Shown: in pieces, positions 1-64,000 of the stretch
How the letters are laid out: each line of letters opens with the position of its first letter
How positions within the stretch are numbered: position 1 is the stretch's first letter
Origin: an uncultured delta proteobacterium
Lineage (GTDB): Bacteria; Desulfobacterota; Desulfobacteria; Desulfobacterales; SG8-13
Assembly (NCBI GenBank): GCA_963848135.1
Contig: CAWKCK010000017.1
Location: 898,538-962,537 of the forward strand
Reading direction: 5' to 3'
Length of the DNA: 64,000 nt
The notes under the pieces: generated by a model
The model's database searches: none
Told to the model about the DNA's origin: nothing
The model's input: only the letters and a program-made list of their open reading frames with translations
Translations under genes and position numbers: made by a program

Positions 1-45
1 TTCCGTAACTTTTCCGCAGGAACATTCGAATTCATAGACCGGCAT
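1..45 (-). CDS. FmdB-family (CxxC_CxxC_SSSS) zinc-ribbon protein; only the first 15 codons are present and the gene runs off the left edge
   Basis: The reverse strand reads ATG CCG GTC TAT GAA TTC GAA TGT TCC TGC GGA AAA GTT ACG GAA, giving MPVYEFECSCGKVTE. This is the typical MPxYE[YF]xCxxCG start of this family. An AGGGGG Shine-Dalgarno-like run lies 7 nt upstream. The fragment is too short for the ORF track. Confidence 0.5.
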   Translation of the reverse strand, partial: MPVYEFECSCGKVTE

Positions 46-102
46 GAACATACCCCCTTGCGATTGCAAACCTTATATAATTTTTTTATCACAAACGACC
101 AG

Positions 103-130
103 ATTTTAGCCATTTTATACAAGATGTCAA
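103..130 (-). promoter_or_regulatory. Candidate sigma70-type promoter for the FmdB-like gene
   Basis: The reverse strand reads TTGACA (125-130), a 16-nt spacer, then TAAAAT (103-108). This lies about 55 nt upstream of the ATG at 45. The call rests on motif match only. Confidence 0.3.
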
Positions 131-418
131 GAGAAAATGACCCGTCCATGTCCCGCACCACCGGCAATAAACGTCGCGCATGTGAACTGAAAATCAGGCG
201 AAGTGTTTTTCGATATTCGTTCCGAACCCGTGAGCGATTCAGAACCGCTGTGCTGATTTTGTGGGGTTGCTTTGCTGCGATTGCGCTATATATTGAGCTG
301 TTAAAATGAGTAGGCAGTTAAATTAGATACCGGGGACGCCGCTGTCCGGCCGCGGATTAGGCGCACGTTCAACTGCCGGGACCGCTGGACAACTGGATCT
401 TCAATCAGGGAGGAAAAA

Positions 419-1867
419 ATGAGTCTGCCAATAAAGGTATCGCTTAATTTCAGGGCTGCTGTCGTCTTTGTCGCCATCGGTTTTCTGGCTGCATTTCAGC
501 CGCACGGTGTTTGGGCCTCCAAAGACGTACCGCCGCCAATGGTGCCCGCAAACTTCAGCCAGCTGGCTAAAATCGCCAAACCCGGTGTGGTCAACATCCG
601 AACCGTCAAAACAATCCAGGGTGGCGGACGTGTATTTCGGCATTTCTTCGGAAATCCGTTTGGTGGTCGCGAGCGTGACCCGTTCAGGGACTTCTTCGGT
701 CCGAACGACAACGGACCATCACGCGAGTTCAAACAACGCAGTCTCGGTTCGGGTTTCATTATCGATGGGGACGGCTACATCGTGACAAACAACCACGTCA
801 TTGAAGATGCCGACCAGATAAAGGTGCGACTGGTAACTGACAAAGAATATGACGCCACGGTCGTGGGAAGAGACCCAAAAACCGATCTGGCCCTTATTAA
901 AATCGAAGGCGCAGTCGATCTTACCCCATTGCCGATGGGGGATTCAGACATCCAAAATGTCGGGTCCTGGGTTGTGGCCATCGGCAGCCCTTTTGGACTG
1001 GAACAAACCGTTACCGCCGGAATTATCAGCGCCAAGGGGCGCATATTGGGTTCGGGCCCATACGACGATTTTATCCAGACCGATGCGTCCATCAATCCGG
1101 GTAACAGCGGCGGACCACTCATAAATATGGAGGGCGAGGTGATCGGAATCAACACGGCCATCGTTGCCAGTGGTCAAGGCATCGGTTTTGCCATACCGAT
1201 TAACATGGCCAAGGATATCGTTACCCAGCTGAAGTCCACGGGCGAGGTCACCCGCGGTTGGTTGGGTGTCGGTATCCAGGACCTGACCCCCGAACTCTCG
1301 GAATACTATAAACTCGGGGATCGATCCGGGGTACTGGTGACGCATGTTTTTAAAGGAGATCCGGCCGATAAAGCCGGCATCAAGGTCAACGATCTTATCG
1401 TTTCTGTCGACGGGGAACCCGTTTCCAGCAGCCGAGACCTGTCGAGACGTATCGCCGGCCTGGGGGTGGGAAAAAGTGCAGGTATCATCGTTGTCAGAAA
1501 CGGCAAAGAGAGAACCGTCACCATAAAAACGACCAAACGGGAAGACCAGGAATTGCAGGCCCAGACCAAGACCGAGAGCGAAGACAAGCTGGGGTTAAGC
1601 GTCCAGACCCTGGAGCCCGATATGGCCGCGCGTTTGGGATATGATGAAAACGAAAAAGGCGTCTTGGTAACAGGCATTCAGGGAGACAGCAAAGCGGAAA
1701 AATCCGGCGTCCAGGAGGGAGATTTGATTAAAGAAGTCAACCGCTCACCGGTGACTGACGCGGCTGATTTTCGCAAGGAATTGGACAAAGTGAAAAAAGG
1801 TGATCCGGTTATGCTGTTAATAAAGAGGGGAACCGCAGGCTTCATTGTGATTAAAATGACCCGATAG
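419..1867 (+). CDS. htrA: Periplasmic serine endoprotease, HtrA/DegP/DegQ family, with two PDZ domains
   Basis: 482 aa. The N-terminus is a signal or anchor (AAVVFVAIGFLAAF). The catalytic triad contexts are TNNHVI, DLALIKI and GNSGGPL. Two PDZ-like repeats follow. A GGGAGG SD lies 6 nt upstream. Confidence 0.9.
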   Translation: MSLPIKVSLNFRAAVVFVAIGFLAAFQPHGVWASKDVPPPMVPANFSQLAKIAKPGVVNIRTVKTIQGGGRVFRHFFGNPFGGRERDPFRDFFGPNDNGPSREFKQRSLGSGFIIDGDGYIVTNNHVIEDADQIKVRLVTDKEYDATVVGRDPKTDLALIKIEGAVDLTPLPMGDSDIQNVGSWVVAIGSPFGLEQTVTAGIISAKGRILGSGPYDDFIQTDASINPGNSGGPLINMEGEVIGINTAIVASGQGIGFAIPINMAKDIVTQLKSTGEVTRGWLGVGIQDLTPELSEYYKLGDRSGVLVTHVFKGDPADKAGIKVNDLIVSVDGEPVSSSRDLSRRIAGLGVGKSAGIIVVRNGKERTVTIKTTKREDQELQAQTKTESEDKLGLSVQTLEPDMAARLGYDENEKGVLVTGIQGDSKAEKSGVQEGDLIKEVNRSPVTDAADFRKELDKVKKGDPVMLLIKRGTAGFIVIKMTR

Positions 1868-1952
1868 GCTTCAAATTTCGGCCATTTGACGCTGTTTCTA
1901 CAGCGCTCCCTGAAGAGCGTGAACAAGGGTCAGATTAGTTCCCACCAATAAC

Positions 1953-1992
1953 AAAAAACCGCCCATAGGCTCCGTGCCCGGGCGGTTTTTTG
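1953..1992. terminator. Bidirectional rho-independent terminator between convergent htrA and recD2
   Basis: AAAAAACCGCCC ... GGGCGGTTTTTT. The GC stem 1959-1964/1980-1985 has an inner GGC/GCC pairing. An A6 run precedes it and a T6 run follows it. Confidence 0.6.
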
Positions 1993-2235
1993 TTGTCAAT
2001 CAAAACTGAGATTAAATGATGTCACGACAGGTTCCAAACAGCACTTTTCATGACTATTCAATGATATAGGTCAAAGCCGGAGGAATGGCGTGTGAACTGC
2101 TCAAAGCAGGCTTTTAAAACGATTTCGGGCAACCATACGGTCATTGAATTATCACTGAGCTATTTGTGTATTCCTGGAACTGTCAACCTTTGGGCATCTC
2201 ACCAGCAAAGCTGGGGGTTTACCGACGATGATTAA

Positions 2236-4425
2236 TCAGTCACTGGCCAAGCGCGCCTCGAGACGTGTGAAACGCCGCTGGGGTTTTGAGTTCCCGACCG
2301 CTATGGCCAAAGCTTTTCGGGTGCCGACCATGACCACCAGTTTACGACCGCGCGTAATGGCCGTGTAGACCAGGTTACGCTGCAGCAGCAAGTAGTGTTG
2401 GGTAAGGATGGGCATGACCACCGCCGGGTACTCTGATCCTTGGGATTTGTGTACCGATACCGCGTAGGCCAAAACGATCTGGTCCAAATCTGAATACGAA
2501 TAGATCACATCCTGTTCGTCGAACCGGATGACCACTTCCTGGTCAACCGGATCGATGCGCCCGACCCGCCCAATATCACCGTTGAATACATCCTTGTCAT
2601 AGTTATTTCTGATCTGCATGACCTTGTCGTTGATCCGTAATTCCCGATCCCCCCGGATTATTCGTTCCGTTGCGGGATTGAGTTCTTCCTGCAAACGGAT
2701 ATTCAGATTGTCCGCGCCGACGATACCCCGATGCATGGGGGTGAGCACCTGAATGTCATCTATCGGATCAAGCTCGAAACGACGGGGGATTCTCTCCTTG
2801 GTCAACTCCAGAATGATATTCAGAACCTTCGCGGGGTCTTCCTGCTGAATAAAATAAAAGTCGGTCAATGACGGGCCTGCCGAAGATGTGTCCGACCATT
2901 CCGGTTGCTGCCCGTTATTGATCCGGTGAGCGTTGACGACAATGCGACTGTGCTTTGCCTGTCTGAAGATCTCATTCAGCGCCACCACTGTAACAGTCCC
3001 GGACCCAATGACATCTTTTAAAACGTTGCCGGCACCGACCGATGGCAATTGATTGACATCACCGACCAGGATCAGGGTTGTTCCCAAAGGAATCGCCTTG
3101 AGCAGGTGGTACATCAGCAGTGTGTCGACCATGGACGCTTCGTCGATAACCAGCAATTCACACGCCAGGGGCTTCTGCTCGTTTCGCTGGAACCCGCCCT
3201 TAAGCCGGTTGAATTCGAGCATACGGTGGATGGTGCGGGCATGGCATTTGCAGGTCTCGCTCATGCGTTTGGCTGCCCGTCCGGTGGGTGCAGCCAGAAG
3301 AACCCTGGCACCGATTCGGTTGAAAATCTGAAGGATGGCATTTATGATTGTCGTCTTGCCAGTGCCCGGTCCACCCGTAATCACCAGGACCTTGTCCGTC
3401 AGCGCCGCCGAAACGGCGCGGCGCTGGTCGTCGGCCAGATCGATGGTAAGCCTTCGCTGCACCCATTCCAGGGCATCGCTCACACGTATCTGACGCATGC
3501 TTTTAGAAGATGCTTTGAGGGTTTTCAACCGTTCGGCAATGCCTGTTTCACAAACGTGAAAGCGTGTCAGATAGACGCACGTATCGCGCCCCTCGATCTC
3601 TCTTTGACCCGGTGTCAAGTCCTCGATAACGATCCGACCCTTGATGGTCAGGCTCGCCAGAGCTTTCTCAACGAGCTCCGGCGCGACCTTAAGAACTTCA
3701 CTGCATTCGGCCTTGAGGCTCCCGTATGGCGCAAACACGTGACCTTCTCCGGTCATGAGCTCCAGAACATAGAGGACACCGGCAGCCACTCGCAGATCCG
3801 AATCGGCCGGGAAATCGAGCAGCGCCGCGATCCGGTCGGCAATTTTAAACCCGATGCCGGAAATGTCAGTCGCCAGGCGAAAAGGGTTCTGCTTTACGAC
3901 AGCGACCGATCGGTTGCCGTATTGTCGGAATATTTTGGTCGCGTACCCGGTACTCACCCCGTGAGACTGCAAAAAAATCATCACATCCCGAATGTCTTTC
4001 TGCTCATCCCAGGCACTTTTGATCATGGCAACGCGTTTCGCACCGATACCGTTGACTTGGGCCAGCTTGTCGATATCCTTCTCAATGACGTTCAGGGTCT
4101 CGCGACCAAACTTTTTAACGATCCGTTTGGCCATAACCGGTCCGAGCCCCTTAATCATCCCCGAGCCTAAATAGATCCGAATGCCGTGTGCCGTGGCGGG
4201 AACGGAGGTTTCGTATTCGTCCACCTTAAACTGATTGCCGTATTGAGGATGCCGCGTCCATTCTCCCGTCATCCGGAGGACTTCGCCCGGCGTCGGGGCA
4301 ATCAAATTGGCCACGATGGTAATAGGATCCTGTCGGCCGGAAACTCTCACCTTTGCAATCGTATAGCCGTTCTCTTCGTTGGTATAGGTGATGTTCTCTA
4401 TCTGACCGACAAGTTTTTCTGGCAT
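2236..4425 (-). CDS. recD2: RecD2-type SF1 DNA helicase (RecD/TraA family)
   Basis: Walker A motif GGPGTGKTT, Walker B motif LLVIDEASMV, and C-terminal motifs VSVHKSQGSEY and TAITRG. The ORF track starts at 4515. The ATG at 4425 (MPEKLVGQIENITY...) matches the usual family N-terminus and removes the overlap with the upstream gene. Confidence 0.85.
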   Translation of the reverse strand: MPEKLVGQIENITYTNEENGYTIAKVRVSGRQDPITIVANLIAPTPGEVLRMTGEWTRHPQYGNQFKVDEYETSVPATAHGIRIYLGSGMIKGLGPVMAKRIVKKFGRETLNVIEKDIDKLAQVNGIGAKRVAMIKSAWDEQKDIRDVMIFLQSHGVSTGYATKIFRQYGNRSVAVVKQNPFRLATDISGIGFKIADRIAALLDFPADSDLRVAAGVLYVLELMTGEGHVFAPYGSLKAECSEVLKVAPELVEKALASLTIKGRIVIEDLTPGQREIEGRDTCVYLTRFHVCETGIAERLKTLKASSKSMRQIRVSDALEWVQRRLTIDLADDQRRAVSAALTDKVLVITGGPGTGKTTIINAILQIFNRIGARVLLAAPTGRAAKRMSETCKCHARTIHRMLEFNRLKGGFQRNEQKPLACELLVIDEASMVDTLLMYHLLKAIPLGTTLILVGDVNQLPSVGAGNVLKDVIGSGTVTVVALNEIFRQAKHSRIVVNAHRINNGQQPEWSDTSSAGPSLTDFYFIQQEDPAKVLNIILELTKERIPRRFELDPIDDIQVLTPMHRGIVGADNLNIRLQEELNPATERIIRGDRELRINDKVMQIRNNYDKDVFNGDIGRVGRIDPVDQEVVIRFDEQDVIYSYSDLDQIVLAYAVSVHKSQGSEYPAVVMPILTQHYLLLQRNLVYTAITRGRKLVVMVGTRKALAIAVGNSKPQRRFTRLEARLASD

Positions 4426-4471
4426 GGTATCTCTGGCAACGTTCAGCTGAAAGGAAACGTCTGTTGCCCCG

Positions 4472-4882
4472 TCACTCCCAATCCGGAAACCTGACCGGTG
4501 TGTCATCGGGGTCAAAAGGAAAAAAGGCTTTTATATCGATAACAGGCGATCCATCGAATGCGTCGATTTCATCGATGTCGATACCGGAAGCGGTGACAGC
4601 CGTAATTCTGCACCGCGAAAGGGCGATGGGGTTAGGCCGGCGGGGAGAATGGGTCGCAAAAACGCCTGTCAGTGGATTGGCAGGGTTTTTACGCGGATGG
4701 ACCTGCAGCGTTTGGCGCCTTTCGGGCGAATCGTTGAGATGCAACCAGTAAAGCACCTGGACGTGGGAGAAATTTTTCAACCCCAACAATGCCCCTGTGT
4801 ACTCTGGATATATTTCAATCCGAACATCGTTTTCGCGATTGTGAATTATTCCCACCGGTAAGATGTAATAAGGGTCAATCAT
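4472..4882 (-). CDS. TsaA/TrmO-like (YaeB, UPF0066) domain protein, putative tRNA methyltransferase
   Basis: 136 aa with family hallmarks FSHVQVLYW, GVFATHSPRRPNPI and DGSPVIDIK. Confidence 0.75.
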   Translation of the reverse strand: MIDPYYILPVGIIHNRENDVRIEIYPEYTGALLGLKNFSHVQVLYWLHLNDSPERRQTLQVHPRKNPANPLTGVFATHSPRRPNPIALSRCRITAVTASGIDIDEIDAFDGSPVIDIKAFFPFDPDDTPVRFPDWE

Positions 4883-5033
4883 CAGTAATAACCTGCAAGT
4901 TCATGGGGTGATTGGCAAGGCCCTCATCGACGTAAGCGCGGGGATGTTCGATCCCCCGCGCTGCCTTCCCACTATACATTGCCGAAGTGCGCCTTTTAGT
5001 CACTTTCAGAAAAGGATAGAGGTCAGGTTCGGG

Positions 5034-6989
5034 TTAATCCTCCTGAAGCTCCGGCAAATCCTTGTAATAATTGAGCGCTTCCGGGTTGCTCAAAGCGTCA
5101 CGGTTGAGCACCGGCTTGCCTTCGATCATTTTTTTCACTGCCAATTCCACTTTTTTCATGTTCAAAGTGTATGGAACGGCTGGAATGTTGATAATTTTAC
5201 TCGGTACGTGGCGGGGTGAGGCATTTTCCCGGATCAATTTGCGAATTTTATTCTGCAACGCTTCGGTAAGTTGGCTGTTAGGCGCCATTTTAACGAACAG
5301 GACAATCCGCACGTCACTCTTCCAATCCTGTCCTACGACGACACTGTCTTCGATTTCATCGACCTGTTCCAGCAGACGATAGATGTCGGCTGTACCGATC
5401 CTCACCCCACCAGGATTCAACGTCGCGTCCGACCGACCGTATATGACCACTCCCCCGCGCGCGTTGATCTCAATGAAGTCGCCGTGGCGCCAGACGTTTG
5501 GATAAACATCGAAATAAGCCTTGTGATATTTGGTGCCGTCCGGATCGTCCCAGAAATAGATCGGCATGGACGGAAATGGCCGAGTGCAGACCAGCTCACC
5601 CTGCTGGCCGACAACCGATCGGCCGCTATCGTCAAATGCCTCGACCTTCATTGCCAGCCCCCGGCACTGCAACTCACCGGCATATACAGGGGCCATGGGG
5701 TTACCTAAAGCAAAGCACCCGTTGAGATCCGTCCCGCCGGAAATGGATGCCAACTGGAGATCGGATTTGACCTCCTGGTAGATGAAATCGAACCCTTCGA
5801 TGGACAAGGGGGACCCGGTGGACAACAGCGCCCGCAATGGCGCAAGGTCATACGTTTTGCCGGGCTTGACTCCCGCGTTCTGAAGAGCGGCAATATAACC
5901 GGCGCTGGTCCCGAAAACCGTGACCTTTTCGTCCTGCGCCATCTCCCACAGGGCACCGGGCTGGGGATGAAAGGGGTTCCCGTCGAATAGTACCAGGGTC
6001 GCCCCCACGGCCAGAGAACTGGCCAACCAGTTCCACATCATCCAGCCGCAGGTGGTAAAGTAAAAGATCGTGTCCTGTCTTTTCAGATCGGTGTGCAGCA
6101 TCAGCTCCTTCAGGTGATGGATCAGAATACCGCCGGCACTTTGAACCATGCACTTGGGCAGACCGGTGGTTCCGGACGAGTACATGATGTAGAGGGGATG
6201 GTCGAAGGGCAGTTGGGCGAACGCGATATCGAGATCGGATTCGGGAGCGATGTAATCATGATATAGAATCGCTTTGGGCACGTCAGCGATGTTGGGTGCC
6301 TGATGTGTATAGGGCACTACGACAACCTTTTCTATCGAGGGCAATTCTTTCAGGATGTCGGCAATCCGCTCCAGTGAATTTATCTTCTTACCCTTGAAGG
6401 AATACCCATTGGCCGTAAAAAGAACCTTGGGCCGGATCTGACCGAACCGGTCGAGCACGCCTTTGATGCCGAAATCCGGGGAGCAGGAAGACCAGACGGC
6501 GCCGGTGCTCACGGCGGCCAACATGGCAATGATGGCTTGGGGCATGTTGGGCATAAATCCCACGACACGGTCACCGGGCTGCACGCCCGTTTTCTTCAGC
6601 GCTTCCGTCAGCCGGGCAACCTCGTGATAGAGTTCGGCATATGTCAGGTAGGTGGTTGTCTGGTCTTCACCCTTGAAAACGATGGCCACCTGGTCGTCGC
6701 GGAAACGCAAAAGGTTCTCGGCAAAATTGAGCCGGGCCCCGGTAAACCACTTGGCCCCCGGCATTGTGTTCAGATCGTCGATCACTTCCTGGTAAGGCGC
6801 GGAAGCGATAATACCGCTAAAGTCCCACATGGTGGTCCAGAAATCGGAGATATTATCAACCGACCACCGGTAGAGCGAATCGTATTCGGTGAAATGCTGA
6901 CCGAAGCGTGCGTTGACCTGTTTCATGAAACGATACATGTTGGTGGTTTTGACTTTTTCCGCCGCTGGCTTCCACAAGAGTTTTCCCAT
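5034..6989 (-). CDS. aacS: Acetoacetate-CoA ligase (acetoacetyl-CoA synthetase)
   Basis: 651 aa. The N-terminus (LWKPAAEKVKTTNMYRFMKQVN...YDSLYRWSV) is characteristic of this family. The AMP-binding motif is YSSGTTGLPK. The length fits the family. Confidence 0.85.
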   Translation of the reverse strand: MGKLLWKPAAEKVKTTNMYRFMKQVNARFGQHFTEYDSLYRWSVDNISDFWTTMWDFSGIIASAPYQEVIDDLNTMPGAKWFTGARLNFAENLLRFRDDQVAIVFKGEDQTTTYLTYAELYHEVARLTEALKKTGVQPGDRVVGFMPNMPQAIIAMLAAVSTGAVWSSCSPDFGIKGVLDRFGQIRPKVLFTANGYSFKGKKINSLERIADILKELPSIEKVVVVPYTHQAPNIADVPKAILYHDYIAPESDLDIAFAQLPFDHPLYIMYSSGTTGLPKCMVQSAGGILIHHLKELMLHTDLKRQDTIFYFTTCGWMMWNWLASSLAVGATLVLFDGNPFHPQPGALWEMAQDEKVTVFGTSAGYIAALQNAGVKPGKTYDLAPLRALLSTGSPLSIEGFDFIYQEVKSDLQLASISGGTDLNGCFALGNPMAPVYAGELQCRGLAMKVEAFDDSGRSVVGQQGELVCTRPFPSMPIYFWDDPDGTKYHKAYFDVYPNVWRHGDFIEINARGGVVIYGRSDATLNPGGVRIGTADIYRLLEQVDEIEDSVVVGQDWKSDVRIVLFVKMAPNSQLTEALQNKIRKLIRENASPRHVPSKIINIPAVPYTLNMKKVELAVKKMIEGKPVLNRDALSNPEALNYYKDLPELQED

Positions 6990-7392
6990 GAACCGCTTCC
7001 TTTCCTTTTAAACCGTTCGAATAATGTTTCAATCAGGCACGAAATCCCGCATTTTTTACGGGAGCCGCACCCAAGGATTGCCTCGAGGCGCACTGAACGT
7101 ATGCTGCAGCTGGAAGGCGATGGATAAGAGGGCTCAGCCAGGAAAAGTCATTTTATGGTTGGGCACCAGTTATCATCGTCTCCTTATTACATGGTGCCTG
7201 TGGTGCTCGTCAAGGCGCACTTTCCCTGGTTTATGGCGTGAATCTCCACCCGCCTGTCACGTGGCATCATGTTGCCGCTTTGTAAGGGGCAAGATTGAGA
7301 TCCCAAACGGCTTAAAGTGGAAGAAATAAACGCGAAATTCGAATTTATTCGGGCTCTCAGAAATTCCCCGGATCAGTTGAATCCTTCTGGTT

Positions 7393-7420
7393 CCTCCCCC
7401 CAAGGGGGAGGGTTTATTGC
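7393..7420 (+). terminator. Orphan terminator-like hairpin in the aacS/ltaE divergent spacer
   Basis: CCTCCCCC-CAA-GGGGGAGG (8-9 bp GC stem, 7393-7411) is followed by GTTTATT, and a T8 run lies 13 nt further on. No annotated plus-strand gene ends here. Confidence 0.35.
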
Positions 7421-7635
7421 GCGATTTTTTTTGCGCAGCAATCTTCATCTTGACATGCCTTCCGGAGATCCCGGACGAAAAGGCTTGCCGGTAAGGAAAA
7501 TATTTCTTAAAGATAGCGCCTGAGGTACTATCCGGAAGATTTTAACCTTTTTGGTTGCCCTATTGATATATCATGAAACTTTCGGGCTGAGTTCAAAACG
7601 CTTTCAAACCACGATATCCAATGAGGAAAAAACGC

Positions 7636-8682
7636 ATGGATAACCGAATTGTCGATCTGCGTTCTGATACGATCACACAACCGACCGCTTCGATGCGCAA
7701 GGCAATGGCGGCAGCCGAAGTCGGTGACGATGTCTTCGGAGAAGATCCGACGGTCAACCGTCTGGAGGAAATGGCCGCTGAGAGGCTCGGTAAGGAAGCG
7801 GGACTTTACGTGACCAGCGGAACAATGGCCAACCTGGTCTGCCAGCTGACCCACTGCGGCCGGGGGGATGAAATGATACTGGGTGATCAGGCCCACATTT
7901 TTTTCTACGAACAGGGGGGGGCCTCGGCCGTGGGAAGCATCCACCCCAGGACCGTTCCCAATCAACCCGATGGAAAGCTTCTGTTGGAGGATATCGAAGC
8001 GGCCGTTCGCCCGGAAAACGTCCACTTCCCAATTACGCGGCTGGTGGTCCTCGAAAACACCCATAACCGCTGCAACGGCGCTCCCTTAGGTAGCGATTAT
8101 CTTCAATCGGTCCGGCGCCTGGCCGCCAAGTTCGGTCTGAGGATCCATATTGACGGTGCCCGACTCTTCAATGCGGCCGTTGCACTCGATGTTCCGGCGG
8201 CCGAATTGGCTGATGCGGCCGACTCGGTCAGTATCTGCCTCAGTAAGGGACTGGCAGCCCCGGTGGGCTCGGTGGTCTGTGGAACCCGATCTTTTGTGGA
8301 CAGAGCCAGAAGGGCCCGTAAGGTCCTGGGCGGCGGTATGCGCCAGGCCGGTGTCCTGGCCGCGGCAGGAATCGTCGCCCTGACGGAGATGACCGCAAGG
8401 CTTGCCGAAGATCATGCCAATGCCCGACGTCTGGCTCAAGGCTTGGCTGAGTTCAAAGGCCTGTCCATCGACCCCGAAGATGTAAAAACGAACATTGTCT
8501 TTTTTGAAACCAAGGCCGATGATTATACAGCGGAACTTCTGGCCGGGGACCTTAGCGCTGCAGGCGTGCGAGTACTTCCCACCGGAAAAAGCCGCCTTCG
8601 GGCCGTCACCCATTATCACATAACGGCTGAAGATATTGAGCATGCTTTGGGGGTGATTAATAACGTACTGAAAAAACGATAG
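7636..8682 (+). CDS. ltaE: Low-specificity L-threonine aldolase (PLP-dependent)
   Basis: Family motifs [18 protein letters not shown] and the PLP-lysine context [14 protein letters not shown]. The ORF opens at 7621. The ATG at 7636 has a GAGGA SD 8 nt upstream and gives the usual family N-terminus. Confidence 0.85.
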
Positions 8683-8789
8683 CCTGAATTGTTGCATCAA
8701 ATTCCGTGGCTATGTTGCATGAATTTTGCATACTTGGTACCGGGGATACCGGATTCACACCGACTCACCGATTCACACGAAGAAGTATG

Positions 8790-8815
8790 AAACGGGGCTT
8801 TGATCCCCCCGTTTT
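8790..8815 (+). terminator. Rho-independent terminator downstream of ltaE
   Basis: AAACGGGG-loop-CCCCGTTTT, a stem followed by a T4 tail, about 107 nt after the ltaE stop. Confidence 0.55.
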
Positions 8816-9140
8816 ACTTGTCTTAACTGCCGACAGTCAATGTTGTCCTGAAATTTTCCGGCACCACACAAACTAAAATCTTCGCTTGATTGCAGCATTT
8901 ATTCCATCTGAAAAATTTTAGATCACGAATGAAAAAACAGGTTGTTGTTTAATGCCTTTTATACTGCGCCTCTCTGTGATATGATAATAAAAATGTGTAG
9001 TAATTTGTCCGTAGTTGTATTATGGAGTAGTAGCTAACTGAAGCATTATTTACCTATCGTTGAAATGATTTCAGATCTTAATAAAAAACCGATCCACCGT
9101 CTGTCTCTATAGCAATCAAAATTTTGAAAGACCTTAACAT

Positions 9141-9335
9141 ATGGATACCATCGTGCATGATCAAGGCGGTAGACGATTGGGGTATGAGAGACGTAAATTA
9201 ACTTATTTTCTTCATATTCCCGAAAGAAGATCAAACCATGACCGCCGATCGGGTAACGATCGAAGAAGCGAATCTGCAATTAGAAGAACGGACGCTAACG
9301 AGCGCCGAAGAATATTTAAACAGAAAAAAGTATAA
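9141..9335 (+). CDS. Hypothetical 64-aa arginine-rich protein with repeated [DE]RR motifs
   Basis: The ORF sits in an AT-rich spacer. Its product contains ERRK, PERRS, DRRSGNDRRSE and ERRR. There is no convincing SD, and an equally weak reverse ORF overlaps it. Confidence 0.25.
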   Translation: MDTIVHDQGGRRLGYERRKLTYFLHIPERRSNHDRRSGNDRRSESAIRRTDANERRRIFKQKKV

Positions 9336-9439
9336 AGGCCCACCTTGCCATTTCCATTGCTCTTTTTAGCGTTTCGAAAAAAGATAGATTACTCGCCCGC
9401 CAAGCACTCGCCAACGTTGATCGTTCTGTTATATTTAAA

Positions 9440-9469
9440 TTGACAATTGTGAAAAGTTTGTCATATAAA
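9440..9469 (+). promoter_or_regulatory. Candidate sigma70 promoter with an overlapping inverted repeat
   Basis: TTGACA (9440-9445), an 18-nt spacer, then TATAAA(T) (9464-9469). The inverted repeat TGACAA...TTGTCA spans the spacer and could be an operator. The element lies about 45 nt upstream of the 78-aa ORF. Confidence 0.35.
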
Positions 9470-9515
9470 TGGGAAAAACATTTCACATGTATATCGATAG
9501 TGTCGGAGCCTCAGA

Positions 9516-9752
9516 ATGAAACCGAAGCTGGTCAGTTTGGATACACTAAGAAAACTATTCGGGGACAACCCACCCGATCGTCCGGTTATTATTCGCAAGA
9601 CCTGCAGTGAATGTGGGCAAGATGTTGAAATTGAACTCCATAAGACTTCCGGGGGCTTTGGCTTACAGGGTGGTATTTTGCTTGAGAGGCATGGACAAAT
9701 CGACGCAAATTGCCTAAAATGTTATGACAAACTTACGGTCGCACTTGTTTAA
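9516..9752 (+). CDS. Hypothetical small zinc-ribbon protein (two CxxC pairs)
   Basis: 78 aa with CSEC and CLKC pairs about 40 residues apart. A GGAG lies 9 nt upstream of the ATG, and the consensus-like promoter above precedes it. Confidence 0.45.
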   Translation: MKPKLVSLDTLRKLFGDNPPDRPVIIRKTCSECGQDVEIELHKTSGGFGLQGGILLERHGQIDANCLKCYDKLTVALV

Positions 9753-9849
9753 AACGTCAGATTTCCCTTCGTTTCGCTCAGTATCTCGCCGATAATTTTA
9801 TTCTTCCTTAACCCGCGATTTTGAAAATTTTATCCCTAGTCCGGGATTC

Positions 9850-9885
9850 AAAAAACAACAAGCGGGCGTTTTGCCCGCTTGTTGT
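9850..9885 (-). terminator. Rho-independent terminator of the AICAR transformylase gene
   Basis: Perfect 13-bp stem ACAACAAGCGGGC / GCCCGCTTGTTGT with a 5-nt loop. On the reverse strand it is followed by TTTTTTG. Confidence 0.7.
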
Positions 9886-9941
9886 CATCCGCTTCAACTT
9901 TAGACACCAAAGATGCCCCTCGTCCAGGTGTCGGAGCCTTA

Positions 9942-11192
9942 TCAATGTTTGAATGAACGCTGGCCGGTGAAGACCATCGTTGCCTCTACTTCGTTGCATG
10001 CCTCGATGGACTGGTAATCATTGGTCGAACCGCCCGGTTGAATCACCGCCGACACGCCTTCACGCAATCCGACGTCGATCCCATCCCGGAAGGGGAAGAA
10101 AGCGTCACTGACCATCGCGGCCCCGATCAAGCCGCCCTTCACCTGGGCCACCCGGTAATCAATCTCGGCTTTTTTGTCTTTGTCTTTCATGTCGTTATAC
10201 GGTTTCCCATGGGTTTCGAAACAGTAGCGGTCTGCCAGCTTGCGGTAGGCCTTATCCCGGGCGATCTCGGCCACACCGACCCGATCCTGCTCGCCGGTGC
10301 CGATGCCCACCGTAACTTGGTCCTTGACGTAGATGACGGAGTTGGATGTAATCCCCGATTCGACCAACCAGCCGAAGAGAAGGTCTTCGCATTCTTTATT
10401 CGACGGTTTCCGATTCACCCGATAGGTTTTGCCTTTGTAGTCGCACTGCGCCAATTGAAGTTTGTCTTTGGTACGGCTCATCGGCACGAAAGACCACTGG
10501 GCAATGATGCCGCCATCGATCAGGGATTTGAATTCCACCACGCGCTGGCCGACGAATGTGTTCAGGCGCTCGATGTTACCGATCCGGATGATCCTCAGAC
10601 TTTTCTTGCGGGCAAAAATATCCATCACCCCGTCTTCGAAATCCGGTGCCACCACGACCTCGGCGTACTGCTGGTTGATGGCTTCGGCCGTCGCGCGATC
10701 GACCGCGCGGTTTAACGCGATACATCCGCCGAAAGCGGCGACCCGGTCAGCCATGTTTGCCTTGAGGTAAGCGTCTTCCAGCACATCGGACCTGGCCACA
10801 CCGCAGGGGTTGTTGTGCTTGACGATCACCACGGTCGGTTTGTCCATGAAATACCGTAAAATGTTCAGGGAATTGTCCGCATCGGTCAGGTTCGTCTTCC
10901 CCGGATGTTTCCCGGACTGAAGAAGCGCGATATCGGAAGCCAGATATTGCCCCGGCTGAATCGATTCGGCCTCACCCAGGACCAGGTTGCCGTTGACCAT
11001 CTTATAAAGGGCGGCTTCCTGACCGGGATTTTCCCCATAACGCAGCCCCTTTTGGACATCGTCAATGGCCCAGAGCACCTTTTCGTAAAAAAGCGTCTGC
11101 CGCTTGCTGCCTTCAATAAAACTGACCTCCATTTGGGAAGGGAAATGGTCATCGACAATGGTACGGTACATTTTCTTGAGATCTTCGGCCAT
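9942..11192 (-). CDS. purH: AICAR formyltransferase, equivalent to the C-terminal domain of PurH, encoded as a separate gene
   Basis: 416 aa with motifs VKHNNPCGVA and VIQPGGSTND. The MGS-like IMP cyclohydrolase domain is absent. Confidence 0.85.
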   Translation of the reverse strand: MAEDLKKMYRTIVDDHFPSQMEVSFIEGSKRQTLFYEKVLWAIDDVQKGLRYGENPGQEAALYKMVNGNLVLGEAESIQPGQYLASDIALLQSGKHPGKTNLTDADNSLNILRYFMDKPTVVIVKHNNPCGVARSDVLEDAYLKANMADRVAAFGGCIALNRAVDRATAEAINQQYAEVVVAPDFEDGVMDIFARKKSLRIIRIGNIERLNTFVGQRVVEFKSLIDGGIIAQWSFVPMSRTKDKLQLAQCDYKGKTYRVNRKPSNKECEDLLFGWLVESGITSNSVIYVKDQVTVGIGTGEQDRVGVAEIARDKAYRKLADRYCFETHGKPYNDMKDKDKKAEIDYRVAQVKGGLIGAAMVSDAFFPFRDGIDVGLREGVSAVIQPGGSTNDYQSIEACNEVEATMVFTGQRSFKH

Positions 11193-11423
11193 GGCTGTCT
11201 CCTTTATCGGTTTGTATAGGGCGTCAGGGCCCCTCGATTGGCTTAACAGGCTGTTGAAAAACTATTGCGCTTGACAATACGGCGTTAATGGCTGAACCGC
11301 GGGGCCCTACCCCCGCTTCAGCGAAAATGCTCATTTAACACACATAAACTCCGCTTTTTCGTCCGATTTTGCCTTGTCTTGCCGGCGCTCATGACGTTAT
11401 TAAAAACCCTGTTAAATCTCGAA

Positions 11424-12101
11424 TCACTTGGCGTAACAACCGGCAACGTGCTCGACGGTCTGATCGGCCAGATAGTCCGCTATGGTACGGTCATAAACTG
11501 CCGTGTGTTCAAACGCTTTGCCGGCGAGCTGATACCGGAGGTCAAGGGTGAGTTTTCCACCGGTGGCCTTCAGTTCGGAAACGATCCGGCCGTAGTCAAC
11601 CGGATCGACCACGGAGGCGACCCGGATGAAATTCTTGGCTGCAGCCCGGATCATGCAGGGACCGCCAATGTCAATGTTTCCACGGGCCTGTTCAACGGTC
11701 ACGCCGGCGCGGACGATTGTCTCTTTGAAAGGGTAAAGGTTGACGACAACCATATCGATGGGAACACTATCCGTCCGTTTGAGGTCGGACTGGTGAGAGT
11801 CGTTATAGGTTTCCGTCAAAAGACCGAGGTATATTTTAAAATCAAGGGTCTTCACCAGTCCTCCCTGAGTCTCGGGCTGTCCGGTATAATCAGAAACCTG
11901 GGTCAGGCAGATGCCGGCTTTCTCACCCAGAATTTCCTTTAGCCGGTTATAGGTGCCCCCGGTAGAAAAAAACTTTATCTCCGGGTTGATATCTAACAAC
12001 TGCGGCACGAATGCGTCCAAACCATTCTTGTCCGACACACTGACCAATACATGTTTCACGGTGACATCCGCGTCGATTTTCTCAACCACATTGATGCTCA
12101 T
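11424..12101 (-). CDS. purH: IMP cyclohydrolase, equivalent to the N-terminal MGS-like domain of PurH, encoded as a separate gene
   Basis: Motifs VLVSVSDKNG, STGGT and IDIGGPCMIRAAAKNF. The ORF opens at 12143. The ATG at 12101 (MSINVV...) has a GGAAAGGGG SD and avoids overlap with the upstream stop. Confidence 0.8.
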   Translation of the reverse strand: MSINVVEKIDADVTVKHVLVSVSDKNGLDAFVPQLLDINPEIKFFSTGGTYNRLKEILGEKAGICLTQVSDYTGQPETQGGLVKTLDFKIYLGLLTETYNDSHQSDLKRTDSVPIDMVVVNLYPFKETIVRAGVTVEQARGNIDIGGPCMIRAAAKNFIRVASVVDPVDYGRIVSELKATGGKLTLDLRYQLAGKAFEHTAVYDRTIADYLADQTVEHVAGCYAK

Positions 12102-12105
12102 AAAA

Positions 12106-12825
12106 CTACCCCTTTCCGTCGTATTCTTGTAGAAAACGTTCAAAGAATTCTTCCATGAATTGATGCCGTTGTTCTGCCAGCTTCCTGCCGGTAGCTGTGA
12201 GCATGCGATCTTTTATCCGGCAGAGTTTGACCCGATACTCCCGGTATCCTGTGTCATCCGTTGTGTACGGCAGGGTCTCCTCAATCCGCGCATCAGGATT
12301 GTGAAGGCGGGCACCGACTTCACCAGCAAATAGAAATGCCCTGGCCACCCCCACCGCACCAATCGCATCCAGTTTGTCAGCATCGAACAAGACCCTGGCC
12401 TCGACCGTATCGGGCACACTTTCCCCCCGGAAGCGGTGTGTGGCGATACAGTGCAGGATATTTTGCTTCTGATCATCTGAAAACGGTAATTTTGCCACTA
12501 TCGGCATGGCCATCCGGGCGCCCTGCCGGGCATGACACAAGTTGCCGTTGGCGTCATCCTGATCCGACCGGCCGATATCGTGCAGCAGGGCGGAAACGCG
12601 AACCACTTGCGGGTCCGCCAATTCAGCAGCGGCGATCCGCTCACAAAGCCGCAAAACTCTCAAGGTATGGTCCCAATCGTGACTGCCACGGCAACGCGCA
12701 AAAAAACCAGCGGCAATTTCTTTGACTTCGGTAACGAGACCTTCGTCAAAGCTGTTGCCTTCAGCAGGGATATCGCGACCGTCAATTCGGCCGTTTGTGG
12801 ATCGAGTGACTTTTGATTTAAACAT
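12106..12825 (-). CDS. HD-domain metal-dependent phosphohydrolase
   Basis: 239 aa with the HD signature HDWDHTLRV...LLHDIGR...DADKLD. Confidence 0.75.
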   Translation of the reverse strand: MFKSKVTRSTNGRIDGRDIPAEGNSFDEGLVTEVKEIAAGFFARCRGSHDWDHTLRVLRLCERIAAAELADPQVVRVSALLHDIGRSDQDDANGNLCHARQGARMAMPIVAKLPFSDDQKQNILHCIATHRFRGESVPDTVEARVLFDADKLDAIGAVGVARAFLFAGEVGARLHNPDARIEETLPYTTDDTGYREYRVKLCRIKDRMLTATGRKLAEQRHQFMEEFFERFLQEYDGKG

Positions 12826-12863
12826 GAATTCAGGTTGTGCCGTTCATTATGCGAATCGTCATC

Positions 12864-13319
12864 TTAGCGTGATGATTTACCGGTCAAGGCGTCGATATCG
12901 ACCTTAATGATAGCTATTCTCCTGATCGCTGCATCGGTGTAGTCAAACTTACCGTCGGTATATTGCGCCATGATGACATCCAGGGCGTCGCGTTTGGCTT
13001 GTGGATTTTCGATGAATGTGGCTGTTCCGAATCCGATAACGCTGCTGTAGCGCATACTGAATTCGCAGGCGTTTCCACCGCTGCGAACAGCGCAGTCACC
13101 CTCGAATTCAAAACATATCCGGGGGTTGTTTTGGAGAATGTCCAGTTTCTTACCGCGAATCGCGGAATGAAAATAGAGGGTATTGTTTCTGAAACCGAAA
13201 CAGAGCGGCACGATGTACGGTCCGTTTTCGTCGGCCATGGCCAGCCGGCAGACGAGCGCCTTTGCGATGATGGCCTCGATTTCCGCCCGGTCCGTTATTT
13301 CTTTCTCTTTTCTGCGCAT
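12864..13319 (-). CDS. Pyridoxamine 5'-phosphate oxidase-family FMN-binding protein (NimA-like)
   Basis: 151 aa. The N-terminus MRRKEKEITDRAEIEAII...CRLAM...PYIVPLCFGF...LYFHSA..GKK is typical of the family. Confidence 0.75.
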   Translation of the reverse strand: MRRKEKEITDRAEIEAIIAKALVCRLAMADENGPYIVPLCFGFRNNTLYFHSAIRGKKLDILQNNPRICFEFEGDCAVRSGGNACEFSMRYSSVIGFGTATFIENPQAKRDALDVIMAQYTDGKFDYTDAAIRRIAIIKVDIDALTGKSSR

Positions 13320-13722
13320 GCCGTGTCTTTCCTTCTGTTACCAAGCTGACGCTGTCGTTTACCGACACCCCTGTCGATCCTGAAAATGCAAGGTCTTCTG
13401 AATCAAGATCTTATCTAATGCCACGGGGTGGATTAATCAACCGATTTTTCGTTTAGGATCGAAACGGTGAGGATTTGGATCGGCAAACGATCCGGATTAA
13501 CAACCAGCTTTATGGGACGGGGGAAGAGGTTCGATTGGAAACGATGAATAATAGTATCGGTTCACAGGGTTGCAACGTCTAATGTACTTCAGGCCACAGA
13601 ATTGTAAGCGTTTACAGGGTGCTGCAGATGCAAGGCGTCGGGCGCGCAGACGTACTTTTGTACTTCAAGTGCCCGATAACAATGCAGATGCGGTGCCCTG
13701 TGAATGCTTACGAATAACCTTT

Positions 13723-15093
13723 TCACGGCTGAAGCATGAAGGTCTCGTATTCAAGTTTATTCAATTTACCGTGGAGATGGACAATGCCGACAAGACTGGA
13801 CAATGTCGTGGCTACCGCAAAACCGAATCCGAAATAATGGGGTCCCAAACGAATACTCGTTAAGGTTGCCATGATGTTGACCAACAGGAAAAGTCCGGTC
13901 AGCATCATTGCCGAGCGGCGTAAATCCAGATAGAAGGCCACATTTAAAACAGCCAAAAGTAGAACCTGAACACCGATGCCGACCAGATCCACACGAAACA
14001 GATGACTGTATAGGTTTGATATGCCGATCGCATCCAGCAATCGCTCTGTCGCCAGAAACAGCAGAACCACCGTTATTCCCTGTACCTTGAAAATCTCGTA
14101 TATCCCCTGCTTGACGTTGAGAACCATGTCGTCTTTGTGCAGACGGATGTGGTCGAGCGTATCTCCCTGACGAACAGCCGAATAGAATTTATCGTAGCTT
14201 TCGACAAAGTCTGTCTCCATGCGTACCAGGAAAACCGACATACCGGGAATAATCGACAAATAAGCGAGAAAAATCGGCAAATCGTATATTATGGATGCGC
14301 GCAGGGGACCGATGATCGGTTGGGAGGTTTCAGGCGTCCACCAGAATATGAATTTATCCGCCCAAATGGCCAGATTAAACATCAGTCCCGTTGCCGCTAA
14401 AGAATAATAGGATCGGCGAGGGCTTAAGAATTCAAAAGCAAGCAAATTCTCGCCCGGGTACTGGCTAATAACCAGATAGATCATGGCAAAGAGAAGTACG
14501 GACTGGCCTATCAAAAACCCGCCCAACAATCCTTCCATTCCCAGAGATCGCAGCAATAGCGACGCAATGAAAGCCGTACCATATCCGCCTGTAAAAACGA
14601 GTAGAATAGCATGGTAGGATTTCATTCCCGACAGAAATATCACAACCACCCAAATATTGGATAGGGTGACAAATGAAGCGATCATGATCAATTCATACAG
14701 AAATGTTTCCTGAAAAATGGTTAGGCTCAACGCCACGCCCATTAATCCTGAAACCAGTGTGGTAAGCAATAGGGCGCCGAGAAGGTTGGGCAATACAACC
14801 TTATCCCGCTTTTCGAACAGACGGTCCGATATAAAACGGGTGAATAATAGTTGTAAGGGGCTCGTGACTATCAGTGAAGCGGCCATCAAATGGGTGACCG
14901 ATACCAGGTACTGAACGATCAAAGTCTGTGGTAGTACGCGACCAATGCTCAACACGCCGATCAGCATCACGCAAAGGATCGAGAGCACCCAGGGCCCTGA
15001 ACTGATAACACCGGCATAACTGTAAGCGCGGATGATACCAAAAAGGGATTCCTTCTTGAGCAACTTGCGCAGTTCAAACCCGATACCAGCCAT
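13723..15093 (-). CDS. pelG: PelG, polytopic inner-membrane Pel polysaccharide export protein
   Basis: 456 aa, about 12 predicted hydrophobic spans, last gene of a seven-gene cluster with pel order. It overlaps the pelF stop by 1 nt. Confidence 0.8.
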   Translation of the reverse strand: MAGIGFELRKLLKKESLFGIIRAYSYAGVISSGPWVLSILCVMLIGVLSIGRVLPQTLIVQYLVSVTHLMAASLIVTSPLQLLFTRFISDRLFEKRDKVVLPNLLGALLLTTLVSGLMGVALSLTIFQETFLYELIMIASFVTLSNIWVVVIFLSGMKSYHAILLVFTGGYGTAFIASLLLRSLGMEGLLGGFLIGQSVLLFAMIYLVISQYPGENLLAFEFLSPRRSYYSLAATGLMFNLAIWADKFIFWWTPETSQPIIGPLRASIIYDLPIFLAYLSIIPGMSVFLVRMETDFVESYDKFYSAVRQGDTLDHIRLHKDDMVLNVKQGIYEIFKVQGITVVLLFLATERLLDAIGISNLYSHLFRVDLVGIGVQVLLLAVLNVAFYLDLRRSAMMLTGLFLLVNIMATLTSIRLGPHYFGFGFAVATTLSSLVGIVHLHGKLNKLEYETFMLQP

Positions 15094-16646
15094 CAGCCAT
15101 TCCTCTCCACCGCGTCAAACGCCGCCTGGTATATGCCGCCGTAATTCTCAAACATGTCTTTTTGAGTGTAATAAGCCTCCACCCTTTTGATGCCCGCTTG
15201 CTGAGCAGCATACCAGGTGGATTCGTTCTGTAGTAATGATAGGGCCGACTGAGCGGTTGCCTCAGGGCTGGCAATAGAAACCACAGCACCGGCTATCCCC
15301 AGCGCTTTGTCTTCCGGCCGCCCCCCTTCGATCAATTCTCGGCACGAACCGACGTCGGTCGCTACAGCCGGCACCCCGCTGGCAAAACCTTCAAGGATGA
15401 CCAACGGCAGCGCTTCACTGATGGAGGTCAGCACCAGTACCCCTACTTGACGAAAAATATCCTCAACTTTTTGAAAACCCAAAAACTTAACACCGTTCTG
15501 CAATTCAAGATTCTCCACCAAAGCCCGACATTCAGTGGCATAATCCTGATCCTCCTCTTCTGGCCCCACGATCCAGCCTTCGGCATTCGGCAGTGTGTTG
15601 CAGATCGTGCGCATCGCCCGAATGAATGTCTTAATATCTTTAATTGGAACCACGCGCCCGATGAGCGCCAGGATCGGTGGGACCCCTTTTTTACGGGAAG
15701 TGCGGACCGGTATGAAACGATCAAGATCGATGCCGTTGGGAATCACATGGGTGCGCCGCTTATCGGCACCATCCTGAACTTGTCTTGACCGGTTTCCTTC
15801 GTATAGAGAAATGATCGGGTTGGCCGCATCATAGGCCACTCTTCCAATGCCTTCAAAAAATCGAATCCACAACCGGCGGACGTAGCTCACGTCAGCATCG
15901 AGACTACTGCCGAAGGCTTCACGCGGATCCTCTATCCAGTCGGCCTGGGCAAGGTCGATCTTCCGTTCCTTGGTGTAGATGCCATGCTCGGTAAGTATGA
16001 AAGGAACGCCTCGCTTGTGTTTAAGCAATGTGGCCAGAAATCCTGCGTATCCTGTCGAGATACTGTGAACCACCTTCATCGGGGGTATATTGTCGGTCAT
16101 AGCCGCGAGGCGAAATACGGGTGTGTGCATAATCCGGACCGTCCAGAAATAATTCACAAACGACGGTTCGGTACAGAAATTCGAGTAGCTGTCTGTAATC
16201 TGAGTCCACGCTTCCTGGCTGTGCAAAAAGCTATCAAGTCCCATGTTTTTTGAGTCTCCCAATTCTTTGACCAATCTTTTCATCAGGAGATTCAGATCAA
16301 TGCCACGGGTTGATCGCAGGACCTCGTGCAGATCATTCACCGTTGTATAGGCGGCCGGATTACCCTTCATTCGATGGGGCTTGTCGCCCCGCTGCGGATC
16401 CATGAGATAATGAACTTCGAGATGAACCACGTTGGATGGCAGAGGATATTTCATATCGCCATAATGTTTTTGGGCGCCGCCCAGAAAAACCAGTGCGAAA
16501 GTAAATTGAGGAAATCCGTCAATGATTTGCCGGACCCAACTGGAAACCCCACCGCTGACAAAGGGGTATGTCCCTTCCAGCATCAGGCCGATATCGGCCG
16601 GTGCACCAGAATTGAGCACTTTTTGCCAACTTTCATTTATGTCCAT
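15093..16646 (-). CDS. pelF: PelF, GT4-family glycosyltransferase
   Basis: 517 aa with a GT-B/GT4 C-terminus (LTSISEALPLVILEGFASGVPAVATDVGSCRELIEG, EX7E-like). Its position between pelE and pelG fits. Confidence 0.9.
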   Translation of the reverse strand: MDINESWQKVLNSGAPADIGLMLEGTYPFVSGGVSSWVRQIIDGFPQFTFALVFLGGAQKHYGDMKYPLPSNVVHLEVHYLMDPQRGDKPHRMKGNPAAYTTVNDLHEVLRSTRGIDLNLLMKRLVKELGDSKNMGLDSFLHSQEAWTQITDSYSNFCTEPSFVNYFWTVRIMHTPVFRLAAMTDNIPPMKVVHSISTGYAGFLATLLKHKRGVPFILTEHGIYTKERKIDLAQADWIEDPREAFGSSLDADVSYVRRLWIRFFEGIGRVAYDAANPIISLYEGNRSRQVQDGADKRRTHVIPNGIDLDRFIPVRTSRKKGVPPILALIGRVVPIKDIKTFIRAMRTICNTLPNAEGWIVGPEEEDQDYATECRALVENLELQNGVKFLGFQKVEDIFRQVGVLVLTSISEALPLVILEGFASGVPAVATDVGSCRELIEGGRPEDKALGIAGAVVSIASPEATAQSALSLLQNESTWYAAQQAGIKRVEAYYTQKDMFENYGGIYQAAFDAVERNG

Positions 16647-16649
16647 TAT

Positions 16650-17663
16650 TCATGTCCAATACGCCGCGATCGCCGCCAGCCGTTCGCTTTTTCGAATCGA
16701 AGGCCCAAGCTGGCCAATGAAGGTGACGACCTGATTAAAATCTCGTTTTTCGAATGCAACCTCGGCCAGATAAGGCGCCACGCTCGTCTCCGGAATGCCC
16801 CATTCAACCGCTGTGGCAAAGGCATTGGCCGCTTCGTCCCACCGCCGCTGGTGCATGAGTAGCCGGCCGCGCTGAATGTGCAAACCCGGGTCACCGGCAC
16901 CGGTATCCAACGCCTGCTCGAGATGATGTAACGATCGATTTAGCACATGGCGCAAAACATCTCCTTGGGCAAGCCCGAGGTAGGCCAATTCCCAATAGCT
17001 GTTGCTGATGCGTTCATGCAAATCCTGGTATTGAGACGGCGCCTCGTTTTCAAGCCGGGTCAGCAAAGAGCGAATGGTGGCATTGATCTCCTCCTCCAAG
17101 GCGTCGAGCATGGAGTATGCCAATAAACGGACATCATCGGCTGGATCCCGCAGTGCTTCTTTGAGCACAGGAATGGCTTCCTGGGATGTCATTTGCCGGG
17201 TTGCCATCACTGCCTTGATTCTTCTTTCCGGATCTTGAACGTGTCGCAAAATACTTACCATACCCGCCTGTCCATAAATGGGTTGCTGCTGGACTTTGAG
17301 CGGTTTATACGGCAGTTCTGGCACCGGGACCTGCATGTATCCTTTATCCTGTAAGTGACGGACGCGATATATGGCCGGCCAAACCGATAAAAGCAGACCG
17401 ATCAGCCCTAGACCGGGTATGAAAAGGCAGATTAAGAAAAAGAAGAAAAAAGAAGAAAAGAGTGATTGCCGATAAGCGCGGGGAAGGATGCCGACCATAA
17501 ACGCAGCGCCAACAATACAGCCCGAACCGTGAAGCATTAGAAATGCTTTTTTCTGAAAGATCAGCGAATCAACGGAGAATAAGACATTCAAACCGGCGAT
17601 CTCAAGGCTGAGTGCTGTGAGGACAGCCAACGAAAGCCATATTTTCTTATGCCATTTAATCAT
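16650..17663 (-). CDS. pelE: PelE, inner-membrane TPR-like scaffold protein
   Basis: 337 aa with N-terminal hydrophobic helices followed by a helical repeat region. The call rests on synteny and size rather than a diagnostic motif. Confidence 0.7.
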   Translation of the reverse strand: MIKWHKKIWLSLAVLTALSLEIAGLNVLFSVDSLIFQKKAFLMLHGSGCIVGAAFMVGILPRAYRQSLFSSFFFFFLICLFIPGLGLIGLLLSVWPAIYRVRHLQDKGYMQVPVPELPYKPLKVQQQPIYGQAGMVSILRHVQDPERRIKAVMATRQMTSQEAIPVLKEALRDPADDVRLLAYSMLDALEEEINATIRSLLTRLENEAPSQYQDLHERISNSYWELAYLGLAQGDVLRHVLNRSLHHLEQALDTGAGDPGLHIQRGRLLMHQRRWDEAANAFATAVEWGIPETSVAPYLAEVAFEKRDFNQVVTFIGQLGPSIRKSERLAAIAAYWT

Positions 17664-18972
17664 TTAGACTCAAGAGAGTATCTATTTTGTGTTTGGCCAA
17701 TATTTCACGCGTCATGATGCGAAGACCGAGCTCTTCGATGGATTGGCCGAAACGTTCACGCAGAATTTGGGCGATTCGCTTCTCATAACCTTCATATTCC
17801 AAAGGTCCTGTCAGTGGCATCAACAGCAACAAAGATTTCCCGGAGCCATTTTCGCGCACCCAAATACAGTCGAGACCGCGCCGCTGTCTCAAAAGTAATG
17901 TCTCGATTTCATTGCCTTGATCTCCCAGCGGAATTGATATGCTCACATGCATGGCCGGAAGGCCAAACTGACGCCGATTGAGAATGGCACGCTGGGTTTC
18001 CCGAACGAATCGGGCGCCATCCGCATCGGTTCCGCTTTGGCTGGAAGCCAGCGACAACATATCGCCGATTTGGCCACCCAAAACCGCCAGCAAGCGCAAA
18101 TTCTCCTCCTGAAGTGACAGAAACAGCATGTCTTCTATAACCAGAACCCCATGGATCCTGTCATTGACATCGATCAGGGGCACTACCGCCAACGGGCTGT
18201 CCTCCATTGCCTCCTGGCGTTCGATAATATCGCGGACACTCACCAAACAGTCCTTTTGCAATGCAAGGGAAACCATTTCGTGATTGGGATCAATCTTTAG
18301 CTGGCCAAGGGTGGCCACCGGGTCAATTGCGACCTTGTTCGCCCTATTCACGCGATAGAGGGCCGCTATGCGAATCGAGACATAATCGGCAAAAAGCCTT
18401 AAGATCCTTCCCCCACTATCCTTGCCTAATGTTTCCTCGCTGGTTTGAAGCATAAGGCGTCGACGTAGTCCCATCAGGGCTTCTCTCAGGCTGACCGTGC
18501 CGGCTGCGAGGCGGTGTTCCATACGGTCGTGAGAAACCTTTAACAGGTGATAGCTGCGCGTAAATTCTTCCAGTCGCATGCGCTGGTAACTGTTGACAAT
18601 GCGTTGCCTGGCTTCCCTTTTCATCCACACATCGACAAATTCTCCCGCAAGCATCGCTGAGAAAAGTAACCCGATGCTGTATTTAACCGGAAAGGTTTCA
18701 ATGCCGAATTTTTGCCAATGTGCCGCCGCACCCAACAGACCAATGAGCAACATGGCGCTGGTGAATCCATAGACAAACCCATAGCGCAAGGCCGGTAAGA
18801 GACTGGCGAAGATCAGCCAGGGGAACTCCGACTGCACAAACAAGGGGTCCGTTGGATTCAACCAGTAGCCAATGGTCAGGAATGCCAACAGTATCGTCAG
18901 CGTTTCCCCCTCGGCGGTAAAGAACCGAGAGCGCTTGTCATTCTCGCGCGTATATTTATCGAATATCGCCAT
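17656..18972 (-). CDS. pelD: PelD, membrane c-di-GMP receptor (GAF plus degenerate GGDEF)
   Basis: 438 aa with N-terminal TM helices. An RxxD I-site (R365-G-L-D368) lies 4 residues before a degenerate RENGS where GG[DE]EF would sit. Synteny supports the call. Confidence 0.8.
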   Translation of the reverse strand: MAIFDKYTRENDKRSRFFTAEGETLTILLAFLTIGYWLNPTDPLFVQSEFPWLIFASLLPALRYGFVYGFTSAMLLIGLLGAAAHWQKFGIETFPVKYSIGLLFSAMLAGEFVDVWMKREARQRIVNSYQRMRLEEFTRSYHLLKVSHDRMEHRLAAGTVSLREALMGLRRRLMLQTSEETLGKDSGGRILRLFADYVSIRIAALYRVNRANKVAIDPVATLGQLKIDPNHEMVSLALQKDCLVSVRDIIERQEAMEDSPLAVVPLIDVNDRIHGVLVIEDMLFLSLQEENLRLLAVLGGQIGDMLSLASSQSGTDADGARFVRETQRAILNRRQFGLPAMHVSISIPLGDQGNEIETLLLRQRRGLDCIWVRENGSGKSLLLLMPLTGPLEYEGYEKRIAQILRERFGQSIEELGLRIMTREILAKHKIDTLLSLND

Positions 18973-18979
18973 TGATTGC

Positions 18980-19504
18980 CTAATGCAGTGTCAGCCCTTT
19001 GAGTAGCTGCATCACCAATTTCTCTGCCGTTCCGCTCACGTTTGAATACCCCCATCCCGTTTTGGCCCCGGAGGCTGTCCAGAGTACCTGGCCCGAAGGC
19101 AATGCGACCACCTGCAGCGTCAACCCCACGGCCGGCTCACCATCCAAACCGGTTTTATACCGCCATTCATGAACCGAGCCTGTCACACCGAAGCGGGCGT
19201 TGCCTTGGCCGGCCTGTTTCAGAGCGTGTTCATAGCGCTGGCGATCATCCAGCAACAGTCCCCCACCAGCCTGGGACGTCCCTGTCTGGCGTTGTAGATC
19301 ATCCACACCGCGGATGCGCAAGGCACTGTCGAGCATGGCCTCGATATTCTCTCCCGCCATAGGAACTTCAGCCAAATTGACCACTGGCAAAATCACCCAT
19401 GCGGCATCCTTTTCCAGCGGTTGACTTTCCTGCACTTGGTGTACCGTACAGGCCCCAAACCAGCCGGCAAGCATTGTCAATGCGATCCATTTGAATATTT
19501 TCAT
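18980..19504 (-). CDS. pelC: PelC, outer-membrane lipoprotein
   Basis: The ATG at 19504 is preceded by an AGGAGG SD. The product starts MKIFKWIALTMLAGWFGAC (lipobox FGAC). At 174 aa it fits PelC size. The ORF-track start at 19591 is probably too far upstream. Confidence 0.8.
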   Translation of the reverse strand: MKIFKWIALTMLAGWFGACTVHQVQESQPLEKDAAWVILPVVNLAEVPMAGENIEAMLDSALRIRGVDDLQRQTGTSQAGGGLLLDDRQRYEHALKQAGQGNARFGVTGSVHEWRYKTGLDGEPAVGLTLQVVALPSGQVLWTASGAKTGWGYSNVSGTAEKLVMQLLKGLTLH

Positions 19505-19580
19505 GGTTCCTCCTGCCTTGTAATGTCCTGAATCGTCCAAAATAACTTTGAGAAACATTCGTGTCCGTCCCGTCAACCTG

Positions 19581-22500
19581 TCAGCGCCCAAGGTAAAAAC
19601 GGTAGTACAGTTGTACCCGATAAGACGGCCCCCCGCCCGCGATTCTGTTTAATCTGTCATCGTACGCGGCGGTCAAGCCGAGTTCATCCCCACCAAACAC
19701 GGACGTGCCCACACCGACACGGGCGGCCACTCCCAGGGTCGATTCGGGCTCGATATAGCCGAGCCAAAGATCGGTGAACCATCTCGGACTCGCCGACTGA
19801 GGGCTCGCCACCATGGGATAAGTGCTGAGTAACTGACCGCGTCCCAGGTACATGGAAAGACCGATATCGCGGTACTCCTCAGGGACCAAGGCGTCCGTGC
19901 CCACATCGGGGTTGAGAAACGGCTGCAAATCGTCCGGCACCTGGTCGACCACGTTGTTCTTCTCCCATGCCGCGCCGCCACCCAACAACCACTGGGTCGA
20001 ACCGCCGAAGAGTCGATAGCTGAAGTTGAAATTGATGGTATTTCCACAAGCCAGGGTACTGCCGCCAAGGCTCTCGTAGCGATGCCGATTGGCGCCAAGT
20101 GATAGGGACAGCCTTGGATCAATCGAATACTCAAATACTGCGCCGACTCGGTCCTGGACGCCCAAGAGACGCATAAGACCGCTGACGGCAGTCAAAGAAT
20201 TACTCTGCAGGCCCAATTGGTATTGCCAGGGCCGTCGGTCGGTGGATCGGTACGATAGGTCAAGTGGAAAAACCGATCCACCGTTGCCGTCCCGGTAACC
20301 GAGATCAAAAGCCCATATATCATCCCGGTATCGGCGCCAGGATCCGGTCAACCGGGTCTCGTTGTGCGGTGAAACGGTAAGAACGTCATCGTCTTCCTCA
20401 AAAGCGCTGATTCCACCGGCCAGCCCCCAGCCATATGTCCCGCGATTTCTCCAGTACAATCCTTCGAAATTATGGATGCCAAGCCCGCCGATACTGCCAT
20501 TACTGTATCCGGCTTCCCACAAATTGGGCAGTTTGACCGCGGCCGCCACCGCCGCCGCCCGATGCTCGGGATCGAGCTGTTCAAGGGAACCGATTTCCGC
20601 AAGGGCCAGATCATCACGCCCTAAAAAAGTGTGAGCGTTCATTCGATCGATGGGTGCGATATTTATCGCATCGTCTTGTAGAAGCTCGGCAACGGTTTCA
20701 TGGTCATCTTCGCGCATTGCCAACTGCAATTGCTGCCAGGCCGGCAGGCGGCTCCGCTCGATATGGTGCTCAAGCAACCAACTGCGGGCCGCATCATGAT
20801 GCTGGCGATACAACCACCAGTTTAAGACCGTTGCCTTTTCGAGAGTGTGAGGTCGAGATGCCAACCAGCGTGAAGCGACCGGTATCCCCTGCAGATCAGC
20901 CACCAATTCGACCAAACGGTCCTCGGCAACGCTTTCCTTCTGTTCCGACAATACGCCAAGAGCATGTTTGCGGACTCTGTAAGCCGCATTTTCCCGTCCC
21001 GCACTTGCAAGCAAGTCGGCGAAATCGAGCAGCCAGAGTACATCGTTCTGATGAAATTCGATCTGGTCCTCATACCAGACCAGGGCCTCTCTATCGCGTC
21101 CCAACATCTGCAACGCGACGGCATGGGCTTCCGTTAACGGAAGCCCGGATCGAATGTGATTATTCACCCAACGGCTCAGTCGATCGCGATCCTTTGCATT
21201 GATCAGACTCCAAAGGATCCCATCAGCCGCTGCTGTCGACCGAGAATTGAGAGCCAAAGCCTGCCGGTAAGCCAGATAAGCCTGGGGGTATTCTTGTCGG
21301 ACGCTGTGCCAATCGCCTTTAAGCAACCAGTAGTTCTCATCATAAGCAAACTGGTCCGGCAACGATTCGGCCAATGCAAACAACCGGTCCATTAGCGGCC
21401 ATAATTCCGCCTGTCGCGCGGCTGTAAGAGCAGCCACAAAAGCCCTTCGGTCCCCTGTCCGCCGCCAGTGTTCTTCAAGCAATTGCACGGCTTCTTTTGT
21501 CTGACCAAGTTGTTGTTTGGCGACAATCAACCGCTGGCGTGAAAATTCATCTCCAGGATATTTTTCCCAGAGAGAATAATATGCATAAGCGACCACTTTA
21601 TAGTCACCCTGCTGCCATGCCAGTTCTCCGATTAGCTGATAGGCATAATCGTTTTCCGCCATATCGGCAGCGGTTAGCATCTTAATCGCCCCGTACGCCG
21701 CCTCATAGTGGCCAAGCTGATACATCAGTCGCGCGGTTTGCAGGTGATCATCAGCGCTTGCATCCCGTCGCGCACTCAATGCCTGACGAATTTGGAGTGC
21801 TTTTTCCAATTCACCCATGCGCTCTTGCAATTCAGCCTGAAGCAATAATATGGATCGCCTCTGAGGGTGTCTTCGGCTAAAATCATTGAGGAGGCGCTCA
21901 GCACGCTCTAGGTAACCCAGGTATTCGTAACGGGCGGCCAGACGCAACGTTTCTTGCTCTTCTAAATCGGGACGATCAGCCAAAATTGCCATGGTTTTAA
22001 GTTCAAAACCGACATCAAAGTCGATCTGAGCATAGCGCAGGAGATGCAAATAGATCTCGGGGTCATCTGTTCTTTGCGCCAGGGTCTGCCATGCCTCAAC
22101 GGCCTCCGGATAAAGGCCATTCCACTCCGCCAATTCGGCCTGCCGGCGCAAAGCCGCGTTATTATCAGGATTGAGATAAATATAGCGCTTCGAAAATTCG
22201 AGTGCCTGTTTCTTATGACCGCCATGCACCGCCAGATCGACTTGGCGCTCCAAGGCGATCAAATCATTCGGATGGTCCTGCAGGTAAAGCAGATTCCATT
22301 TGCGAGCCAGCTCGAACTGCTGTTGGGCCATTGCCATGGTGATGCCTCGCTCCAGAAGGCGTTCATCGGGTGGTTGCCGATCAAGAGCCTTTCGGATCAT
22401 GACAAGCGCCTGCCCAACGCTCATGGAGGCCTCGTAGACCTTTAAGGTATCTTCGGCCAACATTGCGGCGGTATCCGGATCCGGCGCATGTTGATACGCC

Positions 22501-23192
22501 CGTTCATAATAGGCGGCCGCTTCCTCTAAACGGTTGGCGGCAAGGGACCAGCGTCCGGCCTCGGCATACCAGTGCCAGGCGTTACCAACGTCCTTTTTGG
22601 CCATTATCACGTAGTAGGTCGCTGCGTAATCAGGCGCCCCCATTTGTAGGCTGACGTCCGCCAGGTAAAGGATCTGTTCAGTGGTCAGATTTTCCAAATC
22701 CAACGTCGCGATATGATCACGAATTGACTGCATTTGCATCCGGCGTTGGGGACTCGACCCTGGTAAGGCTGAATACTGCGCAAGCAGCACCTGAAGCATC
22801 AGCCATTTGGTTTGGGGTAAAGTACCCAACGACGAACCACCACCTTTCAATACTGAACTGGCCTTTGCCCATTCTCCAATGGTGAGATAGTGCTTGGCCA
22901 GTTGCAGCCTTACTGACGTATTATCGGGCTCAGCCTTCAAAAATACCTTCAGATACGCTTCCGACAAGGCGTCCGGCTGCAAGTCGAAACGCTCATTTTC
23001 AAAGCTGTTTCTTCCATGCACCAAGACCATGAAAATGGCACTGAACATCAATACCAAGACGATCATGAATGGAAGATTGATCAGTTGTGGACGTTTATCG
23101 GCAGACAACCTCCACGCCCTCCAGATTTTGTCTGCTGGTTTTAAAGAGCCAACCGTCCTTGGTTTGCCTGCCTTTAAATACCCGTTTTCCAT
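19581..23192 (-). CDS. pelB: PelB, TPR-rich periplasmic scaffold fused to a C-terminal outer-membrane beta-barrel porin
   Basis: 1203 aa with one N-terminal TM helix, about 800 aa of TPR-like repeats and a Gly/Tyr-rich alternating C-terminal third. Synteny supports the call. Confidence 0.85.
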   Translation of the reverse strand: MENGYLKAGKPRTVGSLKPADKIWRAWRLSADKRPQLINLPFMIVLVLMFSAIFMVLVHGRNSFENERFDLQPDALSEAYLKVFLKAEPDNTSVRLQLAKHYLTIGEWAKASSVLKGGGSSLGTLPQTKWLMLQVLLAQYSALPGSSPQRRMQMQSIRDHIATLDLENLTTEQILYLADVSLQMGAPDYAATYYVIMAKKDVGNAWHWYAEAGRWSLAANRLEEAAAYYERAYQHAPDPDTAAMLAEDTLKVYEASMSVGQALVMIRKALDRQPPDERLLERGITMAMAQQQFELARKWNLLYLQDHPNDLIALERQVDLAVHGGHKKQALEFSKRYIYLNPDNNAALRRQAELAEWNGLYPEAVEAWQTLAQRTDDPEIYLHLLRYAQIDFDVGFELKTMAILADRPDLEEQETLRLAARYEYLGYLERAERLLNDFSRRHPQRRSILLLQAELQERMGELEKALQIRQALSARRDASADDHLQTARLMYQLGHYEAAYGAIKMLTAADMAENDYAYQLIGELAWQQGDYKVVAYAYYSLWEKYPGDEFSRQRLIVAKQQLGQTKEAVQLLEEHWRRTGDRRAFVAALTAARQAELWPLMDRLFALAESLPDQFAYDENYWLLKGDWHSVRQEYPQAYLAYRQALALNSRSTAAADGILWSLINAKDRDRLSRWVNNHIRSGLPLTEAHAVALQMLGRDREALVWYEDQIEFHQNDVLWLLDFADLLASAGRENAAYRVRKHALGVLSEQKESVAEDRLVELVADLQGIPVASRWLASRPHTLEKATVLNWWLYRQHHDAARSWLLEHHIERSRLPAWQQLQLAMREDDHETVAELLQDDAINIAPIDRMNAHTFLGRDDLALAEIGSLEQLDPEHRAAAVAAAVKLPNLWEAGYSNGSIGGLGIHNFEGLYWRNRGTYGWGLAGGISAFEEDDDVLTVSPHNETRLTGSWRRYRDDIWAFDLGYRDGNGGSVFPLDLSYRSTDRRPWQYQLGLQSNSLTAVSGLMRLLGVQDRVGAVFEYSIDPRLSLSLGANRHRYESLGGSTLACGNTINFNFSYRLFGGSTQWLLGGGAAWEKNNVVDQVPDDLQPFLNPDVGTDALVPEEYRDIGLSMYLGRGQLLSTYPMVASPQSASPRWFTDLWLGYIEPESTLGVAARVGVGTSVFGGDELGLTAAYDDRLNRIAGGGPSYRVQLYYRFYLGR

Positions 23193-25845
23193 GGGTCAAA
23201 CGGCATTTCCCGGGTCCGTCAAGAACCAGCTCAAGGGGTTGATGGCCATGAATCGAAAACCTTACCGCCTCGTCTTTTTTCTGCCAAAGGCTCAAACGAC
23301 CGTTGGCCCGAACCAGGCGGATGGAGGGCTTGCCGGGAGATTTGTGTGTCAGATCGGTTTTCGTCCCCCCGGCCAGGGAATAATAGATGCCGTCATGAAG
23401 CCGCCGATAGCCGGCGACATTTTTGCCGGGAGAGAATGCCGGTGTCTGTGTATCTCCGGTCTGCCGCAGCGACCGCAGTTCAGCGGGTGCCAGGTAATGT
23501 AAATTGCCTTTGAGATCCTGGGCGACCGTAGCCTGCTGATAGGCCAAAACCCGCTTCGCATATTCACTCATAAAAAGAGGCAAAATCTCCTGTTCGAGTG
23601 TCCAGTCGTAGACTTCCTTTAGAGCACGGAGTGAGGCTGTCTTTTCACCCGAGTAGAAATGATAGTAAATGTCAATGGGCTTGAGCCGCCGGGGGCGGTC
23701 TGTCAGTTCAAACGTTTCGATCACATGACGGAATCCGTAATAGGGCCCGCGCCAGAGGTTGGTGTAGACGTTCTCGTTCATGACGGGAGCGTAAAGCTGC
23801 AATTCGCGACCGACCGGTCTTGACATCGGCGAAATTCGGGAAATAAAGGGGTGGCTTTTGCGAATGGTTGTCTCCCCACCATTGAGGTTGTACAGATCCG
23901 CTTTTCGAGCGATGCGGATGGCCCTTTCAGAAGGCAGGCAATCTCCCGTCCACAAAAGAACTTTCACGCGTTTTCCCGGGGGGGCCAGACGGGTATTGAT
24001 ATACTCAACAGAACCGATAATCTCTCGGTCCAAAGAGTATCGGTAGCGGGGAATCGGCAAACTGTATTCGCCACTTACGGTACCGCCCTCTTCAACGGCA
24101 ATCCAGTTAAAGGGATGGCTGTAAGTGTGGCTGGCAAGTTCCACCTTCGGCAGTCTGAAAATGGCTCGAGCGATCCGCTCCAGATCGGGGCTCTGCCTCG
24201 GGTACAAACCTTCGGGACCGATTTCTCCTTCGATAATCGATACGGTGGTCGGAAGATTGTAGATCTGCAGAATTTGGGTTCGGATGACATCAGCGGCATA
24301 GGGTGTCCCCGGCAATTCCGCACGGTTGAGGAAGCCATCGCCATCGATATGTGACATCCAGAGGCGGCTGCCATTTTCGGTGGTCACATCGGGCATGGGA
24401 ACGTCGGGCAAGGCCAAGCCGGTCTTGATCAAAGCAAAGGGATCGACAATCCAGCGGTCAGCGTTCAGGGCATTTTTACTGCGAAGCCAGGGATCCAATG
24501 CTATCCCTCCCCAATGACCAGTTACAACAGGGGTTATGTACTTGCCCTGTTTGCCAACCGCCCGAACATGGACCGTGTTGGCCGGATCCGTACTCTGCAA
24601 ATCGGTCAGTGGTTCTGCGGTGACATCATTGCGGATCTCAAAACCGTAAAAGCTGTCGTGAGCGACTACACGGCAAGGATAGGCAACTTCAATCCGTGAC
24701 AGCCCAAAAGACGTCAATAGCCGGCTTTGCGTAGCAACGCCGGGGTGTGACAGCATTACAACTCGCACCCCATCCGCCACCTGCCATTTTAGCCAAGTTT
24801 CATAGTCTACCGGGCCCTTGTCATACAGCCAGGATACAATACCGGCATATCGATTCATTAACCGAAACGGCGGTAGAGGCTGGTGAACATCCTGATACAC
24901 CGGTACGTACCCGAAATAATCGAGTACCACGGATAAACCCTCGACATCCCGGCGATCTGATTCCCCATCGTGAATCAATAAAATGCGCCGCGGCAGTATT
25001 TCTTTGCAACCGGTGCCGATGGCATCGTGCTCCGGGACGGTGACCCATGGAGATATTCCGAGTTCGGCAATCTGCCTTGCCGTTTGGCGTGCCAATTCGC
25101 GCTGGTTCGCCGGCACATAGTCGATGCTGTAAACATCCAATCCGTATTCGTCTCGCGCCTCAAACAGCTCTTTGAGTAGCCAGTTCCGTTCATTGGCTGC
25201 CACAGGGTAATATTCGCCGTTGCGAGGATTCCAGGCGCGAAACAGACTTTCAACAACCACCCCCTGAATTAGCTCTTTTATCCGTGAAACCACAGGGAAA
25301 CCCCTGTTGAGTATCAGTTCCGCATCCGGGAAACGGGCCTTAATATCATGAACCAGGTCCACCAGCCCTTGCTCCTGAACCTGCCAGTCGAGTTTCGCTT
25401 GATCGATGCCCTGATAGCTGTCCAGCGTATCCAGAAAAAAGGCACGAAATCCGCGTTCCCAGAGCGGTTTGAAGCGTCGGGACAATAAAAACTCCCGATA
25501 GTCCGAATTGGCCAGATCCGTAATGTCGGTATTCCAACCCGGATTGCGCCCGATAAACCAGCTGGTTTTCATATCCGGGTAGTCGCCTCGCCAGGACTCG
25601 GCCTCTCCGACCGAAACATATGCATGAACACGACCGCCGTATTCTTCCAGTCCGATGAGTTCCGCCGCATTGACATGGTCGGCTTCAACCACAATCCGGT
25701 CGAATTGGGCAAGCTCCTGCACCGGCACATGGCCGGCATAATAAACGGCGATACTCGGAAGTTTTCCAATGTCGGCACGAATAGCCGGGGTTGTGCCAAG
25801 CAAAAGTAGAAGCAGAGGAAGCACGATTTTGAGACTCTTAGTCAA
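23095..25845 (-). CDS. pelA: PelA, periplasmic Pel hydrolase/deacetylase
   Basis: 916 aa with a signal peptide (LPLLLLLLGTTPAIRA) and a CE4-type deacetylase histidine motif (LASHTYSHP). It is the first gene of the cluster. TTG start with a GGAAGG SD. Confidence 0.85.
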   Translation of the reverse strand: MTKSLKIVLPLLLLLLGTTPAIRADIGKLPSIAVYYAGHVPVQELAQFDRIVVEADHVNAAELIGLEEYGGRVHAYVSVGEAESWRGDYPDMKTSWFIGRNPGWNTDITDLANSDYREFLLSRRFKPLWERGFRAFFLDTLDSYQGIDQAKLDWQVQEQGLVDLVHDIKARFPDAELILNRGFPVVSRIKELIQGVVVESLFRAWNPRNGEYYPVAANERNWLLKELFEARDEYGLDVYSIDYVPANQRELARQTARQIAELGISPWVTVPEHDAIGTGCKEILPRRILLIHDGESDRRDVEGLSVVLDYFGYVPVYQDVHQPLPPFRLMNRYAGIVSWLYDKGPVDYETWLKWQVADGVRVVMLSHPGVATQSRLLTSFGLSRIEVAYPCRVVAHDSFYGFEIRNDVTAEPLTDLQSTDPANTVHVRAVGKQGKYITPVVTGHWGGIALDPWLRSKNALNADRWIVDPFALIKTGLALPDVPMPDVTTENGSRLWMSHIDGDGFLNRAELPGTPYAADVIRTQILQIYNLPTTVSIIEGEIGPEGLYPRQSPDLERIARAIFRLPKVELASHTYSHPFNWIAVEEGGTVSGEYSLPIPRYRYSLDREIIGSVEYINTRLAPPGKRVKVLLWTGDCLPSERAIRIARKADLYNLNGGETTIRKSHPFISRISPMSRPVGRELQLYAPVMNENVYTNLWRGPYYGFRHVIETFELTDRPRRLKPIDIYYHFYSGEKTASLRALKEVYDWTLEQEILPLFMSEYAKRVLAYQQATVAQDLKGNLHYLAPAELRSLRQTGDTQTPAFSPGKNVAGYRRLHDGIYYSLAGGTKTDLTHKSPGKPSIRLVRANGRLSLWQKKDEAVRFSIHGHQPLELVLDGPGKCRLTHGKRVFKGRQTKDGWLFKTSRQNLEGVEVVCR

Positions 25846-25930
25846 CTGGATGGCCTTCCGAATTCATAGTGGATTCAAATTTTGTAATCAAAATAACAAG
25901 GGCGTATTTTAGATACTAAAAATGTAATAC

Positions 25931-25959
25931 AATATAACACATTGTGTCAGGAATGACAA
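25931..25959 (-). promoter_or_regulatory. Candidate sigma70 promoter of the pel operon
   Basis: The reverse strand reads TTGTCA (25954-25959), a 17-nt spacer, then TGT-TATATT (an extended -10, 25931-25936). It lies about 85 nt upstream of the pelA start in a strongly AT-rich spacer. Confidence 0.35.
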
Positions 25960-26163
25960 GCGCTCTATCATTTAATTAATTATGTAATTACAGATATTTA
26001 ATTCGATAAAGATATGTATATTGATAGTTAACGCCCGATCAGCGAAAAAAACTGCATTGAAATCAAAATACCTCCACATTACTCCACTATTTTCTTCGAA
26101 ATCCATTTATGTTTTAACACTTATTAATTATTTATAAAAAATAATTCTATAAAAGAGTTTTTC

Positions 26164-26192
26164 TTGACAACCAGACAAAAATAAACTTAAAT
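26164..26192 (+). promoter_or_regulatory. Candidate sigma70 promoter of the dcw cluster (Pmra)
   Basis: TTGACA (26164-26169), a 17-nt spacer, then TTAAAT (26187-26192). It lies 44 nt upstream of the mraZ ATG. Confidence 0.35.
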
Positions 26193-26202
26193 AATCAAAA
26201 AT

Positions 26203-26229
26203 GTGGATTAAAGTGGACTATATTGGGGA
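26203..26229 (+). promoter_or_regulatory. Putative MraZ operator: three direct GTGG/TGGG repeats
   Basis: GTGGA (26203), GTGGA (26213) and TGGGGA (26224) sit at 10-11 bp spacing between the -10 element and the mraZ start. This matches the known arrangement of MraZ boxes (TGGGN / GTGG repeats with helical periodicity). Confidence 0.45.
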
Positions 26230-26235
26230 TTAGGA

Positions 26236-26688
26236 ATGACCAGGTTCCGCGGCTTATCGAACCACAACATCGATTCTAAAGGACGCCTGATAATACCGGC
26301 CCGCTTCAAAGAGCTCATCAAGGACGGCGGACGGCCCGGTGTCATGGTCTCCAAGATGGACAAGTGCCTGGTGGCCTACCCGTTCGGTGAATGGGAGAAA
26401 ATCGAGGAGCGGATTCTCGAACTGGCCGAACGCAGCGATGCCATGCGACGCTTCCGGCGCGTTTTCATCGGAGGTGCCTTCGAGTGTTTCTGCGACAAAC
26501 AGGATCGTATCCTCATCCCGCCCTCCCTGCGCGATTACGCGGGATTGAACAAGGAAATTTCCCTGGTCGGCGTTCTGGATCATTTTGAGGTCTGGGCCCG
26601 GGATAGCTGGGAAAAGGAAAACGCCCGGTGTGATCAAGATATGCAGGAAGAGGACGTTCGCCTTCAAATTTCAAGGCTGGGGCTCTAA
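26236..26688 (+). CDS. mraZ: Transcriptional regulator MraZ
   Basis: 150 aa starting MTRFRGLSNHNIDSKGRLIIPARFK, with two SpoVT-AbrB repeats (DxxxR motifs). First gene of the dcw cluster. Confidence 0.95.
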   Translation: MTRFRGLSNHNIDSKGRLIIPARFKELIKDGGRPGVMVSKMDKCLVAYPFGEWEKIEERILELAERSDAMRRFRRVFIGGAFECFCDKQDRILIPPSLRDYAGLNKEISLVGVLDHFEVWARDSWEKENARCDQDMQEEDVRLQISRLGL

Positions 26689-26692
26689 TTGA

Positions 26693-27655
26693 ATGCGCTA
26701 CCGCCATATCTCCGCGATGCCGGTCGAAGTCATCGACTATCTGAACTGCCGCCCCGGAGGTTGCTATGTGGACTGCACCCTGGGGGGCGCCGGTCATGCC
26801 GGCCAGATATGTGAAAAAATTCTCCCGGGGGGAACCCTGATCGGTATCGATCAGGATATCGACGCCGTCAGACATGCACGCGAGGTCTTGGCTTCCTGCA
26901 AAGCTACCGTCCACATTTTCCATGACAATTTTATAAGTCTGCCGCGAATTCTTGGCCGCTTGAAAATTTCTGCGGTCGACGGCATTTTGCTCGATCTTGG
27001 CCTATCGCTCCACCAGATCGAAGCCAGCGGACGGGGTTTTAGTTTTACACGCGACGAACCGCTGGACATGCGCATGAACCCCGAGTCCGGTATCACAGCT
27101 GGAGACATTCTCAACCACGAAAGTGAAGCCGTGCTGGCCAGGATTTTCAGAGATTACGGCGAAGAGCACCGGGCACGATCCATCGCTCGGAAAATTGTCA
27201 CCGAACGAAAAAAACAACCGATTCGAACGAGCGGTCAACTGACCCGCCTCATTGTCAACGCTCTTCCAATAAAGGGGCGGCATGGCCGGAAGATTCATCC
27301 GGCAACACGGATCTTCATGGCCCTGCGCATTGCCGTCAATCAAGAATTAGAAAGACTCGAAGCGTTCCTCGACCTGGCGGTTAATTGCTTGAATCCTGGT
27401 GGCCGGTTGTGTGTCCTGTCATTTCACTCGCTCGAAGACCGGATTGTAAAACAGCAGTTCGCCGCATTGGCCCGCGGCTGCATCTGCCCGTCGGAATTCC
27501 CGCAATGCGTCTGTGATAATCAACCGGCTGTGCGGATACTGACACGCAAGGTCGTTCGACCGACGTTAAAAGAAATCACCGCCAATCCAATGGCGCGCAG
27601 CACCAAACTGCGGACCGTGGAAAAACTGGCCGCGCATGCCCCTGAGGGTGATTGA
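26693..27655 (+). CDS. rsmH: 16S rRNA (cytosine1402-N4)-methyltransferase RsmH
   Basis: 320 aa with motifs H.PV, DCTLGGAGH, DLG.S..Q and SFHSLEDR. Confidence 0.95.
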   Translation: MRYRHISAMPVEVIDYLNCRPGGCYVDCTLGGAGHAGQICEKILPGGTLIGIDQDIDAVRHAREVLASCKATVHIFHDNFISLPRILGRLKISAVDGILLDLGLSLHQIEASGRGFSFTRDEPLDMRMNPESGITAGDILNHESEAVLARIFRDYGEEHRARSIARKIVTERKKQPIRTSGQLTRLIVNALPIKGRHGRKIHPATRIFMALRIAVNQELERLEAFLDLAVNCLNPGGRLCVLSFHSLEDRIVKQQFAALARGCICPSEFPQCVCDNQPAVRILTRKVVRPTLKEITANPMARSTKLRTVEKLAAHAPEGD

Positions 27656-27706
27656 TGTTTGTAACCCGAACGATAAAAAGATCTCCTCGCACTGAGCGGA
27701 ACCAGG

Positions 27707-28009
27707 GTGGCGATCATGAATAAGAGAAAGCGCCGACCGCAACAATTGCAACATGCCGGTTTATGGGCCCTTCTGATGGGAATTTTTATCGCCGAGCTAT
27801 TTGTTTACACCTGGTTCCGCGTGCAGTGCACCCAAATCGGCTATGAAATCAATCGGGCGACAGAAACCCAAAAACGCCAGATTGCGTTACAAAACAGTCT
27901 TAAAATCGAAATGGCACGGCTGAAATCGCCCGAGCGGATCGTAAAAATCGCCACGGAAAAGCTCGGCTTGGTCTTGCCGCAACCGGAACAGATCATGTCA
28001 TTGCCATGA
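27707..28009 (+). CDS. ftsL: Cell division protein FtsL
   Basis: 100 aa with a basic N-terminus, one TM helix and a coiled-coil. Its position between rsmH and ftsI fits. It starts at GTG 27707 or ATG 27716. Confidence 0.65.
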   Translation: MAIMNKRKRRPQQLQHAGLWALLMGIFIAELFVYTWFRVQCTQIGYEINRATETQKRQIALQNSLKIEMARLKSPERIVKIATEKLGLVLPQPEQIMSLP

Positions 28010-29742
28010 ATGCCGCCGAACGAAAATATTTCCGCATAAGGGTTGCCCTTGTGGGCCTCTTTTTCGGCTTCTTTCTGGCTGTTATTTGCGGGAAAGCCGC
28101 CCACCTGCAAATCTACCGCGGTCCATGGCTGTCGGATATGGCGGCGGATCAATATGAAGCTTCGGTAAAATCATCGGGAAAGCGCGGAACCATTTACGAC
28201 CGTAAAATGTCGGAACTGGCGGTCAGCATCCCAGTGACCTCCATTGCCGCTTACCCAAGGCGGATAAAAAATCCGGCCGCGGTGGCGGCGTCGTTAGACA
28301 AACCGCTTAAAATGAATCGCCGCTCCCTCAAGAAAAGTTTGCAATCCAAGAAATCCTTCGTTTGGATCAAAAGGCAGGCCACACCCCGGGAAGTCGAACA
28401 GATAAGGAAACTGAACATCGAGGGTATCGGATTTGTCCCTGAGTACAACCGTTTCTATCCCCAAAAAACCCTTGCCGCCCAAGTCATCGGGTTCACCGGT
28501 GTGGACGGTGAGGGATTGGAAGGTGTCGAACATTATTACAATCGTTATTTGAAAGGAACCGCATCGGAGCGCACGTTTCTTCGGGACGCATTCGGTCATC
28601 GGATCGTTTCCGATGATAAGGAAGCACCGGATTTCAGCGGTCACAATTTGATCCTGACAATCGATCAATCGATCCAGTTTATCGCCGAAAAAACGTTGAA
28701 AGATACCGTCGAGGAGTATGAGGCCAATGGCGGCATTGTGATCGTCATGGCACCCAAAACCGGTGCCATTTTGGCCATGGCTCAATATCCCAATTTCAAC
28801 CCCAATGCCTACCGTAAATTCAAAACCGAGCATTGGCGCAATCGGGCCATCACCGATTCCATCGAACCGGGTTCGACCATGAAAATTTTCAGTGCCACTG
28901 CTGCTATCGACGCTGTCGGATTATCGCCCAATACTATTTTTTTCTGCGAGAACGGATCCTATCGTATCGGCAGAAAGATCATACGCGACATCAAAGCTCA
29001 CGGATGGCTCTCTTTACAACAAATAATCAAGTATTCCAGTAATATCGGAGTGATAAAACTCAGCGAGGATGTCGGTGCCGAACGGCTGTATAAAACTCTG
29101 ACACAGTTCGGCTTCGGTTCGAAAACCGGTTTTGATGCCCCCGGGGAAACCTCTGGCAGCCTGTCCAATTACCGAAAATGGCGTCGCATGGACACCAGCG
29201 CGATTGCATTCGGTTACGGGGTGGCCGTTTCGCCCCTGCAATTGGTAACAGCCGTCTCAGCAATCGCTAATAAGGGTGTTCTTGTACAACCCTACCTGGT
29301 GTCGCAGATAACAGATCAGGATAACCAGATCATTGACTCTATTGCTTCGCGAGAGATGCGGCGGGTTATTTCTGAAGACAGTGCACAAACGGTTCGAAAC
29401 ATTCTCCGAACTGTTGTTAGCGAAGGCGGGACAGGTGCCCGCGCGGCCCTGGACGGCTACTCGGTTTGTGGTAAAACCGGAACCGCCAAAAAGCTCGCCG
29501 CGGACGGCACGTATTCTAGCAAAGATTATATTGCTTCATTTATCGGATTCACCCCGTCCGAAGACCCGGCGATAGTTGTGCTGGTGATCATCGACGAACC
29601 GAGAAAAGAATACTACGGCGGAATCGTGGCCGCGCCGGCGTTCCGGCGGATCGCTCAGGAAACCCTTAATTACCTCAATATACATCCTGACAGCCTCGGC
29701 GACCACCTGGCTGTCAACCGGCAGTCGGAAGGTCGAATTTGA
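28006..29742 (+). CDS. ftsI: Peptidoglycan D,D-transpeptidase FtsI (class B PBP)
   Basis: 578 aa with an N-terminal TM helix and the motifs STMK (SxxK), SSN and KTGT. Confidence 0.9.
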   Translation: MNAAERKYFRIRVALVGLFFGFFLAVICGKAAHLQIYRGPWLSDMAADQYEASVKSSGKRGTIYDRKMSELAVSIPVTSIAAYPRRIKNPAAVAASLDKPLKMNRRSLKKSLQSKKSFVWIKRQATPREVEQIRKLNIEGIGFVPEYNRFYPQKTLAAQVIGFTGVDGEGLEGVEHYYNRYLKGTASERTFLRDAFGHRIVSDDKEAPDFSGHNLILTIDQSIQFIAEKTLKDTVEEYEANGGIVIVMAPKTGAILAMAQYPNFNPNAYRKFKTEHWRNRAITDSIEPGSTMKIFSATAAIDAVGLSPNTIFFCENGSYRIGRKIIRDIKAHGWLSLQQIIKYSSNIGVIKLSEDVGAERLYKTLTQFGFGSKTGFDAPGETSGSLSNYRKWRRMDTSAIAFGYGVAVSPLQLVTAVSAIANKGVLVQPYLVSQITDQDNQIIDSIASREMRRVISEDSAQTVRNILRTVVSEGGTGARAALDGYSVCGKTGTAKKLAADGTYSSKDYIASFIGFTPSEDPAIVVLVIIDEPRKEYYGGIVAAPAFRRIAQETLNYLNIHPDSLGDHLAVNRQSEGRI

Positions 29743-31326
29743 ACCTCAGAGCCCTGATAAGCGGTATGCCCACAGAGCGCATCGATGGCCGATCGGTCCA
29801 AAGTAACGACGAATTCGACCCTTCGTCGGGCCGCGGTCCGGACATTACGTCGCTGCATGTCCGGGCCCAGAACGTATTGCCCGGAGGGCTTTTTATCGCC
29901 ATTCAGGGATTTACTGCCGACGGCCACGACTACATCGAGCAAGCTTTGAAGAAGGGGGCGCTGGCAGTAATTTCTCAGAAACCGGTAACCGTCCCCGTAA
30001 ACATAGCGTTGATAGAAGTAAAAAACACGCGGGCCGCGCTGGCTTGGTTATCGGCCCGTTTTTATGGGGCGCCATCTGAAAAGCTGGTCGTGGTTGGCAT
30101 TACCGGAACCAATGGCAAAACCACCACGTCATATCTTTTGGAAAGTATGCTCCACCAGGCGGGACTGGCCACGGGCGTTGTCGGCACCGTAAATTACCGT
30201 TTTGCCGGCAAAGAATACAACAATCCGGTCACCACGCCTGAGTCACTGGACCTGCAGCGGATTCTCAGGCAAATGCAAGACAAAGGGGTGACACACGTTG
30301 TGCTGGAGGCATCTTCCCACGCCCTGGACCTGCACCGGGTGGACGGATGTTGGATGGATATAGGGGTTTTTACCAACCTATCCCAGGATCATTTGGACTA
30401 TCACGAGGACATGGCCGGCTACTGGTCTTGCAAGAAAAAACTGTTTACCGAGATCCTCTGTTCCGGTCCTAAAAAGGATCGCGCGATGGCCGTTATCAAT
30501 AGCAATGATCCCCGGGGAAGAGAACTCGAACAAATCCACGATCTCCGGCACATAACGGTCGGCGAATCACGGGATAACGATATCTGGTGCGAGGCAGCCG
30601 AACAGAGCCTTTCCGGCATCAATGGCAGAATCCATACCCGGACGGGTGCGTTCGAATTCTGCTCGACCCTGGTGGGCATGCACAATCTGGAGAACATTCT
30701 GTGTGCCACCGGAGCCGGCATCGCTCTCGGACTGCCGCTGGACAGAATTAAAGCCGGCATTGAAAACCTGGCGAAAATTCCGGGACGCCTCGAACCGGTT
30801 GTCAATGATCGGGCACGCTTCATTTTCGTCGATTATGCACATACTCCGGATGCACTTCAAAATGTATTGACGGCTCTGACGAGCTGTTGCCCGCAAACGG
30901 ATCCTTTGTGTGTTTGGCTGCGGCGGAGACAGGGACAGAGGGAAACGCCCCCAGATGGGGGCCATCGCCGCCCGGATGTGCGACCTGGCCGTGGTGACCT
31001 CTGACAACCCCAGGTCGGAACCCCCGTTGCGGATTATCGAACAGATACTGGTCGGTACCCGACAGGACGGGCAGCATGAATATTTACCCGCCGAGTTGCA
31101 AAATGGAATCACGGAAAAGGGGTATACCGTGGAGCTGGATCGGCGCACAGCCATTCGCTTGGCCATCGCCGCTTCAGAACCAGGAGATACGGTTCTTATC
31201 GCCGGCAAAGGGCATGAAACCTATCAGATCATCGGAGACCGAACCATTGCCTTCGACGATCGTCTGGAGGCTGCCAGGGCCATAGCGAACATTAACAACG
31301 ATCCGGCAGCGGGGCCTCCGGCATGA
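29739..31326 (+). pseudogene. murE: UDP-MurNAc-tripeptide synthetase MurE, interrupted by a 1-nt frameshift near 30880-30890 in this sequence
   Basis: Frame A (29739-30884) carries GITGTNGKTTT and DYAHTPDAL, then degenerates into nonsense. Frame B (open from 30880 to 31326) carries RILCVFGCGGDRDRGKRPQMG and TSDNPRSE. Skipping one base gives a product of normal length. Confidence 0.85.
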
Positions 31327-32760
31327 AAAATTCGATGAAGCCGGCAATGTCGCCGCAGACATGGACAGTGACCGATTGTACGCGGGCCACCGGCGGCGAT
31401 CTACTCGGCGGTGAAGCCGGTCGTGAATTCGATGCCATTTGCATCGATTCACGCCAGGTGGGCTCCGAAAGACCTGTTCGTTGCGATCAAGGGGGAGACC
31501 CATGACGGTCACCGCTTCGTTGCCGATGTTGTCGGCACGGGCGTCAAGGGGCTCCTGCTGTCCCGGTCCAAACTCGAAAAACTGCCCTGGGAAGACTGGA
31601 TCAGAGAAGGCGTGGCCTGCATCGCCGTTGACGACACCATCGTGGCGCTGGGTCAGCTGGCGGCCTATCATCGCAACCGAAACAACGCCAGGGTCATCGG
31701 TATAACCGGATCCAACGGTAAAACCACCACCCGGAAGATGACAGCGGTGGTGCTCTCAAGGCAATACCGGACCCTGTCGACCCGCAAAAACTTCAACAAC
31801 AATATTGGGCTACCGTTGACGCTCTTTGAACTTTGCCCGCAACATCGTTGGGCGGTCATCGAAATGGGAATGAACGCTCCCGGCGAAATCGGTTACCTGG
31901 CGGAAATATGCCGGCCGGATATCGGCGTCATCACCAATGTCGCGGCGGCGCACCTTGAAGGATTGGGGTCGATCGAAGGTGTCATGCACGCCAAAGGGGA
32001 ACTATTAGATAAAATCGATCCTGGGGGAACAGCGGTTCTCAATGCCGATGACCCGATGGTCCGCCGCCTGGCCCGCAAGGCGGTCTGCGAGGTCATTCTT
32101 TTCGGTCTGGCGGAAGACGCCACCGTGCGGGCCACCGATATCACCACCACAAAAATGGGCAGTCGCTTCGATCTGATCCTGCCCGGTGATCGCGTGGCCG
32201 TCGATTTTAAAGTTCCAGGTCGCTTCATGGTGTTAAATGCCTTGGCCGCAGCAGCCGTCGGACACAGAATCGGATTATCGGCCCAGGAAATCAAGGCCGG
32301 CCTCGAAGCCTTTGTACCGGTTCGGGGACGCTTGAATATCATGTCGACACGGTCCGGGATCCATTTGATCGACGACACATACAATGCCAACCCCGGATCG
32401 ATGGCGGCGGCACTGACAACCCTTGACGCATTGCGCAAAAGTCAGCGCGCTTTCTTCGTGGCCGGCGACATGCGCGAACTGGGCCCGCAGTCTCAAGCAC
32501 TGCATCTCGAACTCGGGGCCCTTGCGGCCCGCTCGGGAATCAGTGCACTTTTCGTCACCGGAGATTTTGCGGAAAGTGTCGCTCGGGGGGCCGGCGAAGC
32601 GGGAATGGACGCGCGGCGCATCATCACTGGAACCAAGGAAGATCTTCTGAGCAGACTCGTCAGGATGCTGAAGCCCAGCGATTGGGTTTTGGTCAAAGGA
32701 TCGCGGGCCATGGCCATGGAGGACATCGTTAGCCGTATCCGTGAGTGGGCAGATCAATGA
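31323..32760 (+). pseudogene. murF: UDP-MurNAc-pentapeptide synthetase MurF, interrupted by a 1-nt frameshift near 31458-31466 in this sequence
   Basis: The ATG at 31323 overlaps the murE stop (ATGA). This frame encodes the MurF N-terminus (WTVTDCTRATGGDLLG...AICIDSRQV) and stops at 31505. The +1 frame continues PKDLFVAIKGETHDGHRF, GITGSNGKTTT and onward to 32760. A GGG run at 31460-31462 is the likely indel site. Confidence 0.85.
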
Positions 32761-32806
32761 TTAGACATTTATCCTAAACAATAAATCAGAGGAATCGGGC
32801 TAAAAC

Positions 32807-33886
32807 GTGCTGTACCATCTTCTCTATCCGCTGCATGTGACCATTTCGGCATTCAACGTTTTCCGGTACATCACTTTCCGGGCGATTTACGCCAGCCTGA
32901 CGGCTTTTCTGATCTGCTTCATTCTGGGTCCCTGGTTTATCCGTAGACTCAGGACCATGCAAGTCGGCCAATATATCCGCGATGATGGGCCCCAGGCTCA
33001 CCTCAAGAAAGCCGGCACCCCGACTATGGGCGGTACGTTGATTATCTTTGCGATTGTGCTGTCGACTTTGTTGTGGGCAAATCTGACCAATTTCTACATC
33101 TGGATTCTGCTGGGGATCTCGATCAGCTATGCGGCCATTGGTTTTGTCGATGATTATCTGATGCAGGTCAAAAAGCGAAGCAAGGGACTCAGCGCTCGCG
33201 GCAAGCTGGTTCTCCAAGTCCTGTTCGCACTTCTGGCAGGGGTGATGGTTTGCAGCCGCCCTGATTTCAATACCCAGGTTACGGTACCGTTTTTCAAAAA
33301 TTTGACACCGGACCTGGGTTGGGCCTATGTCGTGTTCGCCGCATTCGTGATCGTCGGCACCTCGAACGCAGTGAACCTCACCGACGGCCTGGATGGGCTG
33401 GCCATCGGCCCGGTAGTGATTGCCAGTGTCACTTACATGATTTTTGCTTATGTGGCCGGGCACGTCAAAATCGCTGACTACCTCCAGATCAATTATGTAG
33501 TCGGTAGCGGAGAAGTAACCGTCTTTTGCAGCGCCATGGCCGGCGCCGGTATCGGGTTTTTGTGGTTCAATGCATACCCGGCCCAGATGTTCATGGGTGA
33601 TGTCGGATCACTTCCGCTGGGAGGCGCCCTCGGTGCCATCGCGGTGATAACAAAACAAGAAATTCTCCTGGTCATCGTGGGCGGGCTGTTCGTGATGGAA
33701 GCCCTGTCGGTTATTTTTCAGGTCGGTTTCTTTAAGGTCACCAAAGGCCGGCGAATATTCAGAATGGCCCCATTGCACCACCATTTCGAACTGAAGGGCT
33801 GGGCAGAGCCTAAAGTCATCGTCCGATTCTGGATCATTGCCATCGCCCTGGCACTGGTAGCAATGAGCACGCTGAAATTGAGATAA
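32807..33886 (+). CDS. mraY: Phospho-N-acetylmuramoyl-pentapeptide transferase MraY
   Basis: 359 aa, polytopic, with motifs [23 protein letters not shown] and PLHHHFE. Confidence 0.95.
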
Positions 33887-33889
33887 CAC

Positions 33890-35305
33890 ATGGATTTGGC
33901 AAACAAGAAAATTGTGGTTGTCGGCCTCGGCTCAAGCGGTGTGGCCACGGCTCGATTCCTCAGAAACCGCGGGGCGGTTGTAACCGCCACCGATATGGCC
34001 GGTGAAACGGAATTGGGTCCCGCAGCCCTCTTGCTCCGCGAAAGGAACGTCCGACTGGAATTAGGCGGGCATCGTCTCAAGACCTTTGAAACCGCAGATC
34101 TTATCGTCACCAGTCCCGGCGTTCCCCACACGGCCGCCCCCCTATTGCACGCCAAGGCACATAACATCACCGTGCTGGGCGAGATGGAGCTGGCCGCCCG
34201 CTTCGTTAAGGATCCGATTGTGGCCATCACCGGCACCAATGGCAAAACGACGACAACAACCCTGATCGGGGACATGCTAACGCGTTCCGGTTTCCAGGTT
34301 TTTGTCGGTGGAAACATCGGCACACCCCTCATCAGCTATGTCGACCGGAACGAGAAAGCGCAAATCGTGGTGGTCGAGGTCAGCAGCTTTCAACTCGACA
34401 CCATCGATCGCTTCCGTGCCAACGTAGCGGTGCTGCTAAACATCGCCGAAGACCATCTTGACCGCTACCCGAACATGGATGCATACGCACAATCGAAGGC
34501 CCGCATCTTCAATAATCAAGGGCCGGATGATGTGGCCGTCATAAATGGTGACGACACGCGGATCGAGGCCCTGACGGCCAGCCTTGCCGCGCGTCGGTTT
34601 TCCTTTACCAGAAACGTCACCGGGCAGCGTAAATCCGTTGTCGAGGGTGCCGTCATAACCGAACACGCTATCGTCTTCGATCCCCGAATCGTAAAGAGTA
34701 TGCCACAGGCGGATGTTTCGAAAATCCCTGCCGGCGAACAGGCGGTCATCCCCTTTTCAGCCATCAAGCTTTTCGGTCGTCACAACCAGGAGAATACAGC
34801 GGCAGCCGCTCTGGCGGTTATTGCGGCCGGCGGAAATATGCCCGGCATCAAGGCCGCCCTGAAGGATTTTGCCGGTCTGCAGCACCGCCTGGAGTTTGTC
34901 GCCACGATTGGGGGGGTCCGTTATTACAACGATTCCAAGGCAACCAATGTCGATGCCGTCATCCGCGCCCTGGAGTCCTTCAGCGAACCGGTCGTGCTTC
35001 TTTTAGGCGGCCGCAACAAGGACGGCGATTTCACAATTCTGGCGGACAGCGTCCGCCGCCGCGTGAAGAATCTGATCTTGTTCGGGGAAGCGCGCGAAGA
35101 AATCGATACGGCATTGAAAGGAGTCATTTCAGCAGTTTTCGCCCCATCAATGGCAGAAATGGTTGAGAGAGCCGCTGAAATATCCACAACCGGTGACGTT
35201 GTCCTTTTATCGCCGGGTTGCGCCAGTTTTGACATGTACGAAAATTATGCCCGGCGCGGCGATGATTTTCGCCTCTGCGTCGAAAAATTGAGAAAAGCGG
35301 CCTGA
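33890..35305 (+). CDS. murD: UDP-MurNAc-L-Ala-D-Glu ligase MurD
   Basis: 471 aa with motifs VVGLGSSG and ITGTNGKTTTT. Position in the dcw cluster fits. Confidence 0.95.
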   Translation: MDLANKKIVVVGLGSSGVATARFLRNRGAVVTATDMAGETELGPAALLLRERNVRLELGGHRLKTFETADLIVTSPGVPHTAAPLLHAKAHNITVLGEMELAARFVKDPIVAITGTNGKTTTTTLIGDMLTRSGFQVFVGGNIGTPLISYVDRNEKAQIVVVEVSSFQLDTIDRFRANVAVLLNIAEDHLDRYPNMDAYAQSKARIFNNQGPDDVAVINGDDTRIEALTASLAARRFSFTRNVTGQRKSVVEGAVITEHAIVFDPRIVKSMPQADVSKIPAGEQAVIPFSAIKLFGRHNQENTAAAALAVIAAGGNMPGIKAALKDFAGLQHRLEFVATIGGVRYYNDSKATNVDAVIRALESFSEPVVLLLGGRNKDGDFTILADSVRRRVKNLILFGEAREEIDTALKGVISAVFAPSMAEMVERAAEISTTGDVVLLSPGCASFDMYENYARRGDDFRLCVEKLRKAA

Positions 35306-35319
35306 GGCTAAATTTTAAG

Positions 35320-36486
35320 ATGATGAGGAAAGCTGTGGCGGAAAAACCTTCCCATATGACATCCATCAATTACGATGTCCGCCTCCTCTTTCCGGCGCTG
35401 TTTCTGGTCGGGGTCGGCATCGTGATGGTCTATTCCGCCAGTTCAGCCGTTGCACTGAAAACCTTCGGTAATGGCTATCTGTTTCTTCAGAAACAGGCCG
35501 CTTTCGCACTGTTCGGCACAGCGGTTCTGGTGGCCGGCTGTCACATTCCGTACCATTGGTATCGCCCGTTGGCCTACCCGATTCTGGTACTCGCCCTCGT
35601 TTTCCTGGCCTTGGTTCACATTCCCGGATTCGGCACTTCAGCGGGAGGATCGACCCGCTGGTTGAACCTTGGACCGGTTACCTTCCAACCCTCGGAAGTC
35701 GGACGCCTGGCATTGATTATCTACCTGGCTTACTCGCTGGATAAGAAGCAGGCGCTGCTGAAAAATTTCACCATCGGCTTCCTGCCTCACGCAGTGGTGC
35801 TGGCCATTTTCGCGGCCCTGATCATCACCCAGCCCGATTTCGGTACGGTGGCCATTTTAGCGACCCTGACCTGGATCATGCTCTTTGCCGGCGGCGTCCG
35901 CATTATCCATCTTTTGCTGTCTCTCGTCCTGCTGCTTCCTGTGGGATATTACTTCATGGTCAACGCCACCTATCGCCTTAAACGGCTTCTCAGTTTCCTG
36001 GATCCGTGGCAGTACCCTTCGGCCGAAGGCTACCAGGTCATCCATTCACTGATGGCATTCGGTACCGGAGGGCTTTGGGGAACCGGCGTCGGAAAAGGAT
36101 ACCAAAAGCTTTTCTACCTTCCGGAGCCTCACACGGACTTTATTTTTGCTGTCATTGGAGAGGAATTGGGATTGTTAGGGGTCGTCCTCATCCTATCACT
36201 ATACGCCGCAATTCTGTGGCGGGGAATTGGAATTGCCCGCAACGCTTCGGATAACTTTGGGTCTTATCTGGCATTGGGGCTCACCGCCGGCATCGTCCTC
36301 CAGGTTTGTGTCAACATGGCCGTAGCACTCGGGCTTCTGCCCACCAAAGGGTTGACACTCCCATTTTTGAGCTACGGTGGAACCTCACTTCTGATCAACA
36401 TGGCCTCGATCGGTATCTTAATGAACATCGGCGCATCATCACGGTCGGGCCCAAAACGTCGGAGACGCAGTCATGAAGGCCGGTAA
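35320..36486 (+). CDS. ftsW: SEDS peptidoglycan polymerase FtsW
   Basis: 388 aa, about 10 TM helices, with motifs QPSE, PDFGT, LPEPHTDFIF and LPFLSYGG. Confidence 0.9.
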   Translation: MMRKAVAEKPSHMTSINYDVRLLFPALFLVGVGIVMVYSASSAVALKTFGNGYLFLQKQAAFALFGTAVLVAGCHIPYHWYRPLAYPILVLALVFLALVHIPGFGTSAGGSTRWLNLGPVTFQPSEVGRLALIIYLAYSLDKKQALLKNFTIGFLPHAVVLAIFAALIITQPDFGTVAILATLTWIMLFAGGVRIIHLLLSLVLLLPVGYYFMVNATYRLKRLLSFLDPWQYPSAEGYQVIHSLMAFGTGGLWGTGVGKGYQKLFYLPEPHTDFIFAVIGEELGLLGVVLILSLYAAILWRGIGIARNASDNFGSYLALGLTAGIVLQVCVNMAVALGLLPTKGLTLPFLSYGGTSLLINMASIGILMNIGASSRSGPKRRRRSHEGR

Positions 36487-37642
36487 CATTCCCCAATTTC
36501 TATCGGGCCTGCTATGTGCAGCGGCCACGGCAACAGCCGTCGCCGGACGGCTTCTTGTCGCCGGTGGGGGAACCGGCGGCCATCTGTTTCCGGGTATAAC
36601 CATTGCGGAAGAATTCATGTCGCGCCATCCGCTGAATAAGGTTCTCTTTGTCAGTGCCGGCAACCGGTTCGAACAGGAGGCCTTGTCCCGGGTGGGCTTT
36701 CCTCTTAAGAGAATTTCCGTAGCGGGTCTCAAAGGGAAAGGTGTATGGCGGAAGATCAATTCCCTGTCGCTTTTACCGATCGGTGTATTGCAATCGATGA
36801 TGATCCTCAGAGCCTACCGGCCAAATCTCGTGTTGGGCGTCGGGAGTTATGCCGCCGGTCCCATCGTGTTGGCTGCATGGTTAAACGGCATACCGGTCGT
36901 TCTGCACGAACAAAACATCCTTCCGGGAATTACGAATCGGGTCCTGGCCCGTTTTGCCCGCAGGATTTACGTTTCTTTTGAAAACACGGCCGGTGGGTTC
37001 GATCCAGAAAAAATCCGGTTGACCGGCAACCCGGTGAGAAAAAAAATATTGCTGGAAGCCGATAGCACTGATCCGCGAGATGACGGTCCGACGCCCGCAG
37101 AACAACCGCTGAATGTATTAATTGTGGGCGGCAGTCAGGGAGCCCACGCCATCAACGAAGCAATGATCGACACACTCCCTTTTATCGCCCGGAAAGCGCA
37201 GCTGCGGGTCGTGCACCAAACCGGGGCTGCAGATGAATTGCGAGTCAAATCCGTATACGGGACCAATGGTATCGAAGCCACGGTTGGATCATTTTTTGAA
37301 AACATGGATCACCAGTACCGATTGGCGGATCTGATCATCTGTCGCGCAGGGGCCACGACGGTCGCTGAAATCACCGCCATTGGCAAAGCGGCCATTTTCA
37401 TTCCATTTCCCTTTGCGGCCGATAACCACCAGAAACTGAACGCCGACGCCCTGACCGCGTACGGCGCCGCAGAAATGATTGAAGAAAAGGAACTCAGCGC
37501 TGAACGGCTAGCGGATCGGATCAATCATTATGCCCAAAACCGCGACAGCTTGGCCCGCATGGCGAGCGCTGCGCGGCGCCTCGGCAAGCCGGAAGCCGCC
37601 CGTCAAATTGTCGACGATTGCTACCGTCTGATGAAAGACTAA
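36473..37642 (+). CDS. murG: Lipid II synthase MurG (UDP-GlcNAc transferase)
   Basis: 389 aa with motifs GGGTGGHLFPG and RAGATTVAE. Confidence 0.9.
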   Translation: MKAGNIPQFLSGLLCAAATATAVAGRLLVAGGGTGGHLFPGITIAEEFMSRHPLNKVLFVSAGNRFEQEALSRVGFPLKRISVAGLKGKGVWRKINSLSLLPIGVLQSMMILRAYRPNLVLGVGSYAAGPIVLAAWLNGIPVVLHEQNILPGITNRVLARFARRIYVSFENTAGGFDPEKIRLTGNPVRKKILLEADSTDPRDDGPTPAEQPLNVLIVGGSQGAHAINEAMIDTLPFIARKAQLRVVHQTGAADELRVKSVYGTNGIEATVGSFFENMDHQYRLADLIICRAGATTVAEITAIGKAAIFIPFPFAADNHQKLNADALTAYGAAEMIEEKELSAERLADRINHYAQNRDSLARMASAARRLGKPEAARQIVDDCYRLMKD

Positions 37643-37712
37643 AAAGAAACGATGAGGCGAAAACGTCAATTGATACGACAACCTGCAAACATATTATCTG
37701 GACCGGTAAAGC

Positions 37713-39095
37713 ATGTACCGTAAACAGTACCACATCCATTTTGTCGGCATCGGCGGTATCGGCATGAGCGGTATTGCCGAGCTTCTGCTGAACCTCGGCT
37801 ACAAAGTTTCCGGGTCCGATCTTAAATCCTCGGACACGACTGAGCGTCTGAAACGATTTGGCGGCACCATATTCCGGGGGCACGAGGCGCATCAGGTCGA
37901 AAACGCCAATGTGGTGGTCGTCTCTTCGGCCGTCGATGATAACAATCCTGAAATTCAGGCGGCACGCCAGGTGTCGATCCCGGTCATTCCCCGCGCGGAA
38001 ATGCTGGCCGAACTCATGCGCTTAAAGTACAGTATTGCCATCGCTGGCGCTCACGGAAAAACAACCACCACCTCGATCGTCGCTGCTGTTCTCGATCGCG
38101 GCGGGCTCGACCCCACGGTGGTGATCGGCGGCAAACTCAAAAGCATCGACACCAACGCCCGCCTCGGAGAGGGGGAGTTCATCGTGGCCGAGGCCGATGA
38201 GAGTGACGGATCGTTTTTGAAAATGTCTCCCGCAATTGCCGTCGTCACCAATATCGACCGCGAGCATCTCGATCACTACGGGGATCTGGATGATATCAAG
38301 TCCGCCTTTCTCAATTTCATCGACCGCATCCCCTTCTATGGGCTGGCCATTCTTTGTTTGGACAACGAATCGGTTCAGGATCTTATCCCGGACATTAAAA
38401 AACGCTACACCACATACGGCATAAGCGCCCAGGCCGATATACAGGCCAAAAACGTTCGTTTCGATCGGCTCCAAAGCCGTTTTTCGCTCTACCGTCGCGG
38501 CGACCATCTGGGAGACGTCCGTTTGAATCTTCCTGGCATCCACAATGTTTACAATTCCATGGCGAGCGTTGCGGTAGGCCTCGAACTTTCCATACCGTTT
38601 GATACCATCAAAGACGCCTTGGAAACACTGGAAGGCGTCCAGAGGCGCATGGAGATAAAGGGCGAGTGCAACGGCATCACTGTCGTCGACGACTACGGTC
38701 ACCACCCCACTGAAATAAAGGCCACCCTGCAGGCAGCCAAAGAAGCCTGGCCGGACCGCAGAATCGTTGTGGTATTCCAACCGCATCGGTATTCGCGCAC
38801 CCGGGCCCTGTTTGACGACTTCACCCGTTCTTTTTATCAGTCGGATATTTTACTGGTGCTGCCGATATATTCGGCCGGTGAAAAAGTCCTCGAGGATGTG
38901 GACAGCTTCTCCATGTGTGACGGCATCCGTGAACACGGCCACAGGGAAGTCATCTGCAAGGAGAACTTGATGGCCGCGGTCGCCGAACTGAAAGATATTC
39001 TTCAAACCGGTGACATCTTGCTGACGTTGGGCGCCGGAGATGTATGGAAAGTGGGCGAAAGCCTTCTGGCTGAAATGCTACCGGAGGTTTCGTGA
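37713..39095 (+). CDS. murC: UDP-MurNAc-L-alanine ligase MurC
   Basis: 460 aa with motifs HFVGIGGIGMSGIAE, GAHGKTTTTS and DDYGHHPTEI. Confidence 0.95.
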   Translation: MYRKQYHIHFVGIGGIGMSGIAELLLNLGYKVSGSDLKSSDTTERLKRFGGTIFRGHEAHQVENANVVVVSSAVDDNNPEIQAARQVSIPVIPRAEMLAELMRLKYSIAIAGAHGKTTTTSIVAAVLDRGGLDPTVVIGGKLKSIDTNARLGEGEFIVAEADESDGSFLKMSPAIAVVTNIDREHLDHYGDLDDIKSAFLNFIDRIPFYGLAILCLDNESVQDLIPDIKKRYTTYGISAQADIQAKNVRFDRLQSRFSLYRRGDHLGDVRLNLPGIHNVYNSMASVAVGLELSIPFDTIKDALETLEGVQRRMEIKGECNGITVVDDYGHHPTEIKATLQAAKEAWPDRRIVVVFQPHRYSRTRALFDDFTRSFYQSDILLVLPIYSAGEKVLEDVDSFSMCDGIREHGHREVICKENLMAAVAELKDILQTGDILLTLGAGDVWKVGESLLAEMLPEVS

Positions 39096-39160
39096 GGCGC
39101 GTGCAATGAAAAGGGGATCTTCGATCCATTTCGCTGAAACGAAGGAACTATTATTCGGGA

Positions 39161-40108
39161 ATGTCGATAGGCGACGGGGGCAAGCGATGGCTTGCCGAAA
39201 ATTTTGACCAACAGGTCAGGTTCGATGAGCCGATGTCCCGCCACACTTATTTCCGGGTCGGCGGACCAGCAGAGGCATTTGTAAGCCCACGCGACCTGGA
39301 GGGTCTTCAGCGGTTGGTTCGCTGGTGCACGGCTGAAGGTCACCCGACGCTGGTCATCGGCGGTGGATCGAATCTGCTAGTAAAGGATCGCGGCATCTCC
39401 GGGGTCGTTATCAGCCCTCGACGGTGCCTGAAGGGCATCAAAGTGGCGATGGCCGGCGAGGCGCCTGCGGTGGTGGCCCAGGCAGGAGTTAACCTGCAAT
39501 CCCTTTGCCGGTATTGCGCAAAGCAAGGACTGAGCGGAATGAACTTTGCGGTCGGTATTCCCGGAACGGTGGGCGGAGCGGTTGTGATGAACGCCGGAAC
39601 GACAATGGGAAGCATGGGGGATGTCATCGACTCCATTGAATGCCTGCTCTGGGATGGACGAATGGTAAGGTACGAGCGTAGCGTGCTCGAATTCTCCTAT
39701 AGAAGCCTATCCTGGAAAGAAAACCGGTCGGCCGGCTTTACTGAAACGCCGATCGTCATCAACGGCTGTTTTCGATTGAAAACGAGCGCTGCACCAATGC
39801 TGAAAAAAGAGGCAGAGACCTTGTTGAGATTGCGGACTGAAAAACAACCCGTCGATCAGCCCAGCGCCGGATGCTTTTTTAGAAATCCGGCCGACGGACC
39901 GGCCGCCGGATTTCTAATCGAGCGGTGCGATTTGAAGGGGTGTCGTATCGGTAACGCCCAGGTATCAACCAAGCATGCCAATTATATCGTCAATCTTGGC
40001 GGTGCCTCCGCCCGTGACATTTTATCCTTGGTGGAACTCGTCAGGGAAAAAGTGGCTGACCGATTCAAGGTCGATCTCGAACCCGAGGTGAAAATCGTTG
40101 GGCACTAA
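39161..40108 (+). CDS. murB: UDP-N-acetylenolpyruvoylglucosamine reductase MurB
   Basis: 315 aa with an FAD-binding domain (FRVGGPAE, GGGSNLL) and a C-terminal SAGCFFRNP motif. Confidence 0.9.
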   Translation: MSIGDGGKRWLAENFDQQVRFDEPMSRHTYFRVGGPAEAFVSPRDLEGLQRLVRWCTAEGHPTLVIGGGSNLLVKDRGISGVVISPRRCLKGIKVAMAGEAPAVVAQAGVNLQSLCRYCAKQGLSGMNFAVGIPGTVGGAVVMNAGTTMGSMGDVIDSIECLLWDGRMVRYERSVLEFSYRSLSWKENRSAGFTETPIVINGCFRLKTSAAPMLKKEAETLLRLRTEKQPVDQPSAGCFFRNPADGPAAGFLIERCDLKGCRIGNAQVSTKHANYIVNLGGASARDILSLVELVREKVADRFKVDLEPEVKIVGH

Positions 40109-41030
40109 ACGCATCAGGAAAAACCGTTTCCGGCGCAAACGAACAAAAGTAATGGGTCGTTTCCTGGGCGGTACCGTGAAAATTTTTGTCATCGGGGTCG
40201 GTATCTCCCTACTCAGTCTCTTTTTTATACTCTGTCACGATGTCATCACTCAATGGGAGGCTTTCAGGGTGGAAAGGATAACGCTGACAGGAAACCAGCG
40301 TTTGAATCGCGAGCAGGTTTGCGAACAGTCCCTCATACAATCGGGTGCCAACATCTTCGCCGTCAACTTGACCGCTGCCCGTAAAAGACTTCTGGCCCAC
40401 CCTTGGATCGCGGAGGCTTACATCCAGCGGGAAATACCGGATGGAATTCATTTCCACATCCGTGAACATCGGGCGATGGCCGTGATTGATCTTGGACGCA
40501 AATTTCTGCTCGATGATGCCGGGACGCTTTTCAAAGAGTTGGAGTCGAAAGATACTGAAAACCTACCGGTCGTCCATGGATTGAGTTACGCCGATGTGGA
40601 AATAGACCACGCGGCCTCCCGGCAACGGAAATCGACGGTACCACTCGACGGCGAGAAGAGGGATTTAAGACGTTACACCTCGCCATATGGCGCCCTTGTC
40701 ACCCTTTTGCAGATAGGCGACGAGATAGGCAGCGTTATTCCCAATACTCTGGTCGGCCGAATCGATGTGGACAGGGAAACCGGTATCACCGTCCATATGA
40801 CAGAGGGGCCCAGAATCGTCAGGCTGGGATTCGGCGAGTATGCGGCAAAATATGCCGTTCTGCAGCGCCTGCTGGCTTATCTGGCGCAGGGTCCCGTTGG
40901 AGACTGGCACAGGTTCGAGGCGGTCGATTTGAACAACCTGAACCGGATCGTCGTCCGACCGCTTTATGATTCGGACACCGATACGGGGTCGCAAAAAGAT
41001 ACCGGCGGCAAAGCGAGTAAGGTCTCATAG
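40098..41030 (+). CDS. ftsQ: Cell division protein FtsQ (POTRA domain)
   Basis: 310 aa with a basic N-terminus, one TM helix and a POTRA-like FRVERITLTGNQRL. It lies between murB and ftsA. Confidence 0.75.
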   Translation: MGTKRIRKNRFRRKRTKVMGRFLGGTVKIFVIGVGISLLSLFFILCHDVITQWEAFRVERITLTGNQRLNREQVCEQSLIQSGANIFAVNLTAARKRLLAHPWIAEAYIQREIPDGIHFHIREHRAMAVIDLGRKFLLDDAGTLFKELESKDTENLPVVHGLSYADVEIDHAASRQRKSTVPLDGEKRDLRRYTSPYGALVTLLQIGDEIGSVIPNTLVGRIDVDRETGITVHMTEGPRIVRLGFGEYAAKYAVLQRLLAYLAQGPVGDWHRFEAVDLNNLNRIVVRPLYDSDTDTGSQKDTGGKASKVS

Positions 41031-41143
41031 CCCCGTATCCGGTGGTTTTAATGGCTTGAACACCGAGAGATGATGTCGCGTCAGCCGGGCAATAGCGCGC
41101 GTTCACCGGCAGAGCGCAGTGACTTATTAAGGAGGTTGGATAA

Positions 41144-42370
41144 ATGCACGACCAGGGCAATATTATCGTCGGTCTGGATATCGGAACGACCAAAATCTGT
41201 GCCATCGTAGGTGAGGCCTCTGGTGGAAAATTGAACATCATCGGCATCGGCACGCATCCCTCCATTGGCCTGCGGAAAGGCGTGGTCGTAAACATCGAGT
41301 CGACCGTGGAGTCGATAAAAAAGGCGGTGGAAGAAGCCGAACTGATGGCCGGTTGTGAAATTTCGTCGGTGTACGCCGGCATTGCCGGTGGTCACATTAC
41401 AGGGTTCAACAGTCGCGGGATCGTAGCCATTAAAGGGCCGGAAATAACCGAACAGGATGTGGAGCGGGTTATTGATGCCGCCAGGGCCGTGGCGATTCCC
41501 ATGGACCGGGAAGTAATTCACGTCCTGCCCCAGGAATACATGGTCGACGATGAAGCGGGAATCCAGAACCCCGTCGGTATGGCCGGGGTGCGGCTGGAAG
41601 CCAAGATTCATATCGTAACCGGTGCCGTAACGTCTGCCCACAATATCGTTAAGTGTGCCAACCGCTCCGGTTTGGATGTCTGCGATATCGTTTTGGAATC
41701 GCTTGCCTCCGGAGAAGCCGTCTTGACCGAAGAAGAAAAGGATCTCGGTACGGCGCTCATCGACATGGGTGGCGGTACCACGGATCTGGCGGTATTTTCG
41801 GGCAAAAATATCAAACATACGTTCGTTCTGGCCCTCGGCGGCAACAATCTGTCCAATGATATTGCCATCGGATTGCGGGCCCCGCATGCGGAAGCGGAAA
41901 AGATCAAAACAAAATACGGCACTTGCCTCTCCAGTAATATCGGCAGCGACGATACCATCGAAGTTCCGGGAATGGGTGGACGGGAACCGCGAAAATTGCA
42001 GCGGCAGATTCTGGCCGAAATACTGGAGCCCCGTACGGAGGAGATTTTCACCCTGATCAATCGGGAAATTTACCGCGCCGGTCAGGAAAATTCGATCCCG
42101 TCCGGGGTGGTCCTCACCGGCGGCTCTTCCCTGTTGGACGGTGCGACCGAAATCGCCGAATCGATTTTCGGTCTTCCAACCCGGCTCGGTAAACCACGGG
42201 GGATCGGTGGCCTGGTCGATGTCGTCAATAACCCGATGTACGCCACCGGGGTGGGACTGGTCATCTATGGTGCCAGACGGCAAAACGCCAAGAAGTTCAG
42301 GATACGCGACAAGAATATTTTCAATCGCATTATGACGCGTATGAAACGCTGGTTTCATGAGGTGGTGTAG
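41144..42370 (+). CDS. ftsA: Cell division protein FtsA
   Basis: 408 aa, actin-like ATPase, with motifs VGLDIGTTKI, DMGGGTTD and VLTGGSSLL. The C-terminus is an amphipathic helix. Confidence 0.95.
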   Translation: MHDQGNIIVGLDIGTTKICAIVGEASGGKLNIIGIGTHPSIGLRKGVVVNIESTVESIKKAVEEAELMAGCEISSVYAGIAGGHITGFNSRGIVAIKGPEITEQDVERVIDAARAVAIPMDREVIHVLPQEYMVDDEAGIQNPVGMAGVRLEAKIHIVTGAVTSAHNIVKCANRSGLDVCDIVLESLASGEAVLTEEEKDLGTALIDMGGGTTDLAVFSGKNIKHTFVLALGGNNLSNDIAIGLRAPHAEAEKIKTKYGTCLSSNIGSDDTIEVPGMGGREPRKLQRQILAEILEPRTEEIFTLINREIYRAGQENSIPSGVVLTGGSSLLDGATEIAESIFGLPTRLGKPRGIGGLVDVVNNPMYATGVGLVIYGARRQNAKKFRIRDKNIFNRIMTRMKRWFHEVV

Positions 42371-42563
42371 GCGCCGGAAGGCGCCGCATTGAAATGGCCC
42401 GATATCAGGTAATCAGAGACGAGCAAAAATTGCTAATCCAACGATGCAGAACCCAGGTTCCAAAATCTTGCAAGGGCGGCGGTGCACCGGGATGCACTTT
42501 CGACAGCGATGATTCTGTCCCTGCGGCCTGCATCATCAAACATTCACATTAGGGGGGTGAAAC

Positions 42564-43748
42564 ATGTTTACTTACGTTGACAATGAAAAATCGGCAAAAA
42601 TTAAAGTCATCGGTGTCGGTGGAGCCGGCGGAAACGCCATAAACAACATGATCGCTTCGAAACTCCAGGGCGTCAAGTTTATCGCAGCCAATACTGACGC
42701 GCAGGCTCTCGAGACCTCCAACGCTCCGGTCAAAATCCAGCTCGGGGAGCAGCTCACCGAAGGGCTGGGCGCCGGCGCCAATCCCGAAGTCGGTCGACAG
42801 GCCGCACTTGAGAGCGAAGAGGTCATCCGGGAAGCTTTGAAGGACAGCCACATGGTATTCATCACCGCTGGCCTCGGCGGCGGTACGGGAACCGGAGCTG
42901 CACCGGTCATCGCAGATATCTGCAAAGATATTTGTGCGCTGACAGTCGCAGTGGTGAGCAAGCCCTTTTCCTTTGAGGGACGCAAACGTTCCCGCCAGGC
43001 GGATGAAGGCCTCCAATCCCTGCAGCAGGTTGCCGATACGGTGATTACGATTCCCAACGACCGATTGAGGGGTATTGCGTCAAAAAGCGCCACCATGATC
43101 GAAATGTTCCAAAGAGCCGACGAGGTCCTGCTCCACTCGGTTAAGGGAATTACGGACCTGATCATGATGCCGGGGTTAGTGAACCTGGATTTTGCCGATG
43201 TTAAAACGACGATGTCAAAAGCGGGCATGGCCATTATGGGCATCGGTAGCGCTACCGGCGAAAACCGTGCGGTACTGGCCGCTGAAAGAGCCATCTCACA
43301 TCCGCTGCTCGAGGATATTCCCATCAACGGCGCCAGAGGTGTGCTCATGAACATTACCAGCTCCAGCGATCTGACGATGGAAGAGATGACCGAGGCTTCG
43401 GACCGGATATACAATGAGGTCGGAGAGGATGCAGAGATCATTTGGGGGACGGTTGTCGACGACAGTCTGGGAGAGGAAATCCGCGTCACCCTGATCGCCA
43501 CCGGTATCGGCGGAAGTGCCGAACCTTTGGTCAAAGAAAATCGCCCCGATGTCAAACTTCGCGGTAAGGTTCGCGACCTTACCCCCGCAGACCTCCAGTA
43601 TGCCGAGGATCTCGAGGTCCCCACGTTCATTCGCCAGAAGGAGGCCGTGGGGGAATCCAACCGGGCGACCTATCGTGGATACCGCGGAATTGTTTTGGAC
43701 AATTCCGACCTGGAAGTGCCGACGTTTTTGAGACGCAAGGCCGACTGA
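42564..43748 (+). CDS. ftsZ: Cell division GTPase FtsZ
   Basis: 394 aa with the tubulin signature GGGTGTGAAP and the NTDAQAL motif. The C-terminal DLEVPTF[IL]R motif is present twice. Confidence 0.97.
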   Translation: MFTYVDNEKSAKIKVIGVGGAGGNAINNMIASKLQGVKFIAANTDAQALETSNAPVKIQLGEQLTEGLGAGANPEVGRQAALESEEVIREALKDSHMVFITAGLGGGTGTGAAPVIADICKDICALTVAVVSKPFSFEGRKRSRQADEGLQSLQQVADTVITIPNDRLRGIASKSATMIEMFQRADEVLLHSVKGITDLIMMPGLVNLDFADVKTTMSKAGMAIMGIGSATGENRAVLAAERAISHPLLEDIPINGARGVLMNITSSSDLTMEEMTEASDRIYNEVGEDAEIIWGTVVDDSLGEEIRVTLIATGIGGSAEPLVKENRPDVKLRGKVRDLTPADLQYAEDLEVPTFIRQKEAVGESNRATYRGYRGIVLDNSDLEVPTFLRRKAD

Positions 43749-43990
43749 GTCTTTTGCACGCTTCCGAGATCGGACGTTCAGCGGGTCACCGCAACGATCT
43801 CAAAGGGCGTAGCGATGTCGCCGGATGCTGGAGCGGTAGCGCTAAATATTATATGGGACCGCCATCGCCCCCCCCGGTTCAACCACCGGCGGCGACTGTC
43901 ACCCGGTTGCAAATCAGCTTCAACATAGCTATCGTAAGCAAAAGCCGTTTGTTAATAAGGCTCACGTTTCAATGAAGCTGGTGACAGCCC

Positions 43991-45739
43991 ATGCGAAAAG
44001 ACCGTAAAACGACCAGGGGAGACCTGATCGGCGCAGAAATAGGTACAATACGAAAAAGCGGTCCCGGCCGCCTCAATATTGTGCTGGTCTACCCCAACAG
44101 TTACCACGTCGGCATGTCAAACCTCGGATTTCAGGTGGTCTACCGCCTGTTGAACCGGTTTGACGGTGTGGTCTGCGAAAGGGCCTTTTTACCGAACGAC
44201 GAAACGCAACCGGGGAACGACAGCAAAAGTCTCGAATCCGGAAAACCGCTGAAGGATTTTGATGTTATCGCGTTTTCGATCTCATTTGAAAACGACTATC
44301 CGAATGTGCTCAGAACGTTGGAAACAGCAGGCCTCCCCCTGCAATCACAATATCGCCATACCAAACACCCCCTGGTAATTGCAGGGGGAGTGGCCTGTTT
44401 CCTGAATCCCGAACCCCTATCGTCATTTATCGACTGCTTTCTGCTCGGTGAAGCCGAAGCCATGTTGGAAAATTTCTGCGCACGACTTGTGGCAGACGGC
44501 TTAACCGGAGGGGGGGATAAATGGTCGATCCTTTCGGCGTGCGCCCGCCGGATCCAGGGCGTTTATGTCCCGCGGTTCTATCGACCCGTCTATACGGACG
44601 GCGGGCTCTTGAAAGCCATAGAACCGCTGGCCGATGTCCCCGAAAAAGTACGCCGGACGTATATCGCCGATCTATCGACGGTACCGGCCTGCAGTACCGT
44701 GGTCACCCCTCATACCGCCTTCGACCGCACGTTTTTAATCGAAGTCGGTCGGGGCTGCCCCCACGGCTGCCGATTCTGCACCGCCGGTTTTATCTACCGC
44801 CCGCCCCGCTTTCGCCCCCTGTCACTTCTTCAGGCTTGCATACAGGAAGGCGCAGCCGTTACCGACCGAATCGGATTGGCCGGAGCAGCCGTCTCGGATC
44901 TCCCGGAAATCCGAGAACTTTGCAGCCAGGCCCAGCAGGGCAATATCCGCATGTCCTTCAGCTCCCTGAGAGCTGACGCCCTCGATGAAGACTTGCTGGC
45001 AGTCCTGGATCACAGCAACGTCAAAACCGCCACGATCGCACCGGATGCCGGCTCCGAAAGAATGCGGCGCGTCATCAACAAGGGTATTGACGAACAGGCG
45101 ATCCTGAGGGCCGCATCCCTCCTCGTGGCCAAAGGCATACCGAATCTCAAGCTCTATTTCATGGTTGGCCTGCCGACTGAAACAGGAGATGATGTCGAGG
45201 CCATCGTCACACTCTGTAAAAGGATTAAGCATGTATTTCTGCGGGAAAGCCGAAATAAAGGCCGCATCGGAGACATCACCGTCAGCCTGAATTCATTCGT
45301 GCCGAAACCGGTTACGCCCTTCCAGTGGACGGCCATGGACGACATCAGTACGCTCAAACAAAAGATTCGGCAGGTGAAAAACGGCCTTAAAAAAGTGCCC
45401 AACATTCGGGTGCATGCCGATATCCCGCGCTGGGCGTATATCCAGGCGCTTTTGTCCCGGGGGGATCGCCGGGTCGGCGACCACCTTCTTCTGGCCCACC
45501 GGAACGGACAGAATTGGCCCCAAACACTGAAAGAATCTCCTATCAATGCCGATTTCTACGTCCTTCGTGAGCGTGCGCTCTCTGAGAAATTGCCATGGGA
45601 CTTCATCGATCACGGTATCGAAAAATCCTACCTGGCCCGGGAATACCGCAAAGCCCAAAAAGGCCAATCATCACCACCCTGTCCGATGACTGACTGCACC
45701 CTCTGCGGGGTCTGCCATGATGAGGGCGCAGACAGTTGA
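43991..45739 (+). CDS. Radical SAM protein with a B12-binding-like N-terminal domain (uncharacterised rSAM family)
   Basis: 582 aa. The motif GRGCPHGCRFCTAG gives the CxxxCxxC cluster. The N-terminus reads LNIVLVYPNSYHVGMSNLG. The C-terminus has a cysteine cluster, CPMTDCTLCGVC. Confidence 0.8.
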   Translation: MRKDRKTTRGDLIGAEIGTIRKSGPGRLNIVLVYPNSYHVGMSNLGFQVVYRLLNRFDGVVCERAFLPNDETQPGNDSKSLESGKPLKDFDVIAFSISFENDYPNVLRTLETAGLPLQSQYRHTKHPLVIAGGVACFLNPEPLSSFIDCFLLGEAEAMLENFCARLVADGLTGGGDKWSILSACARRIQGVYVPRFYRPVYTDGGLLKAIEPLADVPEKVRRTYIADLSTVPACSTVVTPHTAFDRTFLIEVGRGCPHGCRFCTAGFIYRPPRFRPLSLLQACIQEGAAVTDRIGLAGAAVSDLPEIRELCSQAQQGNIRMSFSSLRADALDEDLLAVLDHSNVKTATIAPDAGSERMRRVINKGIDEQAILRAASLLVAKGIPNLKLYFMVGLPTETGDDVEAIVTLCKRIKHVFLRESRNKGRIGDITVSLNSFVPKPVTPFQWTAMDDISTLKQKIRQVKNGLKKVPNIRVHADIPRWAYIQALLSRGDRRVGDHLLLAHRNGQNWPQTLKESPINADFYVLRERALSEKLPWDFIDHGIEKSYLAREYRKAQKGQSSPPCPMTDCTLCGVCHDEGADS

Positions 45740-45911
45740 AACAACACTGCTTTTCGCTTCAGAAAAAGCCTCCCGGCGACGTCTGTTTTCCGCCCGTCGA
45801 TCTGAAAAAATAACTTGAAAGAGGATATCCATTGTGATAGGCGATGGGTGCTTTTTTTGTGTCCGCTATAGTGATTACACCCTCCTCACCCTTGAAAGGA
45901 ATGTATATGCC

Positions 45912-46352
45912 ATGAGTTCTAAAAAAGAACTAAAGCTTGCCTACGGAATGGCAATCGCGTTATTCGTTGTGGGTGTCGTAAGCTATGCATATACAGCCTT
46001 TTCAGCCAAACCACCCGAACTGCCGGTGCGCATTATGTATCATAGCGCAGCAGGCAAAGTTCTCTTCGATCATAAAACACATACAGCCGATACGGGATAC
46101 GGTTTTTCCTGTTATGACTGCCATCATCATCCGGAAGACGATGAGTCCGCCTTGCGTGCCTGCGGCGACTGTCACAACCTGCCGGTAGAAACGGGACAAT
46201 TTCCGGAATCATGCATCGAATGCCACGACCAGGACGAAATCGAAGGCTCGGAAGTCTCTAAAAGGGGCGATGCCTTTCATCTTCAGTGCATCAACTGCCA
46301 CAAAGACGCCGGTGCCGGCCCCGAAGACTGTAATTCCTGTCATGTGTTGTAA
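45912..46352 (+). CDS. Membrane-anchored multihaem cytochrome c (class III/c3-like, five CxxCH)
   Basis: The ATG at 45912 has a GAAAGGA SD. A TM anchor (LAYGMAIALFVVGVVSYAYTAF) is followed by CYDCH, CGDCH, CIECH, CINCH and CNSCH plus extra His residues for bis-His ligation. The ORF-track start at 45834 is probably spurious. Confidence 0.85.
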   Translation: MSSKKELKLAYGMAIALFVVGVVSYAYTAFSAKPPELPVRIMYHSAAGKVLFDHKTHTADTGYGFSCYDCHHHPEDDESALRACGDCHNLPVETGQFPESCIECHDQDEIEGSEVSKRGDAFHLQCINCHKDAGAGPEDCNSCHVL

Positions 46353-46428
46353 TGGAGTATACCGCGGTTGGCGATAGCGATTCTCCGCCGTGTTACATGT
46401 TTTGCGACCAAACGATAAAGGGTGAGAT

Positions 46429-47712
46429 ATGATACGAAAATCGTTTTTCGGCCTTGCTAAACCCCGCTTCGAATACGCAGCGCTCACCGGTGCAATGCCG
46501 GAAATCCTGTCCATCCCCCCACCGAAATCGGTAAGATTCTTAATCAATGGTTCCTTTGAGGCCAGAGGTAAGGAAGCCGTCAAACCGGGAGATGACGTCA
46601 TGCGCGGCCAAAAGCTGATTCACTCTGAGACTGGCGGCGCCTACGCGATGGCAACCGTCAGCGGAACCGTGACGGCAGTCATGCCGCATTCGGGTGATTT
46701 TGGAAAAGCCTGCACGGCGGTCACTATCGATGTGTCAGCGGTGGATGAAAGCGACGAACCCAGCGAAAATAATCAAAACCTGCCGACACTGGACACCGCC
46801 CTCGACACTTTGGCGTGTTTGCCAGGGGCCCCTCCGTTTGAAAAGTTCAGGAACCCGGAAACCCCGATTCACACGGTTGTCATTTATGGTGGTGATAGCG
46901 ATCTTCTGATCAACACCAACCAGATCGTCATTAAAACAAAGTTGGACGCGGTCAAAGCCGGAATCGCAGCCCTCAAGCATATCACCGGCGTGGAAAAGGT
47001 CATCGTGGCCATCCCCGGTGAAATCATTCAGGGGTACGGTCATATCGGTGCCGAAGTGAAAAACGTCGCTCTGGAATATCCGGCGGCATTTCCCCAGATG
47101 ATCATGAAAAATGCCCTCGGGCAGGTCGTACCGGCCGGTCAGACACCGGAAGATCTCGGTGTGACTTTCATGACGGCTGAAGCCGTGGCATCCCTCGGGG
47201 AGGCCGTTGAGATCGGACGTCATCCGGTCAGAAAACTTATTACGGTCGCCAACAAGGCCGGTGGCCTGAAGTTGGTATCGGCCGTCGTGGGAACCCCCAT
47301 CGGAGAAATTTTACATGCCGTCGGCATCACCATGGAAGAAAGTGACCGCCTTATCATCGGCGGGCCCATGACCGGAACGGCCATCTATTCCGAAGATTTC
47401 CCGGTCGAACCCGACACGAGTGCCATCATCGTGCAGGACAAGTCAGACGTATCCCACGTTTCCGACTATCCATGCATAAACTGTGGAGACTGCATCCGCA
47501 TATGTCCGGTCGATATTCCGATCAATATGCTGGTGCGTTTTCTCGAAGCCGGGCACTACGAGGATGCGGCGGATATGTATGATCTTTATTCTTGCATCGA
47601 ATGTGGTCTGTGCAGTTTTGTCTGTGTGGCAAAGATACCCATATTTCAGTACATCCGGTTGGCTAAATTCGAAATTAGCCGGGTAAATGCAGCGGAGGCG
47701 GTGAATGAATAG
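46429..47712 (+). CDS. rnfC: RnfC-like subunit with intact 2x[4Fe-4S] motifs but degenerate NuoF-type FMN/NADH motifs
   Basis: 427 aa, colinear with RnfC. The C-terminal CINCGDCIRICP and CIECGLCSFVC motifs are present. The glycine loop reads LPGAPPFEKF and the ECEPY site reads GDSDLL. Confidence 0.85.
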   Translation: MIRKSFFGLAKPRFEYAALTGAMPEILSIPPPKSVRFLINGSFEARGKEAVKPGDDVMRGQKLIHSETGGAYAMATVSGTVTAVMPHSGDFGKACTAVTIDVSAVDESDEPSENNQNLPTLDTALDTLACLPGAPPFEKFRNPETPIHTVVIYGGDSDLLINTNQIVIKTKLDAVKAGIAALKHITGVEKVIVAIPGEIIQGYGHIGAEVKNVALEYPAAFPQMIMKNALGQVVPAGQTPEDLGVTFMTAEAVASLGEAVEIGRHPVRKLITVANKAGGLKLVSAVVGTPIGEILHAVGITMEESDRLIIGGPMTGTAIYSEDFPVEPDTSAIIVQDKSDVSHVSDYPCINCGDCIRICPVDIPINMLVRFLEAGHYEDAADMYDLYSCIECGLCSFVCVAKIPIFQYIRLAKFEISRVNAAEAVNE

Positions 47713-48664
47713 TCGCAAAAAGTTCATTGTTTCACACGCGCCCTTCTGGCACTATGGCAGCAATATCAGCGAGCGCAGTTATCACACCATGCTCGCAGCG
47801 CTGCCGGCCGTTTTATTGGGCATGATTCAGTTCGGACTCCCGGCACTGGCCGTCGTGGCCCTTTCCGTATCGTCCGCTATTCTATGGGAATGGGCCTTTG
47901 CGGCCATCACGAAACGCCCCAACACGATTGGCGATGGCAACGCCGCGCTTATCGGCCTGTTGCTCGCCATGCTCATACCGGCCACGACACCCTGGTGGGC
48001 AGTGCTGACAGGCACTTTCATTGCCATTGTGATCTGTAAGCAAATTTTCGGTGGTATCGGCGGGAACTCCTTCAGCCCGGTGGTTCTGGCGATTGCCATT
48101 TTGGCCCTTTCCTGGAAGGATATTTTCGATTTCGATTCGGCGCTCGTCAATTACGACCTGGGGTTCACCATGTATCATCCTCTGGTGGCCCTGAAAGCCT
48201 TCGGATCGAATGTCGTCACCGATTTCTCGATTGGAGATCTGTTGCTAGGACGTCAGGTCGGGGGCATCGGCTCCACCTTTGGGTTGGGATTGATTCTCGG
48301 CGGTATCTACCTGATTCTCAGGGGATTTATTCGCTGGGAAATCTCACTCTCATTTCTCGTGGGTATCCTGGTATCGGCAACGCTTTTTCACATGGCTGAT
48401 CCAGCCAGGTTTGCGGGTCCGCTCTTTCATCTGCTGACCGGTTACACGCTGATCGGCGCCTTTTTTCTGGCCACCGAAGACTCGTCGTCACCAGTCAATT
48501 TTATTCCCATGCTGGTTTACGGGGCGGCCGGCGGGATAGTAACGGTCATGATCAGAAACATCGGCGCTTATGCCGAAGGCGTCATCTATGCCATTCTGGT
48601 GATAAACATGGTCAATCCGTTGCTCGATAAGATCCGGCCCAAAGCATTAGGAAAGGTAGTCTAA
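47705..48664 (+). CDS. rnfD: Rnf complex membrane subunit RnfD
   Basis: 319 aa, polytopic, NqrB/RnfD-like (for example FFLATEDSSSP and MVNPLLDK). It overlaps the rnfC stop by 8 nt. Confidence 0.9.
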   Translation: MNSRKKFIVSHAPFWHYGSNISERSYHTMLAALPAVLLGMIQFGLPALAVVALSVSSAILWEWAFAAITKRPNTIGDGNAALIGLLLAMLIPATTPWWAVLTGTFIAIVICKQIFGGIGGNSFSPVVLAIAILALSWKDIFDFDSALVNYDLGFTMYHPLVALKAFGSNVVTDFSIGDLLLGRQVGGIGSTFGLGLILGGIYLILRGFIRWEISLSFLVGILVSATLFHMADPARFAGPLFHLLTGYTLIGAFFLATEDSSSPVNFIPMLVYGAAGGIVTVMIRNIGAYAEGVIYAILVINMVNPLLDKIRPKALGKVV

Positions 48665-48665
48665 C

Positions 48666-49259
48666 ATGCGTGAAATGATCCAAATGGTCGTGGTCCTCAC
48701 CATCCTAAGCTGCGTTTCCGGCGGTCTGCTCGCCTACATCAAAAATGGAACCAAGGAACAGATCGAATACCAGCAACTGGTATTCGTGAAAGGCCCGGCA
48801 ATCCGTGCCATTCTAGAGGGATCCGCCAACGACCCCATCACCGACCGTTTCAAGATCGAAGACGGCGATACCGAGCGCAGCTTCTTCGCTGGCGTCTTCG
48901 ACGGTAAGGCCAACACCGTGACGTTCGAAACCTCAGGCAAAGGCTTCGGTGGCGACATCGGCGTGATGGTCGGTGTCAACCTTGACGATGACAAAATCGT
49001 TGGTGTTGGCGTCACCACCCACAGCGAAACACCGGGAATCGGTGCTTTAGCCAAAACCAATGTCGCGTTCAGCAGCCAGTTCAAAGGAATGCCGCTGAAG
49101 GATACGTTTAAGGTCAAGACCGACGGGGGCCAAGTGGACGCTTTGTCAGGGGCCACCATAACCTCACGGGGAGTGAGCGCTGCATTGACTGATGCCGTCA
49201 AAATGTACGAAAGCCTCAAACCCCAAATCGCCGACAAAATGAAGTCATTTTCCAAATAA
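48666..49259 (+). CDS. rnfG: Rnf complex subunit RnfG (periplasmic FMN-binding)
   Basis: 197 aa with an N-terminal anchor and the canonical flavinylation motif DALSGATITSRG. Confidence 0.9.
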   Translation: MREMIQMVVVLTILSCVSGGLLAYIKNGTKEQIEYQQLVFVKGPAIRAILEGSANDPITDRFKIEDGDTERSFFAGVFDGKANTVTFETSGKGFGGDIGVMVGVNLDDDKIVGVGVTTHSETPGIGALAKTNVAFSSQFKGMPLKDTFKVKTDGGQVDALSGATITSRGVSAALTDAVKMYESLKPQIADKMKSFSK

Positions 49260-49275
49260 ATAACGGGAGAACAAA

Positions 49276-49881
49276 ATGGCGCGATCGATCGCTCAGGAGT
49301 TTACCAAAGGCCTATGGGATGAAATACCGCCGTTTCGTCTGGTTCTGGGACTCTGTCCCGTCCTTGCGGTCACCAAAACAGTCGAGAACGGCTGGGGGAT
49401 GGGCCTGGCAACGACATTCGTGTTGGTGTGCTCCAATGTCCTGGTTTCTCTGTTGCGAAAAGCTATTCCATCCAAGGTCAGAATTGCCTGTTTTATCATC
49501 ATCATCGCTACGTTCGTGACCGTGGTCGAACTGGCCATGCAGGCGTATGCCTATCCCCTCTTCTTGAAACTGGGTATCTTTATCCCCCTGATAGTCGTCA
49601 ATTGCATCGTTCTGGGGCGGGCTGAAGCCTTCGCATCGAAAAACGGTTTTGTGCGATCCACTCTAGACGGTCTCGGTATCGGTGTCGGCTTCACCCTGGC
49701 GCTTGCGGCACTGGGCGCCGTGCGGGAGCTGCTCGGAACTGGATCTCTGACATTATACGAGACACCGATACAGATTTTTGGCTCATCCTATCAACCGTTT
49801 GGCTTTATGGTCGAGGCCCCCGGCGCATTTGTCGGATTAGGACTGATGCTGTGCATTATGAACATGCTGGGGAAAAAATAG
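49276..49881 (+). CDS. rnfE: Rnf complex membrane subunit RnfE
   Basis: 201 aa, NqrD/RnfE-like (GLCPVLAVT and VNCIVLGRAEAFA). Confidence 0.9.
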   Translation: MARSIAQEFTKGLWDEIPPFRLVLGLCPVLAVTKTVENGWGMGLATTFVLVCSNVLVSLLRKAIPSKVRIACFIIIIATFVTVVELAMQAYAYPLFLKLGIFIPLIVVNCIVLGRAEAFASKNGFVRSTLDGLGIGVGFTLALAALGAVRELLGTGSLTLYETPIQIFGSSYQPFGFMVEAPGAFVGLGLMLCIMNMLGKK

Positions 49882-49890
49882 GAGATCGTC

Positions 49891-50466
49891 ATGGGTGACT
49901 ACATCGTTCTTGCCATCAGCTGTATTCTCATTAACAATATCCTGTTGGCCCAATACCTGGGAAACTGCCCGTTCCTCGGTACATCCAAAAAAATGGAAAC
50001 CGCCGTTGGTATGGCCATGGCAGTGGTTTTTGTTCTGGTAATGGCGGGGATGATCACCTGGGTGGTCAACGCTTTTGTCCTGGTTAAATTCGGCATGGAA
50101 TACATGCGCACGGTGGCATTCATTCTTGTGATCGCCTCCCTTGTGCAATTCGTCGAGATGTTCCTGAAGAAAAGCATACCCGCACTTTATGCCGGACTGG
50201 GAATATTTCTGCCCCTGATCACAACCAACTGTGCGGTTATGGGTGTCTGCCTGATCAACATCAACGAGGAGTATAACTTCCTCCAGGCTCTGGTAACCTC
50301 TTTTGCCTATGCCGTCGGCTTCGGCCTAGCCCTGATTTTATTTGCCGGCGTCCGAGAGCGCATTCTGCTTGCCAGGGTGCCGCGACCGCTTCAGGACACC
50401 TCCATTGCTCTGGTGACTGCGGGTGTTTTGTCTCTGACCTTTTTTGCTTTCAAAGGCTGGGTGTAA
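49891..50466 (+). CDS. rnfA: Rnf complex membrane subunit RnfA
   Basis: 191 aa, NqrE/RnfA-like (NNILLAQYLGNCPFLG and ITTNCAVMGV). Confidence 0.9.
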   Translation: MGDYIVLAISCILINNILLAQYLGNCPFLGTSKKMETAVGMAMAVVFVLVMAGMITWVVNAFVLVKFGMEYMRTVAFILVIASLVQFVEMFLKKSIPALYAGLGIFLPLITTNCAVMGVCLININEEYNFLQALVTSFAYAVGFGLALILFAGVRERILLARVPRPLQDTSIALVTAGVLSLTFFAFKGWV

Positions 50467-50740
50467 AAGTTAATCTGAAACGATGCCGCGTGCTGCTGAA
50501 TCGGGATCGACGACACGACGGCACGCTGCTAATGTGACGCGCTACCTGGTAAATGCAACCAACTCATCCACTGCGCAACTCATCTCCAAAGTCCATCCAA
50601 ACAGCGGACACTCGTCCGGTTTCCTTAGTATTTACGCCATCCCAACAGAGGATTTGCATTTTCAGCAGGCCTGAGTGGGAGAACCAGGGTCGGTTGCTGT
50701 ATATCGCCACCGGGCAACCGTCAATCCGAGGGAGGTAGCG

Positions 50741-50769
50741 TTGACAGGACAACGGCAACTCGATTTAAT
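50741..50769 (+). promoter_or_regulatory. Candidate internal sigma70 promoter upstream of rnfB
   Basis: TTGACA (50741-50746), a 17-nt spacer, then TTTAAT (50764-50769). It sits inside the 397-nt rnfA-rnfB spacer, about 95 nt upstream of the rnfB start. Confidence 0.3.
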
Positions 50770-50863
50770 TTGTCGATGAACGGGATTCGGCCACAGCGAG
50801 TCGAGTTGAGAAACCGAACTGCTTGATTCAAAAACCATAAATGAACCGTTACCGGAGGACAAC

Positions 50864-52957
50864 TTGATAGAAGCCGTTCTTGTAATGTTGGGGTTGGGCG
50901 CTGCCTGCGCCTCGGCGCTGACAGTCGCGTCAAAAGTTTTTTATGTTTATGAAGATCCGCGCATCGCCGAAGTCGAGGGCATGCTGGCCGGAGCGAATTG
51001 TGGTGGTTGCGGCTACCCGGGCTGTTCGGGAGCGGCCGCTGCCGTGGTCGACGGCAAGGCACCGCCCAGCGTCTGCGTTGTGGCCGACCTTGAAACCGCG
51101 ATCAACGTCGCCGGGGTGATGGGAATCGACCCTGGCTCCGTGGAGCCCCTGAAATCCCTGAACACATGCCTGGGCGGTGACCGCGCGGATGACAAGTATT
51201 ACTACTCCGGCGTCCAAAGCTGCCGCGCGCTAAGCGCCCTGTATGGCGGAAAGCGTGAATGCCGGGTGGGGTGTCTGGGGTTCGGTGACTGTATCGCTTC
51301 GTGCCGGTTTGACGCAATCGATATGGGCCCGGATGGGTATCCGGTTGTCAACGAGATGAAGTGCGTCGGCTGCGGTGCTTGTGAAAAGGCCTGCCCGAAG
51401 TCGATCCTGCAGGTCCGCACCATGTCCCAACGCCTGCTGCATTTCAATCAGGAAGACGACGCCCTGGCGCCCTGTCAGCAGACCTGCCCCGCTGAAATCG
51501 ACATACCGCGATATATCGCCTGCATCAGGGATGGCGATTATGAAGCTGCCGTTAATACCATCCGCGAGCGCAACCCGCTGCTATTGACCTGTGGACGGGT
51601 CTGTCCGCACCCCTGTGAAGACTATTGCCGACGCGGCATCGAAGAAGAACCGGTATCCATCAACCAGTTGAAACGTTTTGCCGCCGACTACGAAATGAAT
51701 TCCGGCAGCAGGCTACCGATCTCCTGCGCAGCGGATACGGACAAGAAAGTGGCGATTATTGGCGGCGGCCCCGCCGGATTGACCTGTGCCTATTTTTTAA
51801 GGCGACTCGGCCATGGCGTCACGATTATCGATATGATGCCCAAATTGGGAGGAATGGTCCGCTACGGCATTCCCGAATACAGGCTGCCAAAAGAAGTATT
51901 GCAATGGGAGATCGATGGGATCCTGAACCTGGGGGTCGAACACCGCCCCAGCGTCAAGCTTGGCGAAGACTTTACGCTGGCCGATTTAGAGGCGGAAGGT
52001 TTTGACGCCGTTTTTATGGGAATCGGCGCCTGGAAGGATTACAGTTTGAGAATCGAGGGCGAAGATATGAAGGGGTGCTACACGGGCATCGATTTTCTGA
52101 CCAAATTTGCCCTCAACCAGCAATCCGATACGAACAAAAAGGATATTCCCATCGGCCGTAAATGTGCGGTGATCGGCGGAGGGAACACCGCCATCGATTG
52201 TGTTCGCACCCTGGTGCGATTAGGGGCCGAAGAAGTCAGCATTGTCTACCGGCGGACGCGAAAGGAAATGCCTGCCAACGACGTCGAAATTGTGGCCGCT
52301 GAACACGAGGGGGTCAAATTCCATTTCCTGGCCGCACCGACCCGCGTCGTCAGTGACGACGACGGCAATGCCACGCATCTGGAATTTCTAAAAATGGAGC
52401 TCGGTGAACCAGACGCCAGTGGAAGGCGGCGCCCGGTACCGGTAGAGGGTTCCGAAACCCTGATGGAAGCCGACATGATCGTGTCCGCCATCGGCCAGGG
52501 CCCGGATGTCGGCTTCATGGAAAAGGACAACCGCCTAAAGGAAATGAATGTCACCCGCTGGAGTACCATCGATGCCAATCCGGAAATACTCCAGTCGAAC
52601 ATCCCGAATGTTTTCGCTGCCGGTGACGCCTATACCGGTGCTTCCCTTGTCGTTGAGGCCATTGGCGGGGGCCGAAGAGCGGCGCGGGCGATTCATCTCT
52701 ACCTTGCCGGTCACGAGGTCGAACCCGTCTTGAAGTCGCTGCGCAAAAAACATATTCCTGAATCTCTGTTTGGGCAGGTAGACGGTATCCGTCCGACGGT
52801 GCGCGCAGTCATGCCCGAATTACCGGTGCAGGAGCGGATAAAAACCTTTGAAGAAGCCGATTTGGTACTTGAGGAAAAAGACGCCGTAGCGGAATCACGC
52901 CGCTGCCTCTCCTGCTGCCGATTATGCTATAATCCAGACATCAAACCTGCAGCGTAA
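50864..52957 (+). CDS. rnfB: RnfB fused to a GltD/NfnB/SudA-like NAD(P)H-dependent FAD oxidoreductase module
   Basis: 697 aa, TTG start with a GGAGGA SD 4 nt upstream. Residues 1-185 form an RnfB core: membrane anchor, CGGCGYPGC cluster and two ferredoxin motifs including CVGCGACEKACP. Residues from about 195 to 697 form the GltD-like part: CQQTCPAEIDIPRY...GRVCPHPCEDYC, VAIIGGGPAGLTCAY, AVIGGGNTAIDC and VFAAGD. Confidence 0.85.
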   Translation: MIEAVLVMLGLGAACASALTVASKVFYVYEDPRIAEVEGMLAGANCGGCGYPGCSGAAAAVVDGKAPPSVCVVADLETAINVAGVMGIDPGSVEPLKSLNTCLGGDRADDKYYYSGVQSCRALSALYGGKRECRVGCLGFGDCIASCRFDAIDMGPDGYPVVNEMKCVGCGACEKACPKSILQVRTMSQRLLHFNQEDDALAPCQQTCPAEIDIPRYIACIRDGDYEAAVNTIRERNPLLLTCGRVCPHPCEDYCRRGIEEEPVSINQLKRFAADYEMNSGSRLPISCAADTDKKVAIIGGGPAGLTCAYFLRRLGHGVTIIDMMPKLGGMVRYGIPEYRLPKEVLQWEIDGILNLGVEHRPSVKLGEDFTLADLEAEGFDAVFMGIGAWKDYSLRIEGEDMKGCYTGIDFLTKFALNQQSDTNKKDIPIGRKCAVIGGGNTAIDCVRTLVRLGAEEVSIVYRRTRKEMPANDVEIVAAEHEGVKFHFLAAPTRVVSDDDGNATHLEFLKMELGEPDASGRRRPVPVEGSETLMEADMIVSAIGQGPDVGFMEKDNRLKEMNVTRWSTIDANPEILQSNIPNVFAAGDAYTGASLVVEAIGGGRRAARAIHLYLAGHEVEPVLKSLRKKHIPESLFGQVDGIRPTVRAVMPELPVQERIKTFEEADLVLEEKDAVAESRRCLSCCRLCYNPDIKPAA

Positions 52958-52995
52958 ATCTCCCCAACGCCACCAAACAAAATATAGCTGCCCAG

Positions 52996-53023
52996 AAGGG
53001 CACCGTAGCAAAGCGGTGCCCTT
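52996..53023. terminator. Bidirectional terminator between convergent rnfB and rluD
   Basis: AAGGGCACCG-8 nt loop-CGGTGCCCTT, a 10-bp stem with a T-rich tail on the plus strand. Confidence 0.6.
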
Positions 53024-53028
53024 TCTAT

Positions 53029-53997
53029 TTATACGATGCCGCGCAGCTGAGCAAGCAGCTGTGTCATATCATCAGGCAGTGCGGCCTCGTAAGTCGTGCG
53101 CACACCGTCTGAAGGATGCCCAAAAGTCAGTCTCCAGGCGTGCAGCATCTGTCGATTGACCCGGCGTGTCAGCGCAAATACATTGCGGTCTAAATGCCTA
53201 CCGGCCCTCCGACCGGCATAAACCGGATCACCGACTATCGGGTGGCCGATGGCCGCACAATGAACGCGTGCCTGGTGGGTTCGCCCGGTCCTCAAGTCCA
53301 GTTCTAACAGGGTCAACCCAGTGAACTGTTCCTGAACGCGCCAGCGGGTCTCAGCGGCCCGTGGCTTCCGGCTGCTGATTGACATGCGTTTACGGTCGAC
53401 GGGGTGTCGACCGATGGTGAAGTCGATCACACCGCATTTATTCTCCACAGCGCCATACACAAGCGCCTGATACTTTTTCCGGATGCTCCGGGAAGCGAAT
53501 TGAGCGGATATGTGGGCATGCGCCGCCGCGTTTTTAGCGACAACGAGAATACCGGAGGTGTCTTTGTCCAACCGGTGAACAATACCCGGTCGCATTTCGC
53601 CCCCGATGGGTCCAATCTCGGGGCAATGGTGCAGAATGGCATTGACCAGGGTTCCGGACGCATGCCCGGGGGCTGGATGCACCACCATTCCCGGCGGCTT
53701 GTTAATCAGGATCAAATCATCGTCTTCATAAAGAATATCTAAGCCGAGCGATTCCGGGATCAATGCCGGGCGCAAAGGCGGCGGGATGATTCCACGGATG
53801 TCATCTTTTACTCGGATGCGGTAACCTGGTTTTTTTACCTGGTCGTTCACCCTTATAATTTCTCTTTGGATCAGAGCCGCCGCCTGTGAGCGCGTCAATG
53901 CGGCAATCCGGGAGGCAACAAAGGCGTCGAGGCGACCCCCTGTATCGGAAAGGCCGACCTTGAGGTAAAAGACATCGTCGGAGGGCGTGGCAGGCAT
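53029..53997 (-). CDS. rluD: 23S rRNA pseudouridine synthase, RluA family (RluD-like) with an S4 domain
   Basis: 322 aa with an N-terminal S4 domain (RLDAFVA...), the catalytic motif HRLDKDTSGILVVAKN, and TGRTHQARVH. Confidence 0.9.
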   Translation of the reverse strand: MPATPSDDVFYLKVGLSDTGGRLDAFVASRIAALTRSQAAALIQREIIRVNDQVKKPGYRIRVKDDIRGIIPPPLRPALIPESLGLDILYEDDDLILINKPPGMVVHPAPGHASGTLVNAILHHCPEIGPIGGEMRPGIVHRLDKDTSGILVVAKNAAAHAHISAQFASRSIRKKYQALVYGAVENKCGVIDFTIGRHPVDRKRMSISSRKPRAAETRWRVQEQFTGLTLLELDLRTGRTHQARVHCAAIGHPIVGDPVYAGRRAGRHLDRNVFALTRRVNRQMLHAWRLTFGHPSDGVRTTYEAALPDDMTQLLAQLRGIV

Positions 53998-54012
53998 TAT
54001 CTGGGACGGGTG

Positions 54013-54591
54013 CTATGCGTCGGAGGACTCCTGCACGTTTTCGGGAGTGAAAAACGATTCGATTTCGGACAGGACCGTCTCTTCGCTGGTTTTCTTGGCC
54101 GTCGATAACTCCTTGACGAGCAGAATCTGGGCCGTATCGTAAAGCTTTCGTTCTCCAAAGGATAGATCTTTGGTCAATTTAAGAAGAGAAAGATCCCTGA
54201 AAACCTCGGCAACATCGTAAAGGGAACCGGTCTTGATCTTGTCCATGTATTCGCGGTAACGACGATTCCATGTCTGATTGTCGCTGCCGGAATCTTTCTT
54301 GGACTTCATCACTGCATACACTTTGGGGATTTCTTTTTTGTCAATAACGTCTCGCAACCCGACCGATTCGACGTTCTTGACCGGTATCATAATGAGCATG
54401 TTGTTTTCTAATACCTTCATCATGTAGAAATCATGCTTCTCACCATTGACCACGCGGCTCTCGATCGCCTCTATTTTCCCGACACCGTGGGCGGGATAGA
54501 CCGCAAGATCTCCGACATGGAACTGCTTTATCTTGGGTTTCTTCGTTCGGGATTTTGTCGGAACGCTCGCTTTTTTCTTACTCATATACAC
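54013..54591 (-). CDS. carD: CarD/CdnL-family RNA-polymerase-binding transcription factor
   Basis: 192 aa with the CarD_CdnL_TRCF N-domain (FHVGDLAVYPAHGVGKIEAIE...FYMMKV). Confidence 0.85.
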   Translation of the reverse strand: MYMSKKKASVPTKSRTKKPKIKQFHVGDLAVYPAHGVGKIEAIESRVVNGEKHDFYMMKVLENNMLIMIPVKNVESVGLRDVIDKKEIPKVYAVMKSKKDSGSDNQTWNRRYREYMDKIKTGSLYDVAEVFRDLSLLKLTKDLSFGERKLYDTAQILLVKELSTAKKTSEETVLSEIESFFTPENVQESSDA

Positions 54592-54854
54592 ACCGATAGG
54601 TTATGTTGTTTCGTTTTAACTGGCGATTTTACGTGAGATCCGCCTGGCTCGGCATAGCGGATATCCAGCATCCGAAGGTTTCAATTGTTTCCTGCAGGAT
54701 CAAGAGCACAGGGTCCGCTATTAACTGGTTCAAGATTTGTGGGCGTGTTCCGGCTCCAGGTGGGTAACCAAAAAGGCGAAACGGGCAAATTAATGTCCAA
54801 AAATCAACTATCTACTTATATCACAACACCATTTAGTAATCAATAAAATAAAGA

Positions 54855-54893
54855 AAGGGCTGGCACACCAACATGGGTGTGCCAACCCTTTTT
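54855..54893 (-). terminator. Rho-independent terminator of hppA
   Basis: AAAGGGCTGGCACACC-loop-GGTGTGCCAACCCTTT, a 15-bp stem with one mismatch. T-rich tails flank it on both strands. It lies about 40 nt after the hppA stop. Confidence 0.6.
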
Positions 54894-54932
54894 ACTTCAT
54901 CAACGTGGCTATATAGAACCGATTGTCATGTA

Positions 54933-56990
54933 TTAACCCATTTTTATCAGGATGGGCACCAGCAACAGCGCCACGACGTTCAGGATCTTGATCATCGGGT
55001 TGATGGCCGGTCCGGCGGTATCTTTGTAAGGATCGCCGACGGTGTCACCGGTAACGGCGGCTTTATGCGCATCACTGCCCTTACCACCCAGGTTGCCATC
55101 TTCGATGTACTTCTTGGCGTTATCCCAAGCCGCGCCACCCGTTGTCATGGAAATGGCCAAGAACAGACCGGTGACGATACTGCCGATCAGCAGACCGCCC
55201 AGGGCGATTTTGCCCAGGAGCAGGCCGACGATGATCGGTACGGCAACCGGCAGCAGGGCCGGAATGACCATTTCCTTGAGGGCAAACTTGGTCACGATGT
55301 CAACGCAGGCCGCGTAATCCGGTTTGGCGGTCCCTTCCATGATTCCCGGGATCTCGCGGAACTGCCGCCGGACCTCATCGACGACGGCACCACCGGCTTT
55401 GCCGACGGCCTTCATACAAATGGAACCAAAGAGGTAAGGCAGCATACCGCCGATGAAGAGACCGATGATGACGTTCACGTTGCTGAGATCAAAGCTCAAT
55501 TGCTCGCCACCACCATGGAGAGCGAACTCCTGGGTATACGCGGCAAACAGCACCAGAGCGGCCAGTGCGGCCGAGCCGATGGCATAACCTTTGGTGACGG
55601 CCTTGGTGGTGTTACCAACCGCATCCAGTGGATCGGTGACGGCACGCACACTATCATCCATCCCGGCCATTTCGGCAATACCACCGGCGTTGTCGGTGAT
55701 CGGACCGTAAGCATCGATGGCAATGACCATACCGGTCATGGAGAGCATCGACATGGCCGCCATGGCAATACCGTAAAGTCCCGCGAAATAGTAAGCCGTA
55801 CCGATGGCTAAACAGATGGCCAGCGCCGGAAGAGCGGTGGCTTCCATACTGACAGCCAGACCGGCGATGATGTTGGTGCCATGGCCGGTGGTCGAAGCTT
55901 CAGCCACGAATTTGACCGGTTTGCGAATGCCGGTGTAGTACTCGGTGATCATGACGATAATGACGGTCAGGGCCAGCCCGACCAGGGTCGAGTAATAAAT
56001 CGCCATCGGGGTGATCACCCTGACACCGGGAACCTCGAGTGTCGGCAGCATTTGCCGGCAGGCGATAAAGAAGGCAATCGCCGCTAAGATGGCCGCTCCG
56101 AACATGCCTTTGTACAACGCGCCCATGATGTATTCATTGGCACCCAGGCGAACAAACCCGACCGCGATGATCGATGCAACGATGGAAATTGCGCCCAGCA
56201 CCAGTGGAAATTCAGTGGCCATGAGATGATCGGGAAAGAGCAGGTTTCCCAACAACATGGCGGCCACCGCTGTAACGGCATATGTCTCGAAGAGGTCCGC
56301 TGCCATCCCGGCACAGTCGCCGACATTGTCGCCGACGTTATCCGCGATAACCGCCGGGTTGCGGGGATCGTCTTCGGGAATACCGGCTTCCACTTTTCCG
56401 ACCAGGTCAGCGCCGACATCGGCGCCCTTGGTGAAAATTCCACCGCCAAGACGGGCAAAGATAGAAATCAGGCTGCCGCCGAATCCAAGGGCCACCAGGG
56501 CGATAACCGCATCCCGAACGGGTGTACCGGTGTTAACAAGGATGGTATAAAAACCGGCCACGGCGGTCAGAGCCAGTCCGGCCACGATCATACCGGTCAC
56601 AGCGCCACCTCTGAAGGCCATGGACAGGGCCTTGGCTAGCCCGCCTTTGGCCGCTTCGGCCGTGCGCACATTGGCGATAACGGAAACCCGCATGCCGATG
56701 TAACCGGCCATAAACGAGGCCGCCGCACCAACGAGAAAACCGACGGCGGTTTTGATGCCAAGCGTAAAGGCGATCAAAACGAACAAAACAACGGCCGCAA
56801 GGCTCATGCTTTTCAACTGGCGATTGAGATAAGCGATCGCTCCGGTCTTAATTGCTTCGGCGATGTCAGTCATTTTTTCATCGCCTGCCGGCGAATTTTT
56901 TACCATGCTCGCGGTAATGATCGAGAATAGCACACCCGCGATGCCGACTAATGTACAAATTAACGGTAGGTAGTTCATCCTTCCCTCCAT
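54933..56990 (-). CDS. hppA: Membrane-integral ion-translocating pyrophosphatase
   Basis: 685 aa, about 16 TM helices, with motifs [21 protein letters not shown] and [14 protein letters not shown]. The [10 protein letters not shown] motif carries the Lys variant associated with K+-independent enzymes. Confidence 0.95.
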
Positions 56991-57011
56991 CCAGAATCTA
57001 AGAGATTAAAA

Positions 57012-57602
57012 TCAGATCAGAAATTGTCGGTCGTTGAAACGGTTCATCCCAACCCTGGGCCCTTTGGTCAGAGTGACCACCAGCGCCTTTTGGGCCCTGT
57101 CAAGTAGTCGGCTCAGCACTTCGGCCTCTTCCGTGGTGTGCCGGCTCAGAACATGATCCGTTACGCTGCGCTCATCAAGCGGGCGTCCGATACCGATGCG
57201 CAGACGAACGAAGTCCCCGCCGCCAAATGCGCTCATCAACGATTTCAAACCATTGTGCCCTCCATGCCCTCCTTTCTCTTTTATTTTTAATCTTCCAAAA
57301 GACAGGTCTAGATCATCATGAATAACCAGCATATCCTTGCCGGGTATTTTATAGTAGTCGGCCAAGTTTCTGACCGGCGGCCCGCTGTTGTTCATGTAGG
57401 CCAACGGCTGGACCAATATCGCCTCGACCCCTTCGATTCTGCCGCGGCCGTAACGTGTCTGGAACTTGGTTTTGCCTAGCGGGATCGCGTAATCTGCGGC
57501 TAATTTTTCCAAGATCCTGAATCCCAGATTGTGCCGCGTGTCACGGTAGGTTTCTCCGGGATTTCCCAACCCTGCTATCAGCCAGATGCTTTTACCAGGC
57601 AT
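57012..57602 (-). CDS. pth: Peptidyl-tRNA hydrolase
   Basis: 196 aa with motifs LIAGLGNPG, TRHNLGF and GHNGLKS. Confidence 0.95.
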   Translation of the reverse strand: MPGKSIWLIAGLGNPGETYRDTRHNLGFRILEKLAADYAIPLGKTKFQTRYGRGRIEGVEAILVQPLAYMNNSGPPVRNLADYYKIPGKDMLVIHDDLDLSFGRLKIKEKGGHGGHNGLKSLMSAFGGGDFVRLRIGIGRPLDERSVTDHVLSRHTTEEAEVLSRLLDRAQKALVVTLTKGPRVGMNRFNDRQFLI

Positions 57603-57710
57603 TTCTTCGGTACCGCCCCGCCTTAATCTTCAGCACCCGCTGCCCGCCACATGTGACACCAATCATCGCAATATTTTTATAAGGCGCCGCGCGGGCCATC
57701 TTCACCAGGG

Positions 57711-58364
57711 TTATTCATTTTCCGGTTCCTCGTCTGATTCTTCGCCTTCGGTCTCTTCGCCTTCTTCTTCCTCAGTGGGCTCTTCTTCTTCAACTTCTTC
57801 CGCCATCGGGGTGGTAACGGTAACGACGGTAAAATTTGTCTCGGCCGAAATTTCGACATCGCCCTCTAATGTGATATCCTCCACGTGGATGGCGTCACCG
57901 ATATCCAGGTTGGTAATGTCGAGGGTAACGGTTTCGGGGATTGCACCGGGCAGACAAAGAACTTCGAGTTCACGCCGGACAATCTGCACAATACCACCGC
58001 GCTCTTCTCCTACGGATTTGCCGGTGGTAACTATCGGAACGTTGACCTTTATTTTACGGGTCATGCTGATGACGTAAAAATCGACGTGTAAAGGATCGTA
58101 TGATACCGGATGGGTCTGCAATTCCTTGATCATAACGGATTGATTGAGCGTCTTACCGTTACTGACCACAAGGTCCAGAACCACCTGGGTAATATTGTGC
58201 TCCTTGAGCAACAGTTCGAATTCGTGCGTGTCGACTGACAGCAGTACCGGTTCGGTTTCGGGCCCGTAAAGAACAGCCGGTATTTTGCCTTCGCGACGCA
58301 AAGACCGGGCCGGTCCGTTGCCGGTGGCTTTACGAACGTTTGCTGTTAATTGAATTTTTTCCAA
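57711..58364 (-). CDS. rplY: 50S ribosomal protein L25 (Ctc form) with an acidic C-terminal tail
   Basis: 217 aa with the motif RREGKIPAVLYG. The last 30 or so residues are almost all E, D, T and G. Confidence 0.9.
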   Translation of the reverse strand: MEKIQLTANVRKATGNGPARSLRREGKIPAVLYGPETEPVLLSVDTHEFELLLKEHNITQVVLDLVVSNGKTLNQSVMIKELQTHPVSYDPLHVDFYVISMTRKIKVNVPIVTTGKSVGEERGGIVQIVRRELEVLCLPGAIPETVTLDITNLDIGDAIHVEDITLEGDVEISAETNFTVVTVTTPMAEEVEEEEPTEEEEGEETEGEESDEEPENE

Positions 58365-58418
58365 GTTTATCTGTCCTCCTTCTTGAAGCTTCGATGCAAG
58401 CCTTATATTGTCTGAACA

Positions 58419-59369
58419 CTAAACAAAAAGCGATGTTACCGAGTCTCCGGTGTGGCTCCGGATGATCGCCTCACCAACCAGCTTCGATATGGTTAACAAT
58501 TTTATTTTACTACACTTTTTAGCCTCTTGCCTCAGTGGAATCGTGTCGGTGACTACCAGGCTCTTGAGACATGAGCCTTCAATACGCTCGATAGCCGGTC
58601 CGGACAGCACCGCATGAGCGCAACTGGCGTGCACCTCCTTGGCACCAGCCTTCTTTATCGCAGCAGCAGCAGCAATGAGTGTGCCGGCCGTGTCAACCAT
58701 GTCATCGAGAATGATAGCGACCTTGTCGCGCACGTCTCCCACCACAGCCATCGCTTTGGCCTGGTTAGGAGCAGAGCGACGCTTGTCTATGATGGCCAAA
58801 TCGGCGTTGAAGCGCTTGGCAAACGCCCGTGCCCTTTCGACACCGCCGGCGTCCGGCGAGACGACAACAAGATCGTCATTGAAGTTCGACTGAATATAAT
58901 CGATAAGCACCGGCGCTGCAAAAAGGTTGTCAACCGGTATGCTGAAAAATCCCTGAATTTGCCCGGCATGCAAGTCCATGGTAATGACTCTTTTCGTGCC
59001 GGCCACCGTCAGCATATCAGCAACCAGTTTGGCACTTATGGGCACCCGGGGAGCGACTTTTTTATCCTGCCGGGCGTATCCGAAATACGGTAGTACAGCC
59101 GTAATCCGTTTGGCGGATGAGCGATTGAAGGCGTCAATCATCAATAGCAATTCGACCAGGTTGTCATTGACCGGAGAACAGGTGGACTGGATAATGAAGA
59201 CGTCTTTGAGGCGAACATTTTCATCGATCTCTATCTGAATTTCGCCGTCACTGAACGTTTTCACCTTGGCACCGCCAAGCGGCAGATCGAGATAATCACA
59301 AATCTTTTGTGCCAGCTCAGGATTTGAATTACCCGTGAAGATGACGAGGTCGTTTTCTTTTGTTACCAT
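58419..59369 (-). CDS. prs: Ribose-phosphate pyrophosphokinase
   Basis: 316 aa with motifs [17 protein letters not shown] and DDMVDTAGT. Confidence 0.95.
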
Positions 59370-59450
59370 TTATTTAACTTTATCTCCAAACGTAACTGCG
59401 CTTGCCACGCTAATGCGTGTAGGTGCAAATTCTCTCCTTTGACATTTTTA

Positions 59451-59525
59451 TGGCTGGGGCGGGAGGATTCGAACCTCCGAATGCAGGAACCAAAGTCCTG
59501 TGTCTTACCGCTTGACGACGCCCCA
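59451..59525 (-). tRNA. tRNA-Gln (anticodon UUG), CCA encoded
   Basis: The reverse complement folds by hand as a cloverleaf: acceptor TGGGGCG/CGCCCCA, anticodon stem CAGGA/TCCTG with loop CTTTGGT, T arm GGAGG-TTCGAAT-CCTCC, and 3' GCCA. Confidence 0.9.
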
Positions 59526-59583
59526 AAAAATAAAAAATGATGCCGCCGGCTGTGTGCGGTGGAATTCCAGACAGCCCGCGGTA

Positions 59584-60474
59584 TCACTGGAATTGACGGC
59601 TGTCATCAGCGACGACGACTAAATCGGTAAGAAAAACCAACCACTCGGATGCGTTATTTCTTGCAAGCGTGCGCATCGCCCGGTGTGCCGCCGAGGCGTT
59701 TTCGAAAAGCCCGAACACGGTTGAACCGCTGCCTGACATCAAAACACCGCGGGCACCACAACCGCTGACGGCCGTTTTGGCGGCTTTCACCTGCGGATAT
59801 CTATCAAGTGTGACCGTTTCTAGGTCATTACACAGATGAAACGCCACATCAAAGGACCCATCTTTCAAAACGAAGTCTTTAAGTTTTTTTTCGCAGTTTG
59901 TCAATCCCAAATCCAGATTTTTGTATACCTCTGCCGTTGACACACTGATTCCCGGGTAGAGGAGCAATACGGTGTAGGCCGTTAAGTTGCGGCAGGGCAC
60001 AAGGATTTCACCAATACCTGTGGCAATTGCCGGTTGCCCAAAAAGAAAAAAAGGCACATCCGCACCAATTTCCAACCCCATCTCCATGAGTTCCTCACGA
60101 CGAAAGGGATAACCGCACTGTTCGTTCAAACCATACAGGACCGCCGCAGCGTCACTGCTGCCGCCGCCCAACCCTGCGCCAACGGGAATCCTTTTGGTTA
60201 TGTCGATATCGACCCCAAGTGGCAGGACACCGCGACGCCGCGTAACGCGACTGTTAAAAATCCGAGCGGCCTGGTGGGCGACATTGGAGTCATCGGTGGG
60301 AACAGCCGGATCCGTGCATGCAATTCGAATCCCGGACTTTAGCGGTTTGAGCCGCACGATATCGGCCAACCCGATGGGGCACATCAAGGTGAACAGCTCG
60401 TGGTATCCATCAGGCCGTTTGCCGGTAACCTGCAAGAAAAGGTTGATCTTGGCCGGAGCAGATACCTGAATCAT
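59584..60474 (-). CDS. ispE: 4-diphosphocytidyl-2-C-methyl-D-erythritol kinase IspE
   Basis: MIQVSAPAKINLFLQV...GYH and the GHMP motif PVGAGLGGGSSDAAA. The ORF opens at 60519. The ATG at 60474 gives the usual N-terminus. Confidence 0.9.
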   Translation of the reverse strand: MIQVSAPAKINLFLQVTGKRPDGYHELFTLMCPIGLADIVRLKPLKSGIRIACTDPAVPTDDSNVAHQAARIFNSRVTRRRGVLPLGVDIDITKRIPVGAGLGGGSSDAAAVLYGLNEQCGYPFRREELMEMGLEIGADVPFFLFGQPAIATGIGEILVPCRNLTAYTVLLLYPGISVSTAEVYKNLDLGLTNCEKKLKDFVLKDGSFDVAFHLCNDLETVTLDRYPQVKAAKTAVSGCGARGVLMSGSGSTVFGLFENASAAHRAMRTLARNNASEWLVFLTDLVVVADDSRQFQ

Positions 60475-60542
60475 TTGACACCCGCTACTGCCCTGAAGAA
60501 CACCTGGCGCTTCTACCATCGAGAACCCCTGACCGTCCGCTC

Positions 60543-60968
60543 TTATTCCCTTTCTCTGACATAAGCAATTCTCAGATCATAAAGGATATTCTTGAGTATC
60601 TCGGCTTCATCCTTTGTCAGATTTCCGCGGGTTTTCTCCTCGAGCATGCTGAGGATATCGATGGTCTGTTTGGCCATTGGTAAGTTTTTGGCACTCTGCC
60701 CGGTCGCAGGATCCTCGATGATACCCAGGTTAAACAAGGCCGAGGCGTTCAGCGACATGATAAAGGTCGGAAAATTGACTTCCGGCAGCAGGGTTTCTTC
60801 AGCACTGCCGTTATCCCCTTCGGAATCCTGCGAATTATTTGGTGAATCAGCAGGTTCTTCAGGGACCGTGGCCTCTTCCTTATCCGGCTTCTCATCCTCT
60901 TTTTGACTCTCGCCATCGGAAAACATCCGACGGTCTTTGATAACAAAACCCTTTTCTTCGTCGGACAT
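60543..60968 (-). CDS. DUF1844 domain protein
   Basis: MSDEEKGFVIKDRR, an acidic linker, then FPTFIMSLNASALFNLG...LPMAKQTIDILSMLEEKTRGNL, which is typical of the family. The ORF opens at 60998. Confidence 0.7.
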   Translation of the reverse strand: MSDEEKGFVIKDRRMFSDGESQKEDEKPDKEEATVPEEPADSPNNSQDSEGDNGSAEETLLPEVNFPTFIMSLNASALFNLGIIEDPATGQSAKNLPMAKQTIDILSMLEEKTRGNLTKDEAEILKNILYDLRIAYVRERE

Positions 60969-61299
60969 AACTGACCTCCAGTCTCGTGCCCCTTTCACTG
61001 TTTCAGGGGCTGTTTGGTAATAAACGATCCCGAAAACTACGTCGATTGAACTTTATGGACACCCTTACGCTCGCCGCTTTATCTTGCCGGTATCATCGCT
61101 GTGCCTAATAATCAAACCTTAAACCGGATGGTCTATTCGTCTTAAGTCTTTCAGGGCTCAGGCCTCACGGGGAGAAGCTGACGTCCGCCGCCGCTCGTAT
61201 TGGAGAATACCGACCATGGATGCTTCCACCTGTCTCGCGGGATGGAATGTTCGAAAGAAGCGTTGATTGTTTGAGGCCACTTTCGGATCGGCTCACGAA

Positions 61300-62880
61300 C
61301 TACAATTCAAGTGGTGTCACCGTATTGACCATGGGCAAGGCCCGCAGTTCCTTCAGGACATCATCTGGTATGGATGTGTCCGTTCTCAGAAAAATAATGT
61401 TGTTTTCCCCGTCCTGATCCTGGCCGACCTGCATCCGGCTGATATTGATGGCGTGTTTTCCGAGTGTCGTGCCGATACTGCCAATGGCACCCGGCTTGTC
61501 CTGATTGTAAATCAGGGCCAGATGGCCCTCGGGAATGAGTTCGAGCCCAAAATTATTGATCTGTACAATGCGCGGATCTCTCTTGCCGTATATGGTACCG
61601 GCGACACTCGTTGTCATGTCAGTGGTCACGACCCGAACCGAAACCAGATTGATGAAATGGTCGGAATCTGCACTGGTACTTTCGATTACTTTTATCCCCA
61701 TTTCCTTTGCAATCACCAATGAATTAACGAAATTAACGGAATCCTGGACCATTGGTGCAAGTAGGCCCTTTAGGACCGCCGTTGACACCGGTGACAGGTC
61801 GAGCCCGTTGAAATCGCCCTCAAACATAATTTCGACCTTCTTGACCGGTCCCTGGGATAGCTGCGCCTGGAGAGCCCCGATTCCGTCGGCCAGTGAAAGG
61901 TACGGGCCCAATTTGGTTAATAGTTCGCCCGTAATCGAAGGCACATTGACCGCATTGATAATCGTGCCATCCTTTAAATAGGCGATGATCTGCTCGGAAA
62001 TCGCGAGGGCGACATTGGTTTGGGCTTCCAGCGTTGATGCCCCCAGATGAGGTGTACAGATAAGACGGTCATGCCTGAAGAGACCACAGGCGCCCGGGGG
62101 TTCGTTTTCAAAGACATCCAGCGCGGCTCCGGCGATCTTTCCCGAAGTCAAGGCTTCTTCCAGGGCTTCCTCATCGACGATACCCCCACGGGCACAATTG
62201 ACAATCATCACGCCGTCTTTCATCTTTCCGATGGCGTCTCTATTGATGAGTTTATCTGTGCTCTTCATCTTCGGCACGTGCACAGAAATGAAATCGGCAC
62301 TGCTGTAGAGCTCGTCCAGGGTGACGCTCTTGTAACCGGCCTTGACGATCTGCTCGGATGAAACATACGGATCGTGAATCATCACTCGCATTTTAAGACC
62401 CTGGGCACGATCGGCGACGATCGCTCCGATCTTCCCAAAACCGATAATGCCGAGCCATTTATTATAGACTTCCCTCCCCTGGAGGGCCTTTTTTTGCCAT
62501 TGTCCGGCTTTCAGGGTGGCGGTTCCTGTTGGGATGTTGCGGCTGAGGGCCATAATCATGGCAATCGTATGCTCAGCTGTGGTGATAACATTCCCGGTCG
62601 GGGTGTTCATGACGACCACCCCCCTTTTAGTTGCGGCCGGTATGTCGACATTGTCGAGCCCGATTCCGGCGCGACCGACAACTTTAAGGTTTCTGGCCGC
62701 TTCCAGAAGCTCTTCGGTCACCTTGGTGGCACTTCGGATGACCAAGGCGTCGTATTCGCCGATGATGCCGCGCAGTTCCTCAAGCGTAAGGCCTGTTCTT
62801 ACATCTACTGCGATGCCGTCCTCTTCCTGAAACTTTTGAATGCCGATGTCGCCCAGATTGTCACTGACCAAGACCTTCAT
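61300..62880 (-). CDS. serA: D-3-phosphoglycerate dehydrogenase (long form with an ACT domain)
   Basis: 526 aa with motifs GIIGFGKIG and NCARGG.VDE. The C-terminal part contains ASB and ACT regions. Confidence 0.95.
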   Translation of the reverse strand: MKVLVSDNLGDIGIQKFQEEDGIAVDVRTGLTLEELRGIIGEYDALVIRSATKVTEELLEAARNLKVVGRAGIGLDNVDIPAATKRGVVVMNTPTGNVITTAEHTIAMIMALSRNIPTGTATLKAGQWQKKALQGREVYNKWLGIIGFGKIGAIVADRAQGLKMRVMIHDPYVSSEQIVKAGYKSVTLDELYSSADFISVHVPKMKSTDKLINRDAIGKMKDGVMIVNCARGGIVDEEALEEALTSGKIAGAALDVFENEPPGACGLFRHDRLICTPHLGASTLEAQTNVALAISEQIIAYLKDGTIINAVNVPSITGELLTKLGPYLSLADGIGALQAQLSQGPVKKVEIMFEGDFNGLDLSPVSTAVLKGLLAPMVQDSVNFVNSLVIAKEMGIKVIESTSADSDHFINLVSVRVVTTDMTTSVAGTIYGKRDPRIVQINNFGLELIPEGHLALIYNQDKPGAIGSIGTTLGKHAINISRMQVGQDQDGENNIIFLRTDTSIPDDVLKELRALPMVNTVTPLEL

Positions 62881-63214
62881 ACCTACTCCTCTTGAGGTGT
62901 CGTTGCGTTGAGGCTCTCGAATTTAGAGCCATAGCTTATGGAATCCGGCTCTTTTGTCAAGGGGAAAGATCAACGATGCCGACCCGATATTTTCACCAGC
63001 TCTTACCAAAAAGAGAATTGTGCATAACAAGGTACAGCAGCCCCCTGAAGGTCTTGAATTGGGTTCGATTGCGATTGGTAGATGAACGGGCTTATTGAAT
63101 TACGGACGGTTTGCCGGGCAATGGGCGCCTGGAGGTCTCTTGCCGTAAAGAAACGAATTTTTCGGCGCTTCAGGGCGGGAAATTGGTCATCGCGGACGGC
63201 CGGATCCGGCTCGG

Positions 63215-64000
63215 CTACCTATCGACAAGTGCACTTCTGAACTGGATGTACCCGTTCCGGACGGCCGAATACGGTTCGAGGGCCGCTTCTTTGATGGCTT
63301 CGTATTCACCGATGCGAAATGACAGATCGTTGAACCGGCGATAAAAGCCCACACCGTAAACGGCAGTAGCGGACTCCAGGTACGCGATTGGGTTAAGCCA
63401 TAAGTCTCCAGCGAAGCCGACCGATTCCCGCAGAGTAGAGGACCCGACAATCGGCCAGACGATATAGAAACCATTGCCGATGCCCCACACCCCTAATGTC
63501 TGTCCCAGGTCTTCATCACTGATGTCCATGTTGAACATTTGTTTGCCTGGATCCCCTAATCCCAGTATGCCTATCGTGGAATTGACAAAAAATCGGGCGA
63601 CCTCTGTCCCAGCGTTTTTCATTTTGCCCTGCAGGATACAATTGGCCAATCGGACCGGGGTCATAACGTTGCTGAAAAAATTGGCGATAATGAGGCGAAA
63701 ATCTGTCGGAATCACAAAATTGTAACCCTGGGCAGCGGGTTTCAGCAACCAGAAGTACAGCCTGTCGTTGATCTGAAATATAACGCGGTTGAAAGGTTCC
63801 AAAGGGTCGGCGATCTGAACCGGGGAAACGGGCACTTCATTTTCAAGGAAGCCAAACTCGTCCTCGATTTCAGTGTCGTCACCCGGTTTCGACGCCGGGT
63901 CTTCGGATCCACCCGACTCAGTCGGCGTCTGGTCCATTGCCGGGGGGGCTGACGCCTGCGCTTCCTTTGCACCCGGGCTTACCTGCGCCCCGACAGCATC
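63215..64000 (-). CDS. mlaA: MlaA/VacJ-family lipoprotein, 5' end beyond the right edge
   Basis: Family motifs DPLEPFNR..F.IND and NFFSN...P....NCILQG. The reading frame stays open upstream of the Met at 63937 all the way to position 64000, so the signal or lipobox part lies outside the window. Confidence 0.75.
   Translation of the reverse strand, partial: DAVGAQVSPGAKEAQASAPPAMDQTPTESGGSEDPASKPGDDTEIEDEFGFLENEVPVSPVQIADPLEPFNRVIFQINDRLYFWLLKPAAQGYNFVIPTDFRLIIANFFSNVMTPVRLANCILQGKMKNAGTEVARFFVNSTIGILGLGDPGKQMFNMDISDEDLGQTLGVWGIGNGFYIVWPIVGSSTLRESVGFAGDLWLNPIAYLESATAVYGVGFYRRFNDLSFRIGEYEAIKEAALEPYSAVRNGYIQFRSALVDR

Follow-up and report, generated by a model that had tools for sequence, protein, structure and literature searches.

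In canonical Rnf complexes, electron transfer from RnfA/E to RnfG drives the export of Na+ or H+. A variant complex of the Desulfobacteraceae, "Rnf2" or the "Desulfobacula toluolica Tol2-type" Rnf, was reported in 2016 and 2025 (PMC5109826, PMC11887813). It belongs to the core genome of this family and is abundantly and constitutively formed (PMC11887813). A hypothesis that Rnf2 passes electrons from ferredoxin or NAD(P)H to cytochrome c3, and on to Qrc, has also been published (PMC5109826; PMC11887813 supplement). Our literature searches found no biochemical or structural study of Rnf2.

In this study, we analysed a window of 64,000 nucleotides from an uncultured delta proteobacterium and found an operon with the same architecture. 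The first-pass annotation had implied that an adjacent cytochrome, an RnfC without its nucleotide site and an RnfB fusion were a new combination, as was the idea of electron flow to a cytochrome; both had already been published for Rnf2. Its statement that no characterised enzyme has all three features agrees with the literature searched. Beyond the earlier papers, we describe the loss of a flavin-binding threonine in RnfD, an invariant outbound half of the electron path (RnfA/E cysteines, RnfG threonine), a permuted StnC-like RnfB module with the motif YRRTRKEMPA, and a promoter-like element before rnfB.

Layout and distribution of the operon

The seven-gene operon is genuine and encodes an Rnf2-type complex, a membrane redox pump of sulfate-reducing Desulfobacterales. 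All seven genes are co-directional with intact reading frames, in the order cytochrome-C-D-G-E-A-B. The features are as follows.

45912-46352, plus strand: cytochrome c, 146 aa, 76 nt before rnfC
46429-47712, plus strand: RnfC variant, 427 aa
47705-48664, plus strand: RnfD, 319 aa, overlapping rnfC by 8 nt
48666-49259, plus strand: RnfG, periplasmic FMN subunit, 197 aa
49276-49881, plus strand: RnfE, 201 aa
49891-50466, plus strand: RnfA, 191 aa
50741-50769, plus strand: promoter-like element in the rnfA-rnfB spacer (TTGACA, 17 nt, TTTAAT)
50864-52957, plus strand: long RnfB, 697 aa
50864-51433, plus strand: RnfB core, residues 1-190 (TM helix, PF04060 [4Fe-4S], first 2x[4Fe-4S] ferredoxin domain)
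51455-52957, plus strand: NfnB/GltD/StnC-type module of RnfB, residues ~198-697 (Fer4_20, Pyr_redox_2)
52995-53024, plus strand: terminator-like hairpin at the operon end (12-bp stem with 7 GC pairs, then a T-rich tail)

The gene calls bear out the coordinates and the C-D-G-E-A-B order that had been proposed. The anchored cytochrome claimed upstream of rnfC was likewise found, with its motifs, helix and 76-nt gap. Its five CxxCH motifs are at residues 67, 84, 101, 126 and 140, a single N-terminal hydrophobic helix (~residues 7-31) points to a membrane anchor, and the protein matches Pfam Cytochrom_CIII (E 3.6e-10) and Cytochrome_C7 (E 1.9e-6). By these features, it is classed as a membrane-anchored pentahaem cytochrome of the c3/c7 type. 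In 63 of the 64 related loci, a homologue immediately precedes rnfC, and five haem motifs occur in 52 of 65 such homologues.

The rnfA-rnfB gap of 397 nt is absent from the earlier annotation. In the promoter-like element within it, the window and eight relatives (L034, L001, L004, L002, L007, L006, L028 and L003) all have TTGACA, and a TTTAAT-like hexamer follows at constant distance; the rest of the spacer is poorly conserved. The consensus scanner omits this element because its rule accepts a second hexamer only with A in position 2. The start codon of rnfB is TTG, with GGAGGA ending 5 nt before it. At the other end, the terminator-like hairpin is placed between rnfB and a convergent pseudouridine synthase gene.

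A survey for degenerate RnfC, long RnfB and an adjacent cytochrome had been suggested, and cytochrome-C-D-G-E-A precedes the long rnfB in 63 of the 64 loci with enough flank. The fusion (~695 aa) occurs in more than 120 full-length protein clusters at 72-90% identity and in 313 species genomes, among them complete chromosomes such as that of Desulfonema magnum. Loci L081 and L084 retain the architecture with RnfD identity down to 35-40%. An assembly join of two genes into the long rnfB, or decay of rnfC and rnfD into pseudogenes, would account for the unusual gene length and for nothing else. This reading is refuted by the survey of clusters and genomes and has a negligible probability: the frames are intact, the fusion recurs in complete chromosomes, the RnfB cysteines and the replaced RnfC motifs are conserved as described below, and the proteins were seen by proteomics in cultured relatives (PMC5109826).

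Cofactor sites of RnfC and RnfB

RnfC aligned colinearly with the solved chains 8ahx_C, 7zc6_C and 9eri_C. Compared with these chains, GLGGAxFP is changed to CLPGA--PPF (CLPGAPPF at 46816-46839), NGAECEPYLT to YGGDSDLLIN (replaced segment YGGDSDLLINTNQ at 46885-46923) and YPQGAEKQLI to EYPAAFPQMIM (47074-47106). The Complex1_51K score was 29.3 bits, under the Pfam cut-off of 31.2, and that on TIGR01945 was 199 bits (cut-off 246), where the control RnfCs of A. woodii and C. tetanomorphum reached 481 and 531 bits. The Pfam profile search gave no SLBB match, and RnfC matched none of the NuoF models, which both controls do match. These results support the claim that RnfC is colinear with its FMN and NADH positions replaced. 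The RnfC_N barrel and two [4Fe-4S] motifs (47473-47508 and 47593-47628) are retained. Both motifs had been read as CxxCxxCxxxCP; all eight cysteines are present, and the second motif ends in CV (CIECGLCSFVCV) instead of CP. Over 67 orthologues, these cysteines are ~90-100% conserved, also in distant lineages, and the motifs replacing the FMN pocket are conserved as PGxPP, GxDxDLL..TNQ and EYPAALP. Since the eight Fe-S cysteines are near-invariant, RnfC is not a dead scaffold, and together with the conserved replacement motifs they indicate that selection maintains RnfC for a function in redox transfer or docking.

A complete RnfB core followed by a GltD/NfnB-type C-terminal module of ~500 aa had also been described, and we found it as 190 residues plus residues ~198-697. 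Over its full length, the core (residues 1-190) aligns with residues 2-195 of A. woodii RnfB and 7-195 of C. tetanomorphum RnfB. All 80 RnfB sequences compared share 24 cysteines; those of the core are 46, 49, 54, 71, 102, 120, 133, 137, 143, 147, 167, 170, 173 and 177, and the cluster-motif cysteines of the module are equally invariant. The module matches Pfam Fer4_20 (E 8e-25) and Pyr_redox_2 (E 1e-30) and is predicted to hold two [4Fe-4S] clusters, an FAD site and an NADPH site. Its best matches among solved structures are 9bov_A (E 1.6e-125), 9n5u_A, 8oh5_C and NfnB 5jca_L. The FAD motif is GGGPAG (51761-51778) and the NADPH motif GGGNTA (52175-52192), so that of two GxGxxG sites claimed for RnfB the first held and the second is GxGxxA. 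This form is usual at the second nucleotide site of GltD/NfnB homologues. The NfnB-type NADPH motif YRRTRKEMPA follows at 52247-52276, its YRR invariant in all 80 sequences. The C-terminal ~50 residues, among them CLSCCRLC (52904-52927), correspond to the segment that begins NfnB and GltD; by alignment, the module is circularly permuted, like StnC. In sequence, it directly continues the RnfB ferredoxin domain, an arrangement shared with StnC, 9n5u_A and 9bov_A, and it carries the sole recognisable pyridine-nucleotide site of the operon.

Electron-path residues of RnfD, RnfG, RnfE and RnfA

RnfD matches Pfam NQR2_RnfD_RnfE (E 1.2e-84). The equivalent of A. woodii T156 (TTATPL) is His158 in FTMYHPL (48164-48184), a threonine loss that had not been noticed earlier. 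Among 67 sequences (the window and 66 orthologues), this position is Y in 47, F in 7, A in 5, H in 3, D in 2 and E, Q or S in one each, never Thr, and 66 of them have Glu in place of the riboflavin ligand D249. Neither Thr nor Ser stands at the T156 position in 21 of the 29 nearest 50%-cluster representatives versus 9 of 98 more distant ones. Locus L087, where RnfD keeps Thr, lacks a cytochrome and pairs a canonical RnfC with a 263-aa RnfB. RnfD lacks the threonine for covalent FMN; it may still bind FMN non-covalently.

RnfG matches Pfam FMN_bind (E 2.6e-20) and NCBIfam RnfG_DVU2794 (252 bits, cut-off 205). Judged by its motif DALSGATIT (49146-49163), whose Thr164 all 66 sequences share, the flavinylation site is intact. 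RnfE and RnfA both match Pfam Rnf-Nqr (E 4.8e-66 and 1.2e-52). In RnfE, Cys27 is found in 67 and Cys110 in all of 68 sequences, and by homology they would be ligands of the membrane [2Fe-2S] centre; in RnfA, Cys26 is found in 71 and Cys114 in all of 72. These results show that the outbound half of the path (RnfA C26/C114, RnfE C27/C110, RnfG T164) is practically invariant, and that the canonical return half is altered at every flavin site, namely the RnfD threonine, the RnfD Asp-to-Glu position and the FMN/NADH motifs of RnfC. It has been reported that two-subunit Nqr/Rnf-like complexes lack the RnfD-type threonine, and a one-way, outward path was proposed for them (PMC10979944).

Possible electron paths through the complex

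The reading we favour, at slightly less than an even chance, is a one-way, ion-pumping NADPH/ferredoxin:cytochrome c oxidoreductase, an Rnf-derived pump whose electron loop would have been opened. Several points stand against it. The redox or docking role of RnfC lies outside the model, and RnfD may bind FMN after all. The drop from NADPH to a low-potential c3-type cytochrome would be small for an ion pump, and since the sites for ferredoxin and NADPH share a single Fe-S chain, the complex would have to avoid short-circuiting ferredoxin to NADP+ without coupling. The gene for DhcA, an analogue of the window's cytochrome, heads the rnf operon of Desulfovibrio alaskensis and is dispensable for Rnf-dependent growth (PMC4215793). 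The cluster-encoded cytochrome of D. multivorans was seen only in lactate-grown cells (PMC5109826), and Rnf2 cytochromes were undetected in a 2025 proteomic study (PMC11887813). The cytochrome is a putative redox partner.

The dispensable DhcA and the conserved RnfC would fit a U-shaped, ion-pumping ferredoxin:NAD(P)+ oxidoreductase, in which the RnfB-tethered module docks onto RnfC as a one-/two-electron converter replacing its lost site and the cytochrome is accessory. Conservation of the replacement motifs is what one would expect of a docking surface, RnfB and RnfC associate firmly in solved complexes (PMC9588780, PMC11889175), and the well-understood energetics from ferredoxin to NAD(P)+ are preserved. 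However, the changes in RnfD weaken the return path it needs, the NfnB cassette directly after the ferredoxin domain suggests wiring to the RnfB chain, and the cytochrome gene is kept in nearly all loci and in distant lineages. We regard this arrangement as unlikely. Somewhat less probable is that the same anatomy runs physiologically in reverse, the gradient driving electrons from a periplasmic cytochrome pool (H2, formate, menaquinol via Qrc) to NADP+ and/or ferredoxin. Rnf complexes are reversible (PMC9588780, PMC11889175), and growth on H2 and formate needs the Desulfovibrio Rnf (PMC4215793). Desulfobacteraceae, however, are mostly complete oxidisers; they make ferredoxin and NAD(P)H in the cytoplasm and must send electrons outward. 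They form Rnf2 constitutively on organic substrates and have few hydrogenases (PMC11887813).

Among solved structures, the module is nearest to NADPH-binding subunits of bifurcating enzymes (StnC 8oh5_C, NfnB 5jca_L and 4ylf_B, and 9n5u_A; E-values 1e-95 to 1e-125), which share its permuted layout and NADPH motif. The RnfB FAD might therefore split NADPH electrons, one passing through low-potential clusters to ferredoxin and the other, coupled to ion movement, through RnfA/E and RnfG to the cytochrome of higher potential, with confurcation as the reverse. We consider this improbable, as the operon encodes no NfnA-like high-potential partner and in glutamate synthase GltD and dihydropyrimidine dehydrogenase the same fold simply conducts electrons from NADPH to Fe-S clusters; bifurcation is not a property that sequence alone can judge.

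The first-pass annotation had proposed that the nucleotide site moved from RnfC to RnfB and that the periplasmic face is wired to a cytochrome. The anatomy agrees, with the only nucleotide site on RnfB, the RnfC motifs lost, the cytochrome gene retained and RnfD without its threonine; the mechanism is still conjectural. It gives the eight RnfC cysteines no role, and the analogous DhcA is dispensable in D. alaskensis. A parallel exists in Na+-NQR, where the NADH-oxidising module is on the NqrD/E (RnfA/E-equivalent) side and the NqrA cofactors are lost. In the one-way oxidoreductase, electrons would enter at RnfB in the cytoplasm, NADPH donating via the fused FAD and 2x[4Fe-4S] NfnB-like module and ferredoxin probably at the retained ferredoxin domain. 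The RnfA/E [2Fe-2S] centre would carry them across the membrane to the covalent FMN of periplasmic RnfG, from which they would exit to the pentahaem cytochrome. This exit is supported by the Rnf of M. acetivorans, in which RnfG hands electrons to a cytochrome (PMC4023990). From the cytochrome, electrons would pass into the sulfate reducer's redox network of periplasm and membrane, for which earlier papers propose Qrc and menaquinone, and the Rnf2 machine could also operate in reverse.

Gene order, surroundings and spread of the operon

All six rnf genes were found in one operon with domains matching an Rnf complex, and gene calls and domains confirmed the canonical C-D-G-E-A-B order reported in the first-pass annotation. 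A cytochrome c gene precedes rnfC by 76 nt, in agreement with the earlier measurement. The junctions between the seven genes are short or overlapping, with the exception of the spacer between rnfA and rnfB.

Features of the operon (window coordinates)
45912-46352, co-directional with rnf: cytochrome c gene, 146 aa
46429-47712, co-directional: RnfC, 427 aa
47705-48664, co-directional: RnfD
48666-49259, co-directional: RnfG
49276-49881, co-directional: RnfE
49891-50466, co-directional: RnfA
50864-52957, co-directional: RnfB, 697 aa, after a 397-nt spacer
52995-53024: strong hairpin with a T-rich tail, ending the operon ahead of a convergent pseudouridine synthase gene

Five CxxCH motifs, a single N-terminal hydrophobic helix and a Pfam match of the protein to class III cytochrome c bore out the claim that a membrane-anchored pentahaem cytochrome lies upstream of rnfC. 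Five haem motifs were also present in 52 of 65 cytochromes from related loci. The protein is not a TmcA-type tetrahaem cytochrome c3, as it has five CxxCH motifs and scored 53.5 bits on NF045722 against a cut-off of 114; by its Pfam match it falls only within the broader class III fold. One feature of the Rnf2, or Desulfobacula toluolica Tol2-type, operon is a cluster-encoded small cytochrome of the c3 type.

On the 5' side lie FtsA (41144-42370) and FtsZ (42564-43748), both verified by Pfam, in what looks like the end of a long cluster of cell-division and cell-wall genes (26236-43748). The cytochrome gene is adjoined upstream, on the same strand, by a gene for a 582-aa radical SAM protein (43991-45739) with an N-terminal Radical_SAM_N2 domain and a weak B12-binding-like match. 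A membrane H+-translocating pyrophosphatase (54933-56990, minus strand; Pfam H_PPase, 877 bits) is encoded 2 kb downstream of the operon, with RluD-like pseudouridine synthase and CarD genes in between and peptidyl-tRNA hydrolase, PRPP synthase and a tRNA (59454-59525) beyond.

The rnfA-rnfB spacer (50467-50863) varies from 9 to 400 nt among relatives. It contains ORFs of 61-63 aa and is poorly conserved apart from a promoter-like motif, a TTGACA-N17-TTTAAT-like element at 50741-50769, about 95 nt 5' of the rnfB start. TTGACA is invariant in the window and its eight nearest relatives, with a TTTAAT-like hexamer 17 nt on. A consensus promoter scan did not list the element because its rule demands A at position 2 of the second hexamer. 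The only evidence for the element is its conservation across species, which suggests that rnfB may have its own promoter and a long leader in the sub-clade of the window. An Rfam gathering search of the whole window found no known RNA in the spacer, its sole match being a tRNA elsewhere.

We then considered whether the long rnfB could be an assembly join or a frameshift, as the first-pass annotation had cautioned. A protein search with the window RnfB returned more than 120 clusters of 680-724 aa (72-90% identity, 97-100% coverage), all of them with PF04060, Fer4_20 and Pyr_redox_2, and scanning a single genome per species gave 313 loci encoding a long RnfB. Since full-length orthologues are widespread and their cysteines invariant, a join or frameshift was rejected, and an artefact as the explanation of the locus is vanishingly improbable. 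Eighty loci were kept, of which 64 had more than 5.3 kb of upstream sequence. The order cyt-rnfC-D-G-E-A precedes the long rnfB in 63 of these 64, L073 being the exception.

One related locus, L034 from the uncultured Desulfobacterales MAG MFD03551.bin.2.4, is syntenic with the window at 89.7% nucleotide identity over 20 kb. The window RnfB is 68-96% identical to 79 Desulfobacterales orthologues; for Desulfonema magnum (L038), which belongs to the group and is in culture, the value is 72%. The nearest genomes were all Desulfobacterales/Desulfobacteraceae MAGs plus Desulfonema magnum, the host range described for Rnf2.

Three related loci had unusual surroundings. In L073 the 10 kb upstream of the long rnfB (10001-12067) lack rnfCDGEA, and the gene stands alone among CheA-like, Band 7 and DUF218 genes; these neighbours were rejected as a new Rnf partner, being unrelated genes at a split operon. 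L026 has 3.8 kb of upstream sequence without rnf genes. In L081 an eight-haem cytochrome gene lies upstream of an Rnf2-type locus (RnfB at 9865-11955), and a second, four-haem cytochrome gene (12015-12554) comes straight after rnfB and precedes the gene for a [NiFe]-hydrogenase small subunit.

Nucleotide and flavin sites of the subunits

RnfC aligned full-length (HMMER) with the RnfC chains of known structure from A. vinelandii, C. tetanomorphum and A. woodii. Three glycine- or acid-rich motifs common to those chains are replaced: GLGGAxFP by CLPGA--PPF, NGAECEPYLT by YGGDSDLLIN, and YPQGAEKQLI by EYPAAFPQMIM. By analogy with NuoF, whose fold is homologous, we take these motifs to line the FMN/NADH pocket; the NuoF-like FMN/NADH site of canonical Rnf is therefore not found in this RnfC. 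Profile scores agreed with the loss of the pocket. Pfam Complex1_51K scored 29.3 bits, under its cut-off of 31.2, Pfam gave no SLBB match in RnfC, and TIGR01945 scored 199 bits against a cut-off of 246. No NuoF model matched the window RnfC in the profile search, whereas the control RnfCs of A. woodii (481 bits on TIGR01945) and C. tetanomorphum (531 bits) both matched NuoF models. RnfC without the NADH-ubiquinone oxidoreductase (FMN) and SLBB domains is again characteristic of Rnf2. Alignment and profile scores thus upheld the earlier claim of a colinear RnfC with replaced FMN and NADH positions. The accompanying claim that both CxxCxxCxxxCP ferredoxin motifs are kept was right for the cysteines, all eight of which are present, but not for the end of the second motif, which reads CV instead of CP.

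Conservation across 67 RnfC orthologues extends to the replacement motifs (PGxPP, GxDxDLL..TNQ, EYPAALP) and, at about 90-100%, to the cluster cysteines; the cysteines are also kept in lineages whose RnfD is only 35-40% identical. RnfC is therefore remodelled, not decaying. It nevertheless evolves faster than any other subunit, its median identity being 49% versus 72-81% for RnfB, RnfE and RnfA.

Residues 1-190 of RnfB run colinear with residues 2-195 of the A. woodii protein and 7-195 of the C. tetanomorphum protein. They take in the TM helix, the cluster domain with CGGCGxPGC and the first of the ferredoxin domains (2x[4Fe-4S]). After this core, canonical RnfB continues with further ferredoxin domains and the window RnfB with Fer4_20 and Pyr_redox_2. 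At 697 aa, it corresponds to the RnfB of about 700 aa in Rnf2, in which a normal N-terminal part of about 200 aa is joined to a pyridine nucleotide-disulfide oxidoreductase domain. The first-pass annotation had assigned the added module to the GltD/NfnB/SudA type. The fusion itself stood, and the best solved relatives proved to be proteins other than GltD: 9bov_A (E 1.6e-125), 9n5u_A (deposited under the name "NfnA"), 8oh5_C and NfnB (5jca_L/4ylf_B), with E-values of 1e-95 to 1e-125 over the NfnB, StnC, 9bov_A and 9n5u_A relatives. We take 8oh5_C, deposited as "Formate dehydrogenase-O, major subunit", to be StnC, the large subunit of the Sporomusa ovata Stn transhydrogenase.

By alignment, the last approximately 50 residues of RnfB (…ERIKTFEE…RRCLSCCRLC) correspond to the segment that opens NfnB and GltD. 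This places the first helix and the CxxC at the C-terminal end and makes the module a circular permutation, as in 8oh5_C, 9bov_A and 9n5u_A, where the segment likewise comes after the flavin domains. Together with APCQQTCP, the cysteines near the C-terminus most probably make up the first [4Fe-4S] cluster. Of the two nucleotide motifs, GGGPAG is that for FAD; the other, GGGNTA followed by IVYRRTRKEMPA, is all but identical to the NADPH site of NfnB from P. furiosus and T. maritima, and the Y, R and R of its YRR are invariant in 80/80 RnfB orthologues. Because of this near-identity and invariance, the module is predicted by homology to use NADPH and not NADH. RnfB of the distant L081 lineage has no YRR. 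At the level of sequence motifs, the window module has the full NfnB/GltD-type set, namely two Fer4_20 [4Fe-4S] cysteine motifs, FAD GxGxxG, and NADPH GxGxxA with YRR. NfnB, GltD and the N-terminal modules of StnC (8oh5_C), 9bov_A and 9n5u_A also have the two [4Fe-4S] clusters and the FAD and NADPH sites predicted here. The window module is fused to the core of a membrane-anchored RnfB and does not form part of a soluble transhydrogenase or glutamate synthase.

Canonical RnfD carries its FMN through a phosphoester bond to a threonine, T156 of A. woodii, in the motif TTATPL (PMC11889175). The window RnfD has FTMYHPL at 48164-48184 (residues 154-160), with His158 at the threonine position. Among 67 sequences of the close family, the equivalent residue is Y in 47, F in 7, A in 5, H in 3, D in 2, and E, Q and S once each; the covalent-FMN threonine of the canonical motif D-x-x-S/T-x-A-T-P-L was found in none of them. 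The riboflavin-binding Asp (D249) is Glu in 66 of the 67 (window site 48470-48493). RnfG keeps DALSGAT, with Thr164 in 66/66, and the cysteines of the membrane [2Fe-2S] cluster (RnfA C26/C114 and RnfE C27/C110) are about 100% conserved, as in canonical Rnf. RnfD passed the cut-off of TIGR01946, and RnfG those of TIGR01947 and NF045876. RnfG also passed an NCBIfam 'exception' model derived from DVU2794 of Desulfovibrio vulgaris (252 bits, cut-off 205), which hints that the RnfGs of cytochrome-linked sulfate-reducer Rnf may form their own subgroup.

RnfD was also searched with HMMER against 1.84 billion cluster representatives. Neither Thr nor Ser occupied the site in 21 of the 29 nearest full-length representatives and in 9 of 98 more distant ones. 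Two distant threonine-less RnfDs (40% and 35% identity) lie in cyt-C-D-G-E-A-B loci with RnfBs of 696 and 699 aa and an RnfC without Complex1_51K; one threonine-bearing RnfD belongs to a canonical locus that lacks a cytochrome and encodes a full RnfC and an RnfB of 263 aa. These results indicate that loss of the RnfD threonine travels with the Rnf2 architecture.

Published Rnf2 and comparison systems

The Rnf2 architecture has already been published, and the window locus is an orthologue of this known, uncharacterised system. PMC5109826 and PMC11887813 attribute the description of the Tol2-type Rnf to Wöhlbrand et al. 2016, and PMC5109826 gives it an RnfB of about 700 aa with NAD-binding sites and a 15-kDa cytochrome encoded in the cluster. 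PMC11887813 (2025) names it Rnf2 and reports it as part of the Desulfobacteraceae core genome, abundant and constitutive in six strains. The window has every Rnf2 feature (the RnfB of about 700 aa, RnfC without NuoF-like FMN and SLBB domains, the c3-type cytochrome and the Desulfobacterales host) and differs in nothing substantive, being an orthologue from an uncultured species. The observation in the first-pass annotation was thus confirmed; the novelty it implied was not, as its interpretation is already in print (PMC11887813), and that interpretation is reasonable but unproven. Our literature search found no biochemical or structural work on Rnf2. A 2025 RNF/NQR review does not contain the word "sulfate" or mention Rnf2, and gives two covalent FMNs as a core constant. 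In the published Rnf2 accounts we found no description of the RnfD threonine loss, the permuted StnC-like layout, the NADPH-type motif or the promoter-like element. Modest but testable additions to the published picture are the RnfD result and the assignment of the module to the NADPH/StnC type.

Canonical Rnf (A. woodii 9eri, C. tetanomorphum 7zc6, A. vinelandii 8ahx) shares with the window the C-D-G-E-A-B order, RnfB 1-190, the RnfA/E cluster cysteines, the RnfG flavinylation site, and the RnfC N-terminal barrel with two [4Fe-4S] motifs. In contrast to it, the window has an RnfC without FMN/NADH motifs, an RnfD without the flavinylation threonine, an added cytochrome c gene, and an FAD/NADPH module in place of the distal ferredoxin domains of RnfB. 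In Methanosarcina acetivorans a cytochrome c gene, mmcA, is co-transcribed with rnf, RnfC does not use NAD(P), and RnfG is the proposed cytochrome donor (PMC4023990); that system is archaeal, however, with no NAD(P)H-binding module described on RnfB, and the window subunits scored far under the Methanosarcina-specific NCBIfam models. A cytochrome gene also heads the rnf operon of a sulfate reducer in Desulfovibrio alaskensis (decahaem DhcA, Dde_0581-0587), but the Desulfovibrionaceae have, by published description, the Rnf1 type with A. woodii-like RnfB and RnfC (PMC11887813).

Na+-NQR shares a logic with the window locus, as an NAD(P)H-oxidising flavoprotein feeds the NqrD/E side, equivalent to RnfA/E, and NqrA, the RnfC homologue, has lost its nucleotide/flavin site (PMC11889175). 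It differs in its FNR-type NqrF, which is unrelated to the NfnB-like module, in the flavinylated threonine that NqrB retains, in an NqrA without Fe-S clusters, and in having quinone and not cytochrome as acceptor. The window has no NqrF, its RnfC retains Fe-S motifs and all Nqr models scored far under their cut-offs; on the NqrA model NF003761 (PRK05352.1-4) the window RnfC reached 77.6 bits, and the control RnfCs 49 and 103. The resemblance to NQR is functional only. Two-subunit Nqr/Rnf-like complexes, which are proposed to export electrons from NAD(P)H in one direction, likewise have an RnfD-like protein without the threonine and an RnfG-like protein that keeps its own (PMC10979944). They are unrelated, with an NAD-binding domain fused to the RnfD-like protein, whereas the window encodes a full seven-gene system with RnfA/E.

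Proposed electron path through Rnf2

In canonical Rnf, electrons pass from ferredoxin through RnfB and the RnfA/E cluster to RnfG-FMN in the periplasm, and then through RnfD-FMN, riboflavin and the RnfC clusters to RnfC-FMN and NAD+. Ion transport is coupled to the RnfA/E step. In the window, the first half is intact in its conserved residues and has gained a predicted NADPH/FAD entry. All flavin sites of the return half are altered, and a multihaem cytochrome predicted to face the periplasm is added. NADPH, and probably also ferredoxin, would feed a one-way path ending at the cytochrome, with ion export; this path could be reversible. Such an ion-exporting path from NADPH/ferredoxin to cytochrome is the simplest reading, and we give it a little under an even chance. 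It can be likened to Na+-NQR, with its NADH module on the NqrD/E side and an NqrA without cofactors.

The one-way path leaves the conserved RnfC clusters without explanation. It is also weakened by the dispensability of DhcA for Rnf function in D. alaskensis (PMC4215793), by the poor detection of the cytochrome in proteomics, by the small drop in potential from NADPH to c3, and by the risk of an uncoupled ferredoxin:NADP+ short circuit. The FAD module might instead dock onto RnfC and stand in for its FMN site, which we consider unlikely. It is decidedly unlikely that the same machine works mainly in reverse. NfnB-style bifurcation coupled to the membrane path has a slim chance of being correct. 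In its fullest form Rnf2 would be a bifurcation-driven membrane ion pump, the RnfB FAD splitting NADPH electrons between ferredoxin and a transmembrane path to the pentahaem cytochrome, with the RnfD/RnfC return path repurposed; we regard this as very unlikely. The less exotic alternative to such a pump is a strictly one-way NADPH/ferredoxin:cytochrome c pump, whose RnfD would carry no covalent flavin.

In itself, the locus adds one more Rnf2 orthologue. It also provides residue-level predictions for future purification, namely an intact outbound half from RnfB through RnfA/E to RnfG, three altered flavin sites in the return half, an NADPH-type motif and a StnC-like permuted module. A large share of organic-carbon oxidation in marine sediments falls to Desulfobacteraceae, and Rnf2 is a leading candidate for the link from cytoplasmic ferredoxin/NAD(P)H to the membrane-bound sulfate-reduction machinery in these complete oxidisers.

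Follow-up and report, generated by a model that had tools for sequence, protein, structure and literature searches.

The window, a 64,000-nucleotide stretch of DNA from an uncultured member of the Desulfobacterales, contains an operon in which a cytochrome c gene is followed by rnfC, rnfD, rnfG, rnfE, rnfA and then rnfB, which is fused to a GltD/NfnB-like module (Table 1). The start of rnfD overlaps the end of rnfC by 8 nucleotides, as expected for translational coupling. In the 400-nucleotide gap between rnfA and rnfB, no RNA element reached the Rfam gathering threshold, and a hairpin scan found only a weak 5-bp hairpin. A terminator-like hairpin behind the fusion gene probably marks the end of the operon. 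The cytochrome c has five CxxCH motifs and a hydrophobic N-terminus that would make it either membrane-anchored or secreted. It matches Pfam Cytochrom_CIII (7e-10) and is TmcA-like, yet falls below the NCBIfam cut-off; its open reading frame is also listed from a GTG at 45834. A homologue of this cytochrome lies directly upstream of rnfC in every one of the 76 related loci whose upstream region is visible. The nearest relatives are found in Desulfobacterales genomes.

Table 1. Features of the operon and of its proteins, in window coordinates
Feature	Nucleotides	Strand	Residues	Description
Pentahaem cytochrome c	45912..46352	+	146 aa	Small, from ATG 45912; first gene of the operon
RnfC, probably of the Rnf2 type	46429..47712	+	427 aa	RnfC fold, two [4Fe-4S] clusters; canonical FMN/NADH site replaced
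CLPGAPPFEKF	46816-46848	+	RnfC aa 130-140	Replaces the G-x-G-G-A-x-F-P loop
YGGDSDLL	46885-46908	+	RnfC aa 153-160	Replaces N-[GA]-x-E-C-E-P-Y
YPAAF	47077-47091	+	RnfC aa 217-221	Replaces Y-P-x-G-x-E
CINCGDCIRIC	47473-47505	+	RnfC aa 349-359	First [4Fe-4S] motif, retained; cysteines invariant in the clade alignments and the canonical set
CIECGLCSFVC	47593-47625	+	RnfC aa 389-399	Second [4Fe-4S] motif, retained; invariant in the clade
RnfD	47705..48664	+	319 aa	Pfam NQR2_RnfD_RnfE 1e-84; NCBIfam rnfD 213, above the cut-off of 207
GFTMYHPL	48161-48184	+	RnfD aa 153-160	From HMMER alignments to 7zc6_D and 9eri_D
RnfG	48666..49259	+	197 aa	Pfam FMN_bind; NCBIfam RnfG_DVU2794 (NF045876) 252.1, above the cut-off of 205
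RnfE	49276..49881	+		Pfam Rnf-Nqr 5e-66
RnfA	49891..50466	+		Pfam Rnf-Nqr 1e-52
RnfB::GltD fusion	50864..52957	+	697 aa	TTG start, with GGAGG 7 nt upstream
Terminator-like hairpin	52995..53024	+		Stem of 12 bp with a T-run behind it; 38 nt past the stop of the fusion gene

The first-pass annotation had proposed that three motifs of the FMN/NADH pocket are replaced in this RnfC. Both the translation and HMMER alignments to solved RnfC chains confirm the substitutions. The segment 'LPGA--PPFEKF' aligns with LGGAIFPAAVKL in A. vinelandii, LGGATFPTHVKL in A. woodii and MGGATFPTHVKL in C. tetanomorphum, with one residue deleted from a loop that is fully conserved in canonical RnfC (n=15). At the second site, VVIYGGDSDLLI aligns with VLVNGSECEPYL and VVLNGAECEPYL. 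At the third, 'YPAAF' aligns with 'YPMGS' and 'YPQGA', placing Y-P-A-A-F-P where canonical proteins have the Y-P-x-G-x-E motif. The positions reported for the motifs were also correct, apart from a trivial shift of one codon at the start of the first loop, which begins at 46816 and not at 46819. As had been noted, the blocks around the motifs still align: 'VIVAIPGE' is matched by 'VVIAIEDN' and 'IGVEDNK', and the C-terminal Fe-S cysteines are kept. Regular-expression searches and alignments covering the query and its relatives found no GGAGFP-type loop elsewhere in this protein or in 79 of 80 relatives, and we found no NADH-active RnfC that shares the substitutions.

We then counted what had been lost column by column, comparing 15 canonical RnfC sequences with 49 variant ones and treating a column as conserved when it reached at least 85% in the canonical set. 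The canonical proteins have 78 such columns, of which the variant clade keeps 37 and has lost 41. All eight Fe-S cysteines, a GGPMxG segment and the YP of the third motif are retained, while the losses cluster at residues 126-140, 153-164, 196, 220-226, 249/252, 265-275, 315 and 328. Motif loss in RnfC exceeds the three motifs first listed, yet it stays localized. The rest of the protein is recognizably RnfC. An AlphaFold2 model (pLDDT 88.4) superimposes on the RnfC chains 8ahx_C, 9eri_C and 7zc6_C with TM-scores of 0.77-0.80, although sequence identity to the solved chains is only about 24-25%; phmmer matches the protein to 8ahx_C at 1.8e-34. The eight cysteines of the two clusters are invariant in relatives ranging from 92% down to about 28% identity.

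Curated family models give a similar picture. The protein passes Pfam RnfC_N (32.9, cut-off 25.6), falls short of Complex1_51K (29.3 bits, cut-off 31.2) and of NCBIfam rnfC (TIGR01945; 199.3 bits, cut-off 245.95), and has no match to an SLBB domain among these models. We rejected an assignment to NqrA: the cysteines are kept, and the nqrA models, whose cut-offs are 321-505 bits, give no more than 38-78. Membership in an Na+-NQR was likewise rejected, as there is no NqrF and the neighboring genes score as Rnf subunits. A Methanosarcina-type Rnf was also rejected, with scores far below the respective cut-offs for rnfC_Methano (137, cut-off 650), rnfD_Methano (162, 400), rnfG_Methano (85, 230) and rnfB_Methano (150, 445); the rnfC_Methano match covers only the C-terminal half of the protein.

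The replaced motifs are not peculiar to this genome. Of 80 related genomic loci, 79 encode an RnfC that lacks all three, and the residues that took their place are conserved: the clade consensus at the second site is IYGGDxDLLxxTNQ, and P132, G133, D158, Y217, P218 and P222 show little or no variation. With the motifs missing in nearly all loci and the substituting residues conserved, the replacement is not due to chance. It is a property of the clade, not decay, and the substituted residues are under selection, a point that the first-pass annotation had missed. The protein has more than 2,000 homologues. Motif-less relatives reach down to about 28% identity and span several phyla, with sequences labelled Planctomycetota, Spirochaetota and Acidobacteriota, and relatives of about 30% identity in Candidatus Poribacteria (locus L082) and other phyla share the same architecture. 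Canonical RnfC sequences form an exclusive clade in a neighbor-joining tree. In one genome (locus L065), a canonical Rnf1 operon with GMGGAGFP and NGAECEP in its RnfC lies beside the variant operon, which further supports a targeted loss.

A complex of this kind has been described before, which the first-pass annotation had also missed. The Rnf2 or Tol2 type of sulfate-reducing bacteria shows the same domain differences in RnfB and RnfC, and its subunits have been detected by proteomics (PMC5109826); the Tol2-type Rnf goes back to Wohlbrand et al. 2013, as cited in that paper. The lack of an NADH/FMN domain in RnfC and an electron flow to cytochrome have already been noted or proposed (PMC5109826, PMC11887813). 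Desulfobacteraceae carry Rnf2 in their core genome and form it constitutively and in abundance, with a proposed route from ferredoxin or NADH through cytochrome c3, Qrc and menaquinone to Qmo (PMC11887813 and its supplement). Its cultured carriers include Desulfococcus multivorans, Desulfobacula toluolica and Desulfoluna spongiiphila. It was detected in D. multivorans (PMC5109826) and in six Desulfobacteraceae strains (PMC11887813), and the Desulfovibrionaceae were assigned to the Rnf1 type with the exception of Dv. salexigens (PMC11887813). Cluster look-ups and a further homologue search with the RnfC described here yielded no Desulfovibrio sequence. Our literature search found no published enzymology of the Rnf2 complex. 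We consider it fairly probable that the open reading frame at 46429..47712 is the RnfC of such an Rnf2-type complex (Desulfobacula toluolica Tol2-type), with its electron route, in an uncultured Desulfobacterales member, and this membership would explain why the FMN/NADH residues are gone.

These data also bear on whether the changes in RnfC reflect nothing more than general divergence, a decaying, non-functional paralogue or a faulty alignment. The low identity to the solved chains would fit such an origin. However, the reading frame is intact within an intact operon, the homologues number more than 2,000, the replacement residues are conserved, the protein has been detected in D. multivorans and belongs to the Desulfobacteraceae core genome, and three independent alignments (HMMER, MAFFT and Foldseek) agree. 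Conservation and expression have already effectively refuted this explanation, to which we assign next to no probability. The claim of a targeted loss of the FMN/NADH motifs, in a protein whose fold and cysteines are kept, stands.

Could this RnfC still bind FMN and NAD(P)H in a non-canonical pocket? In that case we would be dealing with an ordinary ferredoxin:NAD+ oxidoreductase to which the module on RnfB adds a second nucleotide site, for example for NADPH besides NADH. The fold is indeed kept, with pLDDT above 90 around residues 130-160, some relatives still score weakly on Complex1_51K, and G133, P135, Y217 and P218 of the old motifs survive. Yet changes affect all five of the segments that line up with FMN and NADH contacts in NuoF-type proteins, namely the Gly loop, ECEP, YPxGxE, the N..T pair at 249/252 and E196; the acidic E-C-E-P has become D-x-D-L-L, and the loop is one residue shorter. 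The protein also falls below the curated cut-offs, and a separate canonical RnfC can coexist in the same genomes. We regard a surviving nucleotide pocket as improbable and predict that the RnfC of this window lacks flavin.

An opposite possibility is that RnfC has become purely structural, the equivalent of NqrA, and is an evolutionary intermediate on the way to total cofactor loss. This would parallel the published model for the origin of NqrA, in which the NAD and FMN sites were lost first and the cysteines next (PMC4014512), and it would agree with weak matches to NqrA models and the NQRA_2nd domain and with the TM-scores of 0.66-0.70 to NqrA. However, invariant cysteines over such deep divergence would be unexpected in a relic, the structure is closer to RnfC than to NqrA, and every nqrA model stays far below its cut-off. 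We therefore give a purely structural role very little credence. None of the eight cysteines varies, and the residues that now stand in the pocket are conserved, which argues that RnfC still does redox work.

Changes are not confined to RnfC. In RnfD, His158 stands at the position of the covalent-FMN threonine of canonical RnfD (the T of 'TTATPL'), and across the 80 loci this position is mostly Tyr. The canonical RnfD encoded at locus L065 has SMATPL. Even in the distant loci, the 'ATPL' flavinylation motif is absent from RnfD in seven out of seven cases; in one of them (L086) a Thr of RnfD does align with this position, but the surrounding sequence, 'AETF', is non-canonical. RnfD may still hold a non-covalent flavin. 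RnfG keeps its covalent-FMN motif, SGAT (residues 161-164, nt 49146-49157), which was also counted in the related loci.

The last gene of the operon encodes a protein of two parts. Its N-terminal RnfB portion has a transmembrane helix, an Fe-S domain with the sequence CGGCGYPGC and a 2x[4Fe-4S] ferredoxin fold. The GltD/NfnB-like module that follows carries an FAD motif (GGGPAG, residues 300-305) and an NAD(P)H motif (GGGNTAID...YRR, residues 438-464), and the C-terminus contains CLSCCRLC. The fusion matches Pfam FeS, Fer4, Fer4_20 and Pyr_redox_2, and its NCBIfam scores are 508 for PRK12771, 410 for gltA and 146-164 for rnfB-type models. Among 40 homologues of the fusion, 36-40 keep its motifs.

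Where both flanks are visible, the fusion is present in 32 of 39 loci; two of the remaining seven have only a short RnfB, and five have no such gene in their flanks. The fusion also occurs in the distant loci L082, L086 and L087. Because one distant locus (L083) combines a motif-less RnfC with a short RnfB and no cytochrome, and another (L086) has a motif-less RnfC and the fusion but again no cytochrome, we conclude that motif loss, fusion and cytochrome are not strictly linked. This remodelling of the operon as a whole, with the cytochrome c, the RnfB::GltD fusion and the loss of the RnfD threonine, had gone unnoticed in the first-pass annotation.

Judging from these sequences, the pyridine-nucleotide site would have moved from RnfC to the RnfB side, in parallel to NqrF and NqrA of the Na+-NQR, and the canonical return branch (from the FMN of RnfD through the clusters and FMN of RnfC to NAD+) would no longer be the main exit. 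The most likely route would take electrons from NAD(P)H, and possibly from ferredoxin, into RnfB::GltD, across the membrane through the RnfA/E centre to the FMN of RnfG and on to the periplasmic pentahaem cytochrome c. From there they would pass to Qrc and menaquinone and through Qmo/Dsr into sulfate reduction, with ion translocation coupled to electron flow in the manner of Rnf and Nqr. Transfer from NAD(P)H to a c3-type cytochrome may provide little driving force. RnfC is probably an Fe-S-only subunit that does not oxidize NADH and serves as a scaffold, a side relay or both; because it still seems to be redox-active, the return branch by way of RnfD may still operate.

Electrons could instead leave through RnfC itself. 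They would pass from RnfG to RnfD, by way of a non-covalent flavin or riboflavin, then to the clusters of RnfC, and would exit to a cytoplasmic protein newly docked in the empty NAD cleft, leaving the cytochrome as an extra branch. Candidates for this partner are ferredoxin, a DsrC-type protein and the FAD domain of the GltD module on RnfB. The invariance of the eight cysteines argues for such a relay, and the conserved residues in the former pocket suggest a selected surface. Moreover, canonical RnfB sits next to RnfC and contributes to the NAD cleft (PMC9588780), so the 500-residue module fused to RnfB could reach RnfC. Against this, the clade-wide loss of the covalent FMN site in RnfD leaves the path from RnfG to RnfC with one carrier fewer, and besides the cytochrome and a radical SAM gene the operon has no conserved candidate for a partner gene. 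We consider a relay through RnfC unlikely, though much less so than a surviving nucleotide pocket or a purely structural RnfC. A bolder reading, which we hold to be less likely than not, is that Rnf2 is an independently evolved, NQR-like ion pump and not a ferredoxin:NAD+ oxidoreductase. It would carry electrons from NAD(P)H via the RnfB-fused GltD-type flavoprotein to a periplasmic multihaem cytochrome c, having discarded the FMNs of RnfD and RnfC, and would have spread beyond sulfate reducers.

If Rnf2 is such a pump, its coupling would differ from the structure-based mechanism of Rnf and Nqr, in which the flavins of RnfD/NqrB are central, and the complex would occur well beyond sulfate reducers, as in the Candidatus Poribacteria found here. 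Rnf2 would be a second, independent case in which the Rnf core was rewired, beside the origin of the Na+-NQR. The residue-level comparison predicts an RnfC without an FMN/NADH pocket, an RnfD without a flavinylation site, an NADPH-type site on the RnfB fusion and a cytochrome c gene that is always adjacent. The Desulfobacteraceae, which carry Rnf2, account for much of the carbon oxidation in marine sediments, and reconstructions that label their Rnf2 genes "ferredoxin:NAD+ oxidoreductase" probably assign the wrong reaction. Rnf2 goes unmentioned in a 2025 review of Rnf/Nqr pumps. The motif loss in RnfC is itself not new, and its novelty is low; what we add is a residue-level account of the replaced motifs and of their conservation. 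Possibly new are the loss of the RnfD threonine and the occurrence outside sulfate reducers.

Among known systems, the Rnf2/Tol2 complexes are the closest. Their RnfC likewise has neither the Complex1_51K/FMN nor the soluble-ligand-binding domain, their cluster includes a small gene for a c3-type cytochrome (with five CxxCH motifs in the window), and they share the gene order cyt-rnfCDGEA-rnfB, with the complete rnfC, D, G, E and A set in one operon. There is no essential difference, and the window holds one more member of this type. While the papers on Rnf2/Tol2 call the other subunits 'very similar', the RnfD found here lacks the covalent-FMN threonine. Canonical RnfC proteins (9eri_C, 7zc6_C and 8ahx_C) share the fold, the N-terminal barrel-sandwich domain, the two C-terminal [4Fe-4S] clusters and the position in an rnfCDGEA operon. 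They differ in their intact pocket motifs, whereas the RnfC of the window scores below the TIGR01945 and Complex1_51K cut-offs and its partner RnfB carries the nucleotide module. The electron path and the RnfC FMN site of canonical complexes are known from structures (PMC9588780, PMC11889175).

The Na+-NQR offers a functional parallel, in that NqrA, its homologue of RnfC, no longer oxidizes NADH and the pyridine nucleotide is instead oxidized by a separate flavoprotein module on the side of RnfB/NqrF. NqrA has lost its Fe-S clusters as well, however, whereas those of the RnfC described here are invariant, and NqrF, an FNR-like FAD/[2Fe-2S] protein, is not related to the GltD-like module. In NQR, quinone is reduced at NqrB, which keeps its covalent FMN; here a cytochrome c is the likely acceptor, and the FMN threonine is missing from RnfD. 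The Rnf of M. acetivorans is partnered by a cytochrome c and makes no use of NAD (PMC4023990). Its cytochrome c gene (MmcA) precedes rnfC and is co-transcribed with it, and electrons were proposed to exit from periplasmic RnfG to the cytochrome (PMC4023990; bioRxiv 10.1101/2022.07.20.500911). That complex differs in being archaeal, in its short RnfB and ferredoxin donor and in the reported conservation of the RnfC cofactor sites; as gene clusters, the Methanosarcina type (MmcA-RnfCDGEAB) and the window share only the cytochrome-first order. The two-subunit 'Nqr/Rnf-like' complexes (PMC11334425) also combine an NqrB/RnfD-like protein without the flavinylation threonine with an RnfG/NqrC-like protein that keeps it, and a one-way flow from NAD(P)H to extracytosolic acceptors has been proposed for them. 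In those complexes the NAD-binding domain is fused to the RnfD-like protein, whereas the window encodes six Rnf subunits and places the nucleotide module on RnfB. For the genes of Desulfovibrio vulgaris (DVU2791-2798) and D. alaskensis (Dde_0580-0587), genetic studies are available, whereas efforts to detect Fd:NAD+ activity in vesicles were unsuccessful (PMC4841214). With the Desulfovibrio-type Rnf (DhcA-RnfCDGEABF), finally, the window shares an RnfG of the DVU2794 type.

The RnfC homologue encoded in the window lacks the cofactor motifs of canonical RnfC. The first-pass annotation had read CLPGAPPFEKF at aa 130-140 in place of the FMN/NADH glycine loop, YGGDSDLL at aa 153-160 and YPAAF at aa 217-221, and the translation agrees exactly with all three (nt 46816-46848, 46885-46908 and 47077-47091, respectively); only its start coordinate, 46819, fell one codon late. 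Searching all PDB chains with phmmer, we found matches to three solved RnfC subunits, from A. vinelandii (8ahx_C, 1.8e-34), C. tetanomorphum (7zc6_C) and A. woodii (9eri_C). In these alignments the glycine-loop segment lies opposite LGGAIFP, LGGATFP or MGGATFP, YGGDSDLL opposite NGSECEPY, NGAECEPY or NAAECEPY, and YPAAF opposite YPMGS or YPQGA. Family models score the protein below their cut-offs, both for Complex1_51K, the Nuo51 FMN-binding domain in Pfam (29.3 against 31.2 bits), and for rnfC in NCBIfam (TIGR01945, 199 against 246 bits), and Pfam detects no SLBB domain in it.

The same annotation had proposed a targeted loss of cofactor motifs rather than general divergence, and a column census bears this out. 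It rests on an alignment of 49 variant-clade members and 15 canonical RnfC sequences (11 database representatives, three PDB chains and the canonical paralogue from a related genome). Among the 78 canonical columns that are at least 85% conserved, the variant clade keeps 37 and has lost 41. Among those kept are all eight cysteines of the paired CxxCxxCxxxC motifs, along with GGPMxG and the third motif's YP. The losses are clustered: in window RnfC numbering they cover the glycine loop (aa 126-140), where one residue is also deleted, the ECEPY...D segment (aa 153-164), the E in IGIEDNK (aa 196) and aa 220-226, 249, 252, 265-275, 315 and 328, with the N..T pair at 249/252 resembling the 'NNVET' flavin contact of NuoF. 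The substituted residues are themselves conserved, P132, G133, D158, Y217, P218 and P222 being invariant or nearly so among sequences 92% to 34% identical, and we give practically no weight to the idea that RnfC is simply decaying. An AlphaFold2 model based on an alignment of these relatives (pLDDT 88.4, pTM 0.88; pLDDT >90 across aa 130-170) best matches RnfC chains (TM 0.77-0.80), followed by NqrA (0.66-0.70) and NuoF-type proteins (~0.4). Because the cysteines are retained, the substitutes are conserved and the model matches RnfC, we conclude that the fold and Fe-S domain were kept and that the flavin/nucleotide pocket, once rebuilt, has been maintained by selection. A pocket of this kind might still bind FMN or NADH in a non-canonical way, which we regard as improbable; a purely structural role, like that of NqrA, ranks next below it and is improbable too.

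Homologues of the window RnfC number more than 2,000, and the best 120 of these are 51-92% identical to it and belong to the Desulfobacterales where named. Representatives of 50%-identity clusters, searched exhaustively, gave 150 matches down to ~27% identity; only 11 of the 111 near-full-length representatives have the canonical motifs, and these 11 form an exclusive clade in a neighbour-joining tree that is rough and drawn from a biased sample. The motif-less group carries labels from Candidatus Poribacteria, Planctomycetota, Spirochaetota and Acidobacteriota, and its cultured members include Desulfosarcina cetonica and Desulfoluna spongiiphila.

Features of the rnf2 operon in the window
Feature	Position	Strand	Remarks
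Cytochrome c, 146 aa	45912..46352	+	First gene; five CxxCH motifs, hydrophobic N-terminus
Rnf2-type rnfC	46429..47712	+	Second gene; 427 aa
rnfD	47705..48664	+	Start overlaps rnfC end
RnfD segment with His158 (aa 153-160)	48161-48184	+	From HMMER alignment
rnfG	48666..49259	+	
rnfE	49276..49881	+	
rnfA	49891..50466	+	
RnfB::GltD fusion, 697 aa	50864..52957	+	Last gene; identified with Pfam and NCBIfam
Terminator-like hairpin	52995-53024		12-bp stem, 3' of RnfB::GltD gene

The last gene of the operon encodes RnfB fused to a second flavoprotein. Its N-terminal 190 residues are RnfB, with a transmembrane helix, the PF04060 Fe-S domain and one 2x[4Fe-4S] ferredoxin fold, and its C-terminal 500 residues form a GltD/NfnB-type flavoprotein with Fer4_20 and Pyr_redox_2 domains. 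This module carries GGGPAG for FAD and GGGNTAID followed by YRR for a nucleotide, a pattern that in the glutamate synthase small-subunit family typifies NADPH binding. In NCBIfam, the protein scores 508 bits on PRK12771, 'NAD(P)-binding protein', and 410 on NADPH-dependent glutamate synthase. These motifs and scores place the predicted pyridine-nucleotide site of the complex on RnfB, not on RnfC. The fusion starts with TTG, 7 nt downstream of a GGAGG, and has an extra cysteine motif, CLSCCRLC, at its C-terminus. Between rnfA and the fusion lie ~400 non-coding nt (50467-50863) with only a weak 5-bp hairpin (50605-50618) and no Rfam match. In related loci the gap spans anywhere from about 10 to about 400 nt and is therefore unlikely to be a conserved element.

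Several other genes surround the operon. Just upstream of the cytochrome gene is a 582-aa radical SAM protein (Radical_SAM_N2 and Radical_SAM; 43991-45739, +), with a homologue in the same position in 26 of 80 related loci. Directly upstream of this gene and the rnf2 operon is a same-strand gene run (~26200-43750, +) ending in ftsA (41144-42370) and ftsZ (42564-43748); judged from these two genes only, it looks like a cell-division/cell-wall (dcw) cluster. A Pel exopolysaccharide cluster (13723-25845, -) encodes PelG, a PelF-like glycosyltransferase, PelD, PelB and a PelA-like GH114 protein. Near the operon is a membrane H+/Na+-translocating pyrophosphatase (H_PPase, 877 bits; 54933-56990, -), which fits the energy metabolism of a sulfate reducer. 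The sole Rfam match at the gathering threshold within the window is a tRNA gene (59454-59525, -).

Scanning one genome per species gave 80 related loci, with RnfC 47-87% identical to that of the window, in which we called ORFs and compared them with the window proteins. All three canonical motifs are absent from 79 of the 80 RnfC sequences. A multihaem cytochrome c, with three to seven CxxCH motifs and most often five, lies directly upstream of rnfC wherever the upstream region is visible (76/76). The RnfB::GltD fusion is present in 45 of the 80 loci: 37 have it downstream of rnfA and the other 8 upstream of the cytochrome. Its FAD and NAD(P)H motifs recur in 36-40 of 40 fusion proteins. Among the 39 loci whose flanks on both sides suffice to show it, 32 have the fusion, two have a short RnfB only and five have none nearby. 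The architecture is still found at ~30% RnfC identity: a Candidatus Poribacteria contig encodes cytochrome c3, RnfC, D, G, E, A, a 705-aa RnfB fusion and ApbE, and two other distant contigs encode cytochrome c, RnfCDGEA and a 670-696-aa fusion. Another distant contig has a 12-haem cytochrome and stops before rnfB, distant locus L086 has the fusion and ApbE without a cytochrome, and locus L083 pairs a motif-less RnfC with a short RnfB, again without a cytochrome. RnfC motif loss, RnfB fusion and the adjacent cytochrome are thus strongly associated, but their linkage is not absolute.

Three of these loci have further neighbors. In L083, a divergent gene ahead of rnfC (5938-7638, -) encodes a Pyr_redox_2 and rhodanese protein resembling CoA-disulfide reductase, which may be another variant of Rnf partner. 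In distant locus L087, genes for another multihaem cytochrome and for the small subunit of a [NiFe]-hydrogenase come after RnfB::GltD (12015-13927, +), which hints at a tie between Rnf2-like Rnf and periplasmic hydrogen metabolism. In L065, a canonical Rnf1-type rnfC/rnfD pair (GMGGAGFP, NGAECEP, SMATPL) lies divergently, immediately beside the Rnf2 operon (1545-4006, - and 4533-11176, +).

RnfD has changed as well. The RnfD of solved Rnf complexes carries FMN covalently on a threonine in the sequence TTATPL, Thr153 in C. tetanomorphum and Thr156 in A. woodii (PMC9588780; PMC11889175). HMMER aligns GFTMYHPLVALK of the window RnfD opposite GVTTATPLAILK, so that His158 takes the place of the threonine. 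Tyr mostly fills this position in the 80 related loci (...VYPL, ...AYPL); the canonical RnfD adjoining the variant operon in L065 has SMATPL. The canonical motif is absent from all seven more distant loci, six of which lack threonine at the position; the seventh, L086, has one in the non-canonical context 'AETF'. RnfG, the periplasmic flavoprotein, retains its SGAT flavinylation motif. We found no mention of the threonine change in the literature searched on this Rnf type, where, RnfB and RnfC apart, the subunits are called 'very similar' (PMC11887813 supplement).

The window operon encodes Rnf2, as the 'Desulfobacula toluolica Tol2-type' Rnf complex is now named. The D. multivorans genome paper describes its ~700-aa RnfB with NAD+-binding sites, a 15-kDa cytochrome encoded in the cluster, subunits seen by proteomics, and the presence of both Rnf1 (A. 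woodii type) and Rnf2 in D. multivorans and D. autotrophicum (PMC5109826). A 2025 study found Rnf2 to be part of the Desulfobacteraceae core genome, abundant and constitutive in six strains (PMC11887813). Its authors noted that domain loss in RnfC 'challeng[es] a function in NAD+ reduction' and proposed electron flow from ferredoxin, and perhaps also from NADH, to the associated cytochrome c3, Qrc, menaquinone and QmoABC (PMC11887813 and supplement). We found no Rnf2 enzymology in the literature searched, and the variant goes unmentioned in a 2025 review of Rnf/Nqr pumps. Because RnfC motif loss is already published as a defining property of Rnf2, the window adds one more member. What our analysis contributes is a residue-level definition of the RnfC change, the finding that RnfD has lost its flavinylation threonine across the clade, the conserved cytochrome adjacency and the occurrence of this operon beyond sulfate reducers. 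Taken together, they open an ecologically important complex to direct tests.

The canonical Rnf path is U-shaped, running from ferredoxin through the RnfB clusters and the RnfA/E centre to RnfG-FMN at the periplasm, and then through RnfD-FMN, riboflavin, the RnfC clusters and RnfC-FMN to NAD+ (PMC11889175; PMC9588780). Judged by its motifs, the second arm in Rnf2 has lost both protein-encoded flavin sites, on RnfD and RnfC. A haem protein is encoded beside the periplasmic turning point, and a nucleotide-oxidising-type flavoprotein is fused to the entry arm. In the simplest reading, we infer, Rnf2 would be a one-way transmembrane path: electrons from NAD(P)H and/or ferredoxin would enter at RnfB::GltD, cross through RnfA/E to RnfG-FMN and exit to cytochrome c, with ion translocation coupled to this flow. 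The main rival holds that RnfC still relays electrons, to a new partner in the former NAD cleft or to the GltD module. Its eight invariant cysteines and conserved rebuilt pocket argue for such a relay, and the GltD module could be the partner because RnfB is a direct neighbor of RnfC in solved complexes (PMC9588780). We consider this relay unlikely, and non-canonical binding, a structural role and decay less likely still. The one-way path follows a logic seen in other systems. In Na+-NQR, NqrF oxidises NADH, and NqrA, the RnfC homologue, lacks its cofactors (PMC11889175; PMC4014512). The Rnf of M. acetivorans does not use NAD and passes electrons to the cytochrome MmcA (PMC4023990). Finally, a two-subunit 'Nqr/Rnf-like' system offers precedent both for an unflavinylated RnfD-like subunit and for electron flow from NAD(P)H to the outside, as proposed for it (PMC11334425).

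Follow-up and report, generated by a model that had tools for sequence, protein, structure and literature searches.

The window analysed here, a stretch of 64,000 nucleotides from an uncultured bacterium of the Desulfobacterales, carries on its plus strand an operon in which a cytochrome c gene is followed by rnfC, rnfD, rnfG, rnfE, rnfA and, as the final gene, a large rnfB. The features of this locus are as follows.

45912-46352, plus strand: membrane-anchored multihaem cytochrome c, first gene of the operon (Pfam Cytochrom_CIII, E 7e-10)
46429-47712, plus strand: RnfC variant (end-to-end alignment with 8ahx_C, 7zc6_C and 9eri_C, E 1e-34 to 1e-30)
47705-48664, plus strand: RnfD without the covalent-FMN threonine (PF03116, E 1e-84; His158 at codon 48176-48178)
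48666-49259, plus strand: RnfG, the periplasmic FMN subunit (PF04205, E 3e-20), with the flavinylation motif SGAT kept
49276-49881, plus strand: RnfE membrane subunit (PF02508, E 5e-66)
49891-50466, plus strand: RnfA membrane subunit (PF02508, E 1e-52)
50467-50863, plus strand: non-coding spacer of 397 bp between rnfA and rnfB
50864-52957, plus strand: large rnfB ORF, 697 uninterrupted codons, initiated at TTG, with GGAGGA lying 5 nt ahead of the start
50864-51433, plus strand: RnfB core, aa 1-190 (transmembrane helix, N-terminal [4Fe-4S] domain and first ferredoxin-like domain)
51467-51703, plus strand: Fer4_20 core, aa 202-280 (Pfam profile positions 30-111 of 113, the first 29 missing)
51743-52669, plus strand: FAD and NAD(P)H Rossmann domains, aa 294-602 (Pyr_redox_2; GGGPAG, GGGNTA, YRRTR at 462-466, AAGD)
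52802-52927, plus strand: C-terminal tail, aa 647-688, the permuted first Fer4_20 segment, with the end RC(681)LSC(684)C(685)RLC(688)
52995-53024, plus strand: terminator-like hairpin at the operon end (12-bp stem with 7 G-C pairs, then a T-rich tail)

The large rnfB encodes a complete RnfB core (aa 1-190) joined to a GltD/NfnB-like module (aa ~181-697). In this protein, Pfam detects the RnfB FeS domain PF04060 (aa 41-72, E 7e-11), a 4Fe-4S dicluster domain (137-180), Fer4_20 (202-280, 87 bits) and Pyr_redox_2 (294-602, 108 bits, E 1e-30), and NCBIfam matches both RnfB models (~1e-48) and glutamate-synthase-small-subunit-like models (E 1e-152 to 1e-75). The preliminary description, made from the sequence alone, had proposed that RnfB continues in frame, from position 51446 onward, into a C-terminal GltD-like NAD(P)H:FAD module of about 500 aa, and this is borne out by the single ORF and by the Pfam, NCBIfam and PDB matches, with position 51446 being codon 195 of the 697. 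The motifs on which it relied are likewise in place, namely the last ferredoxin motif of RnfB (CVGCGACEKACP, aa 167-178), the two parts of the GltD-type Fe-S motif (CQQTCPAEIDIPRY, 204-217, and NPLLLTCGRVCPHPCEDYCRRG, 237-258), the FAD and NAD(P)H Rossmann folds (KVAIIGGGPAGLTCAYFL, 295-312, and CAVIGGGNTAIDCVRT, 434-449), VFAAGD (583-588) and CLSCCRLC (681-688).

The assignment of the N-terminal part to RnfB follows from its N-terminal transmembrane helix, the CX2CX4C...C domain of PF04060, the dicluster domain and the presence of rnfC, D, G, E and A directly upstream. The core aligns with residues 2-195 of Acetobacterium woodii RnfB (9eri_B, E 6.5e-43) and with residues 7-195 of that of Clostridium tetanomorphum (7zc6_B, E 3.9e-42), and its 14 cysteines, among them C46, C49, C54 and C71 of the N-terminal [4Fe-4S] domain, are invariant in all 80 related sequences compared. 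In clostridial RnfBs, distal polyferredoxin domains follow residue ~195, and the module sits in their place. This refines the earlier description, as the module is not a plain addition to a complete typical RnfB.

The fusion is genuine. Both halves occur together in at least 120 clusters (at 90% identity) of full-length homologues of 680-724 aa, and relatives are encoded by 313 species-level genomes, of which the best 80 are full length. Among these 80 species-level Desulfobacterales loci, 79 have an intact ORF (> 650 aa), nearly always within the same operon, and all Fe-S cysteines are invariant; the order cytochrome c-rnfCDGEA-B is kept at ~66 related loci. The closest homologues come from Desulfobacterales, one of them, a protein from a metagenome-assembled genome, being 96% identical to that of the window. 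In principle, an assembly or sequencing error, or a pseudogene, could join separate rnfB and gltD-like genes; apart from the a priori possibility of an artefact, raised in the preliminary description, nothing speaks for this, and orthologues of the same length in so many clusters and genomes, including one on the complete chromosome of Desulfonema magnum, together with junction residues conserved among homologues, leave it a negligible probability, so that we reject it on comparative data.

Within the module, the Fer4_20 domain is, by sequence, circularly permuted, with its first cluster-binding segment moved to the C-terminus of the large RnfB. The tail alone matches Fer4_20 profile positions 1-28 and aligns with the N-terminal residues 8-45 of NfnB (5jca_L, 4ylf_B), as well as with the tails found at the same place in StnC and NfnA (8oh5_C to residue 568, 9bov_A to residue 569), and when it is placed in silico before aa 201, a full match to positions 1-111 of 113 is obtained (109.2 bits versus 86.5 bits in the native order). 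A permutation of this kind explains how the module can follow a preceding Fe-S domain in one protein. The cysteine-rich end CLSCCRLC had been suggested as a possible site of another cluster; the RCLSC motif at this end is not by itself a sign of one, as it corresponds to the permuted N-terminal segment of Fer4_20 and supplies what the two [4Fe-4S] clusters usual for this domain still need. The predicted ligands of the FAD-proximal cluster are C208, C247, C251 and K270, which align with C108, C147, C151 and K170 of cluster A7 in Csac NfnA, and those of the distal cluster would be C204, C255, C681 and C684. The predicted ligands that belong to the Fer4_20 core (C204, C208, C247, C251, C255 and K270) and the four tail cysteines (C681, C684, C685 and C688) are invariant, 80/80. 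C243 and the two invariant cysteines C685 and C688 fall outside this two-cluster set and may provide extra or alternative ligation. An AlphaFold2 model (697 aa, from a 44-sequence alignment) has a mean pLDDT of 65, with the Fe-S regions below 50, and was of no help on cofactor geometry or cysteine grouping.

The best PDB matches of the module are 9bov_A (423 bits), 9n5u_A (406 bits) and 8oh5_C (385 bits), all NADPH-binding modules to which it is 45-50% identical over ~500 aa; NfnB (331-325 bits, 331 for 5jca_L), GltD (237) and DPD (180) are weaker. The nearest solved relatives are thus, by sequence, the non-bifurcating NADPH-binding modules of StnC (8OH5) and the Bfu-type NfnA (9BOV, 9N5U), which share with it the permuted tail ending in E(A/S)xRCLxC, the lysine at the proximal-cluster position (K270 = K170), the YRR(T/S)xxEMPA stretch and an Fe-S domain fused ahead of the module. 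In StnC and NfnA, K170 ligates the FAD-proximal cluster, whereas the bifurcating NfnB uses a glutamate, and StnC has been shown experimentally to be a non-bifurcating NADPH entry module (StnC: PMC10482914). Unlike the large RnfB, StnC and the Bfu-type NfnA are proteins of 960-1180 aa with N-terminal [2Fe-2S] and NuoG/Fdh-like domains; here the N-terminus is that of RnfB and the protein ends at aa 697, right after the tail. Their partners are soluble HydBC-like bifurcating subunits, whereas the module described here is joined to the membrane-anchored RnfB of an ion-pumping complex, and no HydBC-like genes were found in the operon.

NfnB/NfnL (4YLF, 5JCA) and GltD (2VDC) resemble the module in fold, FAD, NADPH and two [4Fe-4S] clusters but have an unpermuted, N-terminal RCxxC and partner with NfnA/S or GltB, and NfnB additionally has a glutamate rather than a lysine at the proximal cluster. 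Assignment to GltD proper was rejected on the scores for TIGR01318 (329.7 against a cut-off of 483) and TIGR01317 (251.4 against 447.7), and the operon, surveyed from 43991 to 53997, contains no gltB-like gene. NfnB/NfnL proper was rejected given Lys270 at the glutamate position and RCxxC at the C-terminus; no NfnA-like gene is adjacent to the large rnfB. The model NF009410 (PRK12771, an NAD(P)-binding protein subfamily) scores 508.2 bits over aa 198-689, just under its 516-bit cut-off. With respect to nucleotide preference, the stretch YRRTRKEMPA is nearly identical to that of the aligned NADPH-using StnC, NfnA and NfnB, and YRR is invariant (80/80); divergent clusters of the fusion lack it. 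In the second Rossmann fold, the arginine pair that comes after strand 2 would bind the 2'-phosphate, in line with the NfnB/GltD literature, and the entry module is probably of the NADPH type.

The remaining genes of the operon are modified to different extents. The cytochrome c, whose start was placed by inspection at the ATG at 45912 within an ORF listed from 45834, has an N-terminal hydrophobic helix and five CxxCH motifs; 64 related loci likewise have such a gene upstream of rnfC, and all five haem motifs are present in 60 of 65 sequences. In RnfC, compared with the solved RnfCs, the G(L/M)GGAxFP motif is replaced by CLPGAPPF and ECEPY by DSDLL, Complex1_51K scores 29.3 bits, under its cut-off of 31.2, and Pfam finds no SLBB domain, and this degeneration of the FMN/NADH motifs is family-wide (66 sequences). 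The two [4Fe-4S] motifs are retained, with all 8 cluster cysteines invariant (66/66), so that RnfC has, by sequence, lost the FMN/NADH motifs and kept both clusters. The RnfC_N domain is still detected (32.9 bits), consistent with a published remark that the central domain alone is sometimes lost from RnfC of Rnf2.

In RnfD, FTMYH(158)PL aligns with the canonical TTAT(156)PL of the A. woodii and C. tetanomorphum proteins, in which T156 is the FMN attachment site (PMC11889175). Among 67 family members, the most frequent residues at position 158 are Tyr (47), Phe (7) and Ala (5), with threonine outside these top three and the other 8 not enumerated. In matches to solved structures, RnfD (E 1e-45) is well ahead of NqrB (E 1e-18). 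By comparison, the FMN site of RnfG is intact, SGAT(164)ITSR aligning with TGATITSK of 7zc6_G and T164 being invariant (66/66), and the cysteines that may ligate a [2Fe-2S] cluster within the membrane are preserved in RnfE (C27 and C110, 67/67) and RnfA (C26 in 71 of 72, C114 in 72 of 72). The 397-bp spacer between rnfA and rnfB has no Rfam match at E <= 1, and neither the ORF list nor a promoter/terminator scan yielded anything convincing in it; across 72 related loci, its length is not conserved (9-400 bp), and it is long in the closest relatives only.

This architecture has already been published: the large RnfB is a subunit of the Rnf2, or Desulfobacula toluolica Tol2-type, complex of a Desulfobacterales bacterium. 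The large RnfB ("Tol2-type"/"Rnf2") has been on record in Desulfobacteraceae since 2016 (Woehlbrand et al. 2016 Proteomics, via PMC5109826; PMC11887813). The published features, a ~700-aa RnfB with a pyridine-nucleotide oxidoreductase domain, an altered RnfC, a cytochrome c gene and the gene order, are identical in the window, the organism here being an uncultured relative: its RnfB is 697 aa long and contains Pyr_redox_2, its RnfC is devoid of the FMN/NADH signature, and a Cytochrom_CIII gene is present in the cluster. The large RnfB, the changed RnfC and the cytochrome gene were reported independently, and an exit route from cytochrome c3 to Qrc was proposed (PMC5109826, PMC11887813); Rnf2 is placed in the core genome of Desulfobacteraceae with abundant, constitutive formation, and its other subunits are termed "very similar" (PMC11887813). 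The RNF/NQR review PMC12174285 contains no mention of Desulfobac, fusion/fused, GltD or glutamate synthase. Relative to the published passages on Rnf2, the sequence comparison would add the permutation of Fer4_20, the lysine ligand with the affinity to Stn, the YRR motif of NADPH type and an RnfD devoid of the FMN threonine; the retention of both clusters in an RnfC with lost FMN/NADH motifs is a further new detail.

The operon shares with the canonical Rnf complexes (A. woodii 9ERI, C. tetanomorphum 7ZC6, Azotobacter vinelandii 8AHX) six homologous subunits, the RnfB core (1-190), the FMN site of RnfG and the cluster ligands of RnfA/E. It differs from them in having the flavoprotein module in place of the distal ferredoxin domains of RnfB, in the loss of the RnfC FMN/NADH motifs and of the RnfD FMN threonine, and in the added cytochrome c gene. 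The logic proposed below for Rnf2 resembles Na+-NQR in that pyridine nucleotide, FAD and Fe-S form the entry at the helix of the "B-position", in that the RnfC homologue does not bind nucleotide, and in the common membrane core (PMC4014512), and it parallels the evolutionary scenario for NQR, in which exchange of the entry subunit was followed by decay of RnfC to NqrA (PMC4014512). However, there is no homology between the GltD-like module and NqrF, whose fold is FNR-like and holds a [2Fe-2S] cluster; NqrA has no cofactor at all, whereas RnfC here keeps two clusters; and NqrB keeps its covalent FMN and NQR reduces quinone, whereas RnfD here is devoid of the FMN threonine. Membership in Na+-NQR was rejected, given that Pfam detects no FNR-like domain, that RnfC has its 8 cluster cysteines and that RnfD is closer to RnfD than to NqrB. 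The resemblance between Rnf2 and NQR is an analogy and not membership.

We infer the direction of electron flow in Rnf2, its nucleotide specificity and its acceptor as follows. In the best model, to which we give even chances, electrons would enter from NADPH at the large RnfB, Na+ would be coupled at RnfA/E and the exit would lead via RnfG to cytochrome c. NADPH would thus enter Rnf2 at RnfB as NADH enters Na+-NQR at NqrF, and the fused module would accept its hydride on the FAD, a flavin that would be non-bifurcating as in StnC. Single electrons would then pass through the Lys-ligated proximal cluster and the distal cluster to the RnfB clusters, from these to the [2Fe-2S] centre of RnfA/E, coupled to Na+ export, and further to the periplasmic FMN of RnfG. 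The main exit would be from RnfG to the membrane-anchored five-haem cytochrome c of the operon, Qrc and menaquinone. The family-wide absence of the RnfD flavin site points to such an exit at RnfG and cytochrome c, which would still be coupled because Na+ coupling has been located at RnfA/E, not at RnfD (PMC11889175).

Several points stand against this model. Since the eight cluster cysteines of RnfC are invariant, the RnfD-RnfC branch is still under selection and must have a role outside the best model. RnfD could hold FMN non-covalently, and the distal cluster of the GltD-like module could, by analogy with NfnB, still serve as a docking site for ferredoxin. The patchy detection of the cytochrome in proteomes and the assignment of NAD+/NADH in published descriptions also count against it: the cytochrome of the cluster is reported in lactate-adapted D. 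multivorans cells only (PMC5109826) and as undetected in the Desulfobacteraceae proteomic studies covered (PMC11887813), and the RnfB domain is described with NAD+/NADH, not NADPH (PMC5109826, PMC11887813).

The reading found in the literature is that of an Rnf with two donors, in which reduced ferredoxin is still oxidised at RnfB, docking as on NfnB but now at the distal cluster of the fused module, and the flavin adds an exchange of NAD(P)H with this Fe-S chain in either direction, so that the ferredoxin and NAD(P) pools are linked while Na+ is pumped. According to PMC11887813, the domain points to NAD+/NADH as an interaction partner besides ferredoxin, and Rnf2 connects the pools of NADH, ferredoxin and NADP; in NfnB the two [4Fe-4S] clusters of the same fold form the ferredoxin-reducing branch (PMC10482914). 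However, the polyferredoxin "fishing hook" proposed for A. woodii RnfB (PMC11889175) is absent here, ferredoxin and NADPH sites on one soluble Fe-S chain would short-circuit both pools, bypassing the membrane, and RnfC has no nucleotide site for the role of acceptor, and hence we regard this reading as rather unlikely. A second alternative, with the ends of the complex reversed, would have ferredoxin or another low-potential donor feed the RnfC clusters, from which electrons would run through D, G and A/E to B and reduce NADP+ at the module. The loss of flavin from an RnfC that keeps both [4Fe-4S] clusters could have left a docking site, and the NADPH-type motif in the module fits this scheme. 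Nevertheless, it appears unlikely, and still more so than the dual-donor arrangement, given that transfer between G and D requires the FMN threonine, which RnfD has lost, and that C-to-B electron flow is coupled to Na+ import in the current mechanism (PMC11889175), so that the downhill transfer from ferredoxin to NADP+ would dissipate rather than conserve energy.

It is also conceivable, if improbable, that the module is a bifurcating head whose FAD splits electrons as in NfnB, one going to ferredoxin and the other to the membrane chain (cytochrome c/quinone). The homology to the bifurcating NfnB (331 bits, 5jca_L) and the invariant arginine R340, equivalent to NfnB R201 and StnC R239, are compatible with this proposal; against it stand the Stn/Bfu-type lysine, instead of the NfnB glutamate, at the proximal cluster, the lack of an NfnA/NfnS-like high-potential partner in the operon and the fact that StnC, the nearest solved relative, has lost bifurcation (PMC10482914). 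Returning to NADPH entry at RnfB with exit through RnfG and cytochrome c, we tentatively suggest, at somewhat less than even probability, an extended version of it, in which Rnf2 is an independently evolved Na+-NQR-like pump, fed by NADPH and not by ferredoxin, with the Stn-type flavoprotein as sole entry and the RnfG FMN passing electrons, on the periplasmic side, to the dedicated five-haem cytochrome c. In this NQR-like pump, the covalent FMN of RnfD would have been given up, electrons would feed Qrc, menaquinone and sulfate reduction, and the conserved RnfC clusters would represent a second exit or a regulatory branch.

In marine sediments, much of the organic carbon is oxidised by Desulfobacteraceae, and the electron path through the altered B, C and D subunits of Rnf2 is a real question in the bioenergetics of sulfate reducers. 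The window brings no new architecture; the sequence analysis sharpens a testable hypothesis on Rnf2 with respect to the predicted non-bifurcating, NADPH-type entry module of the Stn class, the permuted Fe-S domain and the family-wide loss of the RnfD flavin site. If the NQR-like reading is true, complete-oxidising marine sulfate reducers would gain a way of conserving energy as electrons pass from NADPH to the cytochromes of the periplasm.

The rnfB reading frame of the cytochrome c-rnf operon encodes a large RnfB in which, as the preliminary description proposed, a GltD-like NAD(P)H:FAD module is joined in frame to the RnfB C-terminus. This architecture follows from the Pfam and NCBIfam matches and from those to solved structures. 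All motifs named in that description recur at the same residue numbers of the 697-aa ORF, and the extension beyond the last RnfB ferredoxin motif (C167-P178) indeed spans about 500 residues, position 51446 being codon 195. Among NCBIfam models, those for RnfB match aa 1-190 (E ~1e-48) and those for GltD-like proteins aa ~190-689 (E 1e-152 to 1e-75).

Large rnfB ORF, its Pfam domains and its terminator
50864-52957, + strand: large rnfB, uninterrupted, 697 codons, TTG start, GGAGGA 5 bases upstream
aa 41-72: RnfB-type FeS domain (PF04060)
aa 137-180: 4Fe-4S dicluster domain
aa 202-280: Fer4_20 (DPD/GltD Fe-S domain)
aa 294-602: Pyr_redox_2
52995-53024: strong hairpin terminator, 3' of the ORF

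Genes for a class III cytochrome c, RnfC, RnfD, RnfG, RnfE and RnfA lie directly upstream which, together with the terminator, identifies the ORF as rnfB of a cytochrome c-rnfCDGEAB operon. The non-coding rnfA-rnfB spacer (50467-50863, 397 bp) has no Rfam match; its length varies from 9 to 400 bp in 72 related loci, large values being limited to the closest relatives (L001, L034 and L004). An internal promoter specific to this lineage, or a remnant, could lie in it. The gene at 43991-45739, directly upstream of the cytochrome gene, encodes a 582-aa radical SAM protein (Radical_SAM_N2 and Radical_SAM), which roughly 30 related loci have at the corresponding place. Downstream, a highly hydrophobic 685-aa ORF (54933-56990, - strand) resembles, judging by eye from the translation, a membrane-bound pyrophosphatase of the HppA type.

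The fusion is widespread. Homologues of 680-724 aa make up at least 120 clusters (90% identity) among 5.8 billion proteins searched; they show 72-90% identity to the query along 97-100% of its length, and both halves (PF04060, PF14691 and PF07992) are present in every one. With each species represented by one genome, 313 genomes encode a relative. The 80 best relatives are without exception full length, and nearly all of their genomes bear the labels Desulfobacterales, Desulfobacteraceae or Desulfococcaceae; among them are the complete Desulfonema magnum chromosome and an Olavius symbiont, and the nearest (L034) is 96% identical. Across these 80 aligned sequences, 27 cysteines are invariant and the junction residues are also conserved. 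The conserved full-length fusions and an intact ORF of >650 aa in 79/80 loci exclude an assembly artefact or a frameshift. The order cytochrome c-rnfC-D-G-E-A-B recurs in ~66 of the 80 loci; most of the others end at a contig edge just upstream of rnfB. Two of the others, L073 (8001-10067) and L026 (3800-5857), have usable upstream sequence, yet no rnf genes flank their gene for a full-length large RnfB (69-72% identical), which either stands alone or belongs to a rearranged operon; the neighbors in L073 encode a CheA-like kinase, an SPFH protein, a DUF218 protein and a Big_5 protein. At 50% clustering, full-length fusions form at least seven separate clusters, with identity as low as 37%.

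The RnfB core (aa 1-190, including C102 and C120) can be aligned, with no large gaps, to A. woodii RnfB (residues 2-195) and C. tetanomorphum RnfB (residues 7-195). In those proteins the core is followed by one to three further ferredoxin-like domains, which in A. woodii are proposed to capture ferredoxin (PMC11889175); large RnfB carries the flavoprotein module instead. Comparison of this module, from residue ~181 onward, with solved relatives answers in outline where the GltD-like part belongs, grouping it with the NADPH-binding modules of StnC and Bfu-type NfnA.

Solved relatives of the flavoprotein module
Caldicellulosiruptor NfnA (Bfu type), 9bov_A: 423 bits
Archaeal Nfn-Bfu NfnA, 9n5u_A: 406 bits
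Sporomusa StnC, 8oh5_C: 385 bits
P. furiosus NfnL, 5jca_L: 331 bits
T. maritima NfnB, 4ylf_B: 325 bits
GltD, 2vdc_G: 237 bits
DPD, 1h7x_A and others: 180 bits

The Fer4_20 match begins only at profile position 30, and the first segment, which reads ...EAxRCLxC in NfnB and GltD, is found at the C-terminus. In an alignment with the two NfnB structures, aa 647-684 (...EKDAVAESRRCLSC) cover residues 8-45, immediately before the start of the main alignment at residue 46 or 49; this stretch also matches the corresponding tails of StnC and NfnA. The tail by itself matches Fer4_20 positions 1-28 (E 0.0018), and setting aa 641-684 before aa 201-300 in silico yields a full 1-111/113 match, raising the score from 86.5 to 109.2 bits. 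Thus, the domain is circularly permuted, a feature common to large RnfB, StnC and NfnA that leaves the N-terminus of the module available for fusion to a preceding Fe-S domain. From the alignment with Csac NfnA, whose cluster A7 has the ligands C108, C147, C151 and K170 (PMC11829005), the predicted ligands of the FAD-proximal cluster are C208, C247, C251 and K270; those of the distal cluster we infer to be C204, C255, C681 and C684. Accordingly, the extra cluster that the preliminary description assigned to the tail cysteines is not needed for C681 and C684, which belong to the permuted domain. The other two cysteines of the CxxCCxxC tail (aa 681-688, 52904-52927), C685 and C688, are invariant in the 80 sequences, as is C243, and these three may provide additional or alternative ligation. 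Whereas only the main family has C685, all fusion clusters keep C688. Together with the likewise invariant C446, these three cysteines exceed the need of two [4Fe-4S] clusters. The AlphaFold model has a mean pLDDT of 65, with Fe-S regions below 50.

The proximal-cluster ligand is Glu in bifurcating NfnB and a strictly conserved, functionally essential Lys in StnC and NfnA, StnC being a non-bifurcating NADPH entry module (PMC10482914). In large RnfB, K270 is invariant (80 sequences). The stretch VYRRTRKEMPA is nearly identical in NADPH-using StnC, NfnA and NfnB, and its YRR motif is invariant (80/80), from which we infer that the nucleotide is NADPH; published descriptions name NAD+/NADH (PMC5109826, PMC11887813). 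Five divergent fusion clusters (P0122, P0124, P0128, P0160 and P0192) lack YRR after the second Rossmann strand and may be NADH-type or nucleotide-free paralogues. They are 37-45% identical, come mostly from Desulfobacterales MAGs, and keep the RCLxCxxxC tail and the Lys ligand (Glu in P0124).

RnfC (46429-47712) matches solved RnfCs along their entire length. Its two [4Fe-4S] clusters retain their eight cysteines in every sequence (66/66), but the FMN/NADH motifs are lost: G(L/M)GGAxFP is replaced by CLPGAPPF and ECEPY by DSDLL, and both are degenerate across the family. RnfD (47705-48664) also aligns well with its solved counterparts. However, the threonine for covalent FMN, present in canonical RnfD and NqrB and corresponding to T156 of A. 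woodii (PMC11889175), is replaced by His158 (codon 48176-48178; TTAT156PL versus FTMYH158PL); in 67 relatives the three commonest residues are Tyr (47), Phe (7) and Ala (5), the other eight not being enumerated. RnfG keeps SGAT with an invariant T164, and in RnfA and RnfE the cysteine pairs for the [2Fe-2S] cluster within the membrane are retained. The cytochrome combines a hydrophobic helix at its N-terminus with five CxxCH motifs, the full set being present in 60/65 sequences.

These motifs and their conservation are read directly from the sequences and suggest the following electron path. [quoted passage not shown] The electrons would arrive next at the periplasmic FMN of RnfG. With RnfD devoid of covalent FMN and RnfC of a nucleotide site, the simplest way out would be through the membrane-anchored multihaem cytochrome of the operon. 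The logic of such a system would parallel that of Na+-NQR, where the nucleotide dehydrogenase NqrF took the place of RnfB and the RnfC homologue NqrA decayed (PMC4014512); this is an analogy rather than membership, the folds being unrelated.

The literature view is that ferredoxin and NAD(P)H both feed the complex. Reversed flow, with ferredoxin entering at RnfC and NADP+ being reduced, is disfavored by the missing RnfD flavin and the coupling polarity. Two features speak against bifurcation at the FAD of the fused module: the proximal cluster has a Lys ligand, and a high-potential partner is absent. The main weakness of the NADPH-to-cytochrome path is that the invariant RnfC clusters imply that the RnfD-RnfC branch must still matter, a role that it leaves unexplained.

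The large RnfB architecture is already known as part of Rnf2, the Tol2-type Rnf complex of Desulfobacteraceae. According to Doerries et al., 2016 (PMC5109826), who cite Woehlbrand et al., 2016 on this type, D. multivorans carries both Rnf2 and A. woodii-type Rnf1, and five of the six Rnf2 subunits (not RnfA2) were found under every substrate condition tested. A 2025 Science Advances paper (PMC11887813) places Rnf2 in the Desulfobacteraceae core genome, reports abundant and constitutive formation in six strains and a cytochrome c3 gene in the cluster, suggests that electrons may travel via the cytochrome to Qrc, and in supplementary text calls the subunits other than B and C "very similar". A text search of an RNF/NQR review gave no mention of such an RnfB fusion, and no study on the biochemistry or structure of Rnf2 came up in our literature search. 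The fusion is thus a correct rediscovery of a known, functionally untested variant, and its interest lies in the mechanism of Rnf2 and in the observation, made in the present analysis, that the RnfD flavin site is lost across the family.
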